This document shows positions 1 to 64,000 of a DNA stretch of 64,000 nt, piece by piece (the first letter of the stretch is position 1; every line of letters starts with the position of its first letter). The stretch is taken from NCBI GenBank assembly GCA_020632915.1, contig JACKEP010000023.1, forward strand, positions 1 through 64,000, read 5' to 3'. Position numbers and translations under genes: made by a program. Source of the DNA: Alphaproteobacteria bacterium (lineage in GTDB: Bacteria > Myxococcota_A > UBA796 > GCA-2862545). The notes below the pieces were generated by a model that made no database searches, was not told the DNA's origin, and saw only the letters and a list, made by a program, of their open reading frames with translations.

Positions 1-373
1 GTGGATGGCGTGGCGGCTCGTGGCGGCCGCCGAGGAGGACGCCTGGCACCTCGCCCCGTTGCTGCCGATCGGCCCGGACTGGGTGCCGTCGGCGCCGGTG
101 CGGCTGCATGACGTGGGTGGGGTCGACGGTCCGCCGCGCGCAGGCGGCCTGCTGCTCGCGCGGGTCGTGCCGGGGAGCACGCCGCCGGCGGCCTGCTGCG
201 CGCTGGTGCTGCCCGAGGTGCCTCCCGCGGCGCTGCTCACCGGCTGGTTCGCCCGCCTCGCGCTGCCCCAGCTGGCCGGTACGCCCGAGCTGGCCACCGA
301 GGAGCTGCTGCGCCGCGGCGGTCACCACCTCGTCGCCGCGGCCCACCGGTGGTGGTGGGGTCGGCGGCGCTGA
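1..373 (+). CDS. possible 3' end of a gene that starts upstream of the window (hypothetical)
   Basis: Open frame from the window edge to TGA at 371-373. GC3-biased codons. No recognisable domain. Overlapping antisense ORFs make it ambiguous. Confidence 0.3.
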   Translation, partial: WMAWRLVAAAEEDAWHLAPLLPIGPDWVPSAPVRLHDVGGVDGPPRAGGLLLARVVPGSTPPAACCALVLPEVPPAALLTGWFARLALPQLAGTPELATEELLRRGGHHLVAAAHRWWWGRRR

Positions 374-375
374 CG

Positions 376-801
376 TCAGTGGTGGAAGGTGACGCGGCGG
401 ATGTCGTCGGCGGCGATCTTGTAGTTGCCCCAGGGCGCCACGCCCCAGCAGGGCACGTCGTCGTCGACCATGACCTTGACCGACGTGCCGTCGGTGAGCT
501 TGATGAACGCCACGCGCTTGTCCTTGTCGGACGTGGGCTCCACCCGCACCTCGGCGATGCGCTCGAAGGGCACGGCGGCGTGGCCCTCGCCGATGCGTCC
601 GTAGACGAACACCTCGCCGTCGAAGCTGACCTTGCGCAGCTCGACGACGTTGCCCGACAGGTCCTCGACGGTGGCGGCGAAGTCGCGCGCGGGCACGGGC
701 ACCCGCGACGGGGCGTCGCTGCCGCCGAAGCCGGTCGCGACCGCGGTGATCGGACCGCCGACGGCCACGAGCAGGAGGGCGGGGACGAGGACGCGGCGCA
801 T
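376..801 (-). CDS. small secreted hypothetical protein (141 aa)
   Basis: ATG start with N-terminal signal-peptide-like MRRVLVPALLLVAVGG. Mixed amino-acid composition (K, F, Y, W present), unlike GC-artefact ORFs. No domain recognised. Confidence 0.5.
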   Translation of the reverse strand: MRRVLVPALLLVAVGGPITAVATGFGGSDAPSRVPVPARDFAATVEDLSGNVVELRKVSFDGEVFVYGRIGEGHAAVPFERIAEVRVEPTSDKDKRVAFIKLTDGTSVKVMVDDDVPCWGVAPWGNYKIAADDIRRVTFHH

Positions 802-953
802 GCGGGCTCCAGCCGGGGGGCGGGGCGGATCGCGCGGCGCGCGCCGGGTCGCGAACGGCCCCCGAGCACGGCGTACGGCAGGTCCGCAGGGCTGTCAAGC
901 GCCCGTGGCTCGGCGGGGAAGGCTGCGTTAGCCCGCGCCGAGGTCGGTGCTCG

Positions 954-1943
954 ATGCCTTGCCGCGCGCCGCGCGTGACGGTGCGCTGGACGCGGCGACC
1001 GACCGAGGAAGCCGTGGCCCCTCCCTCCGCCGTGTCTGCCGGTTCCGCCGCCTACGAGGCGCCCGTGCCCGGACCGGTGGTCACCGTGGGCAACTTCGAC
1101 GGCGTCCACCTGGGCCACCGGGCGCTCCTGGCTGCCGCGCGCGACCTCGCCGGCCCCGACGGCACCGTGCTCGCCTACACGTTCCACCCCTCGCCGCGCG
1201 ACGTGATGCAGCCGGGCCACGGGGTGCCGCTGGTGCAGTCCATCGACGATCGCGTCGCGACCCTGCTCGGGGCGGGCGCCGACCACGTCGTCGTCGAGGC
1301 CTTCGACCGCGCCTACGCCGACCACTCCGCCGCCTGGTTCGTCGAGGACGTCCTGGTGGCGCGCCTGCACGCCACGGGCGTGGTGGTGGGCTGGGACTTC
1401 CGCTTCGGCAAGGGCCGCGCGGGCGACGAGGGGCTGCTCCGCGCGCTCCTCGACGTGCCGGTCCGTGTGGTGGACGGGGTCACGCTCGACGGCGCGGTCG
1501 TCAGCTCCACGCGGGTCCGTCAGGCGGTCCAGGACGGCGACCTCGGCCACGCGGCCCGGATGCTCGCCCGGCCCCACGAGGTGGTCGGACCGGTGGTGCG
1601 CGGTGACGCGCGGGGCCGACGGATCGGCTTTCCCACCGCCAACGTCGCGCCGGTCACCGAGCTGCTGCCGCCTGCGGGCGTCTACGCGGTGCGGGTCGAC
1701 GTCGACGGCACCTGGGTGTCGGGCGTGGCCAACCTCGGCGACCGACCCACCTTCGGCCCGGGGCGGGGCCGCCTCGAGGTCCACCTGCTCGACTTCGACG
1801 GCGACCTGTACGACCGCGTCCTAAGGGTACGGCTGGTGGCGCGCCTGCGTGGGGAGCGCGCCTTCGACGGCGTCGACGCCCTCGTCGCCCAGATCCGCCG
1901 CGACGCCGACGCAGCGCGGGCGGTGCTCGCGGAGGCGTCGTGA
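954..1943 (+). CDS. ribF: bifunctional riboflavin kinase / FMN adenylyltransferase
   Basis: Motifs VVTVGNFDGVHLGHRAL (the nucleotidyltransferase GxFDGxHxGH signature) and a C-terminal riboflavin-kinase region (GFPTANV, EVHLLDFDGDLY). The true start may be the downstream in-frame GTG near 1030. Confidence 0.85.
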   Translation: MPCRAPRVTVRWTRRPTEEAVAPPSAVSAGSAAYEAPVPGPVVTVGNFDGVHLGHRALLAAARDLAGPDGTVLAYTFHPSPRDVMQPGHGVPLVQSIDDRVATLLGAGADHVVVEAFDRAYADHSAAWFVEDVLVARLHATGVVVGWDFRFGKGRAGDEGLLRALLDVPVRVVDGVTLDGAVVSSTRVRQAVQDGDLGHAARMLARPHEVVGPVVRGDARGRRIGFPTANVAPVTELLPPAGVYAVRVDVDGTWVSGVANLGDRPTFGPGRGRLEVHLLDFDGDLYDRVLRVRLVARLRGERAFDGVDALVAQIRRDADAARAVLAEAS

Positions 1944-2785
1944 GCCCGGTCTCGGGGCGCACCCGGGTGTTCGCGCTGATCGGCCATCCGGTCGCCCACT
2001 CCCTGTCGCCGGCGCTGCACAACGGCGAGCTCGCGGCCCACGGCGTCGACGCCGTCTACGTGGCGCTGCCCGTCGACCCCGCCCATCGGGATCGGGTCGC
2101 GGGCGCCATCCGCACGCTCGGACTGGCGGGCTGCAACCTCACCGTGCCCTTCAAGGAGGCCGTCGTGCACGGGCTCGACGCGGTGGAGGGCGTGGCGCGG
2201 GTGATCGGTGCGGTGAACACGGTGGTGCGCGACGGCCAGCGCCTCGTGGGCCACAACACCGACGCCGACGGCTTCGTCGCCGGACTGCACGAGGCGTTCG
2301 GGCCGGTGGCGCCCGGGTGCACGGCGCTGGTGCTCGGTGCAGGGGGCGCGGGCCTCGCCGTCGGGGTCGGGCTCGCCCGGGCGGGCGCCCGTCAGGTCAC
2401 CTGGCTCAACCGCACGCCCGAGCGCGCCCAGGCCGCGGTCGATCGTTGCCAGGCCGCGCTGCCGTCCACCCACCTGCACGCCGGGCCGCTCGACGCGCGC
2501 ACGTTCGCGGCGCTGGCGCCCCACGCCGACGTGATCGTCCAGGCCACCTCCGGGGGCGGCACCGCCGTGGTCGAGGGGCTCGATCCCCAGGCCGTGCGCG
2601 ACGACGCCATCTGGGTCGACCTGAACTACTGGATGGCCGACCCGCCGCTGTGGCGCGCGCTCGCGGCGCGTGGGGTGCGGCTGCAGGACGGCCGCCCGAT
2701 GCTCGTGCACCAGGCGGCCCTGGCCCTGGGCCTCTTGACGGGTATTTCTCCGGACACGGATCGGATGCGAGCGCGGATCGGGTAG
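1940..2785 (+). CDS. aroE: shikimate dehydrogenase
   Basis: N-terminus VFALIGHPVAHSLSPALHN, then GCNLTVPFKEAV, GAVNTVV, GHNTDADGF, and a Rossmann loop VLGAGGAG. GTG start overlaps the ribF stop (GTGA). Confidence 0.85.
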   Translation: MSPVSGRTRVFALIGHPVAHSLSPALHNGELAAHGVDAVYVALPVDPAHRDRVAGAIRTLGLAGCNLTVPFKEAVVHGLDAVEGVARVIGAVNTVVRDGQRLVGHNTDADGFVAGLHEAFGPVAPGCTALVLGAGGAGLAVGVGLARAGARQVTWLNRTPERAQAAVDRCQAALPSTHLHAGPLDARTFAALAPHADVIVQATSGGGTAVVEGLDPQAVRDDAIWVDLNYWMADPPLWRALAARGVRLQDGRPMLVHQAALALGLLTGISPDTDRMRARIG

Positions 2786-2804
2786 ACTCCGCCGCCCAGG
2801 AGGG

Positions 2805-3209
2805 GTGATGGCCGACAGGCCCGTGCTGGTCTGCATGCGGGGCTCGCTTCAAGGCAGCGTGTTCCCGATCCCCGAGGGCGGCCTCGAGATCGGGCGCTCC
2901 CCCGAGAACGACGTGGTGGTCGACGACGACGGGGTGTCCCGGTTCCATGCCCGCCTGCTCTACGACAACGGCTCCCTCTGGCTGCGCGACGCCGGCTCGC
3001 GCAACGGGATCTTCGTCAACGACAAGCGCATCAGCGATCACAAGGCCCTCAAGGTGGGCGACGTGATCCGCCTCGGCGAGACCGACCTGGAGGTCCGCTG
3101 GGAAGAGACCGAGCCCGACGATCCCGAGGACGGCGGCTCGTCCAGTGCAGACAACTCCGGCACGTCCGGTCCGGCGGGACGCCGCCGATGGTTCTGGCCC
3201 TTCGAGTAG
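2805..3209 (+). CDS. FHA domain protein (134 aa)
   Basis: FHA signature EIGRSPENDVVVDDDGVSRFHARLLYDNGSLWLRDAGSRNGIFVND. Confidence 0.7.
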   Translation: MMADRPVLVCMRGSLQGSVFPIPEGGLEIGRSPENDVVVDDDGVSRFHARLLYDNGSLWLRDAGSRNGIFVNDKRISDHKALKVGDVIRLGETDLEVRWEETEPDDPEDGGSSSADNSGTSGPAGRRRWFWPFE

Positions 3210-3219
3210 GAGCAAGGGG

Positions 3220-4242
<1,023 letters not shown>

Positions 4243-5483
4243 CGGGGCGTTACAGCGATCGGGTCGACGCGGGCCTGCCCCGGGCACACGCGGGTCGACG
4301 TGGTCCCGGGAGGCCACCATCCGCGTCACGCCCTTCCTGCTCGCCTGCCTGCTCACGGGCTGTGCCGGCCGCGCCCTGGCCCTCGACCCCACGCTCCCCG
4401 ACGGGGACCCGGTGCCGCTGCGCACGCCGGCCTCGGTGCTCGAGGCCGAGTCCGCCAGCGTCGACCCCAGCCGACGGGCGCCGGCCCTGGCGTGGATCGT
4501 GCGCGCCCGTCCGGCCGACGCGCTGCCGCGCTGGGTGATGCAGGGCACCTACGACCCCGAGCCGTGGGTGCAGCAGGGGGTGGTCGCGTCGCTGCTCGCG
4601 CGCGTCGACGAGCCGGCGGTGCTCGACGCCCTGGTCGACTACGTCCAGCGCGGCTCGGGCGACCCCTACGTGCGGGCGCACGCCGCCCACCAGCTGATCG
4701 ATCTGGGTCACGCCGATCGCCTGGGTGGCCTCGTGGGCGCCTGGGCAGGCCAGCCCCCGTGGCGCGCCGCACCGCTGGCGCTGGTGTCGGCGCGGCTGGG
4801 CGACGAGGGTGCGCGGCTGCCGCTGGAGCTGCTGATGTCGCGCGCCGACGTGCGCGACGACACGTCGTTCGTGGTCGATCTGGCCACCTACGGCTGGCCG
4901 ACGCTGTCCGAGGCGCTCGCCCGCGGTCTGCAGTGGCACGAGCCGGAGTCGGCGCTGCGCTTCCAGGTGGCCCGGGCGGTGCTCGGGGCCCGCGACGCCC
5001 GCGACGCGCTCCGGCAGGCGCTGCGGTCCACCGAACCGGGCGAGGCCCGCGACGTCCTCGACCTGATCCGCGCCCTGCCGCCCGAGCCGCGCGCCACGTG
5101 GGCGGCGTTCGCGCGGGGCGCCCGCGACCCGTCCGTGCGGGCCGCCGCAGCGCTCGTGCGCCGTCCCACCGCAGCGGGGCTCGTGCGCGGCGTGCACCGC
5201 GGCGACCCCTACGTGGGCGAGGTGGCGATCGACCTGTCCGACGCGCTCGGCATCGGCCAGGCCGAGGTCGCCCGCGCCGCGATCGCCACCGACGACGCCG
5301 TGCTCCGCGCGCACGGCGCGGCGCTGGCCGGCCACGCCCGCGTCGAGGCGCTGATCCCCGACCTGCTCGCGCTGGCGGGCGACGACTACGCCGACGTGCG
5401 CGTGGCGGCCTACGGCGCGCTGCTGGTGATGGGCGTGACCCCTCCGGCTCCGTGATACCCCCGACGGGTCGCTGGAGGTGAGG

Positions 5484-7193
5484 ATGGCCCCGACCGATCT
5501 GCCCGGGTGGGCGGCCGCGCTGCGTGATCGCTACCTGTCGGGTGAGGCGAGTCTGTTCCTCGTCCACGGCAACGTGCGCGACCTGCAGCCGTGGCACGGC
5601 GACGACGGGCGCGTCGAGTACGTCGACCTGCGCACGTTCCTGGAGCGCTTCCTCGCCCGCACGCGCGATGTGGTCGTCTACTACAACGTCAGCCAGGGCC
5701 TGTGCCCGCTCGACAAGGAGCACGAGCGGCGCCTGCGCGCCAGCGTCGACGCCCGCCGCATGCTCGACGGGGGGGAGCGGCTCGGTCCGTTGCCGCGCGG
5801 CATCTCCGAGACGCTGGCCGTCGTGGAGTCGCTCGTCACCGACCCCACGCGCGCCTCGGGCGTCGTGCTCGACTTCTTCGAGATGATCGCCCCCCACGCC
5901 GACCCGGCGTTCATGACCGGCGAGGACAAGGCCAACCTCGTCACCATGCGCCGGTGGTCGTCCGATCCGGCGCTCCTCGCCACCGACAACCTCGTGCTGC
6001 TCGTCACCGAGAGCCTGTCGGACGTCGCGCGCAGCGTGCTCGCCAGCCCGCAGCTGGTCACCGTGCGCGTGCCCTACCCCGAGGAGGCCGACCGCGTGGC
6101 CTTCCTCGCCGCCGAGCTCACGCCCGAGATCCCGGTGGCGATGGCCCAGCCCGCGCTCGCCAAGGTCACGGCTGGGCTCACGTGCGTGCAGATCCGCAGC
6201 CTCATCCAGATGGCCCGCCAGACGGGCACGGCGATCGACTTCCGGTCGGTGGCCGAGCGCAAGAAGGTGATCATCGAGCAGGAGTGCCACGGCCTCGTCG
6301 AGTTCGTCGCGCCGCGGCACGACCTGTCCCACGTGGGCGGCATGGACGAGGTCAAGGCCGACCTGCGGCGCGTAGCCGACGCGGTCAAGGCCGGCGCCCG
6401 CAACCGGGTGCCGATGGGCATGATCTTCGTGGGCCCGATGGGCACCGGCAAGACGTTCGTGGCCGAGGCCTTCTCGGCCGAGTCCGGCCTGACGTGCCTG
6501 CAGTTCAAGAACTTCCGCGACAAGTGGGTCGGCTCCACCGAGGCCAACCTGGAGAAGGTGCTCGAGCTGGTCGAGGCCCTCGGCTACGTGCTGCTGATCA
6601 TCGACGAGGCCGAGCGCGCCCTGTCGAGCGGCGACAACGACGGCGGCGTCGGCAGCCGCGTGATCGCGCGGCTCAAGGAGTTCATGTCCGACACGTCCCA
6701 CCGCGGGCGTGTCGTGATGCTGATGATGACCAACCGGCCCGACAAGCTCGACGCCGACCTCAAGCGCCCCGGCCGCTTCGACCTAAAGATCCCGTTCTTC
6801 TTCCCGGAGACGGCCGACGAGCGGGTGCGCATCCTGCGCGCGCTGGTGCGCAAGAACGACATCCCGCTCGCCGACGACGCCGACCTCGACGCGGTCGCCG
6901 ACGCCACGCAGGGCTACTCGGGCGCCGAGCTGGAGGCGGTGCTGCTGTCGGCGGCCGCCACCGCAGCGCTCGACGGCACGGAAGCCGTCACCGACGACGA
7001 CCTCACCCAGGCCCGCACCGACGTGATCCCGTCCCGCGACGTGCGCATGCTCGGCTACATGGAGATGCTCGCGGTGTTCGAGTGCAGCGCCCGCCGCATG
7101 CTGCCCGCCCGCTACCGCGACCTCGACACCCACCAGGTGCTCGAGCGGCTCGACGCGCTCAAGGCCCAGCTCGGGCGCAGGGCGCTGACGTGA
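5484..7193 (+). CDS. AAA+ family ATPase (classical clade; degenerate N-terminal domain plus canonical C-terminal AAA module)
   Basis: Walker [10 protein letters not shown], Walker B LLIIDEAE, sensor-1 MTNRP, arginine finger region RPGRFD, and GYSGAELE lid. RBS GGAGG sits 5-10 nt upstream of the ATG at 5484. Confidence 0.8.
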
Positions 7194-7630
7194 CGGCGCT
7201 GCTCGCCCTGGTGCTGGCGGCGTGCGGGGGCGCGTCCCCGTCGGCGGACCCGTTCGGTCCGGGATCGGCCACGCCGGTCGCCGGCCCCACGGAGGGGTGC
7301 CCGGGAGACGCCGCCGCGCTCCCGATCGCCATGGAGGGTGTGGGCACGTTCGACGGCCCGATGCCGCCGCTCGACACCGACGGCATGTTCTGCGTCGCCG
7401 AGGTCGGCCACGGCGAGGTCACCCACGTCAGCAGCGACGTCGGATCGGTGGCCGACCGCTACCAGCACCACTTCACCGCGCACGACCAGCCCGCGGTGCG
7501 GCCCGACGACGTGGGCGCACCCAACCCCGATCACGAGGCGCTGGTGGTCACGCGCGAGGGCGTGGCCTGGCGCATGGACTTCCGTCGCCGCGACGGCGGC
7601 TTCGTGGACGTCACGATCGTCCGGCAGTGA
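7190..7630 (+). CDS. small lipoprotein (hypothetical)
   Basis: GTG start overlaps the AAA gene stop (GTGA). Lipobox [14 protein letters not shown]. No domain recognised. Confidence 0.5.
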   Translation: MTALLALVLAACGGASPSADPFGPGSATPVAGPTEGCPGDAAALPIAMEGVGTFDGPMPPLDTDGMFCVAEVGHGEVTHVSSDVGSVADRYQHHFTAHDQPAVRPDDVGAPNPDHEALVVTREGVAWRMDFRRRDGGFVDVTIVRQ

Positions 7631-7666
7631 CGCGCTGCGGGCCTGTCTGCTGGCCGCTGGACCGGC

Positions 7667-8503
7667 CTACTGGACCCAGGCGATGGTGACCTGGAGGCGC
7701 ACGTCGGTGTGGCGGCAGTCGCCGACGTTGTCGTCGCCGAACACCCGCAGCGCGAACGGCAGATCCTGGCGGTTGCGCATCTCGTCGGTGAGGCGCGCCA
7801 TCATCGGCCCCTCGAGGTCGATGTCGAGGCGGCCGGCCTGCTCGGTGGGCGGCACCGTGCACGTGGAGTCGGGCTGGCCCAGGCACCAGTAGGCGGCGTC
7901 GCGATCGGCGAACGGCGTGCCGGCGATGCGCGACCAGTCGTAGCGGTAGAGCCCGTTGAACTCCTGCAGCGCCGTCATCGGGTAGCCGGAGCCGCCGCCC
8001 ACCAGCACCCACTCGTCGAGGGTGAGGGTGAAGTGGTCGTCGAACTCGAGGTTGCTGGTGGAGCTGGCGATGTCGAGGTCGCACAGCGTGCCGGTGGTGG
8101 GCAGCTGGACCACGGCGGTGTCGATCGCCTGGGCGGTGTTGTGCTCGTTGTTCGGCGCGAGGTTGCCGCCGGTGTTCCACTGGCAGTCCTGCCGCGCGGG
8201 GAAGAACACCTCGAACGTCTGCACGAGGTGGGGGTCGAGGGCGCAGTCGGGATCGCGGGGCTGCACCGGCAGGTCGGTGTCGATCGGAAGATCCGTATCG
8301 ACCGGGAGCTCGGGGGTGTCGGTGTCGACGATCGGATCGTCGGCCGGCTCCGCGCTGTCGACCACCACCGGATCGTCGGTGACCGGCGGCTTGAGCGGCG
8401 GGCTGTCGGAGTCGACGGGCGCGACGGGGACGGGCTCGACGTCCTTCGTCTCCGACAGGGAGTAGTCGCTGCACGCGAACATCAGGGCGAGGAGGGGCAG
8501 CAT
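7667..8503 (-). CDS. lipoprotein with acidic Asp-Thr/Pro repeat linker (hypothetical)
   Basis: ATG at 8503 is preceded by GGAGA. Lipobox MLPLLALMFACSD. Linker repeats DTDTPELPVDTDLPIDTDLPV. The C-terminal domain has several Cys. An alternative start lies at 8542. Confidence 0.55.
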   Translation of the reverse strand: MLPLLALMFACSDYSLSETKDVEPVPVAPVDSDSPPLKPPVTDDPVVVDSAEPADDPIVDTDTPELPVDTDLPIDTDLPVQPRDPDCALDPHLVQTFEVFFPARQDCQWNTGGNLAPNNEHNTAQAIDTAVVQLPTTGTLCDLDIASSTSNLEFDDHFTLTLDEWVLVGGGSGYPMTALQEFNGLYRYDWSRIAGTPFADRDAAYWCLGQPDSTCTVPPTEQAGRLDIDLEGPMMARLTDEMRNRQDLPFALRVFGDDNVGDCRHTDVRLQVTIAWVQ

Positions 8504-8709
8504 GGCAGTCTCCGGGGGGGCCGGGGCGCGGGAGTGAACCATGGATCGGACGGCCCCGGTACCGGTTGAGGCGGATATCGGGTTTGGACGCAGCAGTGCG
8601 CGGAAGTTCGCATTCGTTCCTTCGGGTTGGTGCGCGGCGCGCTTCGGGAAATCCGCAGAACGCGTGCGCTGCGCGGGGCCGGTTGACCGCGATCCGGCGA
8701 CACGCCAAC

Positions 8710-10452
8710 ATGCGCCGCATGTCACGACCGCACCCCGCTCTCGCCCTCGTCGTCGCCGCCGCGTTCACGCTGCGCGTCCAGCCCGTCTACAGCCTGGACG
8801 TGTGGTGGCACCTGTCGATGGGCCGGGCCGTGCTCGACGCGGGCGCGCGCACGGTGCCCGAGCCGGTGGGCCTGCTCGGCCCGTCCACCTACGTCGACCC
8901 CGAGTGGCTGTTCGACGTGCTGGCGCTGGGCCTGTTCGAAGCGGGGGGGCCGGCGGCGATCGTGCTGGTGACGGCGCTTGCGGCAGCCCTGTCGGCGCTT
9001 GCGGTCGACGCGCTGGCGCGGGCGGCCGGGGCCTCGGCGGATCGCGCGGTGGTGGTGACGGCGCTGGTGGCGGCGGCGTCGAGCTTCCGGTTCCTGCCGC
9101 GACCCCAGAGCCTGTTCCTCGTGCTGCTCCCGCTGGTGATGGCGCTGGTGCTGACGTTCCGTTCGCGGACGGGCCCGGCTCGGTGGGTGGCGCTCGCGGG
9201 CGTGTGGGCGACCGTCGCGCTGTGGAGCCAGGTGCACACCTCGGTGGTGATCGCGCCGGTGGTGGTGGCCTGCATGGCGTGGCCGGGCTGGACGGGGGCG
9301 CGCCCGCTGCGCGCCGCGGACGTCGCGTGGCTCGCGCCGGTGGCAGCGGCGCCGTTCCTGGGCGCCTTCGGGGTGGGCGTGGTCGACCAGGTGCTCCGTC
9401 ACAGCGACGGGGACGCCACCCGCTACATCACCGACATGCGCCCGATGGCGCCGATCGAGCTGGCGCTCGTCACCCAGCCGAGCATCCTGCTGCTCGACGC
9501 CCTGCTGCTCGGCACGCTCGGGCTCGCGGGCTGGCGTCGACGGGCGCCGCCGGGCGGCGTGGTGCTGGCCATCCTGGGCTTCGCGCTCACGTCGACGGCC
9601 AACCGGTTCCGTGCGGCGTGGGCGATCCTGCTCGCGCCGTGGGCGGCGACGGTGGCGGGTGCGGATCCGCTGCCCCGGGCGGTGCCGTGGGGGGCCGCGG
9701 GTGTGGTCGCGCTGCTCGCCGTCACCCAGGTGCCCCACCTGGGGCTGGGCGTCGACCGCGGCATGGTGGCCGTCGACCTCGTGCAGGCGATGGAGGACCA
9801 CGACGTCCGCGGGGCCGTGTTCGACGACTACGACGTCGGCGGCATCCTCGGCTGGCGGATGGCCGGCCGGGTGCGCGTGCTCCTCGACGGGCGCACCCCC
9901 ACCCACTTCGACGCCGACGACCTGTACGCATGGCGCCGCGGCGTGCGCGATCCTGAGGTGTTCGACACCCTCGACCGCGCGTTCGGCTTCGCCGCGGTGG
10001 CGATCGCCCGTGACCGGCCGCTGTGCGGGGCGCTGTCGGGCCGCGGGTGGGTACCGGTGTGGTCCGACGCGCGGCGGGTGTTGTTCCTCCGCACCGGCGC
10101 GGCCGTGCCCGACGCCTGCCTGCCGCCGGTCGATCCGACGCCACGGCAGGGTGACGGTGGCGCCGGTGAGATCGCCGCGTGGGACGCGCTGCTCGATGCC
10201 GGCCGCGCGGACGACGTCGTCGCTGCGGCGAGCGCGGTGGTGGATCGGCTCGGCCACGAGGCGTCGCCCGCGGTCGACCTGCGCCTGGCCCGTGCGTGCG
10301 CGATGACGGGCGACGCCGCCTGTGTGGGCAGCCGGGCGTGGCGCGCCGCGCTCTACGGCCAGCCCGGGGCGCTGGACCTGCTCGCCGCCGTCCGCGACCG
10401 GCTCGACGACGGACCGCAGCGGCGCACGGACGCGCTGCTCGCCACGCGGTAG
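8710..10452 (+). CDS. polytopic membrane protein, possibly a GT-C-type glycosyltransferase (hypothetical)
   Basis: About 10-12 predicted TM helices (for example LALVVAAAFTL, AAIVLVTALAAALSALAV, SLFLVLLPLVMALVLTF). An early loop motif reads LDVWWHLSMGRAVLDAG. The C-terminal ~230 aa are soluble. The family assignment is tentative. Confidence 0.6.
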   Translation: MRRMSRPHPALALVVAAAFTLRVQPVYSLDVWWHLSMGRAVLDAGARTVPEPVGLLGPSTYVDPEWLFDVLALGLFEAGGPAAIVLVTALAAALSALAVDALARAAGASADRAVVVTALVAAASSFRFLPRPQSLFLVLLPLVMALVLTFRSRTGPARWVALAGVWATVALWSQVHTSVVIAPVVVACMAWPGWTGARPLRAADVAWLAPVAAAPFLGAFGVGVVDQVLRHSDGDATRYITDMRPMAPIELALVTQPSILLLDALLLGTLGLAGWRRRAPPGGVVLAILGFALTSTANRFRAAWAILLAPWAATVAGADPLPRAVPWGAAGVVALLAVTQVPHLGLGVDRGMVAVDLVQAMEDHDVRGAVFDDYDVGGILGWRMAGRVRVLLDGRTPTHFDADDLYAWRRGVRDPEVFDTLDRAFGFAAVAIARDRPLCGALSGRGWVPVWSDARRVLFLRTGAAVPDACLPPVDPTPRQGDGGAGEIAAWDALLDAGRADDVVAAASAVVDRLGHEASPAVDLRLARACAMTGDAACVGSRAWRAALYGQPGALDLLAAVRDRLDDGPQRRTDALLATR

Positions 10453-10523
10453 GGGGCTGGCGCTGCCGACCCGGATCCACGACGGCGCGGATCCGACGAC
10501 GGTGCCAGCGACCCCCGCGCCGC

Positions 10524-10552
10524 TTGACATCGACCGGTAGACGGCCTAGATG
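10524..10552 (+). promoter_or_regulatory. sigma-70-like promoter upstream of rplU (TTGACA-17 nt-TAGATG)
   Basis: A perfect -35 TTGACA at 10524-10529, a 17-nt spacer, and the -10-like TAGATG at 10547-10552. It lies about 115 nt upstream of the rplU ATG. Confidence 0.45.
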
Positions 10553-10665
10553 CGCCGGGCTCGCCATCCCCACGAGATGAGGATGGCCCGTACACGGATA
10601 CCAGCACCCCGCCAGGCGGCGTGCGAAGGCCCGCTCCGCGAGACGGAGCGCCAAGGAGCACCCTG

Positions 10666-10974
10666 ATGTTCGCGATCGTGGAAACCAGCGGGAAGCAGTA
10701 CCGGGTCGAGCCGGGCGCCCGCGTCGTCGTCGACCGGGTCGACGCCGAAGAGGGTGCGACGATCACCCTCGACAAGGTCCTGCTCGTCGGCGACGACGGC
10801 GTGAAGGTGGGCACCCCCACCGTCGCCGGTGCCTCCGTCGAGGCCAAGGTGGTCGGCCACCACAAGGGCGACAAGGTCATCTCCTTCCGCTACGCGCGCC
10901 GTCACCGCACGCGTCGTCGTGTCGGCTTCCGGCACAGCCACACCACCCTCGAGATCGTCGGCATCAAGGCCTGA
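10666..10974 (+). CDS. rplU: 50S ribosomal protein L21
   Basis: [17 protein letters not shown]...[10 protein letters not shown]...[27 protein letters not shown] matches L21 throughout. RBS AAGGAG sits 8 nt upstream of the ATG. Confidence 0.95.
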
Positions 10975-11013
10975 TCCACCAGGCCTTGCCCGCAAGGCAC
11001 ACGGAGACCCACG

Positions 11014-11289
11014 ATGGCACACAAGAAGGGCCAGGGCTCGACCCGCAACGGCCGCGACTCCAACCCCCAGTACCGTGGCGTGAAGAAGTTCGACGGTGAG
11101 CAGGTGCTCGCCGGCAACATCATCGTCCGCCAGGTCGGCAGCAAGTTCCACTGCGGCGACAACACCCGTCTGGGCCGCGACTACACCCTGTTCGCCACGG
11201 CGGACGGCACGGTGAAGTTCCACACCCGGAACAACCGCAAGCTCATCAGCGTCCTGCCGTCCACCGACGACGGGTCGAGCGCGAAGTAG
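11014..11289 (+). CDS. rpmA: 50S ribosomal protein L27
   Basis: [50 protein letters not shown] is the canonical L27 sequence. Confidence 0.95.
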
Positions 11290-11324
11290 TCACGCACGCG
11301 GCGCGCTCCGGCGTGCCGGCCGAC

Positions 11325-11350
11325 GGGACGATTCCAGGCGGAGTCGTCCC
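11325..11350 (+). terminator. hairpin between rpmA and obg (possible attenuator or partial terminator)
   Basis: Inverted repeat GGGACGA-N12-TCGTCCC immediately after the rpmA stop. Confidence 0.3.
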
Positions 11351-11374
11351 GTTCGTGCGTTCTCGGAGGATGAC

Positions 11375-12394
<1,020 letters not shown>

Positions 12395-12468
12395 CCCGAC
12401 CGTGTGTTCCCGTCGACGGTTGTCGAACCGCGTCTCGACGGTTGCAACGCCCCGGCCGATGGTGCGAT

Positions 12469-13035
12469 ATGGCGACCATGCCGTCCTTCGTTCGCCATGT
12501 CCTCGCGATCCTGCTCGCCCCCTGGGCGCCGTCCGTGGCGGCCTGGGCCGGTGACGCACCGGCGCACGACGACGCAGCGGACGTCGAGGCCGTCGCCCCC
12601 CACGACGCGAGCGACCACGTCACCGGGCCGGCGTCCGCCGACGCCGTGGACACCCGCACCTGCGATCACGAGCACCCCGCCGTCGAGGACGACGCCGCCA
12701 TGGTCTCGCAGGAGCCGCAGCACCTGGGCACCAACTGCTCCTACGTCACGGGGCTGATGCTTCGACGCGTCCTCGATCGCGGCGAGCCCGTCACGCTGGT
12801 GGCGTCGCTTCGTGCGGCTGAGGATCTGGACACGGAGGTCGCGGCGCCGTACGTCGTCGGGCCCGAGGACTACCGAGTCCTCGCCAACGCCGTGCTCGAC
12901 AAGGTCGTCGCCGGGCTCTCCTCGCCCGACAGCTCCCTGGAGATCACGGGCAGGACGCTGACCCGCCAGGGCGTGCGGTACCTCGCCATCGAGAGGGCCT
13001 TCCCGGCCACCTCGCCCGCGCCGGCCTCCCCGTAG
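12469..13035 (+). CDS. secreted hypothetical protein (188 aa)
   Basis: ATG start with signal-like MATMPSFVRHVLAILLAPWAPSVAAWAG. Proper GC3 codon bias including rarer codons. No domain recognised. Confidence 0.45.
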   Translation: MATMPSFVRHVLAILLAPWAPSVAAWAGDAPAHDDAADVEAVAPHDASDHVTGPASADAVDTRTCDHEHPAVEDDAAMVSQEPQHLGTNCSYVTGLMLRRVLDRGEPVTLVASLRAAEDLDTEVAAPYVVGPEDYRVLANAVLDKVVAGLSSPDSSLEITGRTLTRQGVRYLAIERAFPATSPAPASP

Positions 13036-13102
13036 GTCGGACAGGTTCCCGCCGCCCCGTTCGCCGACACCCCACGCGGGTCCAGGCTGCGCGTTTCGCA
13101 TC

Positions 13103-13561
13103 TTGCCAACCGCCCCGGACGGGTCGACAATGACCCTGGGGCTGCGGCGCGCGCCGCGCTGGGAGGCCATCATCGAAGGCAAGGAGCTGGCGGACGTCGT
13201 CCTCGCGACCGCCTTGGACAAGAAGGCGCTCGACCCCGCGGTGCTCGCGGTGGCCGATGTGGTCGGGTACGCCGACTACTTCGTGATCGTCAGCGCCCGG
13301 AACGCGCGGCAGGTGCGCGCGATCGCCGACGAGGTGCGTCAGGTGATCAAGCACAAGCACGGCCGCCTGCCGGTGGGTGTCGAGGGCCTGGAGACCTGCC
13401 GTTGGGTGCTCGTCGACTACGGCGACGTGGTGCTGCACGTGTTCCAGGAGGGCACGCGCGGCTTCTACGACCTCGAGGGCCTGTGGGCCGATGCCCCGCG
13501 CCTGCCCGTGCCGCAGGACGACGCGCCCGGCGCCCACCCGCCGCTGTTCACGCTGCCGTGA
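13103..13561 (+). CDS. rsfS: ribosome silencing factor RsfS (Iojap family)
   Basis: LATALDKKALDPAVLAVADVVGYADYFVIVSARNARQVRAIADEV...WVLVDYGDVVLHVFQEGTRGFYDLEGLW is the typical RsfS core. Start may be the second ATG at 13130. Confidence 0.8.
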   Translation: MPTAPDGSTMTLGLRRAPRWEAIIEGKELADVVLATALDKKALDPAVLAVADVVGYADYFVIVSARNARQVRAIADEVRQVIKHKHGRLPVGVEGLETCRWVLVDYGDVVLHVFQEGTRGFYDLEGLWADAPRLPVPQDDAPGAHPPLFTLP

Positions 13562-13603
13562 GCGCCTGCGCTGCCGTGAGCGCATGATGCGGGCGCACAC
13601 CCG

Positions 13604-14068
13604 GTGAAGCTGCGGCTGCTCACGGTCGGCAAGGGCAGCACGCCCTGGGCCGACACCGCCGTCGACGACTACGGCAAGCGGCTGCGACGCTTCGGCGGCA
13701 TCGAGGAGCGCACGCTCAAGCCCGAGCCGTTCCGGGGGGACGTCGAGGCCGTGCGGGCGGCGGAGGCCGATCGCATCCTCGGCGCCATCGGTCCACGCGA
13801 CCGCCTGGTGTGCCTCGACGAGCGCGGGGAGGCCCCCGACACCGACGCCTTCGCCGAGCTGCTGCGCGAGGGGCTGGAGGAGGGCGGTGGCGCGCTGGTG
13901 TTCGCGATCGGTGGGCCCTACGGCCACGGCCCGGCCGTGCGGGCCCAGGCGTGGCGCGTGGTGCGGCTGTCGGCGCTCGTGCTCAACCACCAGATCGCGC
14001 GGGTGGTGCTGTACGAGCAGCTCTACCGGGCGATGACGCTGCTGCGCGGCGGGTCCTACCACCACTGA
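13604..14068 (+). CDS. rlmH: 23S rRNA (pseudouridine1915-N3)-methyltransferase RlmH
   Basis: SPOUT/RlmH family length and motifs: KLRLLTVGK...LVCLDERGE...ALVFAIGGPYGH...VRLSALVLNHQIARVVLYEQLYRA. Confidence 0.85.
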   Translation: MKLRLLTVGKGSTPWADTAVDDYGKRLRRFGGIEERTLKPEPFRGDVEAVRAAEADRILGAIGPRDRLVCLDERGEAPDTDAFAELLREGLEEGGGALVFAIGGPYGHGPAVRAQAWRVVRLSALVLNHQIARVVLYEQLYRAMTLLRGGSYHH

Positions 14069-14200
14069 GCGTCGCGGGGACGGGTGCGCGCACCCGGTCC
14101 GGGGCCCGGCGGTGACGCCGCGACGACGATCCCGTGGTCGGCTACGCCCGTCGGGCCCGCCGTGGTACGGACGTGCACGCTCCACGGTCCCGAGGCTCCC

Positions 14201-15415
14201 ATGCGCATCCTGTTCGCCGACAAGCTCGCCCCGCTGGCCCGCCAACGGCTGGAAGAGGCAGGCCACGACGTGATCGTCGACGCGGCGCTCGCCGACGACG
14301 CGCTCGTGCAGGCGCTGGCCACGCACGATCCCGACGCGCTGGTGGTGCGCTCCACGAAGGTGCGCGCCGCGCACCTCGAGGCCACGTCCCGCCTGTCGCT
14401 CGTGATCCGGGCCGGCGCGGGGGTCAACACCATCGATCTGGCCACGGCCGGTCGGCGCGGCGTGTTCGTCGCGAACTGCCCGGGCAAGAACGCGGTGGCC
14501 GTCGCCGAGCTCACGATGGGCCTGCTGCTGGCCCTCGACCGTCACCTCGCCGACAACGTCGTCGACGCGCGCAACGGCGTGTGGAACAAGGGCGCCTACA
14601 GCCAGTCCGAGGGGCTCAAGGGCCGCACGATCGGCATCCTGGGCATGGGTGGCATCGGCGCCGAGGTCGCGCGACGCGCGCGCGCGTTCGACATGCAGGT
14701 CGTCGCGTGGTCGCGGTCGCTCACCCCCGCGGCGGCCGAGCTGCTCGGCGTGCGCTGGGCGGGGTCGCCGATCGAGGTGGCGCGTCAGGTCGACGTCCTG
14801 TCCGTGCACCTCGCGCTCACGGCCGACACCCGCGGGCTCGTGGGCGCCGAGCTGCTCGCCGCCCTGCCCGACGGCGGCATCGTGCTCAACACGTCGCGCG
14901 CCGAGGTGATCGACGAGGCCGCGCTGCTCGCCGAGGTGCAGGCCGGTCGCCTGCGCGCGGGCCTCGACGTGATCGTCGCCGAGCCCACCGGCAAGTCCGG
15001 CACGTTCGACGATCCGCTGGCACGCCACCCGGGCGTGGTGTTCACCCACCACATCGGCGCGTCCACCCAGGAGGCCCAGGACGCCGTCGCCGCCGAGGTC
15101 GTCCGCATCCTCACCACCTACGACCGCACCGGCCGCGCGCCCAACTGCGTCAACCTCGAGACGGAGACGGCCGCCACCCACCAGCTCGTCGTGCGCCACC
15201 TCGACAAGGTGGGCGTGCTCGCGAGCGTGCTCGACGAGCTGCGCAAGGCCGACCTGAACGTCGAGGAGATGGAGAACACCATCTTCGCCGGCGGTGCGGC
15301 GGCCGTGGCGCGCATCCAGGTCGCCGCCGACCCCGCCCATGTGGTCGACGCCGTCTCGGCCCTGCCCCACGTGCTCCACGTGGCGGCCCTTCCCCTCGAT
15401 CGCCGCGCTCGCTGA
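14201..15415 (+). CDS. serA: D-3-phosphoglycerate dehydrogenase with C-terminal ACT domain
   Basis: 2-hydroxyacid dehydrogenase motifs GAGVNTIDLATA, GRTIGILGMGGIGAEVARRA and HHIGASTQEAQ. C-terminal ACT-like VVRHLDKVGVLASVLDELRKADLNVEEM. Confidence 0.9.
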   Translation: MRILFADKLAPLARQRLEEAGHDVIVDAALADDALVQALATHDPDALVVRSTKVRAAHLEATSRLSLVIRAGAGVNTIDLATAGRRGVFVANCPGKNAVAVAELTMGLLLALDRHLADNVVDARNGVWNKGAYSQSEGLKGRTIGILGMGGIGAEVARRARAFDMQVVAWSRSLTPAAAELLGVRWAGSPIEVARQVDVLSVHLALTADTRGLVGAELLAALPDGGIVLNTSRAEVIDEAALLAEVQAGRLRAGLDVIVAEPTGKSGTFDDPLARHPGVVFTHHIGASTQEAQDAVAAEVVRILTTYDRTGRAPNCVNLETETAATHQLVVRHLDKVGVLASVLDELRKADLNVEEMENTIFAGGAAAVARIQVAADPAHVVDAVSALPHVLHVAALPLDRRAR

Positions 15416-15428
15416 CGCGGGAGGTCCC

Positions 15429-16511
15429 ATGAGCCGTCAACACAACTTCTCAGCCGGTCCGGGCGTGCTGCCCGAGTCGGTCGTCCAGCAGACCCAGGAA
15501 GCCCTCTGGGAGCTCGAGGGCTGCGGTCAGGGTCTGGCCGAGACGTCCCACCGGGGCAAGGCCTTCGACGCCGTGTTCCAGCGCTGCAAGGACCGCGTGC
15601 GCACCCTGCTGGGCCTGTCGGAGGACCAGGAGGTGCTGCTGCTGCACGGCGGCGCGCGCACCCAGTTCTACCAGATCCCAATGAACCTGCTCCGCGGCGG
15701 CACGGCGGCCTACCTCGACACCGGGGCGTGGTCCCACTACGCGATCGAGGACGCGCGGCGCTTCGGTGAGGTGGTCGTGCCGTGGAGCAGCCGCGAGCAG
15801 GGCTACGACAGCGTGCCCGCCGCCGGCCAGTGGGGCAGCGTGCCCGCCGGCACGCGCTACCTGCACTACACGTCCAACAACACCATCGCCGGCACCGAGT
15901 ACGACCACGTCCCCGAGGTCGACGGCACCTGGCTCGTCTGCGACGCCAGCTCGAACATCCTGTCGCGCCCGATCGACGGCAGCCGGTTCGACCTGCTCTA
16001 CGCGGGTGCCCAGAAGAACCTCGGCACCTCGGGCGTCACGCTCGTGGTGATCCGCAAGGCGCTCGTGGAGGCCGGCGACAAGGACCTGCCCCCGATGCTC
16101 CGCTACGACAAGCAGGTCGCCAAGGACAGCATGCTCAACACGCCGTGCACGGTGGGCATCTACGTGGTCGAACGCGTCCTGGCCTGGATCGAGGCGCAGG
16201 GTGGCGTGGCCGCGGTCGACGCGCGCAACGACCGCCAGGCGGCCGCGGTCTACGGCACCATCGACGCTACCGGCTTCTGGCACGGCAAGGCCCAGCGGGC
16301 GTCGCGCAGCCGGATGAACGTCACGTTCACCACCGGCGACGACGCGCTCGACGCGCGCTTCGTCAAGGAGGCCACCGCCGCCGGGCTGCACGGCCTCAAG
16401 GGCCATCGCTCGGTGGGCGGCCTGCGCGCGAGCCTGTACAACGCGCAGACCGACGCGGCGGTCGATGCGCTGGTCGCGTTCATGAAGGACTTCGAGCAGC
16501 GGGTCGGCTGA
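15429..16511 (+). CDS. serC: phosphoserine aminotransferase
   Basis: MSRQHNFSAGPGVLPESV...GLAETSHRGKAF...LLLHGGARTQFY...YAGAQKNLGTSGVTLVVIRK is class-V aminotransferase/SerC-like. Adjacent to serA. Confidence 0.9.
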   Translation: MSRQHNFSAGPGVLPESVVQQTQEALWELEGCGQGLAETSHRGKAFDAVFQRCKDRVRTLLGLSEDQEVLLLHGGARTQFYQIPMNLLRGGTAAYLDTGAWSHYAIEDARRFGEVVVPWSSREQGYDSVPAAGQWGSVPAGTRYLHYTSNNTIAGTEYDHVPEVDGTWLVCDASSNILSRPIDGSRFDLLYAGAQKNLGTSGVTLVVIRKALVEAGDKDLPPMLRYDKQVAKDSMLNTPCTVGIYVVERVLAWIEAQGGVAAVDARNDRQAAAVYGTIDATGFWHGKAQRASRSRMNVTFTTGDDALDARFVKEATAAGLHGLKGHRSVGGLRASLYNAQTDAAVDALVAFMKDFEQRVG

Positions 16512-16526
16512 CCCTGGAGGTGGCGC

Positions 16527-16901
16527 ATGGCCGAGACGGACAACGACGAGGCGTTCGGCTTCGACGAGGAGCCCGGGCTCGATCCCGACGACCTGGTCAC
16601 GCTCGCCGACGCCGACGGCGTCGAGCAGGTCTACCTGGTGCTGGCGGTGCTCGAGCACGAGGGGCGCACCTACGCGGTGCTCACGGCCCAGCTCGAGGGC
16701 GACGAGGACGGCGAGACGTCGGGCGACCTGATGGTCACCTGCTACGACGAGGCCCAGACGGGCGCTGCGCGCTTCTCGCCGCTGGACGACAGCGACGTGC
16801 TCGACGCGCTGGGCGAGATCGTCGCGCAGCTGGTCGGCTTCGAGGCCGACGATCCGGACGTGCTGTCCCCGGTGCTCGGCGGACCGGTCGCCCAGGCCTG
16901 A
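16527..16901 (+). CDS. DUF1292-family small acidic protein
   Basis: Pattern DADGVEQVYLVLAVLEHEGRTYAVL...DLMVTCYDE is characteristic of DUF1292. Confidence 0.55.
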   Translation: MAETDNDEAFGFDEEPGLDPDDLVTLADADGVEQVYLVLAVLEHEGRTYAVLTAQLEGDEDGETSGDLMVTCYDEAQTGAARFSPLDDSDVLDALGEIVAQLVGFEADDPDVLSPVLGGPVAQA

Positions 16902-17003
16902 TCCGACGGCGTCGTCGCCGGTACCGACCCGGCGGCGACGACCTGCCCCCCGTGCCTTATACTCGCGCTTCCGGCGCCCTCGGGGTGCGGTACGGGGTGT
17001 GAT

Positions 17004-20000
17004 GTGACGTTCGTGGCCAGGGGCAACGGGGTACCGGCGCCGCCCGCACCGTTCATCGGGCGCACCGACGCGCTGGACTGGCTCACGCGCCACGTCCGCG
17101 CCGGCGCTCGCGTGGCCGTCACCGCTGCCGGGGTCACGGGCGTGGGCCGCACCGCGCTGGTCCAGGCCTTCGCCCGCGACGCGCAGTTCGACACCGCGCT
17201 GTGGTGGTCCACGTGCCTCGACGGCAACCGGCCCCACCTGGCGCTGCGCCGGTGGGCGATGCGCTGCGGCCTGCCCGTCGACGGCGTGGGCACGCTGCCG
17301 GGCCTGCTGCAGGCAGTCGCGCTCGGCCTGCCCGACGCGGGCACGCTGCTCGTGGTGATCGACGGCGTCGACACCGGCGACGTCGACGCGGTGCTCGAGG
17401 TGCTCTCGGCACTGCCCGAGGACGCGGCCGTGCTGCTCACCACGTCCACCGCGGCCGTCGCCGAGGCGCTCGACGCGCGCACGCTCGTGCTGGCGCCGAT
17501 GCACGACGACGACGCGCGCGCCCTGCTGGAGGCGGTCGCCGACGAGCGGATGCCGCCGATGGTGGTCCACACGGTCCTCGAGGCCGCCGACCGGCTGCCG
17601 CTGGCGCTGCGCGTGGTCGCGTGCCGGATGCGCGGCACCGACCCCGACGAGGCCACCGGCATCTGGGGGCTGCCGCCTGCGCCGGGTGCCGTGGCCCGCC
17701 TGGGCGGCAACCTCGCGCTCGCCCGCGCCACGCTGCTGGTGCTCGATCGCGCGTCCGACGCCACGGCGCGGGTGTTCCGCGCGCTCGGGGTGCTCACCCA
17801 CGGACCGATCCAGCCGGCGCGCGTGGCGTCGCTGCTCGAGATCAGCGAGGCGAGCGCGTTCGACCACCTCCACCAGCTGGTCGAGCTCGGCCTGGTCGTC
17901 GGCGCGGGCGGCGTCGGTCGCTGGCAGGTCCACACGGCCCACCTCGAGCACGCGCGCAACCTGCTCGCGGTCGAAGACGAGCTCGACGCGCTCTACCTGG
18001 CGCGGGTGGCCGAGGCCGTGGAGTCCGAGGGGGCTCCGAGCGCCGGCTTCGGTCCGCTCGACCTGCTCGACACCTTCGAGCGCGCGATCCGTCGGGGCGA
18101 CGTCGACCACCTGGTGGCGCTCGCGATGCACGCCGCGCCGGCCGTCTCGGGCTGGTGCCACGAGGCCGCCCAGGAGCTGGTCGCGGCGGCGATGGCCGCG
18201 GCCGAGGCCGCGTCCCACCCCGAGGTCGACGAGATCGCGGCGCAGATGATGCAGCTCGACGCCGTCGCGGCGGTCGCCGTGGCCACGCTCGAGGTCGCGC
18301 CGCTGCGCGACGACGCCGTGTCCCCCTCCACCGACACCGCCGACGACGCCGAGTGGGTCGACATCGTCGAGCTGTCCGGCGGGGTGGGTGACGACGCGCG
18401 CGCTGCCGTGGAGGTCGTCGACCTCGACCTCGACGACGACCCGTCCAAGGTGGAGCCGGTGGTGGCCGTGGAGCCGATCGAGCGCGTGCCCGCCGAGGTG
18501 AGCGGTGCCGTCCCGGTCGTCGAGGTCGAGGAGCTCGACGCGCCCGACGAGCTGTCGCTGGTCGACGAGGCCTCGGTCGACGACGTGTCGAGCCTGCCCC
18601 TGGAGCCGCTCGACAACGAGATCACCACGCTCGACGACGACGAGGTCGCCACGCAGGCGATCTCCACCGCCGCGATCGAGGCGGCGATGGCCGCCGCCCG
18701 CGGACGTCCGCGCCCCACGCCCGCGCCGGCACCGGCGCCGGCACCGGTCGAGCCTCACGAGGCCTTCCTGCGCGAGCACGGCCTGTCGCTGGTGTGGCCG
18801 GTCGACGCCCTCGACGCCCCGTCGGGCTCTCCCGAGCAGGACGGCCCCACGCAGATCTTCGACATCGGCCGCATGATGGCCTTCGTGCGCGGCGCCCAGT
18901 CCGAGCAGGCCCGCGACGCGGCCGTCGACCGGGCGCGCGTGGCGGCCGAGGCGGCCACCGCGCTGCACGCCCGCGCCGTCGAGCTGGTGCAGGGCATCGT
19001 CGCCGCCGAGCCCACGTCCGACAGCTGGCGCGACGCCCGCGCGCGTCTGCTCGGCAGCGCCCGCAAGCTCGCCGAGCACGTCCGCAGCGCGCGCGCCGCG
19101 GCGTCGGCCGCCACCGACGCCCCCGAGGCCGCGTCCGCCCGTCGGGCGTCGGAGCGCGCCGAGCGTGCCCACGAGGCCGCCATCCGGGCGATGGCCGTCG
19201 TCGAGCGCGCGTGGACCGACGCCGAGGACGCCCGCGTCGAGGCCGTCGAGTCCCGCGCCCGCGCGGTCGCCGCCGTCCACCGCGCCCGCAGCGACGCCGC
19301 GCTGGCCCGGCAGGGGGTCGAGGAGGCCGAGCGTCGCGTGCAGGCCGGCAAGGACACCGCCGGCCCGTCCGTCGCGGAGGCCTTCGACGAGGTCGACGCC
19401 GCGCTCGGTCGCGCCCGGGCCGCCGCCGAGGAGGCGGGCGTGCTCGCGTCCCAGGTCGACGCCGGCGACATCGATCCGGAGATCGGCGCCGCCGAGGTCG
19501 CCCGCCTGCGCACCGCGGCCGACGACGCCAGCGCCCAGGCGGTGGAGCGTCTCAGCCGCTCGGCGCGCAACGTCCGCGCCGAGCAGCGTCGGCAGACCGT
19601 GCTGGAGGAGGCCCGCGAGCAGGCCGAGCGCGTCGACCGCGACGCCGCGTGGATCGCCTCGCTCGGCGTCGAGATCGAGGGCCTGCTGCGCGACCGCGAC
19701 GACGTCGAGGCCAAGGACCTGCGCGGGCGGCTGCGCGAGCTGGTCGGCAACGTCGAGCGCCACCGGGTGCGCGCCGCGGAGGCCGTCGAGGAGCTCCAGA
19801 TCGCTGCCGAGCGGGGCTGGCGTGAGCTGCTCGACCACGTCGCCGCGGCGGGCCGCGCCACCACCGACGGCCTGCAGGAGGCCGAGCGCCTCCGCGCCGA
19901 CGTCGACGCGTGGGCGGCCCTGGAGGTCGAGGCCTCCGAGGACGTCGTGCTCGCCGGGCTCCAGGCCGAGGCGGCCACCGCGCTCGCCGGGCTCGAGGCC

Positions 20001-23000
20001 ACCGCCGCCGTCGCGTGGCGTGCCGCGTCGCGCGCCCACCAGGCCGCGGCCCACCACGAGGGCGGCCTCGTCGACGCCATCGGTGCCCTCAAGGAGGGCG
20101 AGCTGCGCCTGCGCACGGCGGTCGAGCAGGCACGCCAGGGGCTGCGGCAGGTGATCGACGCCCCCGAGCTCGCCGTCGCGCGCGCGCGCTGGACCGAGGC
20201 CGGCGTGTGGATCGAGGACGCGGAGGACGCGAGCGCCGAGTCCCGCGCCCTGGCCGAGGCCCTGCTCGAAGCGGCCGACGCCCGACGTCGCGCCCACGTC
20301 GACGAGCAGGTGGCGCAGGGCGAGATCATCGCCGCGCGCATCGACGCCGTCATCCAGAGCGCCCGGTCCGCCGCGGCCGAGGTGCGCGAGCTCGCCGAGG
20401 ACTTCCCCGACGAGCCCACCGAGGCGCTCGGCACGCTCGCCGCGATCGAGGCGCGGGTCGAAGACACGGGTGCCGCCGTGCACGACGGCGTGCAGCGCCT
20501 GCGCCGTGCCCGCGACGGCGACCTCGCCGAGCGGCTGGTGGCCGCCATCTCCGAGGCCGCCGAGCTCGTCTCCGGTCAGCTCGCCGAGATCGAGCAGGTG
20601 CAGCTCCAGATGCGCTCGCTGCACGAGGTCCGCTTCGACCCGGGCTACCGCCGCCAGCAGGCCGAGGACGTCCTCGACGAGGCCCGCGCCGCCATCGCCG
20701 CCGCCCGCGCCGAGGTCGACGCCGTGCGCACCGACGCCGGTCCGGCGATCGAGGTCGTCGCCACGGCGCTCGGCGAGTCGGTGAGCGAACTCGACGGTGC
20801 CAGCGCCCTGCTCGACGCCGCGCCCGACCTCGGCGACGCCGCAGGGGGATGGGACGCCGCGTTCGAGGAGCTCGTCGCGCGCGCCGACGCCGTCACGCGC
20901 CTCACCGAGCGGGTGCGCCAGGCCACGCTGTCGGCGCGGTCGCTCCTCGCCATGGTCCAGCAGCGCCGCAAGGACGAGGTCGCCGACGCCCGCGCACGCG
21001 CTGCGGCCCCCTGGGACGAGGCGATCGCCGAGGCCCGCGCGGTCATCGGCCAGCTCGTCGATCCGCCCGACGTCGACGACGCGTGGCCCGTGCCCGTCGG
21101 GCGCATCCACCTCGCCTGGCAGCAGGCGATCGACGGGGTCCACGGCGCGCTGGTCGCGCTGGAGACGCTCGCGGCGCGGGTCGAGGACGGCGACGACGGC
21201 GCGGCGCTGCTGCCCCGGGTCGCAGCCCTGCGGGCCCAGGTGGAGGCCGAGGCCGATCGCGCCCGCCGCCGCGCCGACGACCTGACGGCGTCGGTGGCCG
21301 CGTGGCACGAGCACCGCCGGGCACGCGCCGTGGTCGACGACGCCCGTGTGGCCGTGGCCGACGAGGCCGCCACGCTGGTCGACCCGGGCGTGAAGCTGTC
21401 GTCGCTCGACGACGCGGACGACGCGCCCGCGCCTGCGACCGTCCCCGAGCCCGTGGTGGCGCCTGTCCCAGCGACCGCGCTCGCGACGGAGGTGCCCGAT
21501 GTCGACATGGCCGACGACGCCACCGTGATCGAGCCGATGGAGGTCGAGCTGTCGGCCGACCCGGTGACGTCCGGCGTGTCGTTCGAGGAGGTCGACGTCG
21601 AGGTGCTCGACGCCACGGCGATCGCGGCCGCCCCCACCGCGTCGGACGCGCTCCGGGCCGGCCTGCAGGACGCTGCGCTCCGCGCCGCGCTGTCGGCGGA
21701 CGAGGTGGCCTCGCTGGCGCGCGACGCCGCCATGGAGGTCGCCGAGGCTGGCGTCGACGACGTGGCCCAGGTGGCGGCACTGGAGGCGCTCGCCACCCAC
21801 ACCCGTTCACTGGCCGACGGCGTCGAGGCGCAGGTGGCGTCGCCGTCCGACGCCGTGCCGGCGGCCGAGCAGCTCGCCGCGGCCGAGGCGGCCTGCGACG
21901 CCGCGGAGGCGGCGCTCCTCGACGCGCGCGAGCTCCACGCCCAGGCCAGCGAGGCCGTCGCCTCGGCGAGCACCCTGCGCCTGCAGGGCCACCGCCGTGC
22001 GGCACGCGCCTGCCTGGACGAGGCGAACCAGGCGCTCGCGGTGGTGCGCGATCGCCACGACGCCGCGGTGCGCGAGGCCGCGTCCGCCGACGACCCGGCC
22101 GCCCTGGCTGCCGACGTCGACGCCCTCGCCGCCCTGCGGGCCGACGCCGAGGCCCACGCCGCGCAGGTGCGCGAGGCGGTGGAGCGCTGCCAGGGCGACG
22201 ACGAGCAGGTCGCGCACGATGCGGCCCTCGACGCCGCCGCGGCCGTCGCGTCGATGCTGCGCGCGCCCGACGAAGCGGGGCGCCTGCTCGACGCTGTGCA
22301 GGCGGTGGCCCGTGCCCAGCTCACCGCGCGCCTCGACGACGCGCGCGGTCGTGCCGACGTGGCGGGCGACCAGGCGGAGGCGGCCCGGCAGGCGGCGTCC
22401 GAGGCGCTCGCGTGGGTGCGCACCCTGCGCACCGAGCTGGGGGAGCGCGCCCCCGAGGCCGCCGTGGCCGTCGAGCGCGCGTCCCACACGGTCGCCGATG
22501 CCGCCGACGTGACGACGGCCCACGTGGCCACGGTGCGGCAGTCCGGTTCGGCCACGCAGGCGCTGGCGTCCGCGGAGCACGCGGTGCGCTCGGCGTCGGG
22601 CCTCGCGGGCGTGCTGGCGTCGATGGACGCAGCGCGCCGGATGGCCGAGGCAGCAGCGGCGCCGATCCGGGAGGCGGTGGCGCGGGAGCAGGCCGCCGAG
22701 CGTGCCCGCCGCGGCAACGCGGTCACGCAGGTGCAGGCGGCGATCGACGCCGTGCGCGTCGGGCGTGAGGTGGCAGACGGCCTCGTCGCGCCTCAGGCCC
22801 GGGCGACCGGCCTGCTCGAGGAGATCGACGGCGTGGTCGAGGCGCTGGCGGACTGGCGACGCGACGTGCGCGGGGTCGCTGCGGGCTGGCGCGCGCCGTC
22901 CGTGCGCGCGGCCGTGGTCGACGCCCAGGCCGCCATCGACGCCGCGTGGGCGCTGCATGCGCAGGTGGTGGCGGCGGTCCACGCCGCCACGCGCGCCACG

Positions 23001-23486
23001 TCCGTGCGCGTGGCCACCCAGCACGCCGAGGTGGCCGAGGCGGCCGCAGGGGATCTGTCGCTGGCGCTCGACGCGGCCCGCGACGCCGTGGACGCCGTCA
23101 CCGAGGCGGTCGACGACGCGGACGCGGCGCGGCGCGCGGCGCCCACGGGTCCGGGGGATGCCGTGGCCCTGCGCCGCAGCGGCGCGCCGTCGCTGGCGCT
23201 GGATGCCGCGCTGGCCGCCCAGGCGTCGGGGGCCGACCTCCCCGACGTGGCGCGGGCCGCGCTCGCGTTGGGCGTGGCCCAGGCGTGGCTGGGGCTCGGC
23301 CACGCTGCGGCGGCACGGGACGCGGTGGCGCAGGCGCGGGCGCTGTCGGACGACGCCGAGGTCGGCGCCCTGGCCGACCGCATCGCCGCGTTGGCCGATC
23401 GCGCCACGCCCCCGGCCGGTGCGGTGGCTGCGTGGGCGCTGTCGAAGGACGCGCGGCGGCGGGCCCGGCGGGTGGTCGGGCCCTGA
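17004..23486 (+). CDS. giant (2,160 aa) NB-ARC-like STAND NTPase fused to an Ala-rich predicted helical/coiled-coil region
   Basis: GTG start. N-terminal motif succession: FIGRTDALDWL, glycine loop AAGVTGVGRT (P-loop-like with K replaced by R), LLVVIDGVD, LLTTST, DRLPLALRVVA. About 1,750 residues rich in A/E/D/R/V with no stop follow. C-terminal TPR-like ALALGVAQAWLGLGHAAAARDAVAQARAL. Strong GC3 codon bias in this frame. Confidence 0.75.
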   Translation: MTFVARGNGVPAPPAPFIGRTDALDWLTRHVRAGARVAVTAAGVTGVGRTALVQAFARDAQFDTALWWSTCLDGNRPHLALRRWAMRCGLPVDGVGTLPGLLQAVALGLPDAGTLLVVIDGVDTGDVDAVLEVLSALPEDAAVLLTTSTAAVAEALDARTLVLAPMHDDDARALLEAVADERMPPMVVHTVLEAADRLPLALRVVACRMRGTDPDEATGIWGLPPAPGAVARLGGNLALARATLLVLDRASDATARVFRALGVLTHGPIQPARVASLLEISEASAFDHLHQLVELGLVVGAGGVGRWQVHTAHLEHARNLLAVEDELDALYLARVAEAVESEGAPSAGFGPLDLLDTFERAIRRGDVDHLVALAMHAAPAVSGWCHEAAQELVAAAMAAAEAASHPEVDEIAAQMMQLDAVAAVAVATLEVAPLRDDAVSPSTDTADDAEWVDIVELSGGVGDDARAAVEVVDLDLDDDPSKVEPVVAVEPIERVPAEVSGAVPVVEVEELDAPDELSLVDEASVDDVSSLPLEPLDNEITTLDDDEVATQAISTAAIEAAMAAARGRPRPTPAPAPAPAPVEPHEAFLREHGLSLVWPVDALDAPSGSPEQDGPTQIFDIGRMMAFVRGAQSEQARDAAVDRARVAAEAATALHARAVELVQGIVAAEPTSDSWRDARARLLGSARKLAEHVRSARAAASAATDAPEAASARRASERAERAHEAAIRAMAVVERAWTDAEDARVEAVESRARAVAAVHRARSDAALARQGVEEAERRVQAGKDTAGPSVAEAFDEVDAALGRARAAAEEAGVLASQVDAGDIDPEIGAAEVARLRTAADDASAQAVERLSRSARNVRAEQRRQTVLEEAREQAERVDRDAAWIASLGVEIEGLLRDRDDVEAKDLRGRLRELVGNVERHRVRAAEAVEELQIAAERGWRELLDHVAAAGRATTDGLQEAERLRADVDAWAALEVEASEDVVLAGLQAEAATALAGLEATAAVAWRAASRAHQAAAHHEGGLVDAIGALKEGELRLRTAVEQARQGLRQVIDAPELAVARARWTEAGVWIEDAEDASAESRALAEALLEAADARRRAHVDEQVAQGEIIAARIDAVIQSARSAAAEVRELAEDFPDEPTEALGTLAAIEARVEDTGAAVHDGVQRLRRARDGDLAERLVAAISEAAELVSGQLAEIEQVQLQMRSLHEVRFDPGYRRQQAEDVLDEARAAIAAARAEVDAVRTDAGPAIEVVATALGESVSELDGASALLDAAPDLGDAAGGWDAAFEELVARADAVTRLTERVRQATLSARSLLAMVQQRRKDEVADARARAAAPWDEAIAEARAVIGQLVDPPDVDDAWPVPVGRIHLAWQQAIDGVHGALVALETLAARVEDGDDGAALLPRVAALRAQVEAEADRARRRADDLTASVAAWHEHRRARAVVDDARVAVADEAATLVDPGVKLSSLDDADDAPAPATVPEPVVAPVPATALATEVPDVDMADDATVIEPMEVELSADPVTSGVSFEEVDVEVLDATAIAAAPTASDALRAGLQDAALRAALSADEVASLARDAAMEVAEAGVDDVAQVAALEALATHTRSLADGVEAQVASPSDAVPAAEQLAAAEAACDAAEAALLDARELHAQASEAVASASTLRLQGHRRAARACLDEANQALAVVRDRHDAAVREAASADDPAALAADVDALAALRADAEAHAAQVREAVERCQGDDEQVAHDAALDAAAAVASMLRAPDEAGRLLDAVQAVARAQLTARLDDARGRADVAGDQAEAARQAASEALAWVRTLRTELGERAPEAAVAVERASHTVADAADVTTAHVATVRQSGSATQALASAEHAVRSASGLAGVLASMDAARRMAEAAAAPIREAVAREQAAERARRGNAVTQVQAAIDAVRVGREVADGLVAPQARATGLLEEIDGVVEALADWRRDVRGVAAGWRAPSVRAAVVDAQAAIDAAWALHAQVVAAVHAATRATSVRVATQHAEVAEAAAGDLSLALDAARDAVDAVTEAVDDADAARRAAPTGPGDAVALRRSGAPSLALDAALAAQASGADLPDVARAALALGVAQAWLGLGHAAAARDAVAQARALSDDAEVGALADRIAALADRATPPAGAVAAWALSKDARRRARRVVGP

Positions 23487-23518
23487 CCGGCCGACGGCGC
23501 GCCCGCCCCGGTGCGTCG

Positions 23519-24727
23519 TCAGGCCTCGTCGAGCAGGCGGACGGCCACGCCCTCGCGCAGCTTGGGCTCGAACCACGTCGACTTGGGCGGCATCACCTTG
23601 CCGGCGTCGGCCACGTCGAAGAGCTGGTCGAGACCGGTGGGGAACAGGTGGAACGCCACCGCCGCCCCGGCGTCGACGGCCTTGACGAGCGCCTGGGGCC
23701 CGCGGATGCCACCGACGAACGTGATGCGCTCGGAGCGCCGCGGATCGTCGATGCCGAGGATCGGGGCGAGCAGGTGGTCCTGCAGCACGCTGGCGTCGAG
23801 CGTGGCCACCGGGTCGTCGGTGGTGACCAGGCCCGGCCGCGCCGTCAGCGTGTACCAGCGACCGGCCAGGTACATCGAGAAGTCGCCGCGCCGCGTGGGG
23901 ACGGGCCGCCCCGCGGTGAGCGTGAACCGCGCCGCGACCTGCGCGAGGAAGTCGTCGACGGTGTGGCCGTCGAGGTCGTGGACCACGCGGTTGTAGGCCA
24001 TCACCTGCAGGGCGTCGTCGGGGAACAGCCCGGCGAGGAACCAGGCGGACGGCGCGTCGCGGCGGTGGGCGTGGACGCGGCTCGCGGCGGCGGAGCGGTG
24101 GTGGCCGTCGGCGATGTAGAGCGCCGGCAGCTCGGCGAAGGCGTCACGGATGCTGTCGACGTCGTCGAGCGGCACCGGCCAGAGCGCGTGCTCCACGCCG
24201 TCCTCGGTGGTGACGCGCCACGCGGGGGCCGCCTGCGTGAGCCGGGCGACGATCGCGGCCAGACCGGCGTGGGCGCGGTGGGCCAGGAACACGAGGCCGA
24301 CCTGGGCGTCGAGCACCTCCATGTGGTGGGTGCGGTCGTCCTCCTTGTCGGGGCGCGTGAACTCGTGCTTCTTGATCGTGCCGTCGTCGTAGGCGCCCAC
24401 CGAGCACGCGGCGAGCACGCCGACCTGACGGTGCGCGCCCATCACCTGACCGTAGAGCAGGTAGGTGGGGGCGTCGTCGCGCACGAGCACGCCGTCGGAC
24501 ACGAGCTGGTCGAGGTTGACGCGCGCGCGGTCGTAGGCCGCCTGGCCGTGGGGGTCGGCGCCGTCGGGCAGATCGACCTCCGAGCGCGTGACGTGCACGA
24601 AGTTGCGGGGGTTCGTGGCGAGCGCGCGCGCCTCGTCGAGCGTGAGCACGTCGTACGGCGGGGCGATCACGTCGCCGGCGAGGTCGTCGCGAGGGCGCAG
24701 GGCGCGGAAGGGGCGGACGTCGGCCAT
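23519..24727 (-). CDS. DUF1015 family protein
   Basis: DUF1015-like length and motifs (RPFRALRP...APPYDVL...YIADGHHR...). ATG at 24727. Confidence 0.7.
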   Translation of the reverse strand: MADVRPFRALRPRDDLAGDVIAPPYDVLTLDEARALATNPRNFVHVTRSEVDLPDGADPHGQAAYDRARVNLDQLVSDGVLVRDDAPTYLLYGQVMGAHRQVGVLAACSVGAYDDGTIKKHEFTRPDKEDDRTHHMEVLDAQVGLVFLAHRAHAGLAAIVARLTQAAPAWRVTTEDGVEHALWPVPLDDVDSIRDAFAELPALYIADGHHRSAAASRVHAHRRDAPSAWFLAGLFPDDALQVMAYNRVVHDLDGHTVDDFLAQVAARFTLTAGRPVPTRRGDFSMYLAGRWYTLTARPGLVTTDDPVATLDASVLQDHLLAPILGIDDPRRSERITFVGGIRGPQALVKAVDAGAAVAFHLFPTGLDQLFDVADAGKVMPPKSTWFEPKLREGVAVRLLDEA

Positions 24728-24870
24728 GGGGGCTCCGGGGCGGCGGGAGCCCCTCCTATCCCTGTCGGCGCGCGCATCACGTCCCACCAACCAGATGCGC
24801 CCGGGCTGCATCTGCGGTAAGGATTGCCCGTTCGACCCAGGTGTCCGGAAACGAGCGAGGGGGCGCGCTG

Positions 24871-27726
24871 ATGGCGGCGTTTGATCTGCGCAACAACGAG
24901 CAGTCGGGGCAGCAGCTCCGAGGTCTGTCCGGTGGCTCCGTCCGCTGGGTCTACCTGGACGACGCGAACAGTTTCTACAACTTCCGCCTGCGCGAGCACT
25001 ACACCGACGACGACCTCGCCGAGCAGCCCGAGCGGCTGTGGCAGGCCAGCGATCACCCCGACGCCGAGGGCCTGCGCAGCCACATCGCCGACGCGCTCAC
25101 CGCCGGCGAGCGATTCAGCGACATCCTGCTGATCCTGTCGGCCGACGACTACGACAACCTCTCCGACGACGATCCCGCCTTCAAGGATCGCATCGTCGAG
25201 GTGCTGCGCGCCCGCTACGCCGAGTTCCTCGCCAAGAGCGCCGTCACCGCCAGCACGCGCCCGCTCGGCGTGTGGATCGTGCGCGACGGCAGCGACGAGG
25301 TCGGCGGCATGGACCGGTCCCTGCTCGAGGGCCAGTTCATCACCGGCGTGCTGCCCAACCTCTACCGCGGTCGCGGCCCCCACAGCCGGCCGATCATCGG
25401 GCTGCACGTCAACATCCCCGGCTACTGGGAGGGCTACCGCGAGGTCGGTCAGCTCCACGACGACCAGACGCTGTTCACGCTGGGCAACAGCTGGCTCGAC
25501 AACTTCAGCCATCCCAACCTGCGCGAGGCGGCGCTCTACGGCCTGCAGCGCGACGACGACGGCGCGTTCTTCCACATCATCAACCCCGACCTCGGCGACC
25601 GCTACCAGATCACCACCACGGATCAGGGCGGGGTCTCGGTGATCACGCTCGCCACGCGCGACGGCGTGCCGCTCGCCTACATCGTGCTCGCCGTCATCGA
25701 GCAGACCGAGGAGGAGGCGCTCGCCGGCCTGGGCGGTGAGCCCGTGCCCGCGCCCGAGCCCATCCACCGGCCCAAGCCGCTGGGCGATCACACGCCCCTG
25801 GCCCTCGACGCCTCCGAGGCGCCCGCGCTGGAGCCGGCCGCGCTGCCGCCGAGCGTCACCAGCCGCGGCCCCGGCAGCAAGACCATCATCCCCGAGGCCC
25901 AGAACGAGCGCATCTTCACCCTGCAGGAGCGCGGCGCCCTGCTCCAGAAGGTGCACTTCAGCGCGTTCATGCTCGGCTACGACGTCTACCTCGGCCTGCG
26001 CGGCGAGCTGGGCACGGTGGTCGACCAGCCGGCCGCCACGTTCCAGGTCCGCAAGCGCACCGTGTCGCTGCTCGCCAACGCCGACAACGTGGTGATGGAC
26101 GGCGAGCCGATCCCGCAGGGCGAGTCGCGCCTGATCGAGGGCGACGCCGTCATCCAGGTGGGCAACCAGCGCCTGGAGTACCGCGAGCTCCGCCACATCG
26201 AGCTCGAGGGCTGGCCCTACGTGGGCGAGATCCGTCGTCCGCCGTCGTCCACCTACATGCTGTGGGGACGGGAGTACACGATCGGCCGGTCGCGCGACTG
26301 CCGCGTGGTGCTGCCCGACGAGCCCCGCAACGACAACATCGTGTGGAAGCCCAAGGTCGGCGACGGCGCCACGATCAAGTCCAAGACGGGCGAGATCCCC
26401 AAGTCGCGCTTCTACACCGACTCGATCATGGTGGCGTCGGAGCACGCCGCGATCGAGCTCCTCGGCGACGTGCCCGAGCTGTCGTGCCACGCGCGCCACT
26501 GCTACACGTTCGTCCGTCGCCAGGGCGAGGTGCTGTCGCTGTTCCCCACCACCGAGGGCGACGCCGCCCACAAGGTGCCGCTGGTGTCGGGCGACGAGGT
26601 GCTCGTCGGCAACTGCGTGTTCCACATCTCGTTCGCTGCCGGCGACGACCTCGGTGCGGTGGCGCCTGCGCCCGCGCCCCGCGTGTCCAGCAACTCGCTG
26701 GTCGACGCCGTCTCCGCCCCCGAGCACACGCAGCCGCCGCCCGAGGCCCACGAGCCCGAGCCCATGCTGCCGCCGCCCGCGCCGGTCGAGCCGGAGCCCG
26801 CGCTCGGCAACCTGCCCGAGCTGTCGATGGACGAGCCGGTGGCGCCGCCGCGCATCGAGCCGGCCGCCGAGGCCGCCCTCGCCGCCGCGCAGCGCTCGTG
26901 GCCCGAGGCGATGGACGACGCCATGGCCGACGCGTCCGACTCGCCGCCGCCGGTGCGTCCGCCCCGCGCCCCCGCCCCGCCGCCGCCCTCGGCGCCGTCG
27001 GCGTCGATCGACATGCCTGCGCCTCCCGCGCCGGGTGGCGTGGTGGTCGTCGACGATCAGGACGCCCAGTTCGAGCTCGGTCGTCCCGCGCGCTTGGTGC
27101 AGGTGGGCTGGGCGGTCAACGGCTCGGTCACCTGCGGCAACCACGCCGGCGCGGATCTCGTGCTGCCCGAGAACCGCATCGAGGCCGACCAGCAGTTCGA
27201 GCCCACCGACTACTTCGCGCTCCGCATCCGGGGCCGTCGCGGCAAGCTCGAGGACGTGTCCAGCACCGAGGTGCGCGTCAACGGCGCGCCGTCCCAGCCG
27301 TCGTACGACAGCGTCGACGGGCTCGTGATCTCGGTCATCCGGCGCGACGACGAGGGCGAGGAGGACTTCACCGTCGACCTCACCGTCACCGAGGATCCGG
27401 CGCTGCCCGACCCCCGCGCCCGCCTCGTGAGCATCGACACCGACGAGCCGCTGGCCGTCGCGCTGATCACGCGCGGCTTCCCGGTGCGCGCGCCGCGCCT
27501 GCTCGAGCTCAACGGTCTGCAGGTCACCGGCACGTTCGACGGCACGCGGTTGCTGCTGTCGGAGTACCTGGCCGGCTACCGCACGGCGTCGGGATTCCGC
27601 GCGTTCTTCGTGCAGACCGACGGAGGCCGGTTCGTCACCGCCCCCGAGGACGGCTCGCCGCTGGAGCTGTCGCCGGGCGATCGGATCGTCATCGACGGTG
27701 CCGTGTTCCGCTTCGACGTGACATGA
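24871..27726 (+). CDS. large multi-domain protein with two FHA-like domains and Pro-rich linkers
   Basis: FHA-like cores YTIGRSRDCRVVLPDEPRNDNIVW...ASEHAAIELLGD and ELGRPARLVQVGWAVNGSVTCGNHAGADLVLPE. The N-terminal ~300-aa domain is unrecognised. Linker PAPAPRVSS...PPPAPVEPEPA. ATG at 24871 (the track ORF begins at 24841). Confidence 0.7.
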   Translation: MAAFDLRNNEQSGQQLRGLSGGSVRWVYLDDANSFYNFRLREHYTDDDLAEQPERLWQASDHPDAEGLRSHIADALTAGERFSDILLILSADDYDNLSDDDPAFKDRIVEVLRARYAEFLAKSAVTASTRPLGVWIVRDGSDEVGGMDRSLLEGQFITGVLPNLYRGRGPHSRPIIGLHVNIPGYWEGYREVGQLHDDQTLFTLGNSWLDNFSHPNLREAALYGLQRDDDGAFFHIINPDLGDRYQITTTDQGGVSVITLATRDGVPLAYIVLAVIEQTEEEALAGLGGEPVPAPEPIHRPKPLGDHTPLALDASEAPALEPAALPPSVTSRGPGSKTIIPEAQNERIFTLQERGALLQKVHFSAFMLGYDVYLGLRGELGTVVDQPAATFQVRKRTVSLLANADNVVMDGEPIPQGESRLIEGDAVIQVGNQRLEYRELRHIELEGWPYVGEIRRPPSSTYMLWGREYTIGRSRDCRVVLPDEPRNDNIVWKPKVGDGATIKSKTGEIPKSRFYTDSIMVASEHAAIELLGDVPELSCHARHCYTFVRRQGEVLSLFPTTEGDAAHKVPLVSGDEVLVGNCVFHISFAAGDDLGAVAPAPAPRVSSNSLVDAVSAPEHTQPPPEAHEPEPMLPPPAPVEPEPALGNLPELSMDEPVAPPRIEPAAEAALAAAQRSWPEAMDDAMADASDSPPPVRPPRAPAPPPPSAPSASIDMPAPPAPGGVVVVDDQDAQFELGRPARLVQVGWAVNGSVTCGNHAGADLVLPENRIEADQQFEPTDYFALRIRGRRGKLEDVSSTEVRVNGAPSQPSYDSVDGLVISVIRRDDEGEEDFTVDLTVTEDPALPDPRARLVSIDTDEPLAVALITRGFPVRAPRLLELNGLQVTGTFDGTRLLLSEYLAGYRTASGFRAFFVQTDGGRFVTAPEDGSPLELSPGDRIVIDGAVFRFDVT

Positions 27727-27751
27727 TGCGGGGGCCCTGGGAGCCCCCCAC

Positions 27752-28642
27752 ATGAAGCCTCGCGTCGGGATCGTCTGCACCACCACGCGCGACGTCCACG
27801 TCGGACGACGTGTGCGTCTTGCCGACAACTACCTCGTCTGCGAGGAGGGGCGCGCGTCGTGGCTCGAGGGCGAGGAGGAGCGGTCCCAGCGGATGGAGGG
27901 CTCGGGCGTGCTGCTCGCGGTGGCCGACGGGGAGGGCGACGACCTCGCCTCGGCGCGCACGGCGTCGGAGTCGTTCTGCCGGGCGCTGTCCAAGCGCTGG
28001 GCGGGTCCGCCGCCGCGCGAGCCAACGATCGCGCTCATCGACTTCCTCAACGGCGCCCACACGCGCATGTACTGGAAGTCGCGCGACCGCGACACGCAGA
28101 TGGGCGCGTCGTGCGCTGTGGCCTGGCTGCTCGCCGACCGGCTGCACTGGGTCGAGGTGGGCACGTGCCGGGTGTTCCTGCTGCGCGACGGCCACCTGCG
28201 GCGGCTCGGGGTGTCGTGGCCGCCGGGCGAGACCCAGCGGTTCCTGTCCGGCTCCCACGGCCTGGGCGACGACACCGCGCTGCACCTGGTGCTCGGTCGC
28301 AACGCCGGCGTGGAGCGCATCCAGGCCGGTGACCAGGTGATCGTGGCCACCGACGGCTACTGGCAGGCGGTCGACGCCGCCTCTACGGCCCACCTGCTCG
28401 GCCACGTCGACGACGCCCAGACGGCCGCCGTCACGATGATGGAGCGGGCCCTGTCCCGTGGCGCCAACGACAGCGTCACCGTGGCGCTCGCCGACCTGCG
28501 GGCCGCGGGCGCCAAGGCTGCGTCGTTGCCGAAGGTCGCGGGCGTCGACGCCCCCGAACCGAAGCGGGCCGCGCCGGTGCGCACCGACGAGCCGCCGGTC
28601 CGTCCACGCAAGAAGCTGCGCGAGGCCACCACCGAGCCGTGA
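27752..28642 (+). CDS. PP2C-family (PPM) serine/threonine phosphatase
   Basis: PPM motifs GVLLAVADGEG, ASCAVAWLLADRLHWVEVGTCRVFLLRDGHLRRL and GDQVIVATDGYWQAV. Sits immediately downstream of the FHA protein. Confidence 0.75.
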   Translation: MKPRVGIVCTTTRDVHVGRRVRLADNYLVCEEGRASWLEGEEERSQRMEGSGVLLAVADGEGDDLASARTASESFCRALSKRWAGPPPREPTIALIDFLNGAHTRMYWKSRDRDTQMGASCAVAWLLADRLHWVEVGTCRVFLLRDGHLRRLGVSWPPGETQRFLSGSHGLGDDTALHLVLGRNAGVERIQAGDQVIVATDGYWQAVDAASTAHLLGHVDDAQTAAVTMMERALSRGANDSVTVALADLRAAGAKAASLPKVAGVDAPEPKRAAPVRTDEPPVRPRKKLREATTEP

Positions 28643-28673
28643 GCGGCGCGGGGAGCCTCCGGTGGGCGCGGGT

Positions 28674-29195
28674 CTAGGTGCCCTGCAGGAACCGGTCGAT
28701 CGGCAGCACGCAGAAGCCGCGGGCCGCGGCGTCGCGCCACTGGATGGCGAAGACCTCGAGCGCCGGGCGGTTGAGCGCGCGGTCGATCGTGCGACCGCAC
28801 CCGTCGCAGGTGCCCTGGACCTTCTTGTCGAAGTGGGGGCAGACCGCGGCGTCGCCGACGCGCGCAGCGCCGCCGGCCGCGTCCTCGTCGATCGGGCGGC
28901 ACAGGCGACCGGCGTCGACCTCGAAGACCGTGACCACCCAGGTGCGCACGGGGTCGCGGCTGGAGCGACGGCGACCGAGGCGCTGGAGGAGCCGGGCGGC
29001 GTCGGCCTGCTCGGCCTCGATCCAGGCCCGCAGCGCGCGTGTGGGGACGACGGTGAGCCAGCCCGTGCCGAGCACGCGCTGGCTGGCGGGGGCGACCCAG
29101 GCGACGCTGGTGCTGCCGCGTCCGGGCGACGACAGGTCGCCGCACGAAGGCGCGGCGAGGGCCGTGGACGCGGCGAGCAGCAGACCGGCGATCAC
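28674..29195 (-). CDS. small secreted Cys-containing protein (hypothetical)
   Basis: GTG start overlaps the upstream gene stop (GTGA). Signal MIAGLLLAASTALAAPSCG. Cys pattern CPHFDKKVQGTCDGCGRT. Confidence 0.5.
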   Translation of the reverse strand: MIAGLLLAASTALAAPSCGDLSSPGRGSTSVAWVAPASQRVLGTGWLTVVPTRALRAWIEAEQADAARLLQRLGRRRSSRDPVRTWVVTVFEVDAGRLCRPIDEDAAGGAARVGDAAVCPHFDKKVQGTCDGCGRTIDRALNRPALEVFAIQWRDAAARGFCVLPIDRFLQGT

Positions 29196-29668
29196 CGGGT
29201 GAGCTTGACCTTCTGGTCGACCGAGTAGGTGCCGGGCTCGCCGCCGAGCTCGTACATCACGGTGCCGACGACGGTGACCATCTCACCCTCGGGCAGCTTG
29301 GCGTGCATGCACTCGCTGGTGAGGGCGAACTCGAGCACCATCTTCGACGTCTTGGCGGCCTCGTCGCTGCGCGCGATGCACACGCGGCCGTCGGGGCCCT
29401 TGACGCCCACGTCCCACGACTTGACCAGCAGGCTCTTGCCCTCGACGTTGGCCGTGAGCGTGACCGGGATGGTGAGCGTGCCCTTCGAGTCGGCCATGTG
29501 GCCGCCGGCGTAGGTGGCGTCGCCGATCGCCCACTCGAGGTCGGGCTTGGGGGCCGGCGGCGGCGGGGCCGGCGCGGGCTCTTCCGCCGGCGCCTCGACC
29601 GGAGCGGACTTCTTGCAGGCGGTGGCCAGGGGGGCCAGGACGAGCAGGGCGATCAGCGCATGACGCAT
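29192..29668 (-). CDS. small lipoprotein (hypothetical)
   Basis: MRHALIALLVLAPLATACKK lipobox, Pro/Ala linker, and a ~110-aa domain. Start coordinate is taken from frame arithmetic and may be off by one nucleotide. Confidence 0.55.
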   Translation of the reverse strand: MRHALIALLVLAPLATACKKSAPVEAPAEEPAPAPPPPAPKPDLEWAIGDATYAGGHMADSKGTLTIPVTLTANVEGKSLLVKSWDVGVKGPDGRVCIARSDEAAKTSKMVLEFALTSECMHAKLPEGEMVTVVGTVMYELGGEPGTYSVDQKVKLTR

Positions 29669-29822
29669 GGTGTCTCCTCGGTGGGAACCGTGCGAAGCGT
29701 TAGCCGGTCGCGGTATTCTCGACCACTGGCGCGCGGGATCGCCTTCAGCGACGTCAGCGTGGCGCAAGACCCGCCGGCGCCGATCGCTGGCGGGTGCACC
29801 CGGGTTCCGACGGTACCGAGGC

Positions 29823-31187
29823 TCAGGCCGACGGCGGGGGCGGCGGGCCGTCGCTGCCGGGCATGGGCGGCGGCTCGACGCCGAGCCTGGCGGCGATCTC
29901 GGGCACCTCGGCGGCGGGCTTCCACGCCGGCCAGCCCGGACGCCACACGTGGTGGCCACCCTCCGGCGCGGCGCGCACGGCGGCGACGACGGCGGCCAGC
30001 GACAGCTCCTGCTGCCCCTCGGCGCCGTGGTACAGGTAGGTGGTGGCGGGCGCGGGAGGCGGGGCGGCGACGGGCGGCGGCAGCTGACCGGCCACCTCGG
30101 GCACGTCCTTCCACGACTTCCACGACGGCCAGCCCGCGGCCCACACGAGGTGGTCGGCGTCGGGGTCGCCCTGGACGCGGGCGGCGATCTGGGCGGCGGA
30201 GAGCTGCGCCTGTCCGGTGGGGCCGTTGTAGTGGTAGACGGCGCTGCCGGGGACCGGGGGCGGGGTGGGGGCGCCACCCATGCCGGTCTGCGGGTTGAAC
30301 GTGCCGGGGGCGGCGGTGGCCTGGCCGAGCATCTGCGACATCATGCCGCCCACGCCCACGCCCATGCCGAGCCCCACGCCCGCGCCCCCCACGCCGGGGT
30401 TGCTGGCGGCGGCCTGCAGCGCGTCGGCGGCCTGCAGGCGCGTGTAGGCGTTGAGGTCGCCCAGGATGCCCATGCGGCTGCGCGTGTCGAGCGCCTGCTC
30501 GACCTCGGGCGGCAGGCTGATGTTGCCGATCGTGAAGTCGGTGAGCGTGAGCCCGTACTCCGACTGGAACCCGGGGTTCATCTGCGCGGCGATCTTGTCG
30601 CCGAGGTCGGTGTAGTGGGCGGCCAGGTCGAGCACCGGGACCTTGGCCTGCGCGACGGCGGCGGTGAAGGCGGCGACCACCCGCTTCTTGAGCTGGCCGG
30701 TGATCTCGTCGGTGGTGAACCGTCCGTCGGTGCCGACGATCTGCCGGATGAACGTGGCGGGATCGGTGACGCGGAAGCTGAACGTGCCGAACGCGCGCAC
30801 GCGCACCGGACCGAACTCGGCATCGCGCATCATGAACGGGTTCTGCGTGCCCCAGCCGTTCGCCGTGAACTGGCGGGTGGACACGAACAGGACGTCGCCC
30901 TTGTAGGGGTTCTCCAGCGCGTAGGCGATGGTGCGGAAGAACGACGTGATCGGCTGGTTGGCCGTGTCGAGCGTGTAGGTGCCCGGGCCGAAGACCTCGG
31001 ACAGCTGGCCCTCGGCGACGAACACCGCCGCCTGACCCTCGCGCACGATCACCTTGGACTGGTCGGTGATCGCCTGGTCGTGGATCGGGAACCGCCAGAC
31101 CACCGTGTCGTTCGTGTTGTCGAGCCACTGGAGCACGTCGAGGAACTGCGCCCCGGCCTGACCCTTGATGCGATCCCAGATGCCCAT
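29823..31187 (-). CDS. SPFH (band-7) domain protein with two C-terminal DUF4339 repeats
   Basis: N-terminus MGIWDRIKGQ...VVWRFP...VIVREGQAAVFVAEGQ...GPGTYTLDTANQPI matches the COG4260-type SPFH family. Two ~50-aa repeats (VYHYNGPTGQAQLSAAQIAARV...VWAAGWPSWKSWKDVPEV and TYLYHGAEGQQELSLAAVVAAV...VWRPGWPAWKPAAEVPEI) match the DUF4339 pattern. ATG at 31187 (the track ORF begins at 31271). Confidence 0.75.
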   Translation of the reverse strand: MGIWDRIKGQAGAQFLDVLQWLDNTNDTVVWRFPIHDQAITDQSKVIVREGQAAVFVAEGQLSEVFGPGTYTLDTANQPITSFFRTIAYALENPYKGDVLFVSTRQFTANGWGTQNPFMMRDAEFGPVRVRAFGTFSFRVTDPATFIRQIVGTDGRFTTDEITGQLKKRVVAAFTAAVAQAKVPVLDLAAHYTDLGDKIAAQMNPGFQSEYGLTLTDFTIGNISLPPEVEQALDTRSRMGILGDLNAYTRLQAADALQAAASNPGVGGAGVGLGMGVGVGGMMSQMLGQATAAPGTFNPQTGMGGAPTPPPVPGSAVYHYNGPTGQAQLSAAQIAARVQGDPDADHLVWAAGWPSWKSWKDVPEVAGQLPPPVAAPPPAPATTYLYHGAEGQQELSLAAVVAAVRAAPEGGHHVWRPGWPAWKPAAEVPEIAARLGVEPPPMPGSDGPPPPPSA

Positions 31188-31325
31188 GACCTGCTCCTCG
31201 TGCGCCGATCGCGTATCCTGACGGTCCTGGACCGCCACCCCTCGGGGGGTCGACGCGGACGGGGTACGCACCGGCGAGGAGAACTGTTGCGCTCAGCGAC
31301 GGGAACGAGGTCCCTGGACGGCCTG

Positions 31326-31850
31326 ATGACCCTGGGGGCGGGCACCGCGCTGGCGGCGGCGTCGCTGGGCACGTGGTGGCTCGCCCACCTCGACGTGGCG
31401 CTGCTGGGCGTGGCGGCGCTGCCGGCGGCGATCGCGGCGTGGGCGTGGCAGCGTCGGCAGGACCGTCGCCCCCTGGCACTGGCCCCGGTGGCGGTGCTCG
31501 ACGGGGGCGTGCTGCGGGTGCGCGCGTGCCTGGGGACCGGACGCATCGCGGGCCGTCCGCAGGGCACGATCGCGTGGTCCCACGGGGGTCGGACGACCCC
31601 GCTGCCCACGTGGCCGCTGCCGCCGCGGGTGACCGGTCCGTTCACGGTGTGTGCGCCGCTGCCGCCCGGGGTGGTGCTCGACGGGGGGGAGCTGCGGGTG
31701 GCGGTCACCTGCGACGAGTCCGACCACACCTGGCAGACCGAGGCGACCTACGCGGTGGCGGCGCTGTCGTCGGGGCGGTTTCCGGCGCCGCTCGTGCGGA
31801 CGCGTCGCGGCTGGTCGCTGAACGTGCGGGGCTGGGATCGGGCGGAGTAG
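31326..31850 (+). CDS. small membrane protein (hypothetical)
   Basis: ATG at 31326. Two predicted TM helices (LGTWWLAHLDVALLGVAALPAAIAAWAW). Ends 9 nt before the subtilase start, so likely co-transcribed. Confidence 0.45.
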   Translation: MTLGAGTALAAASLGTWWLAHLDVALLGVAALPAAIAAWAWQRRQDRRPLALAPVAVLDGGVLRVRACLGTGRIAGRPQGTIAWSHGGRTTPLPTWPLPPRVTGPFTVCAPLPPGVVLDGGELRVAVTCDESDHTWQTEATYAVAALSSGRFPAPLVRTRRGWSLNVRGWDRAE

Positions 31851-31859
31851 GGTGGTGCC

Positions 31860-33413
31860 GTGACGCCGCTGCCCGTCATCGTCGCGCTGCTCTCGACCGC
31901 TCCGGCCCGTGCCCTGGAGGGGCTCGACGTCACGCCCGGCGAGCTCGTCCGCGTCTACGACCCCGACTACCCCGGTGCCCTGGCCCGCACCGAGACGGTG
32001 TCGCTGCTCGCCGAGCCGCCCGACGACCCCGACGTCGCCTGGGACTGGGAGACGCTCGCCGTGCCCGACGGCACGCCCGGGCAGGCCACGCTCGACGCGC
32101 TCAACGCCGACCTGTGGCACGACGCCGGCTGGCGCGGTCAGGGCGTCCGCGTCGCGGTGTTCGACGTGCAGTGGCAGGGCGCGCAGACCGTCCCCGAAGT
32201 GCTCGGCCCGGTCACCACCGCCGACTGCTGGGCCCACCCGTCGTGCGAGACGGCGCTGGAGACGATCGAGGCGCGCTTCGGCTACGAGGTGGGCGTCCAC
32301 GGCTACGCCTGCGCCCAGACCATCCACGAGCTCGCCCCCGACGCCGAGCTGTTCCTGGTGCGGGTCAACGGGCTGTCGACGCTGCGCAGCGCGGTCGACT
32401 GGGCCATCCGCCACGACATCGACCTGGTCAGCATGTCGATGTCGTTCTTCAACGACTCGTTCTACGACGGCACCGGCCCCCACCAGGAGCTGGCCCGCCG
32501 GCTGGAGGCCCACGACATCCTGCTCGTCTCGTCGGCGGGCAACTCGGCCCGCCAGCACTGGTCGGGCGCGTGGACCGACGGCGACGGTGACGGTCGCATG
32601 GACTTCGACGGCAGCAACCGCCTGGAGCTGAGGCTGACGGGCTCCGAGGCCCGGCGCGGCCTGTACGTGATCTGGGACGAGTTCCACGGCTGCGGCCTGT
32701 CCGACCTCGACGCCTACGTCTACGACGCCCAGGGCCAGCTCGTCGGTCGCTCCGAGCTGCGGCAGCGCTTCGACCAGTCGCCGTGCTCCCCCGTCGAGCG
32801 GCCGAGCGTCTACGTGGCCAGCGACGGCAGCTACTACCTCGAGCTGGTGGCGCGTCAGCTGACGGCGCCGGGGCTGCAGGTCGACGTCCAGACCACGAAC
32901 GGCACCATCCCCGACGGCGTGCGCGAGGACTCCATGGCCGATCCGGCCTCGGTGGCGGAGGTGTTCACCGTGGGGGCCGTGCGGGCCGACGGCTACCTCA
33001 CCAACACCGTCGAGTCCTTCTCGTCCCAGGGGCCGGGGCGCGGCCGCAGCCCCAAGCCCGACATCGCGGGCCCCGACGGGCTCACGGTCGAGGCCTACGG
33101 CAGCGTCGGCTTCTTCGGCACGTCCGCGTCGACGCCGGCCGTCACCGGTGCGCTGGCGCTCGTGCTGTCCCGCCATCCCGACTGGACCCCGCGCCAGGCG
33201 GCGCAGCAGCTCCAGGCGTGGGCGATCGGCGACGGGACCGACCGCTTCGATCCCCGCTGGGGGGCAGGGCGCGCACGGTTGCCGAACCCTGAACGCACCG
33301 ACGTGGGCTGCGGGAGCCGCGGTCACCTCGCGCTGGGCTGGCTCGTCGTGCCGCTGGCGTGGCGTCGACGCCGGGTCAGTCCTCGTCGTCCTCGGGATCC
33401 GGCGGCGGGATGA
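31860..33413 (+). CDS. subtilisin-like (S8) serine protease with MYXO-CTERM sorting tail
   Basis: Catalytic triad contexts VRVAVFDV (Asp), HGYACAQTI (His) and GTSASTPAVTGALALV (Ser). C-terminal GCGSRGHLALGWLVVPLAWRRRR resembles the MYXO-CTERM motif. Confidence 0.85.
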   Translation: MTPLPVIVALLSTAPARALEGLDVTPGELVRVYDPDYPGALARTETVSLLAEPPDDPDVAWDWETLAVPDGTPGQATLDALNADLWHDAGWRGQGVRVAVFDVQWQGAQTVPEVLGPVTTADCWAHPSCETALETIEARFGYEVGVHGYACAQTIHELAPDAELFLVRVNGLSTLRSAVDWAIRHDIDLVSMSMSFFNDSFYDGTGPHQELARRLEAHDILLVSSAGNSARQHWSGAWTDGDGDGRMDFDGSNRLELRLTGSEARRGLYVIWDEFHGCGLSDLDAYVYDAQGQLVGRSELRQRFDQSPCSPVERPSVYVASDGSYYLELVARQLTAPGLQVDVQTTNGTIPDGVREDSMADPASVAEVFTVGAVRADGYLTNTVESFSSQGPGRGRSPKPDIAGPDGLTVEAYGSVGFFGTSASTPAVTGALALVLSRHPDWTPRQAAQQLQAWAIGDGTDRFDPRWGAGRARLPNPERTDVGCGSRGHLALGWLVVPLAWRRRRVSPRRPRDPAAG

Positions 33414-34386
33414 ACGGCAGGGTGTCGATGGCGAGCTTGACGTTCTCGTTGACCAGGGCGTCGTCGGTGGGCGGACCCTGGTCGGGCTCGCCCCACTGCT
33501 CGGGCGGGTGGCGCGGCACCTTGTAGGGGAAGAGCATCGGCACGCGGGCGACCTGGCGGGCGTAGCCCGGGCGCCGGGCCAGCATGCGCGTCTCCATCAG
33601 GGGGATCGACGCGAAGCGGAAGAGCGCGGCGATCGCCACCACGCCCACCACGCTGAACGCCAGGCGCGGGCTCGCCGCCACGGCGAACAGCCACATCCCC
33701 CACCAGAAGCCGATCTCGCCGAGGTAGTTGGGGTGGCGTGACCACCGCCACAGGCCCTCGTCGATGAACGCCTCGGGGCGCAGGCCGCGCCCGCGGAAGG
33801 CGCGGAGCTGGTTGTCGGCCGTGCCCTCCAGGAACGTGGCGCCGGACGCGACGACCACGGCGAGCACGTCGAGCAGGCCCAGCGGGGACGGGGTGGAGAT
33901 CGCCAGCCACGCCGGCCACAGCGCCACGAACACGAGCAGCGTGGGCATCAGGTGCAGGCCGAAGAAGCTGACCGGCCAGTACCACATGCCCGTCTTGTGG
34001 CGCAGGTCGACGTAGCGCCAGTCCTCGTGGTCGAGGCCCGTCCAGCCGGTGGCCCAGTTGGTGGTGAGGCGGGTTCCCCAGAACGCGAGGCAGCCGATGA
34101 CCAGCACCTGGCGCCACGGGTTGCCGACGTCGCCCCCGTTCATCACCCAGTACCCGCCGATCGCGATGGGCGCGACCGACCAATAGGGGTCGTAGAAGCT
34201 GGTGTTCCCGAAGGCGAACGAGAACGCGAAGATCGTCAGCGTGCCGGCGAGGTCGGCGACGAAGGCCACCCCGAGGGGGTCGGTGATCGGCACCACCAGA
34301 CCCGTCAGCACCGCGACCAGGAAGGCGGCGAAGTAGGCCATCACCATCCAGGTCATGCCCTTCCAGTAGGCGGCGTCTCCAGGCAC
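33376..34386 (-). CDS. DUF1295 / steroid-5-alpha-reductase-like membrane protein
   Basis: Multi-TM protein with the family hallmark RHPNYLGEIGFWWG. Its 3' end overlaps the convergent subtilase gene by ~38 nt. Confidence 0.8.
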   Translation of the reverse strand: MPGDAAYWKGMTWMVMAYFAAFLVAVLTGLVVPITDPLGVAFVADLAGTLTIFAFSFAFGNTSFYDPYWSVAPIAIGGYWVMNGGDVGNPWRQVLVIGCLAFWGTRLTTNWATGWTGLDHEDWRYVDLRHKTGMWYWPVSFFGLHLMPTLLVFVALWPAWLAISTPSPLGLLDVLAVVVASGATFLEGTADNQLRAFRGRGLRPEAFIDEGLWRWSRHPNYLGEIGFWWGMWLFAVAASPRLAFSVVGVVAIAALFRFASIPLMETRMLARRPGYARQVARVPMLFPYKVPRHPPEQWGEPDQGPPTDDALVNENVKLAIDTLPFIPPPDPEDDED

Positions 34387-34510
34387 CGGTCCTCCTCGTC
34401 CTGTGCGCGCCTATCATGCAACACGGCGGGGTCACGTGGGGGGACGGTACGCGGGCGGACCGGTCCCGTCGGTGGCGGTGGGGTTACGCGACCTGGACGC
34501 AGGAGGAGGG

Positions 34511-35194
34511 ATGACGCTGCCCATCGAGGCGCTCGTGCCGTCGCGGTTCCCCACGTGGGTGCGGCGCCGACCGTTCGCCGTGGTGTTCGTGGGCGACGGC
34601 GTGAACGTGCCGCGACCCCGCCTCGTGGTGCAGGGGCTCGAAGACCTGTTCCCGCAGCAGCTCGCGCTCGGCTGGATGAGCCGCGACAGCGCCCCGGACG
34701 CGCGCTGGTGGGAGCAGCACTGGCGCACCGAGCTGGGCCCGTTCCGTGGCGCGTCCGCGCCGCCGCCGGGGGTCTACCTGTTCCACCTGGGCTGGGTCGC
34801 CGGCCACCACCCGGGCGTCTCCCACCACGTCGATCGCACGGCCGCCCTGGGCGTGCGCACCTACCTGATCGAGCGCATGCGCCTCAAGGCCAGCCAGGGG
34901 GGCGACGGCACCGAGTGGACGCGACAGTCCGACGGGCCGGGCACCGGGAGCAGCCAGCCGCCCCCGCGCATGCCCCGTCGCACCACGCTGGTGGGCAGCG
35001 CCTACGAGCTGCTCGACATCTCGCCCGAGGCCGACGACACCGAGGTCAAGAAGGCCTACCGCACCGCGATCAAGCTCAACCACCCCGACAAGGTCGCCCA
35101 CCTCTCCAAGGAGATCCAGGCCTTCGCACGCGAACGAACCCAGCTGATCGTGGCCGCGTGGGGCGAGATCAAGAAGGAGCGCGGCCTGGCCTGA
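34511..35194 (+). CDS. J-domain (DnaJ-like) protein
   Basis: C-terminal J domain AYELLDISPEADDTEVKKAYRTAIKLNHPDKV. The N-terminal domain is uncharacterised. RBS AGGAGG sits upstream of the ATG. Confidence 0.7.
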   Translation: MTLPIEALVPSRFPTWVRRRPFAVVFVGDGVNVPRPRLVVQGLEDLFPQQLALGWMSRDSAPDARWWEQHWRTELGPFRGASAPPPGVYLFHLGWVAGHHPGVSHHVDRTAALGVRTYLIERMRLKASQGGDGTEWTRQSDGPGTGSSQPPPRMPRRTTLVGSAYELLDISPEADDTEVKKAYRTAIKLNHPDKVAHLSKEIQAFARERTQLIVAAWGEIKKERGLA

Positions 35195-35242
35195 CCCGTC
35201 GCCGGTTGCCCGGGACCCCCACGGGCGCTAGCTCAGCGGCTG

Positions 35243-35260
35243 TCCTACATTCTGGTAGGA
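35243..35260 (+). promoter_or_regulatory. imperfect palindrome TCCTACA-N5-GTAGGA upstream of the sigma-54 activator gene (putative autoregulatory site)
   Basis: Same half-site as the palindromes upstream of the amt sigma-54 promoter (see 36789-36840). Confidence 0.35.
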
Positions 35261-35268
35261 CCGTGGAT

Positions 35269-36777
<1,509 letters not shown>

Positions 36778-36788
36778 CGCGCTGCCAA

Positions 36789-36840
36789 GATCCTACATCA
36801 GTGTAGGACGCGCCGGATCGAGCTACGTGGATGTAGGATC
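36789..36840 (+). promoter_or_regulatory. putative enhancer (UAS): palindromic GATCCTACA / TGTAGGATC half-sites
   Basis: GATCCTACA at 36789-36797, TGTAGGA at 36802-36808 (a tight palindrome with a 4-nt spacer), and TGTAGGATC at 36832-36840. The sites lie 60-110 nt upstream of the sigma-54 -24 element. Confidence 0.5.
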
Positions 36841-36901
36841 AGGGGGCCCCTACGGAGGCGCCGCGACGGTCGAACCGACCGGATCCGCCGATCCACCGTC
36901 G

Positions 36902-36916
36902 TGGCACACCGCTTGC
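36902..36916 (+). promoter_or_regulatory. sigma-54 (-24/-12) promoter TGGCAC-N5-TTGC for amt
   Basis: Exact match to the consensus GG-N10-GC spacing: TGGCACaccgcTTGC. It lies ~36 nt upstream of the amt ATG. Confidence 0.7.
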
Positions 36917-36951
36917 CTTGCGCGCCGGCCTCCGACGCGGTGAGGTGCCCG

Positions 36952-38265
36952 ATGCGCAGCTGGTGGATGGTCACGGCGACGATGCTGGCCACGCCTGCGC
37001 TCGCGGACGACGGCACCGTCACCGCCGACGACGTGCTGTTCGTCGTCAACAACGTCTGGATGATGACGGCGGCGTTCCTGGTGTTCCTGATGCACCTGGG
37101 CTTCGCGACCCTCGAAGCCGGCATGGCGCAGGCCAAGAACACCGTCAACATCCTGTTCAAGAACGTGATGGTGATCGCCATCGGCCTGCTGACCTACGCG
37201 ATCGTAGGATTCGGGCTGATGTACCCGGGCGCGGAGTTCGCGGGCGGCTTCTTCGGCTTCGCCGGCTTCGGCCTGGGCACCGACGCCGCGGGACTCACCG
37301 CGGCCTACGCCGACGGGCACTACACGTACTGGACCGACTTCCTGTTCCAGGCGATGTTCGCCGCCACGGCGGCGACGATCGTTTCGGGGGCGGTGGCCGA
37401 GCGCATCAAGCTCCCCACGTTCCTGGTCTTCTCCACCCTGTACGTGGCCATCGTCTACCCGATGGTGGGCATGTGGCAGTGGGGCGGCGGCTTCCTGGCG
37501 GCGCTCGGCTTCCACGACTTCGCGGGCTCCACCATCGTCCACTCGGTGGGCGGCTGGGCAGCGCTCGTGGGGGCGTGGATGCTCGGTCCGCGTCAGGGTC
37601 GCTTCGAGCGGGGGATCCACCCCCACAGCCTGCCGTTGGCGACGATCGGCACGCTGCTGCTCTGGTTCGGGTGGTACGGGTTCAACGGCGGCTCCGTGCT
37701 GTCGGCCGACCCTGCCGCCACGTCGCTGGTGGTCGTCAACACCACGCTGGGTGCCGCGGCGGGCCTGGTGACGTGCGTGGCGGTCGCCTGGGTCCTGTTC
37801 AGGGTCCCCGACCTCTCGATGGCGATCAACGGCTCCCTGGCGGGCCTCGTGGGCATCACCGCGGGTGCTGACGTCTTCACACCGACGACCGCCATCATCG
37901 CAGGCTCCATCGCGGGGGTGCTCGTCCTGGCGGGCATCGTGGCGATGGACAAGCTGCGGATTGACGACCCGGTCGGGGCGGTGCCGGTACACCTCGTTTG
38001 TGGCGCGTGGGGCACGCTCGCCGTGGGTCTCCTCTCCCCGGAGGTCCACGTGGGCGCGCAGCTCGCCGGCATCGCCTCGACCGGAGCGTTCTGCCTCCCG
38101 GCCGCGGCCGTCCTGTTCTTCGGCCTGTCCAAGGCCATGGGACTGCGGGTCAGTGAGGATGAGGAGGCCCTGGGCCTCGACGTCGGTGAGCATGGCGCGA
38201 TGGCCTACACCGGCTTGCAGCACCTGACGCCGGACGAGATCACGGCGCTGTTGGCTGCGAAGTGA
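36952..38265 (+). CDS. amt: ammonium transporter (Amt family)
   Basis: Signal peptide, then VWMMTAAFLVFLMHLGFATLEAG, GAVAERIKL, FHDFAGSTIVH, LLLWFGWYGFNGGS and LAGLVGITAG, all typical Amt/MEP motifs. RBS GAGGTG. Confidence 0.9.
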   Translation: MRSWWMVTATMLATPALADDGTVTADDVLFVVNNVWMMTAAFLVFLMHLGFATLEAGMAQAKNTVNILFKNVMVIAIGLLTYAIVGFGLMYPGAEFAGGFFGFAGFGLGTDAAGLTAAYADGHYTYWTDFLFQAMFAATAATIVSGAVAERIKLPTFLVFSTLYVAIVYPMVGMWQWGGGFLAALGFHDFAGSTIVHSVGGWAALVGAWMLGPRQGRFERGIHPHSLPLATIGTLLLWFGWYGFNGGSVLSADPAATSLVVVNTTLGAAAGLVTCVAVAWVLFRVPDLSMAINGSLAGLVGITAGADVFTPTTAIIAGSIAGVLVLAGIVAMDKLRIDDPVGAVPVHLVCGAWGTLAVGLLSPEVHVGAQLAGIASTGAFCLPAAAVLFFGLSKAMGLRVSEDEEALGLDVGEHGAMAYTGLQHLTPDEITALLAAK

Positions 38266-38274
38266 GGGGACGTC

Positions 38275-38302
38275 GCGAGGAGGCAGCGCACGGCCTCCTC
38301 GC
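38275..38302 (+). terminator. stem-loop after amt (10-bp perfect stem GCGAGGAGGC/GCCTCCTCGC)
   Basis: Hairpin begins 10 nt after the amt stop. There is no U-tract, as is common in high-GC genomes. Confidence 0.5.
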
Positions 38303-38351
38303 GCGTCGGCGACGGCGCGGACCCTTCAGGGCGGCGACCTGAACCGACACG

Positions 38352-38376
38352 GGCCCGGGGGCGTCGCTCCCGGGCC
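38352..38376 (-). terminator. stem-loop after the convergent lipoprotein gene (GGCCCGGG/CCCGGGCC)
   Basis: 8-bp perfect stem 9 nt downstream of the minus-strand stop at 38385. Confidence 0.4.
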
Positions 38377-38384
38377 TGCCTGCC

Positions 38385-38954
38385 TCAGTCGCCCGCGTCG
38401 TCGGGCGCAGCGGGTGCCTCCGGTGCCGTCGTCGTCGTCGTGGCCGGTGAGGACGCGGGTGTCGACGGCGGCACGCCTGTCTCCGGCACGCGCACCAGCT
38501 GCCAGCGCTCCTCGCGGGGGCCCGTGCGTCCCTGGCCCGTGGCGAGCACGTCGAGCGCGTCGGGGCTCGTGGCCGTGTAGACGATGTGCTGGGGGAAGTC
38601 GTGGTCGGGGTTGTCGAACACCACGCTGGTGGGCGTGGTGGCCGTCAGCCGGAAGTCGACGGGATCCTGCCCCGCGGGCCACGCGACGTAGGTGACGCCG
38701 TCGTCCGAGGCGACGATGGTGAGCGACTCGGCGAACACGAGCGCGCCGTCGCGGGCGGCGTAGCCCGAGCCGAGCAGGTTGCCGTCGGCCAGGGCGTGCC
38801 AGCGCTCGATGGTGCGGACGCCCTCGCCGGTGTCGGACCAGTCGCCGACCAGCCAGGCGAGCATCGACGCGGGGCGGGTGTCGGTGGGGGCGGGCACGTC
38901 GACCCGCTCGCCGCAGGCGGTCAGCAGCAGCGCTGCGATCACTCCGTGCCGCAC
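38385..38954 (-). CDS. lipoprotein (hypothetical; DUF-like beta-rich domain with Ser/Thr/Pro-rich tail)
   Basis: GTG start. Lipobox VIAALLLTACGE. The track ORF extends upstream into Arg-rich junk, so it was trimmed. Confidence 0.5.
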   Translation of the reverse strand: MRHGVIAALLLTACGERVDVPAPTDTRPASMLAWLVGDWSDTGEGVRTIERWHALADGNLLGSGYAARDGALVFAESLTIVASDDGVTYVAWPAGQDPVDFRLTATTPTSVVFDNPDHDFPQHIVYTATSPDALDVLATGQGRTGPREERWQLVRVPETGVPPSTPASSPATTTTTAPEAPAAPDDAGD

Positions 38955-39865
38955 GCCGCCACTCCCGCGGGCGTGATGCCCGCACCGCCGACCCGCTCCC
39001 CGAGGCCCTGGACCACGGCGTCGGCGAAGGCGTCGACCTTGTTGATCACGATGACGTCCTTGGGCTTGTTGGCCGTGTGGCCAGCCGCGCGGCGGTTGGT
39101 GCGGAAGCGCAGCACGTCGCCCACGTCGTCGCCGCCGACGCAGTGCCAGCGGTCGGCCTCCATCAGCAGCTTCTCGCCGGCCACGTCCACGCGCGCGAGC
39201 GCCCACCGCTCCGACGTGGCCTCGGTGGTGCGGACCACGGTCAGGCCCTCGGGCAGCAGGGCAGCGACCCAGGCGTCGTCCTTGTCGAACGGCCCGTCGC
39301 CGGTGGCGCCGTCGGCGCTGTAGCTGGCGTGGAAGGTGACGTCCCAGGCCGTGCCGTTCCAGTCGTGGTCCTCGGAGGCCACGTCGAACGTGAACCGGCC
39401 GATGTCGTGCCGGTTCTCCGGGCGGTCGGTGGTGACCGACTCCAGCTCGACCCACCACTTCTCGACGTCGCCCTCGCAGGCGGTGGCTGTGTAGCGCTGG
39501 AACATCGTCATCCGGAGCGGGGCGGACCCTTCGCCGTCGAGCACGTAGGTGCGGGCGAGCCGACACTTCCACGGCGAGACCGCGTCGTCCTCCACGGGCC
39601 CGCCCTCGGGGTCGGCCACGGTGGCGGCGGCGTGGACGGCCGCACGCAGCGGCTCGGCGTCGCCCTCTTCGAGGGAGGCGACGGGGACGGTGAACGTGGC
39701 CTGCTTGAGCACCGGGGCGTTGTCGTGACGCTTGCGGGCCTTCTTGTCCTTCCGCTCGGTGGTGCCGTCCTGGGCGGCGGTGCCGTCGTCCGTGCCCGCC
39801 GGCGGGCTGCTGCACGTGCAGCCGGCCCACACGAGCCACGGTGCGATGGACAGGATCGTGCGCAT
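38939..39865 (-). CDS. lipoprotein (hypothetical)
   Basis: ATG at 39865. Lipobox MRTILSIAPWLVWAGCTCS. A Lys-rich segment KDKKARKRHDN is unusual for this genome. Overlaps the downstream lipoprotein gene by 16 nt. Confidence 0.5.
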   Translation of the reverse strand: MRTILSIAPWLVWAGCTCSSPPAGTDDGTAAQDGTTERKDKKARKRHDNAPVLKQATFTVPVASLEEGDAEPLRAAVHAAATVADPEGGPVEDDAVSPWKCRLARTYVLDGEGSAPLRMTMFQRYTATACEGDVEKWWVELESVTTDRPENRHDIGRFTFDVASEDHDWNGTAWDVTFHASYSADGATGDGPFDKDDAWVAALLPEGLTVVRTTEATSERWALARVDVAGEKLLMEADRWHCVGGDDVGDVLRFRTNRRAAGHTANKPKDVIVINKVDAFADAVVQGLGERVGGAGITPAGVAACGTE

Positions 39866-39933
39866 CGGTGTTCCCTCACCCTCGGAGGCGGACCGTAGCA
39901 CGCGCACGGGGTAGGCGGGGTGGCGGGGGTGAC

Positions 39934-40590
39934 GTGGCGGCGACAGGCACGACGCTGGTGGTGTTCGACTTCGACGGCACGCTGGCCGACACGCGGGTGG
40001 GCGTGTCCACCTGCCTCAACGCAGCACTCCACGCCCACGGGCTGCCGCGGGTGATGCCGTCGTTCGTCCACGCGCTGATGGGCCTGCCGCTGCCCACGGT
40101 GTTCCAGCGCACGCTGCCTCCCCCGCAGCGCGACACCGACGTAACCCCGCTCGTCGCCTGGTACCGGCACCACTTCCTCGACCTCGCGCTCCCGCACGTC
40201 GCCCCGTGCCCCGGTGCCCACGCCACGCTCGATGCGCTCGCCCGTCGCGGCGTCACCACCGGCATCGCCACGAGCCGCGGCCGCACCAGCCTCGTGCCGC
40301 TGCTCGACCACCTGGGCCTCGGCGGCTTCGCGGTGGTCGGCACCGACGACGACGTCGACGTGGGCAAGCCGGACCCGGCGCTGCTCCGGCTCGTGCTCGA
40401 CCGGGCGGGGGTGCCGACCGAGGCCGCGGTGATGGTGGGCGACACGTCCTACGACGTGCTCATGGCGCGGGCGGCCGGCGTGCGCGTGGTGGGCGTGCCC
40501 GGCTGCCACGACGGCGCGGCGCTCGCGGCGGCCGGTGCCGACCACGTGGTCGACCACCTCGAGGACGTGCTGCCGCTGGTGGGCGGGTGA
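39934..40590 (+). CDS. HAD-superfamily hydrolase (phosphoglycolate phosphatase-like)
   Basis: HAD motifs I VVFDFDGTLADT, II TGIATS, III GKPDP, IV VGDTSYD. GTG start (the track ORF begins earlier at 39841). Confidence 0.75.
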   Translation: MAATGTTLVVFDFDGTLADTRVGVSTCLNAALHAHGLPRVMPSFVHALMGLPLPTVFQRTLPPPQRDTDVTPLVAWYRHHFLDLALPHVAPCPGAHATLDALARRGVTTGIATSRGRTSLVPLLDHLGLGGFAVVGTDDDVDVGKPDPALLRLVLDRAGVPTEAAVMVGDTSYDVLMARAAGVRVVGVPGCHDGAALAAAGADHVVDHLEDVLPLVGG

Positions 40591-41279
40591 GCGGCCGTCG
40601 CTGGATCGCCGTCGCCGTGCTCGTGCTGGTGGTGCTGCCCGTGCTCTGGGGTGCCAGCCCGCTCGGCCGGGTGGTGATCGGCGTCGTGCAGGCGGCCCAC
40701 GAGGCCGGTCCGTGGGGGGCCGTCGTGTTCGCTTTGGCGTTCGGCGTGGCCGCCGTGCTCGCCGTGCCCGCGTCGTTCGGGCAGATGACCGCCGGCTTCC
40801 TGTACGGCCCGGTCGCTGGCGTGCTCGTGTCGTGGGCGTGCTCGGTGGTCTTCGCGACGGTCGACTTCGTGCTCGCCCGCACGGTGCTGCAGCGGCGCGT
40901 GGTGGGCGGCTGGACCGACAGCGACCTGTGGCAGCGCCTCGACGGCCACCTCGCCACGCGCGGCTTGGGGTGGGTGGTGCTGCTGCGGCTGTCGCCGATG
41001 TCGCCGTTCCACGTGGTCAGCTACGCGCTCGGCTGCACGTCGGTGGGGCTGGTGCCGTTCGTGCTCGGCACGGCGGTGGGCGCCGTGCCGCCGGTGCTGC
41101 TCTACACCCTGCTCGGCGCGGGCATCACCGACCTCGCGCGGCTGGCCGAGGGGCAGGCACCCACGGGCTCGTCGCTGTACGTCGTGCTCGGGCTGACGCT
41201 CGTCGCCAGCGCCGGATTGTCGTGGCGGGTACGGCGTGCGCTCCAGGCGATCGCCGCGGATGCGACGCCGTCCGGCTGA
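40587..41279 (+). CDS. DedA/TVP38/TMEM64-family membrane protein
   Basis: Multi-TM protein with the VLLRLSPMSPFHVVSYALG signature. GTG start overlaps the HAD gene stop (GTGA). Confidence 0.7.
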   Translation: MSGRRWIAVAVLVLVVLPVLWGASPLGRVVIGVVQAAHEAGPWGAVVFALAFGVAAVLAVPASFGQMTAGFLYGPVAGVLVSWACSVVFATVDFVLARTVLQRRVVGGWTDSDLWQRLDGHLATRGLGWVVLLRLSPMSPFHVVSYALGCTSVGLVPFVLGTAVGAVPPVLLYTLLGAGITDLARLAEGQAPTGSSLYVVLGLTLVASAGLSWRVRRALQAIAADATPSG

Positions 41280-41308
41280 GGGTATGGGGCGCGCCCGGAG
41301 GTGTCTCG

Positions 41309-41911
41309 ATGGCGTTCGCGAAGCTGCTGGCCGACCCCCAGATCACCGTGCAGGCGCTCGGCGAGCACCTCGACGGCCTCGATCACGCCGGCCGCGCCGA
41401 GGCGTTCCTGTCGCTGTCGAAGGCCCAGCAGAAGCGCGTGTGGGATCTGGCCGCGTCGGCCGCGCCGATCACCATCGACCACTTCGTGCCCGCCAGCGTC
41501 GGCACCGAGCGCGAGGTCATCCACCACGGCCTCAACACGCTGCCTGCCTTCCGCCACTTCCAGAAGCGCTTCGCCCGCGCCGGCGACGGCTCCGAGCGCC
41601 TGTTCGGCTACAACGAGGGCAGCACGCGGCCGCTGATCGGCCCGGGCTACTTCGTCGCCCACACCACCGCCGGCAACCCCACCTGGGAGGAGCGCGGCGC
41701 CTGGGTCGTCGACTACTTCCAGGTCCCCGACGGCGGCGTGCCGTCCACGTGGCCGCCGATCAAGCGCAACGATCAGGGCCTGCAGGTGCTCGTCTACCAC
41801 AAGACCCGTGACTTCATGCGCAAGGTCAGCGCCCACTGCTCCATCGGCATGGCGTTCAAGGTCGAGAACAGCCTGAACAACTGGTTCGTGCTGGTCCGCG
41901 AGGACGCGTAG
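41309..41911 (+). CDS. hypothetical protein (200 aa)
   Basis: ATG with GGAG upstream. Diverse composition and good codon bias. No domain recognised. Confidence 0.5.
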   Translation: MAFAKLLADPQITVQALGEHLDGLDHAGRAEAFLSLSKAQQKRVWDLAASAAPITIDHFVPASVGTEREVIHHGLNTLPAFRHFQKRFARAGDGSERLFGYNEGSTRPLIGPGYFVAHTTAGNPTWEERGAWVVDYFQVPDGGVPSTWPPIKRNDQGLQVLVYHKTRDFMRKVSAHCSIGMAFKVENSLNNWFVLVREDA

Positions 41912-41977
41912 CGAGCGGTCACGTCGCCCGGCGGCCGCGCCGGCTCCGCGGTAGGGCCAGGGGACTGGAGGTGAGCG

Positions 41978-42403
41978 ATGGCCTCGACGCCCCCCGAGCT
42001 CGTGCCCGACCCGACGTCCCTGTCCGAAGACGACTGGAAGGCGCGCCTGACGCCCGACCAGTTCAGCGTGCTGCGCCGCCACGGCACCGAGCGCGCGTTC
42101 ACCGGCGCCCTGTGGGACGTGTTCCAGCCGGGCACCTACCACTGCGCGGCGTGCGGTCAGGCGCTGTTCCGGTCCGAGACCAAGTTCGACGCCGGCTGCG
42201 GCTGGCCGAGCTTCTTCCAGCCGCTGAGCGGCGACGCGGTCGCCGAGTCCGACGACTACAAGCTGATCGTGCACCGCACCGAGGTGCACTGCAGCCGCTG
42301 CGGTGGCCACCTGGGCCACGTCTTCGAGGACGGGCCGCCGCCCACCGGGCTGCGGTACTGCATGAACTCGGTGTCGATGCAGTTCGTCCCCGACGAGCGG
42401 TAG
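41978..42403 (+). CDS. msrB: peptide-methionine (R)-S-oxide reductase
   Basis: SelR/MsrB motifs [26 protein letters not shown] and [16 protein letters not shown]. Confidence 0.9.
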
Positions 42404-42431
42404 AACGGGTGTCCCCAGGGCGGAGGTCGTC

Positions 42432-43436
42432 GTGAAGCAGATCTGGATCCCGAAGACGGGCGAGCCGTCGGTGCTCGACGTGCGCGAGGCGCCCGACCCG
42501 GTGCCCGGCCCCGGCCAGGTGCGCATCGCCGTCGCCGCCGCGGGGGTCAACTTCGCCGACGTGATGGCCCGCATGGGGCTTTACCAGGACGCGCCGCCGC
42601 TGCCGTGTGTGGTCGGCTACGAGGTGTCCGGCACCATCGACGCCGTCGGCGACGGGGTCGACGCCGGTCGGGTCGGCGATCGCGTCGTCGCGATGACCCG
42701 GTTCGGCGGCTACAGCACGGCCGTCGTGGTCGACGCGGTCAACGCCATCCCGCTGCCCGACGCCATCGACTTCGCCACCGGCGCCGCCATCCCGGTCAAC
42801 GGGCTCACCGCGTGGATGATCCTCGACGTCATGGGCCGCGTGCGCGAGGGCGACCGCGTGCTCGTCCACTCCGCGGGCGGCGGCGTGGGCCTGATGGCGC
42901 TCGACCTGATCCTCGAGGCCGGCGCCACCGCCGTGGGCACGGCGTCGGGTCACAAGCACGACTGGCTGCGCGAGCGCGGCTTCCACGAGCTCGTCGACTA
43001 CACGCAGGTCGACTTCGAGGAGGCCCTGGCCGACGGACCGGGCTTCGACCTGATCCTCGACCCCATCGGCGGCGAGAGCTGGGCCAAGGGCCTGCGCCTG
43101 CTTCGTGCCGGCGGACGTCTGGCGATGTTCGGCATGTCGGCGAGCACCCAGGGCGGCGCGTTCTCGTTCGTGCGCACCGCGCTCAAGATCCCGTTCCTGC
43201 AGCTGGTGCCGCCCGCGATCATCAACGCCAACAAGGGCGCGTTCGGGGTGAACATGGGCCGCCTGTGGGACGACGGTGACCGGGTCCGCGTGTGGATGGA
43301 CGCCCTGCTCGAGCGCGTCGTCGACGGCCGGCTGCGCCCGGTGGTGCACGCCCAGGTGCCATTCGACACCCCGGCCGAGGCCCACGCGATCCTCCACCGG
43401 CGCGAGAACATCGGCAAGGTCGTGCTCGTCACCTGA
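42432..43436 (+). CDS. NADPH:quinone oxidoreductase / zinc-binding alcohol dehydrogenase (MDR) family
   Basis: Qor-like motifs GQVRIAVAAAGVNFADV, GYEVSGTI, and the Rossmann loop VHSAGGGVG. Confidence 0.85.
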   Translation: MKQIWIPKTGEPSVLDVREAPDPVPGPGQVRIAVAAAGVNFADVMARMGLYQDAPPLPCVVGYEVSGTIDAVGDGVDAGRVGDRVVAMTRFGGYSTAVVVDAVNAIPLPDAIDFATGAAIPVNGLTAWMILDVMGRVREGDRVLVHSAGGGVGLMALDLILEAGATAVGTASGHKHDWLRERGFHELVDYTQVDFEEALADGPGFDLILDPIGGESWAKGLRLLRAGGRLAMFGMSASTQGGAFSFVRTALKIPFLQLVPPAIINANKGAFGVNMGRLWDDGDRVRVWMDALLERVVDGRLRPVVHAQVPFDTPAEAHAILHRRENIGKVVLVT

Positions 43437-43448
43437 GCCGGCCGCGGC

Positions 43449-43916
43449 TCAGAGCGCCGTCAGCGTCAGCTTCTCCTCGGTGCGTGGGCCCGCGACGGCA
43501 AAGCGTGCGTCGCGGAACTTCGGGGGTCCGAAGCGGCCCTTCGCGTCGCGGCTCGCCCCGATCGGCTCGGTGGGGATGGGGAAGATGGGGCGCGTGTCGA
43601 GGTCGCCGTTGCCGTTGACGTCGTGGACCACGACGGCGGCGTACGTCCCGTCCGGCACGTCGAGGAAGGTGAGGGTGGTGACCGGCACGACCGGCGCCAC
43701 CACGTCCTTGAGCACCGCGGCGTCGGGACGTGTGGGGTAGGCGTCGGCGTGGGCGGCGTCGTACAGGGCCACGAGCAGCTGGCCGTCGGTGGTGGCCACG
43801 CCGTGCACCTGCACCACGAGCGTGCCGGCCCAGGCGGGCGCGGATCCGAGCCCGGCGGTGAGCAGCCATGCGGTGGCGACCTGGGTGCGCACGTGTCCTC
43901 CCCGTGCTGCTGGCAT
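43449..43916 (-). CDS. DUF2141-family secreted protein
   Basis: Signal peptide, then the typical DUF2141 C-terminus HDVNGNGDLDTRPIFPIPTEPIGASRDAKGRFGPPKFRDARF. Start coordinate is approximate (43916 or 43917). Confidence 0.6.
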   Translation of the reverse strand: MPAARGGHVRTQVATAWLLTAGLGSAPAWAGTLVVQVHGVATTDGQLLVALYDAAHADAYPTRPDAAVLKDVVAPVVPVTTLTFLDVPDGTYAAVVVHDVNGNGDLDTRPIFPIPTEPIGASRDAKGRFGPPKFRDARFAVAGPRTEEKLTLTAL

Positions 43917-43962
43917 ACGTCGGCCGCGCACCACGGGGCGTCCCGGGTGGTCCGGAGCTGTC

Positions 43963-44946
43963 ATGGCCGCGCGCATCACGGGGGTGCCCACCACGATCGT
44001 GACGGGCTTCCTGGGGGTCGGCAAGACCACGGCCATCCTCGACCTGTTCCGCCACCGTCCCGCCGGTGAGCGCTGGGCCGTCCTGGTCAACGAGTTCGGC
44101 GAGGTCGGCATCGACGGCGCCCTGCTGGAGGGGGACGCCGGCACCGTGGTCCGCGAGATCCCGGGCGGGTGCATCTGCTGCTCGTCCGGTGTGCAGCTCC
44201 AGGTCGACCTGACACGTCTGCTCGCCGAGCAGCGGCCGGATCGGCTGATCATCGAGCCGACGGGGCTGGCGTCGCCCGCGTCGATCCTCGACCTGCTCCG
44301 GCGGCCCTGGTTCGCCGAGCCCATCGCGGTGCGTGCCGTGATCACGCTGGTGGAGCCGCGTCGCTTCCTGATGCCCGACCACCTCCAGGACGACACGTTC
44401 CTGTCCCAGGTCGAGGTGGCCGACGTGCTCGTCGCGAACAAGACCGACCTGTCGTTCCCCGAGCAGCTCGAGGCCTTCGATCGCAAGGCGGCGGCGCTGT
44501 GGCCGCCCAAGCTCGTGGTGGCCCACACCACCCACGGGCAGCTCGACCCGGCGTGGCTCGACCTCGACCCGTCCCCGGCGCGTCAGGCCGCGATCGCCGT
44601 CGACCCCCACCTCGACGACGACCACGACCACCACCACCACCACGCCGCGGCGGCGTCGAAGGGCTGGGTGTTCCCGCCGGACGTCGTGTTCGACTGGGAG
44701 CGCCTGCGCGACGCCCTGCAGGATCTGGCGGCCCCGGGCGACGCGCTCCCCGAGGGGGTGCTGCGGATCAAGGGCGTGTTCCACAGCACCGCGGCGTGGG
44801 TGCTCGTGCAGGGCGACGACACGCGGCTGGCGTTCTCGCCGGTGCAGTACCGGCGCGACAGCCGCGTGGAGATCCTGGCGCCCGTCACACCGCCGCCCGA
44901 CTGGGAGGCGGTGGCGACGAGGCTGCACGCCGCCATCGTCGGCTGA
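43963..44946 (+). CDS. COG0523 (CobW/ZigA-like) GTPase metallochaperone with His-rich segment
   Basis: P-loop GFLGVGKTT, metal-binding GCICC, NKTD, and a poly-His stretch DDDHDHHHHH. Divergent from the DUF2141 gene. Confidence 0.85.
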   Translation: MAARITGVPTTIVTGFLGVGKTTAILDLFRHRPAGERWAVLVNEFGEVGIDGALLEGDAGTVVREIPGGCICCSSGVQLQVDLTRLLAEQRPDRLIIEPTGLASPASILDLLRRPWFAEPIAVRAVITLVEPRRFLMPDHLQDDTFLSQVEVADVLVANKTDLSFPEQLEAFDRKAAALWPPKLVVAHTTHGQLDPAWLDLDPSPARQAAIAVDPHLDDDHDHHHHHAAAASKGWVFPPDVVFDWERLRDALQDLAAPGDALPEGVLRIKGVFHSTAAWVLVQGDDTRLAFSPVQYRRDSRVEILAPVTPPPDWEAVATRLHAAIVG

Positions 44947-44973
44947 CGGCAGCGCGCGGCCTCGACAGCGGGG

Positions 44974-47340
44974 TCACTGCACCGCGATGCCCATCCAGGC
45001 GAAGTCCTGCGGCGAGCCGTTGACCAGCGGCGAGTTCTGGTCGAGGTAGAGCGTCGACCCCCAGAACCGGAACGACGTGCCCGTCCAGAACACCACGGCA
45101 CCCGACTGGTCGTAGGTGGTGCCCCCGACGGTGACGTCGCGACCGGCCATCCCGCCGATGATGTCGTCGTAGCCGTCGGCGTTCATGTCGCAGGCGCTCA
45201 CGCCCGTGCCGAGCCAGAGCTGGTCCTGGTAGGTGCCCAGGTTCACCTCGCTCTGGCCGAGGCGGTAGGAGCCGGTGGCGCCCGACAGCAGGCCCGTGGG
45301 GCTGCCGAACTGCACGGTGACGAGGCCGGCCTGGTAGTTGGTCTCGGTCTCGTAGGGGGCGCCCGCGATCAGGTCGTCGTAGCCGTCGCCGTCGAAGTCG
45401 CCTGCGGCGACCGCGTAGCCCCACAGGTCGCCGGCCTCGGCCGGCTGGCCCGACAGCGCGTTGGTCTGGCTGAACACCTGGTTGCGGTTGACGTTGAGGC
45501 CCGTGCTGCTGCCGTACAGGACGGTGATGCCGCCCTCGTTGCTGTTCTCGCCGTAGGCACCGACGGCCACGTCGGCGTAGCCGTCCCCGTCCCAGTCGCC
45601 GACCGTGACGGCGGCGCCGAACAGGTCGCCTGCCTCGGACACCGCGGGGATCGCGGCGTTGTTCTGGAAGATGACCTGCGAGCCGGTGTCGTGCAGGCCG
45701 TCGAGGCCGCCGAACAGCACCACGATGGCGCCGGCGTCGGCGGCGGTGCCGATGTCTTCGGTGGGCGCGCCGATGACGATGTCGTCGTAGCCGTCGCCGT
45801 TGATGTCGCCGGCGGCGAGGGCGGCGCCCATGCCGTCGCCGTCCTCCGGGCTGGCCGCGGTGACGCCCGGGGAGGCCTGGGAGAACACGACGGACGAGAA
45901 GGGGTCGAGGCCGGTGAGCGAGCCGTAGACCACCATGATGCCGCCGCCGGACGTGGTGGCGGTGTCGGCGAAGGCGGGCATGCCCACCACGAGGTCGGCG
46001 TAGCCGTCGGCGTTGAAGTCCCCGACCGCGAGGGCGTCGCCCAGCCGCGGGTGCTGCCCGTTGCCCACCGCGTACAGGCCGGAGTTGGCCATGATGTAGG
46101 TGGGGCTGCCGGCGTTCAGGCCGAACGACGTGCCGTCGAGCACGTCGACCCAGCCGTTGGGGCCGCTGCCGGAGGGGTCGTCGCCGGGCGCGCCGATGGC
46201 GACGTCGGCGTAGCCGTCGTCGTCGAAGTCGCCGATGGCGATGGCGTCGCCGTACAGGTCGTCCTGGCTCGACGGGCTGTTGGTGCCGTAGAAGGTGTTG
46301 GCCGACGTGTTCTCGGTGAACTCGGTGCCCGCACGCGACGCCGTCGTCGACAGGGTGGTCCCGCCGTAGAACACGTTCATCGTGCCGGCGTTGTCGTAGA
46401 TGCTGACGTGCGCGTGCGAGGCGCCGACGACGGCGTCGTCGAAGCCGTCACCGTCGATGTCGCGCATGCGGCGCTGGCGCGTGGGCGGGTAGGTGGCGAC
46501 CACCGTGGTGGTCACGCCCGGCGTGCTGCCGTCCTCGGCGTCCTGCATCAGGCCCAGGTACAGGATGTCGCGCGCCGACGGCGTGTACGTGATCGTCGCC
46601 GTGGTGGAGTCGATCACCCGGGACGTGATGCGGACGAACGAGCTGCCCACCCAGTGCCACAGCTCGGCGCGCGTGGCGCCCTCGCCGGCCGTCGACGTGA
46701 TCTGGAACGTGGCCGTCGCGCCGCCGGGGGTGTCCAGGTAGTACCAGTCGTCGTCGCCCCAGCAGAGCGTCTTGCCGATCGGCACGGTGCGCCGCAGCTC
46801 GGTGCCGACGTTCCAGTCGTCGTCGTTCTCGTAGCCGTCGGCGAAGCAGCGGGTGGACGTGCGCGACACGGCGTTGGACGCGTAGGAGTTGCCGGCACCG
46901 GCGCGGGTGCGGCCGACGGCCTGGAAGCCGGCGACGGTGCCCGCGCGCACGCTGTTGGGGGCGATCACGCTGTAGGTGGCGTTGCCGCTGGCGTTGGCGA
47001 TCACCGGCTGGCCGGGCAGGGGGCCGACCGGCGGCAGGATGCCCAGCTGCAGACCGCCGAAGAACGGCACGGTGGGACCGGCGCCCACACCGCCCAGGCC
47101 GTAGGCGAAGTAGACGGGGTCGCCCGGGTTGGCGCCGGTGACCGACAGGTTGAGCGGCTGGCCCGGCGACAGGGTGCCGACGGTCAGCGTCATCGGCGGA
47201 GGGAGCAGGTCGTCGGGCAGGGCGGTCGGCAGGTCGAAGTCGGCGTCGACGGCGAGGGACGGATCGGCGCCGTCGAGGACGCCGTCCTCGGCGACAGGAG
47301 CGCACGCCCCGAGCAGGGCGAGCACGAACAGGCGCTTCAT
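44974..47340 (-). CDS. FG-GAP repeat (integrin-alpha-like beta-propeller) lipoprotein with PPC-like domain
   Basis: ATG at 47340. Lipobox MKRLFVLALLGACAP. PPC-like CFADGYENDDDWNVG...DDDWYYL. At least 8 FG-GAP-type repeats of the form GDFDGDGYDDL..GAP. Confidence 0.8.
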   Translation of the reverse strand: MKRLFVLALLGACAPVAEDGVLDGADPSLAVDADFDLPTALPDDLLPPPMTLTVGTLSPGQPLNLSVTGANPGDPVYFAYGLGGVGAGPTVPFFGGLQLGILPPVGPLPGQPVIANASGNATYSVIAPNSVRAGTVAGFQAVGRTRAGAGNSYASNAVSRTSTRCFADGYENDDDWNVGTELRRTVPIGKTLCWGDDDWYYLDTPGGATATFQITSTAGEGATRAELWHWVGSSFVRITSRVIDSTTATITYTPSARDILYLGLMQDAEDGSTPGVTTTVVATYPPTRQRRMRDIDGDGFDDAVVGASHAHVSIYDNAGTMNVFYGGTTLSTTASRAGTEFTENTSANTFYGTNSPSSQDDLYGDAIAIGDFDDDGYADVAIGAPGDDPSGSGPNGWVDVLDGTSFGLNAGSPTYIMANSGLYAVGNGQHPRLGDALAVGDFNADGYADLVVGMPAFADTATTSGGGIMVVYGSLTGLDPFSSVVFSQASPGVTAASPEDGDGMGAALAAGDINGDGYDDIVIGAPTEDIGTAADAGAIVVLFGGLDGLHDTGSQVIFQNNAAIPAVSEAGDLFGAAVTVGDWDGDGYADVAVGAYGENSNEGGITVLYGSSTGLNVNRNQVFSQTNALSGQPAEAGDLWGYAVAAGDFDGDGYDDLIAGAPYETETNYQAGLVTVQFGSPTGLLSGATGSYRLGQSEVNLGTYQDQLWLGTGVSACDMNADGYDDIIGGMAGRDVTVGGTTYDQSGAVVFWTGTSFRFWGSTLYLDQNSPLVNGSPQDFAWMGIAVQ

Positions 47341-47511
47341 GGCGGACTCCACGTCGGTGCCGGACGCGGGCACCGCAGACGGCGATCCGCTAGCGCACGC
47401 CCTGGCGGTGGGCACGTCGCCATCGCTGGATCGACCGTACCTTCACCGCGTCGGGTGTCCGGTGAGGCGGGGCACGCGTCAGGAGTGGAGCGTCAGGGGG
47501 CGGGGGATGGG

Positions 47512-49704
47512 TCAGGGGGCGGGCGCCGCGTCGGGCGCGGGCGCGGCCTCCGCTGCCGGCTCGGGCGGGCTCGGCTTGAGCCCGTCGAGCACCTCCGGGT
47601 TCATCGCGAGCCACGCGCCCAGCCCGAGCAGGGCCAGCACGACGACCACGACGATGACCCGGGTCCGCTTCTGCGCAGCCGTCAGCCGCCGCACCGCGCC
47701 CTTGGGCAGGCCCGGACGGATGGTGAACTGGCTGCCCAGGGCGAACGTCAGCGTCATGCGCGCGTTGAGCGCCCAGCCGCAGGCCTCCAGCAGCGTGCCG
47801 ATGTCGCGGCGACGCAGCTTGAGCCACCCCAGGAAGCCCGACACCGCCATCAGCAGCAGGATGACGGCCGCGAGGCCGCCGAACAGCGTGAGCGGGTCGA
47901 TGTTGGCGAGCGTCTGCGCGATGAACGCCAGCGTGGACCCGATCGCCGCCACGGCGATGGAGCCGCCGATCAGCAGCGTCTGCATGTTCATGCCGCCGCC
48001 GCCGTCGTCCTTGGCGGGCGCCGCCGCGGGCACGGTGGTGGCCTTGTCGGTGCCCGCGGCTGCCTCGGCCTCCAGGGCCGTCGCCTTGCTGCCGGCGAAC
48101 TGGGAGATCCGGTCGGCGACCATGTCGCGCAGGCGCGTGAACGGCGCGATCATCGCCTCCCACACGCTGATCGGCTGGGTGATGAGGTCGACGACGATCG
48201 CGTCCCACTCGGCGCCGTCGCGGTCGTAGAACACGCCGCGCTTGCCCAGCGCGATGCCGCCGCGGGTGCCCGCGGTGACGCCGGCGGCGATCTTGCCGGT
48301 CTTGACGGTGCCGGCGTCGTTGCGGACGAGGTCGACGTAGGCCACGAACACGAGGCTGTCGGTGGCGATCTTCTTGTGGCCGGCGGCGTCCTCGACCTTG
48401 TGGCAGAGCGTGAGCTTGCGGCCGTCGAGCACCAGGGTGCCGGCCTCGAACAGCGAGCGCTTGTCGGGGTCGAACAGGTCGATGAAGCTGACCATGTTGC
48501 GGGCGACTTCAGCGAGCCACCGCTGGTAGACGATCAGCTTCTCGAGGTCGGCGAAGGCCTTGAGCTCGTCGGCCACGGCCAGGTCGGCGGTGATGCGCTC
48601 CCGCAGGCCACCCACCGCGTCGCTGGCGGCCAGCGCCTGCAGGGCGGCGGGATCGGCGTCGGCGGCGATGCCGGCGGGGCGCGCGGCCTGCCAGGCGAGC
48701 CAGGGCTGGACGAAGCCCATCAGGGTGGACCAGTCGCCCGCGTCGAGGGCGGTGACGGTGTCCTTGCCCAGTGCCTTCGGGGCGACGTCGCGGGCGAGCG
48801 CCTCCAGGTCGGCGCGGAACGTGGGGTTGAGGCGTCCGGTCAGGTCGAGGGTGGCGTCGGCGCGCGGCTCGGCAAGCGGGGCGTCGGCGAGCCAGGCGCC
48901 GATGGCGGCCGGGTCGCGCACATCCAGCGCCGCGAGCTCCTCGGCGGAGGTGCGCAGGCGCTCGTCGGCGGCGGAGGCCGCGGCCACGAGGGCGCACTGC
49001 GCGAAGTACTGGGTCATCTTCGGGGCGAGGCGCTGGACGAGCGCGGCGGCGGCTGCCGTGCCGTCACCCAGCGGCAGGACGGAGGCGGCGTCGTCGACGG
49101 CGCGGGCGTGCCACGCGGCGTAGTCGGCCACCCGCTGGGCCCACGTGTCGAGCGTGGCTGTGTCGGTGCCGGCCGCGCCGCTGACGTCGGTGGCGCCGCC
49201 GGTGACGGCGACCACCGCCTCGACGAGCGCCTTGATGCCGTCGTCGCCGGCGTGATCGGGGATGATCACGCCGTCGCCGTTGGGGAAGCTCTTGGCGTAG
49301 GCGGCGCGGGCGCCCCGCAGCGTGACGAGCGGCAGCAGTCCGGGCGTGCCGCCGGCCTGGGCGATCACGTGCTCGGCCAGGGCCTTCATGCGGGTGGCGT
49401 CGGCGTTGGTGGTGTCGAGGTCGGCGAGCGCGAGCTCGTCGCTGCCCTGGATCACCCGCTCGCGGTTGGCGAGGCGCTGCCACGTCCACGCCTGGGCGGC
49501 ACGCAGCTCCAGCACGCGGAGGCGGCCGTTGGCGTCGCTGTCGACGTACCCGAGGAACGCGGGGTCGCAGTACAGCTGGGAGGTCGGCACGCTCGTCGCG
49601 GCCCACCGCGCCTTGTCGAGTGTGGCGAGGTGCTCCAGATCCTCGGTGTTGGCCAGGCGCATCTGATCGACGCCGCCCAGACTGTTGAACTCCCACGAGG
49701 CCAT
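47512..49704 (-). CDS. large uncharacterised protein (730 aa) with C-terminal polytopic membrane region
   Basis: Strong RBS AAGGGAGGG 4 nt upstream of the ATG. Diverse composition (W, F, Y, K, N, M). 3-4 C-terminal TM helices (LLIGGSIAVAAIGSTLAFIA, FGGLAAVILLLMAVSGFLGW, VIVVVVVLALLGLGAWLA). No known domain recognised. Confidence 0.65.
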   Translation of the reverse strand: MASWEFNSLGGVDQMRLANTEDLEHLATLDKARWAATSVPTSQLYCDPAFLGYVDSDANGRLRVLELRAAQAWTWQRLANRERVIQGSDELALADLDTTNADATRMKALAEHVIAQAGGTPGLLPLVTLRGARAAYAKSFPNGDGVIIPDHAGDDGIKALVEAVVAVTGGATDVSGAAGTDTATLDTWAQRVADYAAWHARAVDDAASVLPLGDGTAAAAALVQRLAPKMTQYFAQCALVAAASAADERLRTSAEELAALDVRDPAAIGAWLADAPLAEPRADATLDLTGRLNPTFRADLEALARDVAPKALGKDTVTALDAGDWSTLMGFVQPWLAWQAARPAGIAADADPAALQALAASDAVGGLRERITADLAVADELKAFADLEKLIVYQRWLAEVARNMVSFIDLFDPDKRSLFEAGTLVLDGRKLTLCHKVEDAAGHKKIATDSLVFVAYVDLVRNDAGTVKTGKIAAGVTAGTRGGIALGKRGVFYDRDGAEWDAIVVDLITQPISVWEAMIAPFTRLRDMVADRISQFAGSKATALEAEAAAGTDKATTVPAAAPAKDDGGGGMNMQTLLIGGSIAVAAIGSTLAFIAQTLANIDPLTLFGGLAAVILLLMAVSGFLGWLKLRRRDIGTLLEACGWALNARMTLTFALGSQFTIRPGLPKGAVRRLTAAQKRTRVIVVVVVLALLGLGAWLAMNPEVLDGLKPSPPEPAAEAAPAPDAAPAP

Positions 49705-49826
49705 GGCTCCCTCCCTTCGTGCAGCCGGGCCGACGATAAGCGATGCGGCCGCGCGGCGGGGACGAGGACGCGTTCAGGATCAGGGAGGTGTAAGTTCCGC
49801 GCGAATCGTCGGCGTACCCGACGGCG

Positions 49827-50486
49827 TCACCGGTTCTGCAGTCCGGCCGGCAGGTCGTCGCGAATCTCAGCCTTGAGGCGCTCCAGGCCGTCCTCGCCGA
49901 GCACCGCGGCGAGCCGGTCCTGGGCGTCGTTGCGGACGTCGAGGGCGCGCTGCCGGGCCTGGCCCACGTTGACCTGGCCGGCCTTGAGCTCCTCCCACAG
50001 GCCCACCATCGCGGTCGTGGTCTCCTCGAACACGCTGGCGACCTCGTCGTAGGTCTCCGGGTCCCAGTCCTCCTTGACGGCCATCGTGTCGGCCGCGTCG
50101 TACAGGTGGGACAGCACGTTGGCGCCGGGCACCGGGGGCACCCGCGCCTTGGCGTTGGCGCCCGGGCCGGGACGTCGACCGCCGTCGGCGCTGCCGTCGT
50201 TGCCCGCAGGCGCCGGACCGGGTCCGCCGCCGCGGTTGCCCCCACCGCCGTTGCGGGCAGGCGGTGCCGGGGTGGACGGCCGATCGAACATGTCGGGCGG
50301 CAGCGGCGTGGCTGCCTGGAGCTTGGCGGCCTCGGCCATCATCCGGGCGCGGACCTCCATCTCGTCAACCCTGAGGGTGAGCTCACGGACCGACCGCCCG
50401 GCGCGCTGCGCCGACCACGCCGTGAACCCGGTGACGACGACCAGGACGACGAGGACGAGGCGCTCGATGCGGCGCGACCAGGACAT
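49827..50486 (-). CDS. small membrane-anchored protein with Gly/Pro-rich disordered segment (hypothetical)
   Basis: N-terminal TM LVLVVLVVVTGFTAWSA, low-complexity NGGGGNRGGGPGPAPAG, and a helical C-terminal domain. Same strand and immediately upstream of the 730-aa gene. Confidence 0.5.
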   Translation of the reverse strand: MSWSRRIERLVLVVLVVVTGFTAWSAQRAGRSVRELTLRVDEMEVRARMMAEAAKLQAATPLPPDMFDRPSTPAPPARNGGGGNRGGGPGPAPAGNDGSADGGRRPGPGANAKARVPPVPGANVLSHLYDAADTMAVKEDWDPETYDEVASVFEETTTAMVGLWEELKAGQVNVGQARQRALDVRNDAQDRLAAVLGEDGLERLKAEIRDDLPAGLQNR

Positions 50487-50599
50487 GCAGGCTCCGGAGC
50501 GATCCGGGCGCAACGTAGCGCGACGGGCGTAGGTCCGCGCGTGCGCCCGGGTGTCCGTCGGGTGTCGGTCGCGGGCCGGGGTTACCGGCGCAGGGAGGG

Positions 50600-51010
50600 G
50601 TGAGGATGGCGGGGTACGCGGGGACGCCGCTCGTGCGCAAGCTCGGCATCGCTGCCGGTGCGTCGGTGTGCGCGATCGACGCGCCGGCGACCTACCGCGA
50701 CCTCCTCGAGCCGCTGCCCCCCGATGTCCGTTGGCCCGATGTGGCGGACGCCGCGGTCGACCTCGTCCACGTGTTCGTCACCCGGCGCGACGCGCTCGCC
50801 GCGCACCTCGTCACGCTCCGTGCAGCGCTCCGACCCGACGCGGTGGTGTGGGTGAGCTGGCCGAAGAAGGCCTCGAAGGTGCCCACCGACGTCACCGAGG
50901 ACGTCGTGCGCGCCGAGGCCTTGCCGCTGGGCTTCGTCGACGTCAAGGTCTGCGCCGTGGACGCGGTGTGGTCGGGGCTCAAGCTGGTGGTGCGCAAGGC
51001 GCTGCGGTGA
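50600..51010 (+). CDS. DUF3052-family protein
   Basis: N-terminus MAGYAGTPLVRKLGI is typical of DUF3052. ~135 aa. Confidence 0.5.
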   Translation: MRMAGYAGTPLVRKLGIAAGASVCAIDAPATYRDLLEPLPPDVRWPDVADAAVDLVHVFVTRRDALAAHLVTLRAALRPDAVVWVSWPKKASKVPTDVTEDVVRAEALPLGFVDVKVCAVDAVWSGLKLVVRKALR

Positions 51011-51026
51011 CGCGCGCGGAGGGTCG

Positions 51027-51800
51027 ATGGACCGACGGTTCGAGGCCGCCATGGGCGACCTGTTCTGGGTGCCGCACGACGTCGTCGTGGTCGATCGATC
51101 CGATGTCCTCTACACCTTCGGGCGCCGCCCGGTGGAGGCCCACCACCAGGTGCTGCGCGTGCGCGCGAGCGCCGACGCGGTGCCGGCGCTGGTCGCCGAG
51201 GTCGATCGCGTCCACGGCACCAAGCCGTCCAGGTGGCAGCTGGCGGATCCGTCCTGGCAGCCCAGCTTCGCACGCCACCTCGACGCCCACGGCTGGCGGT
51301 CGCGGCGGGACTACCGGCTCCGGGTGACCGGGGTCGGGCGTCGCATCCCGGTGTCCCGCGACGTCGACGCCGTCGTGGTGCACGACCGCGCCACGTTCGA
51401 CGCCTTCCTCACCGTGGCGCGCGCGGCGTTCCCGCCGGGGCCCACGCTGTCCGAGGACGACCTCGTCCAGCAGCTCGCCGACTGCACGGCGCCCGGCGCG
51501 CGCATCCGCCGGGTCGTGGCGTTCCACCGGGCCACGGGCGCGCCGGTGAGCGCTGGGGCGGTGACGGTCTGCCCCGAGCCCGGCGTGGGCCTGCTCTGGG
51601 GCGGCGGCACGGTGCCCGAGGCGCGCGGTCGGGGAGCCTACCGGGCCGTCCTCGCCACGCGGCTCGCGGTCGCGCAGGCGGCCGGCTGCACCCACGTGGG
51701 CTTGTACGCCAACCCGGAGACGAGCGAGCCGATCGTGGCCGCGCTGGGGTTCGATGCCTTCGGGCTGCTGCGGGTGTGGGATCGCGCCGGCGAGGGGTGA
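51027..51800 (+). CDS. GNAT-family N-acetyltransferase
   Basis: C-terminal acetyl-CoA binding motif EARGRGAYRAVLATRLAVAQAAGCTHVGLYAN. Confidence 0.6.
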   Translation: MDRRFEAAMGDLFWVPHDVVVVDRSDVLYTFGRRPVEAHHQVLRVRASADAVPALVAEVDRVHGTKPSRWQLADPSWQPSFARHLDAHGWRSRRDYRLRVTGVGRRIPVSRDVDAVVVHDRATFDAFLTVARAAFPPGPTLSEDDLVQQLADCTAPGARIRRVVAFHRATGAPVSAGAVTVCPEPGVGLLWGGGTVPEARGRGAYRAVLATRLAVAQAAGCTHVGLYANPETSEPIVAALGFDAFGLLRVWDRAGEG

Positions 51801-51884
51801 CGGCGTCGGTCGGTAGGCGATCGGGTCTCGGGTGGTGCATGCTGGGGTCCCTGTGCGACCCGCCCCGTCGTCCCCGGAGGCCGC

Positions 51885-54800
51885 GTGTCCTGGAACCGTC
51901 TCGCTGCGGGCGTCGCCGTCTGCACCGTCGTCGTCGCGGCGACCCGCGGAGGCTGGCGGTCCACGCCCGCCGAGCCGCCGCCTGAGGTCATGCCAGCGCC
52001 GACCCACGACCCGTCCACCTGGCAGGCCCGCGTGCAGCGCTGGGTCGCGAGAGACGCGGCGGACGTGTTCGAGGCGCCCGACGGGCTGTGGATCCGCCAC
52101 GCCGCAGGTGGTGCGGTGCGCGTCGACGTCGCGGGGGTGGCCCACCTGGTGGAGGATGTCGACGACACCGAGGTCGCGGCGCTGTCGACGGTCGGGGTGC
52201 TGCAGGGGTCGACCCGGGGGCGGCTCGGCGCGCCGACGGTGGGGTCCGGACCGTGTCGACAGGGAGACCGCGACGGCTGCGTGCGCGCGGCCCGCGTCGA
52301 CCAGGGCGCGGTCACCACGTGGTGGGAGCACGCCGCGGGCGGGCTGGAGCAGGGCTGGACGGTCCCCGCGCCGGTCGGCTCGGGTCCACTCGTGGTCGAG
52401 GTCGCCGTGGACGGCGCGATCGCCTGGGTCGAGGAGGGCACGCTGCGCCTGGGGGAGCCGGACGGCGGCTGGGTCGCCGACGCCGTGGCCGCGTGGGACG
52501 CCGACGGCGTGGCGCTCGACGTCGACCCCGAGGTCACCGGGGAGGGCTTTGCCCTGCGGGTGGACGTCGGCGAGGCGCGCTGGCCGGTCACCGTCGATCC
52601 GGTGTGGCGTCCGTGGAACAAGTACCGGCAGGGGCGCGGTGACCACGACGGCCTGGGTCACGCGGTCGCCCTGGCAGGAGACGTGGACGAGGACGGCTAC
52701 GACGACGCCTTGCTGGGGGCGCCCGGGTTCAGCGGATCGGCGGCGTCGCAGGGGCGCGTCTACCTGTTCCGCGGGGGGCCCGGTGGCCTCGCGACGGTGC
52801 CGTCGCAGGTGTGGACCGGGGTGGCTGCCGGCGACGGGCTCGGGTCCACGCTCGCGTTCCTGGGCGACGTCGACGGCGACGGTCACGTCGACGCCGCCTT
52901 CGGCGCGCCGGGCACGACGTCGACGCTGACACACCAGGGCGCGGTGTGGATCGTGCACGGCACGGGCACCGGTCTGGCGCCGGCGGCGCAGGTCGCGCTG
53001 CTCGGCCACGACGCGGACCGGTACTTCGGCAGCGTGCTGTCGACGGCCGGCGACGTCAACGGCGACGGGTACGCCGACGTGCTCGTCGGCTCCGACCGTG
53101 TGGGCCGCATCTCGACGCGCATCGACGAGGTCCAGCTGCACGTGGGGGGTGCCGGGGGCATGTCGCCGACCCCGCTGAGCACGTGGAGCCTGGGCCGCTT
53201 CAACCGCGACCACGCTTTCGCCGGCCTCGGGGACGTGGACGGTGACGGCTTCGACGACATGGCCCTGGTGCAGGCCGTACCCCTCAACCGGTGGGCCCTG
53301 CAGCTGTACCGCGGCGGCCCGTCCGGTCCTGCCGCGGTGCCGGATCTGGAGCGCGACCTGAGCCTGGGCACCGGAACGGTCACCGGCATGGACGTCGACG
53401 GCGACGGCCTGAGCGACGTCATCACGGCGTTGTATGGCACCCTGTCGGTGTGGCGCGGAGAGGCGGGCGGGCTGGCGACCACGCCCGAGCGCCTCTCGGC
53501 GATCTACGCGGGCGACATCAGGGTGCTGGCCGGCGGGGGCGATCTGGACGGCGACGGACGCGCCGACCTGCTGGTGGGTTCGCCCGGCCAGGGCGGCTAC
53601 GACCAGGGCGCGGTCGTGCTCATCGCGGGCACCGCCACGGGCCTGTCGCCCGATCCGATCGCCTTCTGGGACGGTGGCGCCGCCCGCGTATCGCTCGGCG
53701 CCGCGTTGGCGATCGGAGACGCTGACGGTGACGGCATCGACGACGCCGTGCTGGGCGGGCCGTCCATGGTCGTGGACGACACCGGCGACCACTTCGATCC
53801 GGGTGTCCTGGGCCGCGGGGCGGTGTGGTGGGTGCGCGGCGCGCCCGGGGGTCCGGCCCACCGTCGGTCCACCTTCCCGGTTGCGGGTGCGTTCCCCGCG
53901 ACGGCCGTCGGCGACGTCGACGGGGACGGACGCATCGATCTGACGGCCCCGTTCAGCGGGCTGTACTGGCAGGCCGGCACGGCGGACGGGATGGCGTGGC
54001 CACCGGTGGAGACGTCACCGACGCTGGCGGGCGGGAGCGCGTGGAGGCCGCTCGTCCTCGTCGGCTGCGATGTCGATGGCGACGGCTTCAGCGACGTCGT
54101 CGGCACGGACGCCACGGACGCCGCGTGGCTGCGGGGCACGCCGTCCGGCCCTGGCAGCGTCGCGGAGCCGCTGGCCGTCTCCGTGGCGGGCCAGCGGGCC
54201 GTCGACGTGCACTGTCTGGGGGACCTCGATGGCGATGGCGCCGAGGAGTTCCTGGTGGTCGAGCGGGTGCCCTCCGGGTCCTTCTCCCGCGTGAGCCCCG
54301 TCCTCTGGCAGGGCGGCGACCCGCCTGTGAGCACCGGCGTCGAGCTGCAGCCCACCCAGGCCGCGACGTGTGGCGGCCTGTGCCGGGTGCAGTCCTTCGT
54401 CGCGGCGGAGCGTGTCGACGTCAACGGGGACGGGTTGAAGGACGTCGTGCTCGCCGATCAGGATCGTCGGCAGCTGGCGGTGTGGTGGGGCGGCCCCCTC
54501 CCGTTGTCCGCCGTCGCCGACCAGGTGGTGGCGCCCCGTCCGATCGGGAGCGCCTTCGGCAAGGCCCTGTGGGCCGGTGGTGACGTGGACGGAGACGGCT
54601 TCGACGACGTGCTCGTGGCGGCGACCTCCGGCACGGCCCAGGGCGGCATCCTCTACGTCGTGCGCGGTAGCCCCTCGGGGCTCGTGGCGGTGGCGGATCG
54701 GGTCCTGGAGGCACCGTACGGCATCAACGCCGACCACGGCTTCTTCGGGGGTGTCGGAGACGTCGACGGCGACGGCTTCGGGGACGTCCTCATCGCTCCG

Positions 54801-55097
54801 ATCTGGCAGTCGGCGCCGATCACGGAGCGTCCGCGTCCATTCCTCGGTGTGTTGCGCGGGGGGCCGTCCGGCCTCGCCACGCACCCCTGGTGGGTGGGGC
54901 CGGTCGGCCTGTACGCCGCAGGGGTCGCGCCGGTGGGCGACGCCGACGGCGATGGCTTCGACGACGTGGTGGTGGTCACGTCCGGGACGCTGGACCCCCT
55001 CGACCCCTGGAACGTGGTCCGTCCGCGGGTGTCGGGCCAGGGCTACCTGTTCCGCGGCGGCCCGTCCGGCATGACCCTGGCGCCGCCGCAGCCCTGA
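51885..55097 (+). CDS. FG-GAP/VCBS repeat protein (1,070 aa), paralog A
   Basis: N-terminal ~230-aa module ending ARWPVTVDPVWRPW, then ~14 FG-GAP-like repeats (GDVDGDGFDDV..GAP, GDVNGDGYADVLVG). Confidence 0.8.
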   Translation: MSWNRLAAGVAVCTVVVAATRGGWRSTPAEPPPEVMPAPTHDPSTWQARVQRWVARDAADVFEAPDGLWIRHAAGGAVRVDVAGVAHLVEDVDDTEVAALSTVGVLQGSTRGRLGAPTVGSGPCRQGDRDGCVRAARVDQGAVTTWWEHAAGGLEQGWTVPAPVGSGPLVVEVAVDGAIAWVEEGTLRLGEPDGGWVADAVAAWDADGVALDVDPEVTGEGFALRVDVGEARWPVTVDPVWRPWNKYRQGRGDHDGLGHAVALAGDVDEDGYDDALLGAPGFSGSAASQGRVYLFRGGPGGLATVPSQVWTGVAAGDGLGSTLAFLGDVDGDGHVDAAFGAPGTTSTLTHQGAVWIVHGTGTGLAPAAQVALLGHDADRYFGSVLSTAGDVNGDGYADVLVGSDRVGRISTRIDEVQLHVGGAGGMSPTPLSTWSLGRFNRDHAFAGLGDVDGDGFDDMALVQAVPLNRWALQLYRGGPSGPAAVPDLERDLSLGTGTVTGMDVDGDGLSDVITALYGTLSVWRGEAGGLATTPERLSAIYAGDIRVLAGGGDLDGDGRADLLVGSPGQGGYDQGAVVLIAGTATGLSPDPIAFWDGGAARVSLGAALAIGDADGDGIDDAVLGGPSMVVDDTGDHFDPGVLGRGAVWWVRGAPGGPAHRRSTFPVAGAFPATAVGDVDGDGRIDLTAPFSGLYWQAGTADGMAWPPVETSPTLAGGSAWRPLVLVGCDVDGDGFSDVVGTDATDAAWLRGTPSGPGSVAEPLAVSVAGQRAVDVHCLGDLDGDGAEEFLVVERVPSGSFSRVSPVLWQGGDPPVSTGVELQPTQAATCGGLCRVQSFVAAERVDVNGDGLKDVVLADQDRRQLAVWWGGPLPLSAVADQVVAPRPIGSAFGKALWAGGDVDGDGFDDVLVAATSGTAQGGILYVVRGSPSGLVAVADRVLEAPYGINADHGFFGGVGDVDGDGFGDVLIAPIWQSAPITERPRPFLGVLRGGPSGLATHPWWVGPVGLYAAGVAPVGDADGDGFDDVVVVTSGTLDPLDPWNVVRPRVSGQGYLFRGGPSGMTLAPPQP

Positions 55098-55133
55098 CGC
55101 CGGCCTTGCGGGTGGCGCCGCTTCGCTCGTACG

Positions 55134-58100
55134 GTGGTCGCGCGTGCGCTCCTGTCCCGGCGCGCGCGGGGGGTGATCATGTCGGTACGACCCGCAGGGC
55201 GCGGTGTCGCGCTCGCGTTCGTCGTCGTGGGGGTGGCCGTGGCGTCCGGTCGCGCGAGCACGCCGTCCACCGTGCCCGCAACCGATGTCCGGGCGGGCGC
55301 GGCCGTGGAGACCCCGCACGCGCCGACCGCGTGGCACGCCGCGGTGGCCCGCACGCTGGCGCGGGATGCCGCCGATGTGCAGCGGGGTGGCGACGGCCTC
55401 TGGGTCCGTCACGCGGGCGGCCTGGCGATGCGGCTGGACGACGATGGCGTCGCGCACCTCGTGCTGGGTGCGGACGACGCGCCGGTCGCGCGCATGGCGA
55501 CGGTGGCGGTGTCCCAGGGGGACGTCCCGGCTCCGCTGTCGCCGGCCACCGTCGCCGTCGGTCCCTGTCGCGCGGGCACGGGCCCGTCGTGCGTCCACCG
55601 CGCCGACGCCGACCAGGGCGCCGTCGTCTCGTGGTGGCGCCACGCGCCCGCCGGCATCGAGCAGGGCTGGACGGTGCCGTCACCACGCGGCGCGGGGCCG
55701 CTGCGCCTCGACGTGCGGGTGGACGGGGCGCGCACGTCGTCGATCGACGGCACGCTGCACGTGGGCGACCCGGTGCACGGCCTCGTCGCCGACGCGGCCT
55801 CGGCCTGGGACGCCGACGGCGTGGCGCTCGCGGTGCGCGAGGAGGTCACCGACGACGGCTTCGCGCTGGTCGTCGACGTCGACGACGCCCGGTGGCCCGT
55901 CACGGTCGACCCGGTCTGGCGACCCTGGTCCGGCCTGATCCGCGACCTCCAGCCGTCCAGCGCGTTCGGCCGCGCGGTGGCGCTCGCGGGCGACGTCAAC
56001 GGTGACGGCTTCGCGGACGCCCTCGTCGGGGCCCCCGCCTTCGACGGCGCCGCCCAGGCCCAGGGCCGGGTCTACCTGTTCCTCGGGGGTCCGGCGGGCC
56101 TGGCCACCACGCCCGCGCAGACGTGGACCGGCCTCGGCGCCGGCGACGCGCTCGGCCAGACGGTGGTCTGGGCCGGCGACCTCGACGGGGACGGCCACGT
56201 CGACGCTGCCTTCGGAGCGCCGGGTGGCGGCACCGGCCTGCGCGAGGGCGCGGTGTGGGTGCTCCACGGCACGGGCGCGGGTCTGGAGGCCACGCCTCGC
56301 GCGCTGCTGCTCGGCACCGGCGCGGACCGCTACGCCGGCACGCTGCTGGCGCCCGCCGGCGACGTCGACGGGGACGGCTACGACGACCTGCTCGTCGGCT
56401 CGCACGTGCAGCTGCGCACCCGCCGCAACGACGAGGTGCTCCTGTTCCGCGGGTCGCCCACGGGCCTCGACCCGGCGGCGGCCACGCGCCTCGATCTGGG
56501 TGCCGGCACCGGCAAGGCGCGGTTCGCGGGCGTCGGCGACATCGACGGGGACGGCTACGACGACGTCGCCGTCGGTGCGTTCGGGGGGCCGTCGGGGGGT
56601 CGCCTGGAGCTGTACCGCGGCGGCCCGACCGGTCCCGACGTGGTGCCGTCGTCCACCACGTCGCTCGGGGTCCGGTCCCACGCGATCACGGGCGCCGACG
56701 TGGACGGGGACGGCTTCGCGGACGTGGTGGTCGCCAACGAGCAGCGGCTCCAGGTGTTCCGCGGCAGCGCCGCCGGTCTCGTCGCCCCGCCCGAGGTCGT
56801 ACCCGTGGCGCTCTACCCGGCGATCACCACGCTCGCGGGCGGCGCCGATGTGGACGGCGACGGCTACGGCGACCTGCTCGTCGCCGGGGCCGGCGAGCGC
56901 AACGGCGGCCAGGGTGAGGTGCTCCTGCTGCGGGGCACGGCGGCCGGGCTCGACCCCACGCCCGCCGCGTTCTGGGAGGGCGACGCGTGGCAGGTGCACC
57001 TGGGTGACGCCCTGGCGCTCGGTGACGTCGACGGCGATGGCCTGTCCGACGCGCTCCTCGGCGGCCCTGGCGACGTGGCCGCCGACACCGGCTTCGGCTT
57101 CGATCCCGAGTCCGGATCGCCCGGCGTGGCCTGGCTCGTCCGCGGCGCGATCGGGGGCCCGCGCCACCGGCACGCCACCTTCCCGTCGGCCTGGGCGTCC
57201 GACGCCGCGGTGGTGGTCGACCTCGATCAGGACGGGCGGGGCGATCTCGTCACCGCGCGTGGCCTGCCGTCGTTCCGCGCCGAGCTCGTCGTGCAGCGGG
57301 GCACGGCCACCGGCTTCGACGCCCGCGAGCTCACCCGCCCGCTCGCCACGACGGCCGGCATCCGGTGGTGGCCTGCGAGCCTCGACGGCTGTGACGTCGA
57401 CGGCGATGGCCTCGCCGACCTGGTCGGCGTCGATCCGCGCGAGGTCACCGCCAGCTCCGGGAGCTACACCGGGCTCCTCGCGGTGCTGCGCGGCGGTCCG
57501 AGCGGCCCCGGGGGCCCCCTCGTCGCGCTCGACGGGGGCACGCCCGCCCAGGCCCACGTCGCCGTGACGTGCGCCGGCGATCTCGACGGTGACGGAGACA
57601 GCGAGCTCGTGGTGCAGGACGTCCAGGGCGGCGCCGGCCACCTCTGGCTGTGGTGGGGCGGCAGCCCGCCCGTGCCCTCGGGGCTGGAGCTCGACGGCTG
57701 CACGGGGGGCTGCCCGCTCGCCGACGGCACGCTGCTCGGCCACGGCATGGATCTCGACGGGGATGGCTTCGACGACCTCGCCCTCGGCACGGCGGGCACC
57801 GCCACGGTGCGGGTGTGGCGTGGCGGTCCGACCTTCCGTCCCGACCTGCCCGACCAGCTCGTGACCCCGACCGGCCTCGGCACCGGCTTCGGCCAGGCGG
57901 TGCGCGCCGCTGGGGACGTCGACGGCGACGGCTTCGCCGACCTGCTCGTGTCGGGCACGTCCGGCGGGGGTGGGGCGCTGTACCTGCTGCACGGCGACGC
58001 CAGCGGCGTCGACCCGGTGCCGGACCGGCTGCTCGACGCGCCGCTCGGATCCGAGGTGCTCCACGGTGCGTTCGCCGGGCTCGGCGACGTCGACGGTGAC

Positions 58101-58406
58101 GGCCTCGACGACGTGGTCGTCGCGCCGTCGTGGGCGCCGCGTGACGCTGTGGTCCACCCGCGACCCGGCATCGCCGTGCTCCGGGGCACGCCGCAGGGGC
58201 TGGCGCGACGGCCGTGGTGGATCGGACCCGTGGGCCTCACGGTGTCGCGCGTGCTGCCCGTGGGCGACGTCGACGGCGATGGCCACGCGGACGCCGCGTT
58301 CCTGGTCGGCTTCGCCGAGGACGGGCTCAACCCGTGGGGCACGGCGTCGCAGGGCTACCTCTTCCGGGGCACGTCGACCGGGCTCGTGCAGGTGCCGGCG
58401 CGCTGA
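55134..58406 (+). CDS. FG-GAP/VCBS repeat protein (1,090 aa), paralog B (tandem duplicate)
   Basis: Collinear with paralog A (same N-terminal module WTVPSPRGAGPL...ARWPVTVDPVWRPW and the same repeat order). Start may be the ATG at 55179. Confidence 0.8.
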   Translation: MVARALLSRRARGVIMSVRPAGRGVALAFVVVGVAVASGRASTPSTVPATDVRAGAAVETPHAPTAWHAAVARTLARDAADVQRGGDGLWVRHAGGLAMRLDDDGVAHLVLGADDAPVARMATVAVSQGDVPAPLSPATVAVGPCRAGTGPSCVHRADADQGAVVSWWRHAPAGIEQGWTVPSPRGAGPLRLDVRVDGARTSSIDGTLHVGDPVHGLVADAASAWDADGVALAVREEVTDDGFALVVDVDDARWPVTVDPVWRPWSGLIRDLQPSSAFGRAVALAGDVNGDGFADALVGAPAFDGAAQAQGRVYLFLGGPAGLATTPAQTWTGLGAGDALGQTVVWAGDLDGDGHVDAAFGAPGGGTGLREGAVWVLHGTGAGLEATPRALLLGTGADRYAGTLLAPAGDVDGDGYDDLLVGSHVQLRTRRNDEVLLFRGSPTGLDPAAATRLDLGAGTGKARFAGVGDIDGDGYDDVAVGAFGGPSGGRLELYRGGPTGPDVVPSSTTSLGVRSHAITGADVDGDGFADVVVANEQRLQVFRGSAAGLVAPPEVVPVALYPAITTLAGGADVDGDGYGDLLVAGAGERNGGQGEVLLLRGTAAGLDPTPAAFWEGDAWQVHLGDALALGDVDGDGLSDALLGGPGDVAADTGFGFDPESGSPGVAWLVRGAIGGPRHRHATFPSAWASDAAVVVDLDQDGRGDLVTARGLPSFRAELVVQRGTATGFDARELTRPLATTAGIRWWPASLDGCDVDGDGLADLVGVDPREVTASSGSYTGLLAVLRGGPSGPGGPLVALDGGTPAQAHVAVTCAGDLDGDGDSELVVQDVQGGAGHLWLWWGGSPPVPSGLELDGCTGGCPLADGTLLGHGMDLDGDGFDDLALGTAGTATVRVWRGGPTFRPDLPDQLVTPTGLGTGFGQAVRAAGDVDGDGFADLLVSGTSGGGGALYLLHGDASGVDPVPDRLLDAPLGSEVLHGAFAGLGDVDGDGLDDVVVAPSWAPRDAVVHPRPGIAVLRGTPQGLARRPWWIGPVGLTVSRVLPVGDVDGDGHADAAFLVGFAEDGLNPWGTASQGYLFRGTSTGLVQVPAR

Positions 58407-58479
58407 TCGCGTCCACCCTCCTCGGGCGCGGTGCCGGTCGGGTGCCGCGCCCGATAGGCCGGGGCTTCGTGGAGGTCCC

Positions 58480-58971
58480 ATGGCCGACGATCGTCCGAAG
58501 TCCCCTGCACCGCTGGCGGTCGTCGCCGCCGAGGTCGCGCCGCGCACCAAGCCGTCGAACTACCCCGCACCCTTCGCGGCCCGCATGGACGGGCGCACGA
58601 AGCGGGCGCTGGGCGACGTGTTCGGCCTGCGCAGCTTCGGGGTCAACCTCACGCGGCTCGCGCCCGGTGCGAGCTCGGCGCTGCGCCACGCCCACACCGT
58701 GCAGGACGAGCTGATCTACGTCCTCGAGGGCCACCCGTCCCTGCACACCGACGCCGGCCTCACCCGGCTCGCGCCCGGCATGTGCGCCGGGTTCCGCGGC
58801 GGGTCGGGCGACGCCCACCGGCTGGTCAACGACTCCGACGCCGACGTGGTCTACCTGGAGATCGGCGACCGGCAGCCCGGGGACGGCGCCAGCTACCCGG
58901 ACGACGATCTGGTCGCGACCCAGGTCGACGGCGGCTGGCGCTTCACCCACAAGGACGGCTCGGCGTATTGA
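58480..58971 (+). CDS. cupin-domain protein (ChrR-like / COG3837)
   Basis: Cupin core LRHAHTVQDELIYVLEGHPSLHTDAG...GFRGGSGDAHRLVNDSDADVVYLEIG. RBS GGAGG. Confidence 0.65.
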   Translation: MADDRPKSPAPLAVVAAEVAPRTKPSNYPAPFAARMDGRTKRALGDVFGLRSFGVNLTRLAPGASSALRHAHTVQDELIYVLEGHPSLHTDAGLTRLAPGMCAGFRGGSGDAHRLVNDSDADVVYLEIGDRQPGDGASYPDDDLVATQVDGGWRFTHKDGSAY

Positions 58972-58984
58972 GTCGAAGGCCGCC

Positions 58985-60223
58985 TCAGGGCGCCAGGGCG
59001 TCCACCGCCGCGCGGCAGCCGGCGTTCGTGGCGTAGGGGCCGGTCGACCGCCAGTCGACGGACCACAGCTCCCCCCACGTGCCGTGCAGCTGCAGGCCGT
59101 CGGTGGCCCGCGCGTGCGCGCCGCGGAACCAGTCCAGGGTGTCGACGCAGGCGCCGGCGACGTCGAGGGGGGGTGTGGCGGCGCAGGTGCCGGGGCCCGA
59201 CACGGTGCCGTAGTCGGCGACGTCGGCGTCGGAGAACTGGCAGGCGCCCTCGGTGAAGCTGGCGACCGTCTGGCAGCCCAGGCTCACCCCGTCCGCGGCG
59301 GCCTCCTCCCAGAGCGGTCGTGTCCCGGCGGCGATGGCGTCGTCGCCGGCCCAGAAGCGCTCCGCGCAGTTCCACATCGCGAGCCCGACCCCGCCGGCAC
59401 CGCGCAGGTCGCGGGCGTGGCGGTAGAGCGCGAGCGGCAGCGCACAGTCCTCCCCGGAGCCACGCGGGGGCGCGAGCCAGAGACAGTGCCCGCCCTCGAG
59501 GAGGATCGGCACGTCGAACGCCCGCGCGAACAGGTCCATCACGTCGGTGTAGGCCTGCCCGAACACGGCGTCGCCCGGGTAGGGGAAGTCGTCCCGGTCG
59601 ACGCGGAAGTGCAGCTCCGCGCCGTTGGTCATCGTCGAGATCGAGAAGTACACGGCGGCGAGCGCGGGGTGACCGCGGACGGCCGGGCCGAGGTGGTCGA
59701 CCAGGGCGTCGGACAGGTCCTGCTGGTAGGCCGCGTCCCACGGCAGGCACAGCGGGCCGCTGAACAGCGGGTCCTGCAGGTCGAACGTGGCGCACCGCGC
59801 GAGCCACGACGCGGGCAGGAACGGGCCCTGCGCGAGGCTGAGGATCGCCCGGCCGCCGCGCGCCTCGACGGCGTCGAGGTTGGCGACGATCGTGGCGGCC
59901 AGCGCGTCCATGTCGTCGCCGCACACGTCGAGGTGCATCCGCAGCAGCAGGCCGTCGGGTGCGCTCCAGTCCGCGATCTGCCCGCACGTGCGCACCGGGC
60001 CGGCGGACTCGAACCGGCCCCGCAGGACGACGGGCGCGGTGTCGGTGTCGGGCACCGTGTCGGTGTGCACGACGGTGTCGGTGTCGGTGTCGACGACGGC
60101 GTCGGTGTCTGCGACGGGGTCGGTGTCGGGATCGACGCTGCCGGGCGTCGTGGCGCACGCGAGGCACGCCAGAGACGCGACACGGGCCACCAGGCCCGGC
60201 ACACCGTGGGGAACGAGGCGCAC
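58985..60223 (-). CDS. lipoprotein with Asp-Thr repeat linker and Cys-rich C-terminal domain (hypothetical)
   Basis: GTG start around 60223. Signal LVARVASLACLACATT. Linker DTDPVADTDAVVDTDTDTVVHTDTVPDTDT. No confident domain. The track ORF (to 60574) starts in Arg-rich junk and was trimmed. Confidence 0.5.
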   Translation of the reverse strand: MRLVPHGVPGLVARVASLACLACATTPGSVDPDTDPVADTDAVVDTDTDTVVHTDTVPDTDTAPVVLRGRFESAGPVRTCGQIADWSAPDGLLLRMHLDVCGDDMDALAATIVANLDAVEARGGRAILSLAQGPFLPASWLARCATFDLQDPLFSGPLCLPWDAAYQQDLSDALVDHLGPAVRGHPALAAVYFSISTMTNGAELHFRVDRDDFPYPGDAVFGQAYTDVMDLFARAFDVPILLEGGHCLWLAPPRGSGEDCALPLALYRHARDLRGAGGVGLAMWNCAERFWAGDDAIAAGTRPLWEEAAADGVSLGCQTVASFTEGACQFSDADVADYGTVSGPGTCAATPPLDVAGACVDTLDWFRGAHARATDGLQLHGTWGELWSVDWRSTGPYATNAGCRAAVDALAP

Positions 60224-60316
60224 GACACCTTCCAGGTGGGCCTCGTAGCGTGTTTGGGGCGGACACACGGGCGGGGAGGTGTCAGACTGGAGTAGTCCCG
60301 AACCCGGATCCGGTGG

Positions 60317-60766
60317 ATGCGTGCCCTGGTCGTCGTCTTCGCCCTGGCGGCGTGTCGCACAGGTGCCGTGGGATCGGCGCCCAACGCCACGCTGGTGGTG
60401 CGCGCGTCCGGGGCGCAGGGGCTGGTCGAGGTGGTCGAGGAGCTGCCGATCGACGCCGTCCGTCGGGTCGACGACGCGTTCCGATCGGCGCCGTTCCCCG
60501 TCGGCGAACCCACCGACGTGCGGCTGCCGGACGGCTGGCTCGTGCTGCGCGCGCAGGGCGAGCCCACGCCCCACCCGGGCTGCCCGGACGACGACGACAC
60601 CGACGCCAGCACGCCCTACGAGGACGGCTGGTCGGCGCAGGTGCAGGTGTGGGTGTCGGACGATCCGGTTCCGGACGACGGGCCGCGGATCACCGTGGCA
60701 CCGGACGGGCCGCCCACCCGCATCGAGATCGCGCTGTCGCCGCAGTGCGGCTGCTGCCTGGACTGA
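60317..60766 (+). CDS. small lipoprotein ending in a CGCC motif (hypothetical)
   Basis: Lipobox MRALVVVFALAACRTG. C-terminus SPQCGCCLD. Stop lies 3 nt before the next gene start. Confidence 0.5.
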   Translation: MRALVVVFALAACRTGAVGSAPNATLVVRASGAQGLVEVVEELPIDAVRRVDDAFRSAPFPVGEPTDVRLPDGWLVLRAQGEPTPHPGCPDDDDTDASTPYEDGWSAQVQVWVSDDPVPDDGPRITVAPDGPPTRIEIALSPQCGCCLD

Positions 60767-60768
60767 CG

Positions 60769-62499
60769 ATGGCCCGTCGAGCGTGGCCCGCGGTGGCCGC
60801 CGGTCTGGCGCTGGCGTGCGTGTCGACCGATCCGGTCGAGGCGTTGCGCGGTCGCTTCGTCCCGCTCCCGGTCAGCGGCGGCACGCTCGCTGCGGCCGAC
60901 GACGTCGTGTGGGCGGCGGTGCCCGACGCCGACGCCGTGGTGGCCGTGCGCGTGGTGGACGGCGCGCTCGTTCCGGTGCGCACCCACCTCCTGCCCGCGG
61001 GTGCGCGACCGGGGCGGATCGTCGCCACCGCCGACGGCGCGTACGTCACCCTGCGGGGCACGGGCGAGGTGGCGCAGGTGACGGGGTCCCGCGTCCGCCG
61101 CGCTGCGGTGTGCGCGGGTCCGATGGGGCTCGCGCGCGACGGCGACGACCTGTGGGTGGCCTGCGAGGACGGCGCGCTGGTGCGGGTCGACGGAGGCTCC
61201 CTGGCGGTCCTGGCGCGGCGGCAGCTGGACGGTGACCTCCGGGACGTCGTCGTGGCCGGCGCCGCCGTGTGGGTGTCGCGCCTGCGGGACGCCGCCGTGG
61301 TGCGCGTGGACCCCGACGCCGACAGCGTCGACGTCCTGCGTCCCCCTGACCTGCCAGGGCGCGCACCGGACGTCGGCTGGCGGCTGGTGCGTGATGGCGA
61401 CGCCGTCGTGCTCGCCCACCAGCGCGCGGTCACCGAGCGCGTGGACCTCGTGGGCGCCGACGCGTTCGGCACGCCGGCCTACGGCGGGCGGTCCTGCGAC
61501 GCGGTCGTCGGCACGGCGCTGACCTGGTTCCCGCTGGACGGCAGCGCGCCGCGCACCTCGGGCCCGCTGAACAAGTCGGTGCTGCCGGTCGATCTGGTGG
61601 TCGACGGCGATGCGCGGTGGCTCGTGGCGGCCGGCGCCACGGGGCTGTCGGACGTGGCCCTGGGCCTGCTCGACGCGGTCCCCGACGTCGACGCAGGCTG
61701 CGCCACGCTGCCCGGGCTGACGTGGTCGGGACTCACCGGGGACGCAGGGGGGCGCGTCGTGGCCGCGGCCGCCACGCCGGCGGGGCTGGTCGTGCAGACG
61801 CAGGCGCCGGCGGCGCTGGTGCTCACCGACGGTCCCCGCGTGCTCGACCGGATGATGCTCCAGGACGACGACGCGGCGGCGGACGGGGTCGACGCCTTCC
61901 ACGCCGCGACCTCCGGCACGCTCGCCTGCGCGTCGTGCCACCCCGAGGGACGCGAGGACGGCCGCGCGTGGCGCTTCCTCACGATCGACGGGGCCGTGCG
62001 GCGGCGCACCCAGTCCCTGGCTGGCGGGGGCGTGGCCGACACCGCACCGTTCCACTGGCAGGGCGAGCTCGCCGACCTCGACGCCCTGCTCGACGACACA
62101 CGCGTCGCCCGCATGGGCATGGCGCGGCAGGCAGGGGACGTCGCAGGCCTCACGGCCCTGCTCGACCACATCCCGGCCGCGGTGGGGCCTGCGAGGGCGT
62201 CGGACGACGCCGTGCGTCGCGGCGCGGCCGTGTTCGACGCCGCGGGTTGTGCGACGTGCCACGCGGGCGAGGCGGCCACCGACGGCCTCGTCCACGACGT
62301 CGGCACCACCGACGAGGGCCGGCCCGCGGCGTTCGCCACACCCACCCTCCGCGGGCTGGCTGCGCGCGGTCCGTGGATGCACGACGGCTGCGCCACCACG
62401 CTGGCCGATCGGTTCACGCTGACGTGCGGCGGCACGGCCCACGGGGAGGTCGCTGCCGCCGACGTGCCGGCGCTGGTGGCGTGGCTGTCGACGCTGTGA
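60769..62499 (+). CDS. lipoprotein with N-terminal beta-propeller-like region and C-terminal di-heme cytochrome c peroxidase/MauG-like domain
   Basis: Lipobox MARRAWPAVAAGLALACVS. Two heme-binding CxxCH motifs (CASCHPEG and CATCHAG) with CCP-like spacing and a conserved W/M-rich C-terminus. Confidence 0.7.
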   Translation: MARRAWPAVAAGLALACVSTDPVEALRGRFVPLPVSGGTLAAADDVVWAAVPDADAVVAVRVVDGALVPVRTHLLPAGARPGRIVATADGAYVTLRGTGEVAQVTGSRVRRAAVCAGPMGLARDGDDLWVACEDGALVRVDGGSLAVLARRQLDGDLRDVVVAGAAVWVSRLRDAAVVRVDPDADSVDVLRPPDLPGRAPDVGWRLVRDGDAVVLAHQRAVTERVDLVGADAFGTPAYGGRSCDAVVGTALTWFPLDGSAPRTSGPLNKSVLPVDLVVDGDARWLVAAGATGLSDVALGLLDAVPDVDAGCATLPGLTWSGLTGDAGGRVVAAAATPAGLVVQTQAPAALVLTDGPRVLDRMMLQDDDAAADGVDAFHAATSGTLACASCHPEGREDGRAWRFLTIDGAVRRRTQSLAGGGVADTAPFHWQGELADLDALLDDTRVARMGMARQAGDVAGLTALLDHIPAAVGPARASDDAVRRGAAVFDAAGCATCHAGEAATDGLVHDVGTTDEGRPAAFATPTLRGLAARGPWMHDGCATTLADRFTLTCGGTAHGEVAAADVPALVAWLSTL

Positions 62500-62577
62500 G
62501 GGCTCCACCGCGTCGCACGGACTTCCTGGCCGTCGCCCCGCGGCAGGCGGTAGGGAGACGCCCCGACCCCGGATCGC

Positions 62578-64000
62578 GATGACCGCTCCCGCCCTCGACG
62601 TGCTGCGCCAGGTGTTCGACCACGACGGCTTCCGCGGCGGTCAGGGCGAGGCCGTCGACGCCTTCCTCGCCGGGCGCGACGTCCAGGTGCTGCTGCCCAC
62701 CGGCGGCGGCAAGTCGGTCTGCTACCAGGTGCCCGCCATCGTCCGCGCGCGCTCGGGCGGCGGGGCCACCGTGGTGGTCAGCCCGCTCATCGCGCTGATG
62801 CAGGACCAGGTCGACGCCCTGCGCGACAAGGGCGTGGTCGCGGTGGCGCTGCACAGCCAGCTCGACCGGGAGGCGTGGGAGGCCGCGCGCCAGGAGCTGC
62901 GCCACGCCGCGCTCATCTACGTCAGCCCCGAGCGGCTCGCCCAGCCGGCGAACCGACGGCGCCTGGCCGAGGTGGGCATCGGCGCGGTCGCCATCGACGA
63001 GGCCCACTGCATCAGCCAGTGGGGCCACGACTTCCGGCCCGGCTACCTCGCCCTCGACGCGCTGGTCCGCGAGTGGAACGTGCCGGTCATGGCGCTGACG
63101 GCCACCGCCACACCGTCGGTCATGGCCGAGATCCGCGACCGGCTCGGCCTGCGCGACCCCGTGGTGGTCGCCGGCTCGTTCGCGCGTCCCAACCTTCGCT
63201 TCCACGTACAGCACGTCCAGGGCGACATCGCGCGCGACACCGAGGCGGCGGCGTGGCTCGACCGCCTCGGCCTGGGCCGCAAGGGCGCGGGGCGCGCCGT
63301 CCTCTACGCCGCCACCCGCAAGCGCGTGGTCGACGCGGCGAAGCGGCTCAAGGCGCTCGGCGTGTCCGTCGAGCACTACCACGCCGGTCGCTCGGCCTCG
63401 GCGCGCGCCAACGCCCAGCAGCGCTTCGCCGACGGCAGCCGGGCCGTGATGGTGGCCACAAACGCCTTCGGCATGGGCATCGACCACCCCGACGTGCGGC
63501 TCGTGCTCCACCTGCAAGCACCCGGCTCGCTGGAGGCCTACTACCAGGAGGCCGGGCGTGCCGGCCGCGACGGCGACGACGCCCACTGCGTGCTGCTCTA
63601 CAGCCACGCTGACGCGCGCACGCAGGCCAACCTCCGCGGCAAGACGCCCGCTCCGGGCGCCGAGGCCGGCTGGGCCGCCCTGCAGGACTACGCCTTCGGT
63701 GCCACGTGCCGGCAGGCCGCCCTGGAGACGTGGTTCACCGGACGTCCCGCGCCCACGTGCGGCACGTGCGACGCGTGCATCGACGGCGCCACGGTGAGCG
63801 ACGGCGTGCGGCAGGCCCGCGACGTGGCCGCCGCCCGCAAGGCCACGCGCGCCGCCAAGGCGAAGGCCGACGCCGCCGTCCAGCTCGACGCCGCCGCGCT
63901 CGACACGGTGGTCGCGTTCGTCGACGGCCTGCGCAAGCCCCTCGGCAAGCGCCTCGTGGCGCAGGGCCTGCGGGGGAGCAAGGCCGCCCCGGTCAAGCGC
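62578..64000 (+). CDS. recQ: RecQ-family ATP-dependent DNA helicase (3' partial, continues beyond window)
   Basis: Motifs FRGGQGEAVDA, LLPTGGGKS, DEAHCISQWGHDFRP, LTATAT, HAGRSASARANAQQRF and YYQEAGRAGRDG. Zinc-binding Cys cluster CGTCDAC. No stop before the window end. Confidence 0.9.

Follow-up and report, generated by a model that had tools for sequence, protein, structure and literature searches.

A Giant NB-ARC-Type STAND Protein with Degenerate Nucleotide-Pocket Motifs and a Long, Predicted Helical Arm

RESULTS

A giant gene at a conserved chromosomal locus

The window analyzed here, a 64,000-nucleotide stretch of contig JACKEP010000023.1, contains a gene at 17013 to 23486 on the forward strand, as are all of its parts described below, which spans 2,157 codons plus a stop and codes for a product identical to NCBI protein MCB9682473.1. 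The GTG at 17013 is the preferred start, being that used by NCBI and the one from which the N termini of the orthologs align; an alternative GTG upstream at 17004 would give an ORF of 2,160 amino acids (17004 to 23486), and this entire frame is uninterrupted. The product has a computed mass of 223.8 kDa, a pI of 4.59, and a net charge of −161, and its most abundant residues include Ala (25.2%), Val (10.4%), Arg (9.2%), Leu (9.1%), Asp (8.9%), and Glu (8.2%). No substantial tandem repeats were found in the gene at the DNA level.

A frame of this length could be a by-product of 77% GC DNA, or a pseudogenized STAND gene followed by noncoding sequence, as high GC content yields many long ORFs (34 of at least 150 amino acids overlap in 13 kb here), and one part of the protein, arm II, lacks BLAST-detectable conservation. 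This explanation is effectively refuted by several lines of evidence. The GC content by codon position is 0.857/0.534/0.955, with GC3 at 0.94 to 0.975 in every 600-nt window along the whole gene, and the antisense ORF at 15450 to 21800 (2,116 amino acids) has the mirror pattern (0.958/0.504/0.815), identifying that ORF as the artifact, as was originally proposed. The frame is intact at all six orthologous loci, neither broken nor absent at any, and is open for 1,627 to 2,298 codons in six lineages whose flanking proteins are only 62 to 77% identical; there are 48 invariant columns in arm I, and conservation extends through the C-terminal module and tail, right up to where the frame ends. Estimates of dN/dS from the L001/L004 pair range from 0.10 for the NOD, showing strong purifying selection there, to 0.26 for linker 1. 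The segment from 17013 to 23486 is thus a real protein-coding gene.

The gene belongs to a seven-member family, all of whose members come from metagenome-assembled genomes (MAGs) or metagenomes, with one orthologous locus on each source contig. The order L21-L27-obg-rsfS-rlmH-serA-serC-DUF1292-gene-DUF1015-960aa-PP2C recurs unchanged at five of six loci, with its upstream half shared by the sixth (L001); Pfam confirms the initial assignment of serA-serC-DUF1292 upstream. The genes for a 960-amino-acid protein and a PP2C phosphatase are conserved together beside the gene in four lineages, and the P0002 lineage lacks this pair downstream. The shared position in six of six divergent genomes, five with the full order, indicates vertical inheritance rather than the mobility of an island. 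NCBI labels the MAG "Alphaproteobacteria bacterium," but the same study produced a sister MAG with the name HK-STAS-MYXO-36, which points to Myxococcota; the host lineage is probably myxobacterial, and an earlier placement within the Sorangiineae is not borne out by these names.

An AfsR-type NOD in a nondefense setting

Residues ~8 to 340 (17034 to 18032) form a genuine NB-ARC/AfsR-type STAND module, with an NBD containing five β-strands, a helical domain, and a winged helix, in agreement with the preliminary description of this DNA. A family profile matches AfsR in the PDB (8k60_I) with an E value of 3.4e-18, pairing profile positions 7 to 338 with AfsR residues 289 to 636, and Foldseek searches with an AF2 model of residues 1 to 430 return Apaf-1, NRC3/4, and CED-4 at E values of 5e-11 to 1e-8; AF2 confidence for the NOD is moderate (pLDDT 68.5). 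Pfam matches HTH/winged-helix domains at residues 252 to 299, and the NB-ARC score of the N terminus (21.8 bits) falls below the cutoff of 23.5. An exhaustive search recovered 14,182 STAND relatives, the nearest being NB-ARC-TPR sensors. The winged helix is followed by a helical extension (residues 341 to 420; 18033 to 18272), for which the AF2 model has helices at residues 348 to 425 with a pLDDT of about 80 to 90; its conservation is 0.29 to 0.34, and W381, C382, and E384 are kept.

The preliminary description raised the idea of an Avs-like antiphage STAND, in which the giant helical arm would recognize a phage protein. Avs3 is among the Foldseek matches of the NOD model (E value of 3.4e-7), large STANDs with unusual sensor arms, as well as KpAvs8 with its degenerate Walker motifs, are known in defense (PMC13581612), and the arm evolves rapidly. 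However, the NOD starts at residue ~8, leaving no room for an N-terminal effector domain, and Pfam finds no effector domain in the protein. PADLOC gives no match for the protein or its neighbors except one generic AAA+ match, no relatives of the gene were found on viral contigs, and the neighborhood comprises ribosome-associated and serine-biosynthesis genes and lacks defense systems. Together with vertical inheritance, the single orthologous locus per contig, and the lack of a second STAND within the 64-kb window, these observations contradict a role in phage defense, which we consider very unlikely.

Degeneration of the nucleotide-binding pocket

The motifs first reported from the translation (FIGRTDALDWL, AAGVTGVGRT, LLVVIDGVD, LLTTST, and DRLPLALRVVA) are all present and align with their AfsR counterparts, and each key column was tallied in the seven family members and in 143 outgroup STAND proteins. 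The Walker A motif GVTGVGRT (residues 40 to 47; 17130 to 17153) has Arg46 at the position of the canonical Lys. This change is not a conserved Lys-to-Arg substitution, as had been supposed, but part of a wider catalytic loss: four family members have Arg and one each has Cys, Ala, and Lys, whereas 141 of 143 outgroup proteins have Lys. The single Lys-bearing member, P0005, keeps GIGKT and is nested within the family, which is monophyletic in the tree. Phosphate binding is normally lost when Ala or Cys takes the place of the Walker A Lys. All members share the P-loop glycines and Thr47.

The Walker B motif LVVIDG (residues 113 to 118; 17349 to 17366) retains its first Asp, Asp117, in all members, but the second acidic position is Gly in all seven, compared with Asp in 90 and Asn in 43 of the outgroup proteins. 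About a third of the outgroup thus carries Asn at this position, as does AfsR itself, a measurable ATPase (PMC10936776), and substitution there is not in itself proof of inactivity. The segment LLTTST (residues 141 to 146; 17433 to 17450), described as TTR-like, does lie at the sensor-1 site, without the Arg that defines it; residue 145 and its equivalents are Ser, Asp, Asp, Glu, Glu, Glu, and Pro, with Arg in none of the seven members but in 116 of 143 outgroup proteins. It is the sensor-1 Arg that reads the γ-phosphate. Two further motifs are well preserved, the GLPLAL-like DRLPLALRVVA (residues 193 to 203; 17589 to 17621), in which L195, P196, and L197 are invariant and which pairs with AfsR GFLPLAIRIAA, and the MHD-type His307 of the winged helix (17931 to 17933), found in all seven members and in 134 of 143 outgroup proteins. 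Collectively, the tallies show catalytic degeneration across the family: the Walker A Lys is dispensable, no member has kept the sensor-1 Arg, and Gly has taken the place of the second Walker B acid.

Retention of the P-loop glycines, Thr47, and the MHD His means that nucleotide binding, and hence some switch behavior, may persist. The protein could be a working STAND switch that binds ATP or ADP without hydrolysis or with very slow hydrolysis, its helical arm sensing a ligand or protein and autoinhibiting the NOD; ligand binding would lead to oligomerization, with either the C-terminal hairpin and basic tail or the neighboring PP2C phosphatase and 960-amino-acid protein relaying the output. 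The invariance of Asp117 and the GLPL motif, the Lys in P0005, the purifying selection on the NOD, the kinship to NB-ARC-TPR sensors, and the coconservation of the 960-amino-acid protein and PP2C genes in four lineages all favor such a switch, as does AfsR, an ATP-regulated nonimmune NLR (PMC10936776). Against it are the replacement of the Walker A Lys by Ala or Cys in two orthologs, the missing sensor-1 Arg in all seven, the lack of an effector domain, and the P0002 lineage without the downstream pair; arm II and the linkers, described below, also evolve too fast and are too rich in indels for a precise ligand-binding surface. A working switch is possible but somewhat doubtful.

A composite arm without known relatives

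Behind the NOD lies not a single arm of uniform makeup but two acidic linkers, two helical regions, and a C-terminal module. Linker 1 (residues 421 to 600; 18273 to 18812) is acidic and contains Pro, with Asp plus Glu reaching 28% and a net charge of −14 to −16 per 60 residues; it is indel rich in the full alignment (gap fraction, 0.44 to 0.56; identity, 0.13 to 0.17) and is probably disordered. Arm I (residues 601 to 1440; 18813 to 21332) is a conserved all-α rod region of 840 residues that is homologous in all family members, at 31 to 39% identity. Its AF2 model (pLDDT 82.5) has 16 helices of 29 to 78 residues with short turns between them, confidently predicting a chain of antiparallel helical bundles. 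Linker 2 (residues 1441 to 1560; 21333 to 21692), which is acidic and contains Pro, has a gap fraction of 0.52 to 0.61 and an identity of 0.09 to 0.12 and varies greatly in length among orthologs; P0006 and P0004 have acidic insertions of several hundred residues behind arm I. Arm II (residues 1561 to 2040; 21693 to 23132) is Ala rich (up to 37%), poor in Pro and Gly, and fast evolving, with an identity of 0.14 to 0.23 in the full alignment and no BLAST or phmmer similarity to the orthologs when searched alone; its composition suggests that it is helical, and a conserved motif, L.AWRR....W..GW, lies near its end.

Arm I has no match in Pfam or to PDB sequences and no significant Foldseek match, the best being vinculin, talin, and α-catenin at E values of 0.11 to 0.5 and a TM-score of about 0.1. 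The arm is without a known relative by Pfam, PDB sequence, or significant fold match, and the view that it is neither TPR, WD40, nor LRR and may be undescribed stands. Its description as helix or coiled coil holds for helix, as in the arm I model, but not for a long coiled coil, with turn-separated helices, two acidic linkers, and no sustained heptad periodicity found in the protein.

The C-terminal module (residues 2041 to 2157; 23133 to 23483) consists of one or more putative helical hairpins and a basic, Arg-rich tail, AAWALSKDARRRARRVVGP (residues 2139 to 2157; 23427 to 23483), with a net charge of +5. In a full-length phmmer comparison, residues 2041 to 2157 match residues 2056 to 2172 of P0004 (E value of 1.3e-8), and the module is 50% identical to that of the L028 ortholog. 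An end resembling TPRs had been noted, and there is weak profile similarity (TPR proteins at E values of 0.02 to 0.04, an hhalign E value of 0.13, and weak matches to outgroup TPR arrays), but the segment has no Pfam match; these similarities weakly suggest a TPR remnant at most.

DISCUSSION

A candidate scaffold built on a noncanonical NB-ARC module

The explanation that we favor, with about even confidence, is that this is a lineage-specific, chromosomally fixed, nondefense STAND whose NB-ARC module is no longer a canonical NTP-hydrolyzing switch and which serves as a scaffold. The NOD would be a docking or oligomerization hub independent of hydrolysis, its pocket either empty or occupied by a nucleotide that serves as a structural cofactor, and the acidic helical rod of roughly 1,700 residues would, from its architecture, be an elongated scaffold or spacer. 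For the C-terminal hairpin and its Arg-rich tail, binding to a partner, to a membrane, or to nucleic acid is proposed. With a degenerate NOD and these putative roles, the protein would be a structural or signaling scaffold and not an ATP-driven immune sensor. There is precedent, as the P-loop is not required in RRS1-R and P-loop-independent NLRs are known (bioRxiv 10.1101/2025.04.11.646618), and nondefense STAND clades are interspersed with defense clades (PMC13581612).

Comparison with known systems

Arm I resembles vinculin, the talin rod, and α-catenin in gross architecture only, all being serial bundles of antiparallel amphipathic helices of about 30 to 80 residues; these eukaryotic proteins share no sequence similarity with arm I, and the likeness is an analogy rather than evidence of homology. 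Apaf-1, CED-4, and plant NRC proteins are the best structural matches to the NOD, sharing with it the order NBD-HD1-WHD and, behind this, a helical extension resembling HD2, at a sequence identity of only 13 to 22% and a TM-score of about 0.3, the low TM-scores reflecting domain arrangement. Unlike these, the protein has no CARD, CC, or TIR effector and no WD40 or LRR sensor, and its catalytic residues are degenerate. RRS1-R and KpAvs8 are functional despite a dispensable Walker A Lys or degenerate Walker motifs, but they act in immunity, and the partners to which they are paired or related are catalytically competent, whereas here the context is housekeeping and the 64-kb window holds no canonical STAND partner.

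The closest likeness is to the NB-ARC-TPR STANDs (PF00931) and the NOD of AfsR (PDB 8k60/8jke), which have the same ordered hhGRxxEL, P-loop, Walker B, GLPLAL, and MHD-type His. The resemblance to the AfsR NOD extends over about 330 residues, and the family falls within a set of about 14,000 NB-ARC-TPR STANDs. What stands in place of the TPR array, however, is a stretch of roughly 1,700 residues made up of linkers and orphan helical regions, and no more than one TPR-like hairpin remains, at the C terminus; an N-terminal output domain, SARP or other, is missing. AfsR hydrolyzes ATP (PMC10936776), its kcat being about 0.07 to 0.15 per s, whereas in this family three catalytic positions (Walker A Lys, second Walker B acid, and sensor-1 Arg) are degenerate. 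Like AfsR, the protein appears to be a chromosomal, nonimmune STAND.

A giant gene in a conserved housekeeping neighborhood

The giant gene is listed as an open reading frame (ORF) of 2,160 amino acids (aa) with a GTG start (positions 17004 to 23486, forward strand), and its product has exactly the sequence of NCBI MCB9682473.1, [quoted passage not shown] in which the start is the GTG at 17013 and the length is 2,157 aa; the alignment of orthologue N termini begins at the 17013 start, from which residues are numbered here. All five motifs quoted in the preliminary description are present in the translation. The frame is open throughout, with a GC3 of 0.94 to 0.975 in all 600-nt segments of the gene (GC by codon position, 0.857/0.534/0.955), as befits a real gene, and the overlapping antisense ORF (15450 to 21800; 2,116 aa) has mirror-image codon-position GC (0.958/0.504/0.815) and is thus an artefact, as first proposed. 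That the giant frame itself is a spurious ORF is scarcely credible; it is also intact in all of the orthologous loci, nowhere broken into small ORFs. The protein (223.8 kDa; pI 4.59; net charge −161) is rich in A (25.2%), V (10.4%), R (9.2%), L (9.1%), D (8.9%), and E (8.2%), and neither a transmembrane-like segment in the protein nor substantial DNA tandem repeats in its gene were found. A promoter and terminator scan around the gene returned nothing useful, and the absence of sigma-70-like promoter matches between 16400 and 25000 is expected given the ∼75% GC content and promoters of a non-enterobacterial type; in the whole window (1 to 64000), Rfam gives no match at or above the gathering score of the family concerned.

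Five loci with giant-gene orthologues share one gene order, (FHA-FHA-HEAT-AAA)-L21-L27-obg-rsfS-rlmH-serA-serC-DUF1292-GIANT-DUF1015(−)-∼960 aa-PP2C-...-Band7-S8, and a sixth locus (L001) has only the upstream part of it in common. The serA-serC-DUF1292 synteny suggested earlier is thus found in the five, with DUF1292 missing in the L001 lineage. In the window, the DUF1292 gene (16512 to 16898, forward) is upstream of the giant gene, its product being 42 to 46% identical between lineages, and the DUF1015 gene (23522 to 24811, reverse; 74 to 77% identical) converges from downstream, with the two stops ∼33 bp apart. The giant-protein family is orthologous and vertically inherited.

The neighborhood has other features of its own. 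Directly upstream of the PP2C gene (27722 to 28639, forward), and overlapping it by a few bases, is a gene (24841 to 27723, forward) coding for a 961-aa protein without a Pfam domain, which is far better conserved than the giant protein (59 to 63% identity and 74% mean column identity across four lineages). FHA-like signatures can be seen by eye (YTIGRSRDCRVVLPD...SEHAAIE), and an FHA domain was confirmed neither by Pfam nor by a four-sequence profile searched against PDB sequences; the protein represents an uncharacterized conserved family and possibly forms a phospho-signaling pair with PP2C. A conserved cluster at 3067 to 7190 (forward) contains genes for a double-FHA protein (3067 to 4239), a probable HEAT-like protein, and an AAA+ ATPase (5439 to 7190), and is also located upstream of L21-L27-obg in orthologous loci; the generic PADLOC IetA/TRIP13 matches of the ATPase reflect AAA+ similarity, not a defense system. 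Between the AAA+ gene and L21/L27 is a GC3-biased ORF of 685 aa (8395 to 10449, forward) with no Pfam or PADLOC match, and two orthologous loci (L030 and L031) have ∼590-aa genes, also without Pfam matches, at this position. Three large FG-GAP/VCBS-repeat proteins, probably secreted or at the surface, are encoded at 44977 to 47442 (reverse), 51801 to 55094 (forward), and 55098 to 58403 (forward), and two of these are tandem paralogues of ∼1,100 aa each.

The organism is probably an activated-sludge Myxococcota MAG, because the source of one family representative (P0004) is MAG HK-STAS-MYXO-36, from a study that uses MYXO for Myxococcota (PMC8518188), and the locus-tag prefix of the window, H6733, comes directly after H6732, the prefix of that MAG. 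An earlier placement in the Sorangiineae was not borne out. The NCBI labels of representatives P0001 and P0004 and of loci L003 and L004 ("Alphaproteobacteria bacterium," "Proteobacteria bacterium," or "uncultured proteobacterium") are probably outdated placeholders.

A divergent NB-ARC module and a small protein family

The N terminus of the giant protein belongs to the NB-ARC clade of STAND NTPases (PF00931), in agreement with the preliminary description. The Pfam NB-ARC score for the first 400 aa is 21.8 bits (E = 1.2e-4), below the 23.5 cutoff, and that for the full-length protein is 16.5 bits, so this is a divergent member recognized by profiles only; weak Pfam winged-helix/HTH matches follow the NB-ARC region at aa 252 to 299. 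A three-sequence family profile (alignment A1, N-terminal) searched against PDB matches the NB-ARC module (NOD) of Streptomyces AfsR (8k60_I) at E = 3.4e-18, with profile positions 7 to 338 corresponding to AfsR 289 to 636 and every motif aligned, and matches tomato NRC1/2/3 more weakly. The AF2 model of aa 1 to 430 (pLDDT, 68.5) runs from five beta-strands through a helical domain and a winged helix to a helical extension, and the top Foldseek matches of its NOD are Apaf-1, NRC3/4, CED-4, Roq1, ZAR1, and Avs3 (E = 5e-11 to 1e-7; Apaf-1, NRC, and CED-4 at 5e-11 to 1e-8). Because the NOD (to aa ∼340) starts at residue ∼8, there is no N-terminal effector.

Searched exhaustively with an HMM, 1.84 billion representatives yielded 14,182 STAND proteins at E ≤ 1e-3, with a sharp break in the ranking between the giant-protein family and canonical STANDs. 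Six representatives (P0001 to P0006), all of 1,627 to 2,298 aa, are at E < 1e-120, and the canonical STANDs are at E ≥ 1e-40; the nearest relatives beyond the family are ordinary NB-ARC-TPR proteins. P0007, of 901 aa and encoded on a JGI contig of 4,053 nt outside the window, is intermediate (E = 1e-50) and marks a more distant branch. Its motifs are degenerate in the same way (GVGRT, IDG, no sensor-1 Arg), and part of it is homologous to arm I, the conserved part of the giant-protein arm (E = 3.5e-18); the ∼80 residues at its end are rich in Arg, Gly, and Pro and resemble the product of a frameshift or an assembly error. The seven members are monophyletic in a neighbor-joining tree of the NOD, with P0007 basal. 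All of the family clusters are singletons, seven among 1.8 billion representatives, known from MAGs and metagenomes only and called "hypothetical protein" where the source names them. A genome scan adds L004, a close relative of P0002 cut by a contig end, and family-specific peptide patterns revealed no further members in JGI metagenomes or IMG/VR viral contigs. The exhaustive search superseded word-indexed searches with the N-terminal 420 aa and with an arm I profile, which were uninformative because Ala-rich words fill the 8,000 candidates allowed, so that nothing was returned and even known family members were missed; the N-terminal homology of P0001 and P0002 was also missed by composition-adjusted BLASTP and was recovered by phmmer.

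Relaxation of the catalytic residues

A P-loop NTPase normally loses productive nucleotide binding when Ala or Cys takes the place of the Walker A Lys, and loses hydrolysis when Arg does. Walker A of the window protein reads GVTGVGRT, without the canonical Lys of GxxxxGK[ST], and the motif columns were tallied from the NODs of the seven family members and of 143 canonical STAND relatives (the outgroup) aligned to the family HMM. At the Lys position, four members have R and the others C (P0003), A (P0004), and K, compared with K in 141 of the 143 outgroup proteins; the sole Lys is in P0005, the sister of the window protein. The Arg noted in the preliminary description is therefore real in the window protein but is not a conserved K-to-R change. 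The sensor-1 Arg (TTR motif) occurs in none of the seven (S, D, D, E, E, E, and P; Ser145 in the window protein), against 116/143 in the outgroup, and the second Walker B position is G in all seven, compared with D in 90 and N in 43 of 143. Every member keeps the first Walker B Asp, the P-loop glycines and Thr, the LPL motif (LPL195-197), and the MHD-type His (His307; 134/143 in the outgroup). The phosphate-contacting and gamma-phosphate-sensing residues are thus relaxed family-wide in a fold that is kept under strong purifying selection; dN/dS for one close pair (L001 versus L004) is 0.099 in the NOD and 0.257 in the acidic linker. The Walker B Gly alone is not decisive, because AfsR, which has Asn there in the profile alignment, still hydrolyzes ATP (PMC10936776).

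A slow or nonhydrolyzing nucleotide-binding switch, in which the arm senses a ligand, would fit the pocket glycines and Thr that are kept, the MHD His, and the Walker A Lys of P0005. This is the main rival explanation and a tentative one, to be set beside the Ala or Cys at the Walker A Lys position in two members and the missing sensor-1 Arg in all seven.

A predicted helical rod and a conserved C-terminal module

Delimited by conservation in a six-sequence alignment and by composition, the regions following the NOD are a conserved helical extension (aa 341 to 420), an acidic, indel-rich linker 1 (aa 421 to 600; net charge −14 to −16 per 60 aa), the conserved arm I (aa 601 to 1440), an acidic/Pro-rich linker 2 (aa 1441 to 1560) that extends to several hundred residues in P0006 and P0004, the poorly conserved arm II (aa 1561 to 2040; Ala up to 37%), and a conserved C-terminal module (aa 2041 to 2157). 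As a whole, the protein has a catalytically degenerate but selected NB-ARC head, flexible acidic linkers, a long rod resembling helical bundles, and a small conserved module at its tail. It is much more diverged than its neighbors, which are 62 to 77% identical across orthologous loci; identity is 37 to 43% in the NOD, 31 to 39% in arm I, and, in two of five loci, 42 to 50% in the C-terminal module, and BLAST does not detect arm II.

Arm I is homologous across every family member, P0007 included, and has 48 invariant columns, with no match in Pfam or among PDB sequences and none of its HMM to the 143 outgroup STANDs. AF2 (six sequences; mean pLDDT, 82.5; pTM, 0.34) predicts 16 helices of 29 to 78 residues separated by short turns, in which long helices alternate with helices of ∼30 to 35 residues, as expected of a chain of antiparallel bundles. 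The preliminary description gave the middle of the protein a predicted helix or coiled-coil character; the coiled-coil reading is rejected, given these turns and a hydrophobic periodicity that is significant only locally (aa 911 to 1330; 3.5 to 3.6) and has no sustained heptad register. A long coiled coil of the SMC/Scy type was likewise rejected, since sustained heptad or hendecad periodicity is absent and AF2 splits the arm. An hhalign comparison of arm I with itself gives a weak off-diagonal match offset by ∼350 residues (E = 7e-4; probability, 26%), and an internal duplication with this offset is possible and compatible with the AF2 helix-length pattern. The giant protein has no significant structural or sequence similarity to vinculin, talin, or alpha-catenin rods. 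Because it is confidently predicted and is without a sequence relative or a significant fold relative, the conserved 840-residue helical region may define a new rod-like module.

When the single sequence was scanned with Pfam, NCBIfam, and PADLOC, neither the arm nor the C terminus had a match, and no TPR, WD40, or LRR repeat family was found by Pfam in the whole protein or its C-terminal 200 aa. The last ∼120 residues are conserved by phmmer and in the C-terminal alignment (A4), and their hairpin (AQAWLGLGHAAAARDAVAQARALSD) bears a weak resemblance to TPRs (E = 0.02 to 0.04 against PDB TPR proteins; E = 0.13 against an outgroup TPR by hhalign); the C-terminal HMM also gives weak repeated matches to the TPR arrays of two outgroup proteins in a 150-sequence database. 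The TPR-like C terminus described earlier thus persists as a weak profile resemblance (E = 0.02 to 0.13) but is not matched by Pfam. A motif, L.AWRR....W..GW, is located upstream of a basic tail (..SKDARRRARRV..P; net +5) that ends four of six proteins. A possible reading is that an NB-ARC-TPR ancestor retained a remnant of its TPRs as over 1,500 residues of new helical sequence arose between this remnant and the NOD.

Putative role and relationship to known STAND proteins

An Avs-like antiphage role, raised in the preliminary description, is not favored by the context or the domain content. No Avs-type effector (nuclease, SIR2, protease, TIR, etc.) is fused to the NOD by Pfam, NCBIfam, or PADLOC; there is no PADLOC signal for the giant protein and no defense system among its neighbors; no partner STAND was found elsewhere in the 64-kb window; and the family is absent from viral contigs. 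The gene sits in a housekeeping order that is the same in five of six lineages, with the upstream half in the sixth, and is not patchy or island-like. A defense STAND is therefore very improbable.

The usual view of STAND and NLR proteins is that of switches driven by nucleotide, in which a sensor made of repeats is coupled to an effector. In the giant-protein family the NB-ARC fold is kept under strong purifying selection, yet Walker A has R, C, A, or K, and there is no sensor-1 Arg, effector, or recognizable repeat sensor; an orphan rod of ∼840 residues and roughly 500 fast-evolving residues stand where the repeat sensor would be, and in deeply diverged genomes the gene occupies a single, fixed housekeeping locus. 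The reading that we favor, with about even confidence, is that the NOD would be a hydrolysis-independent hub and that the rod and tail would act as a scaffold or adaptor. The family offers a natural test case for an NB-ARC without hydrolysis, for example as a constitutive hub or structural nucleotide holder, and, outside the transcription regulators, the giant protein is an example of a nonimmune NLR relative in bacteria. A bolder version, which is unlikely, draws on the architecture of talin and vinculin: an NB-ARC domain permanently without NTP hydrolysis would have been co-opted to head an acidic helical-bundle rod of 220 kDa, its arm fold without described relatives, to form a bacterial cytoskeleton-like or polarity scaffold in an uncultured lineage of Myxococcota. 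It would then be the first STAND protein whose role is structural and not that of a switch. The biological impact is probably narrow, because the family is tiny (seven clusters) and MAG-only.

Parts of the hub-and-scaffold reading have precedents, in that RRS1-R is an NLR with a dispensable P-loop (bioRxiv 10.1101/2025.04.11.646618), degenerate Walker motifs are known from KpAvs8, and there are nondefense STAND clades (PMC13581612). The giant protein differs from the large SARP/AfsR-type activators in that the alignment of the two NODs starts at its residue ∼7 to 8 and at residue 289 of AfsR, and no SARP (OmpR-type DNA-binding plus BTA) domain precedes it, Pfam finding no DNA-binding domain there. 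The superfamily of the head is well known, and what is new is the combination of a catalytic set that is degenerate family-wide yet under purifying selection, a fixed position among housekeeping genes, and a confidently predicted orphan rod followed by fast-evolving sequence.
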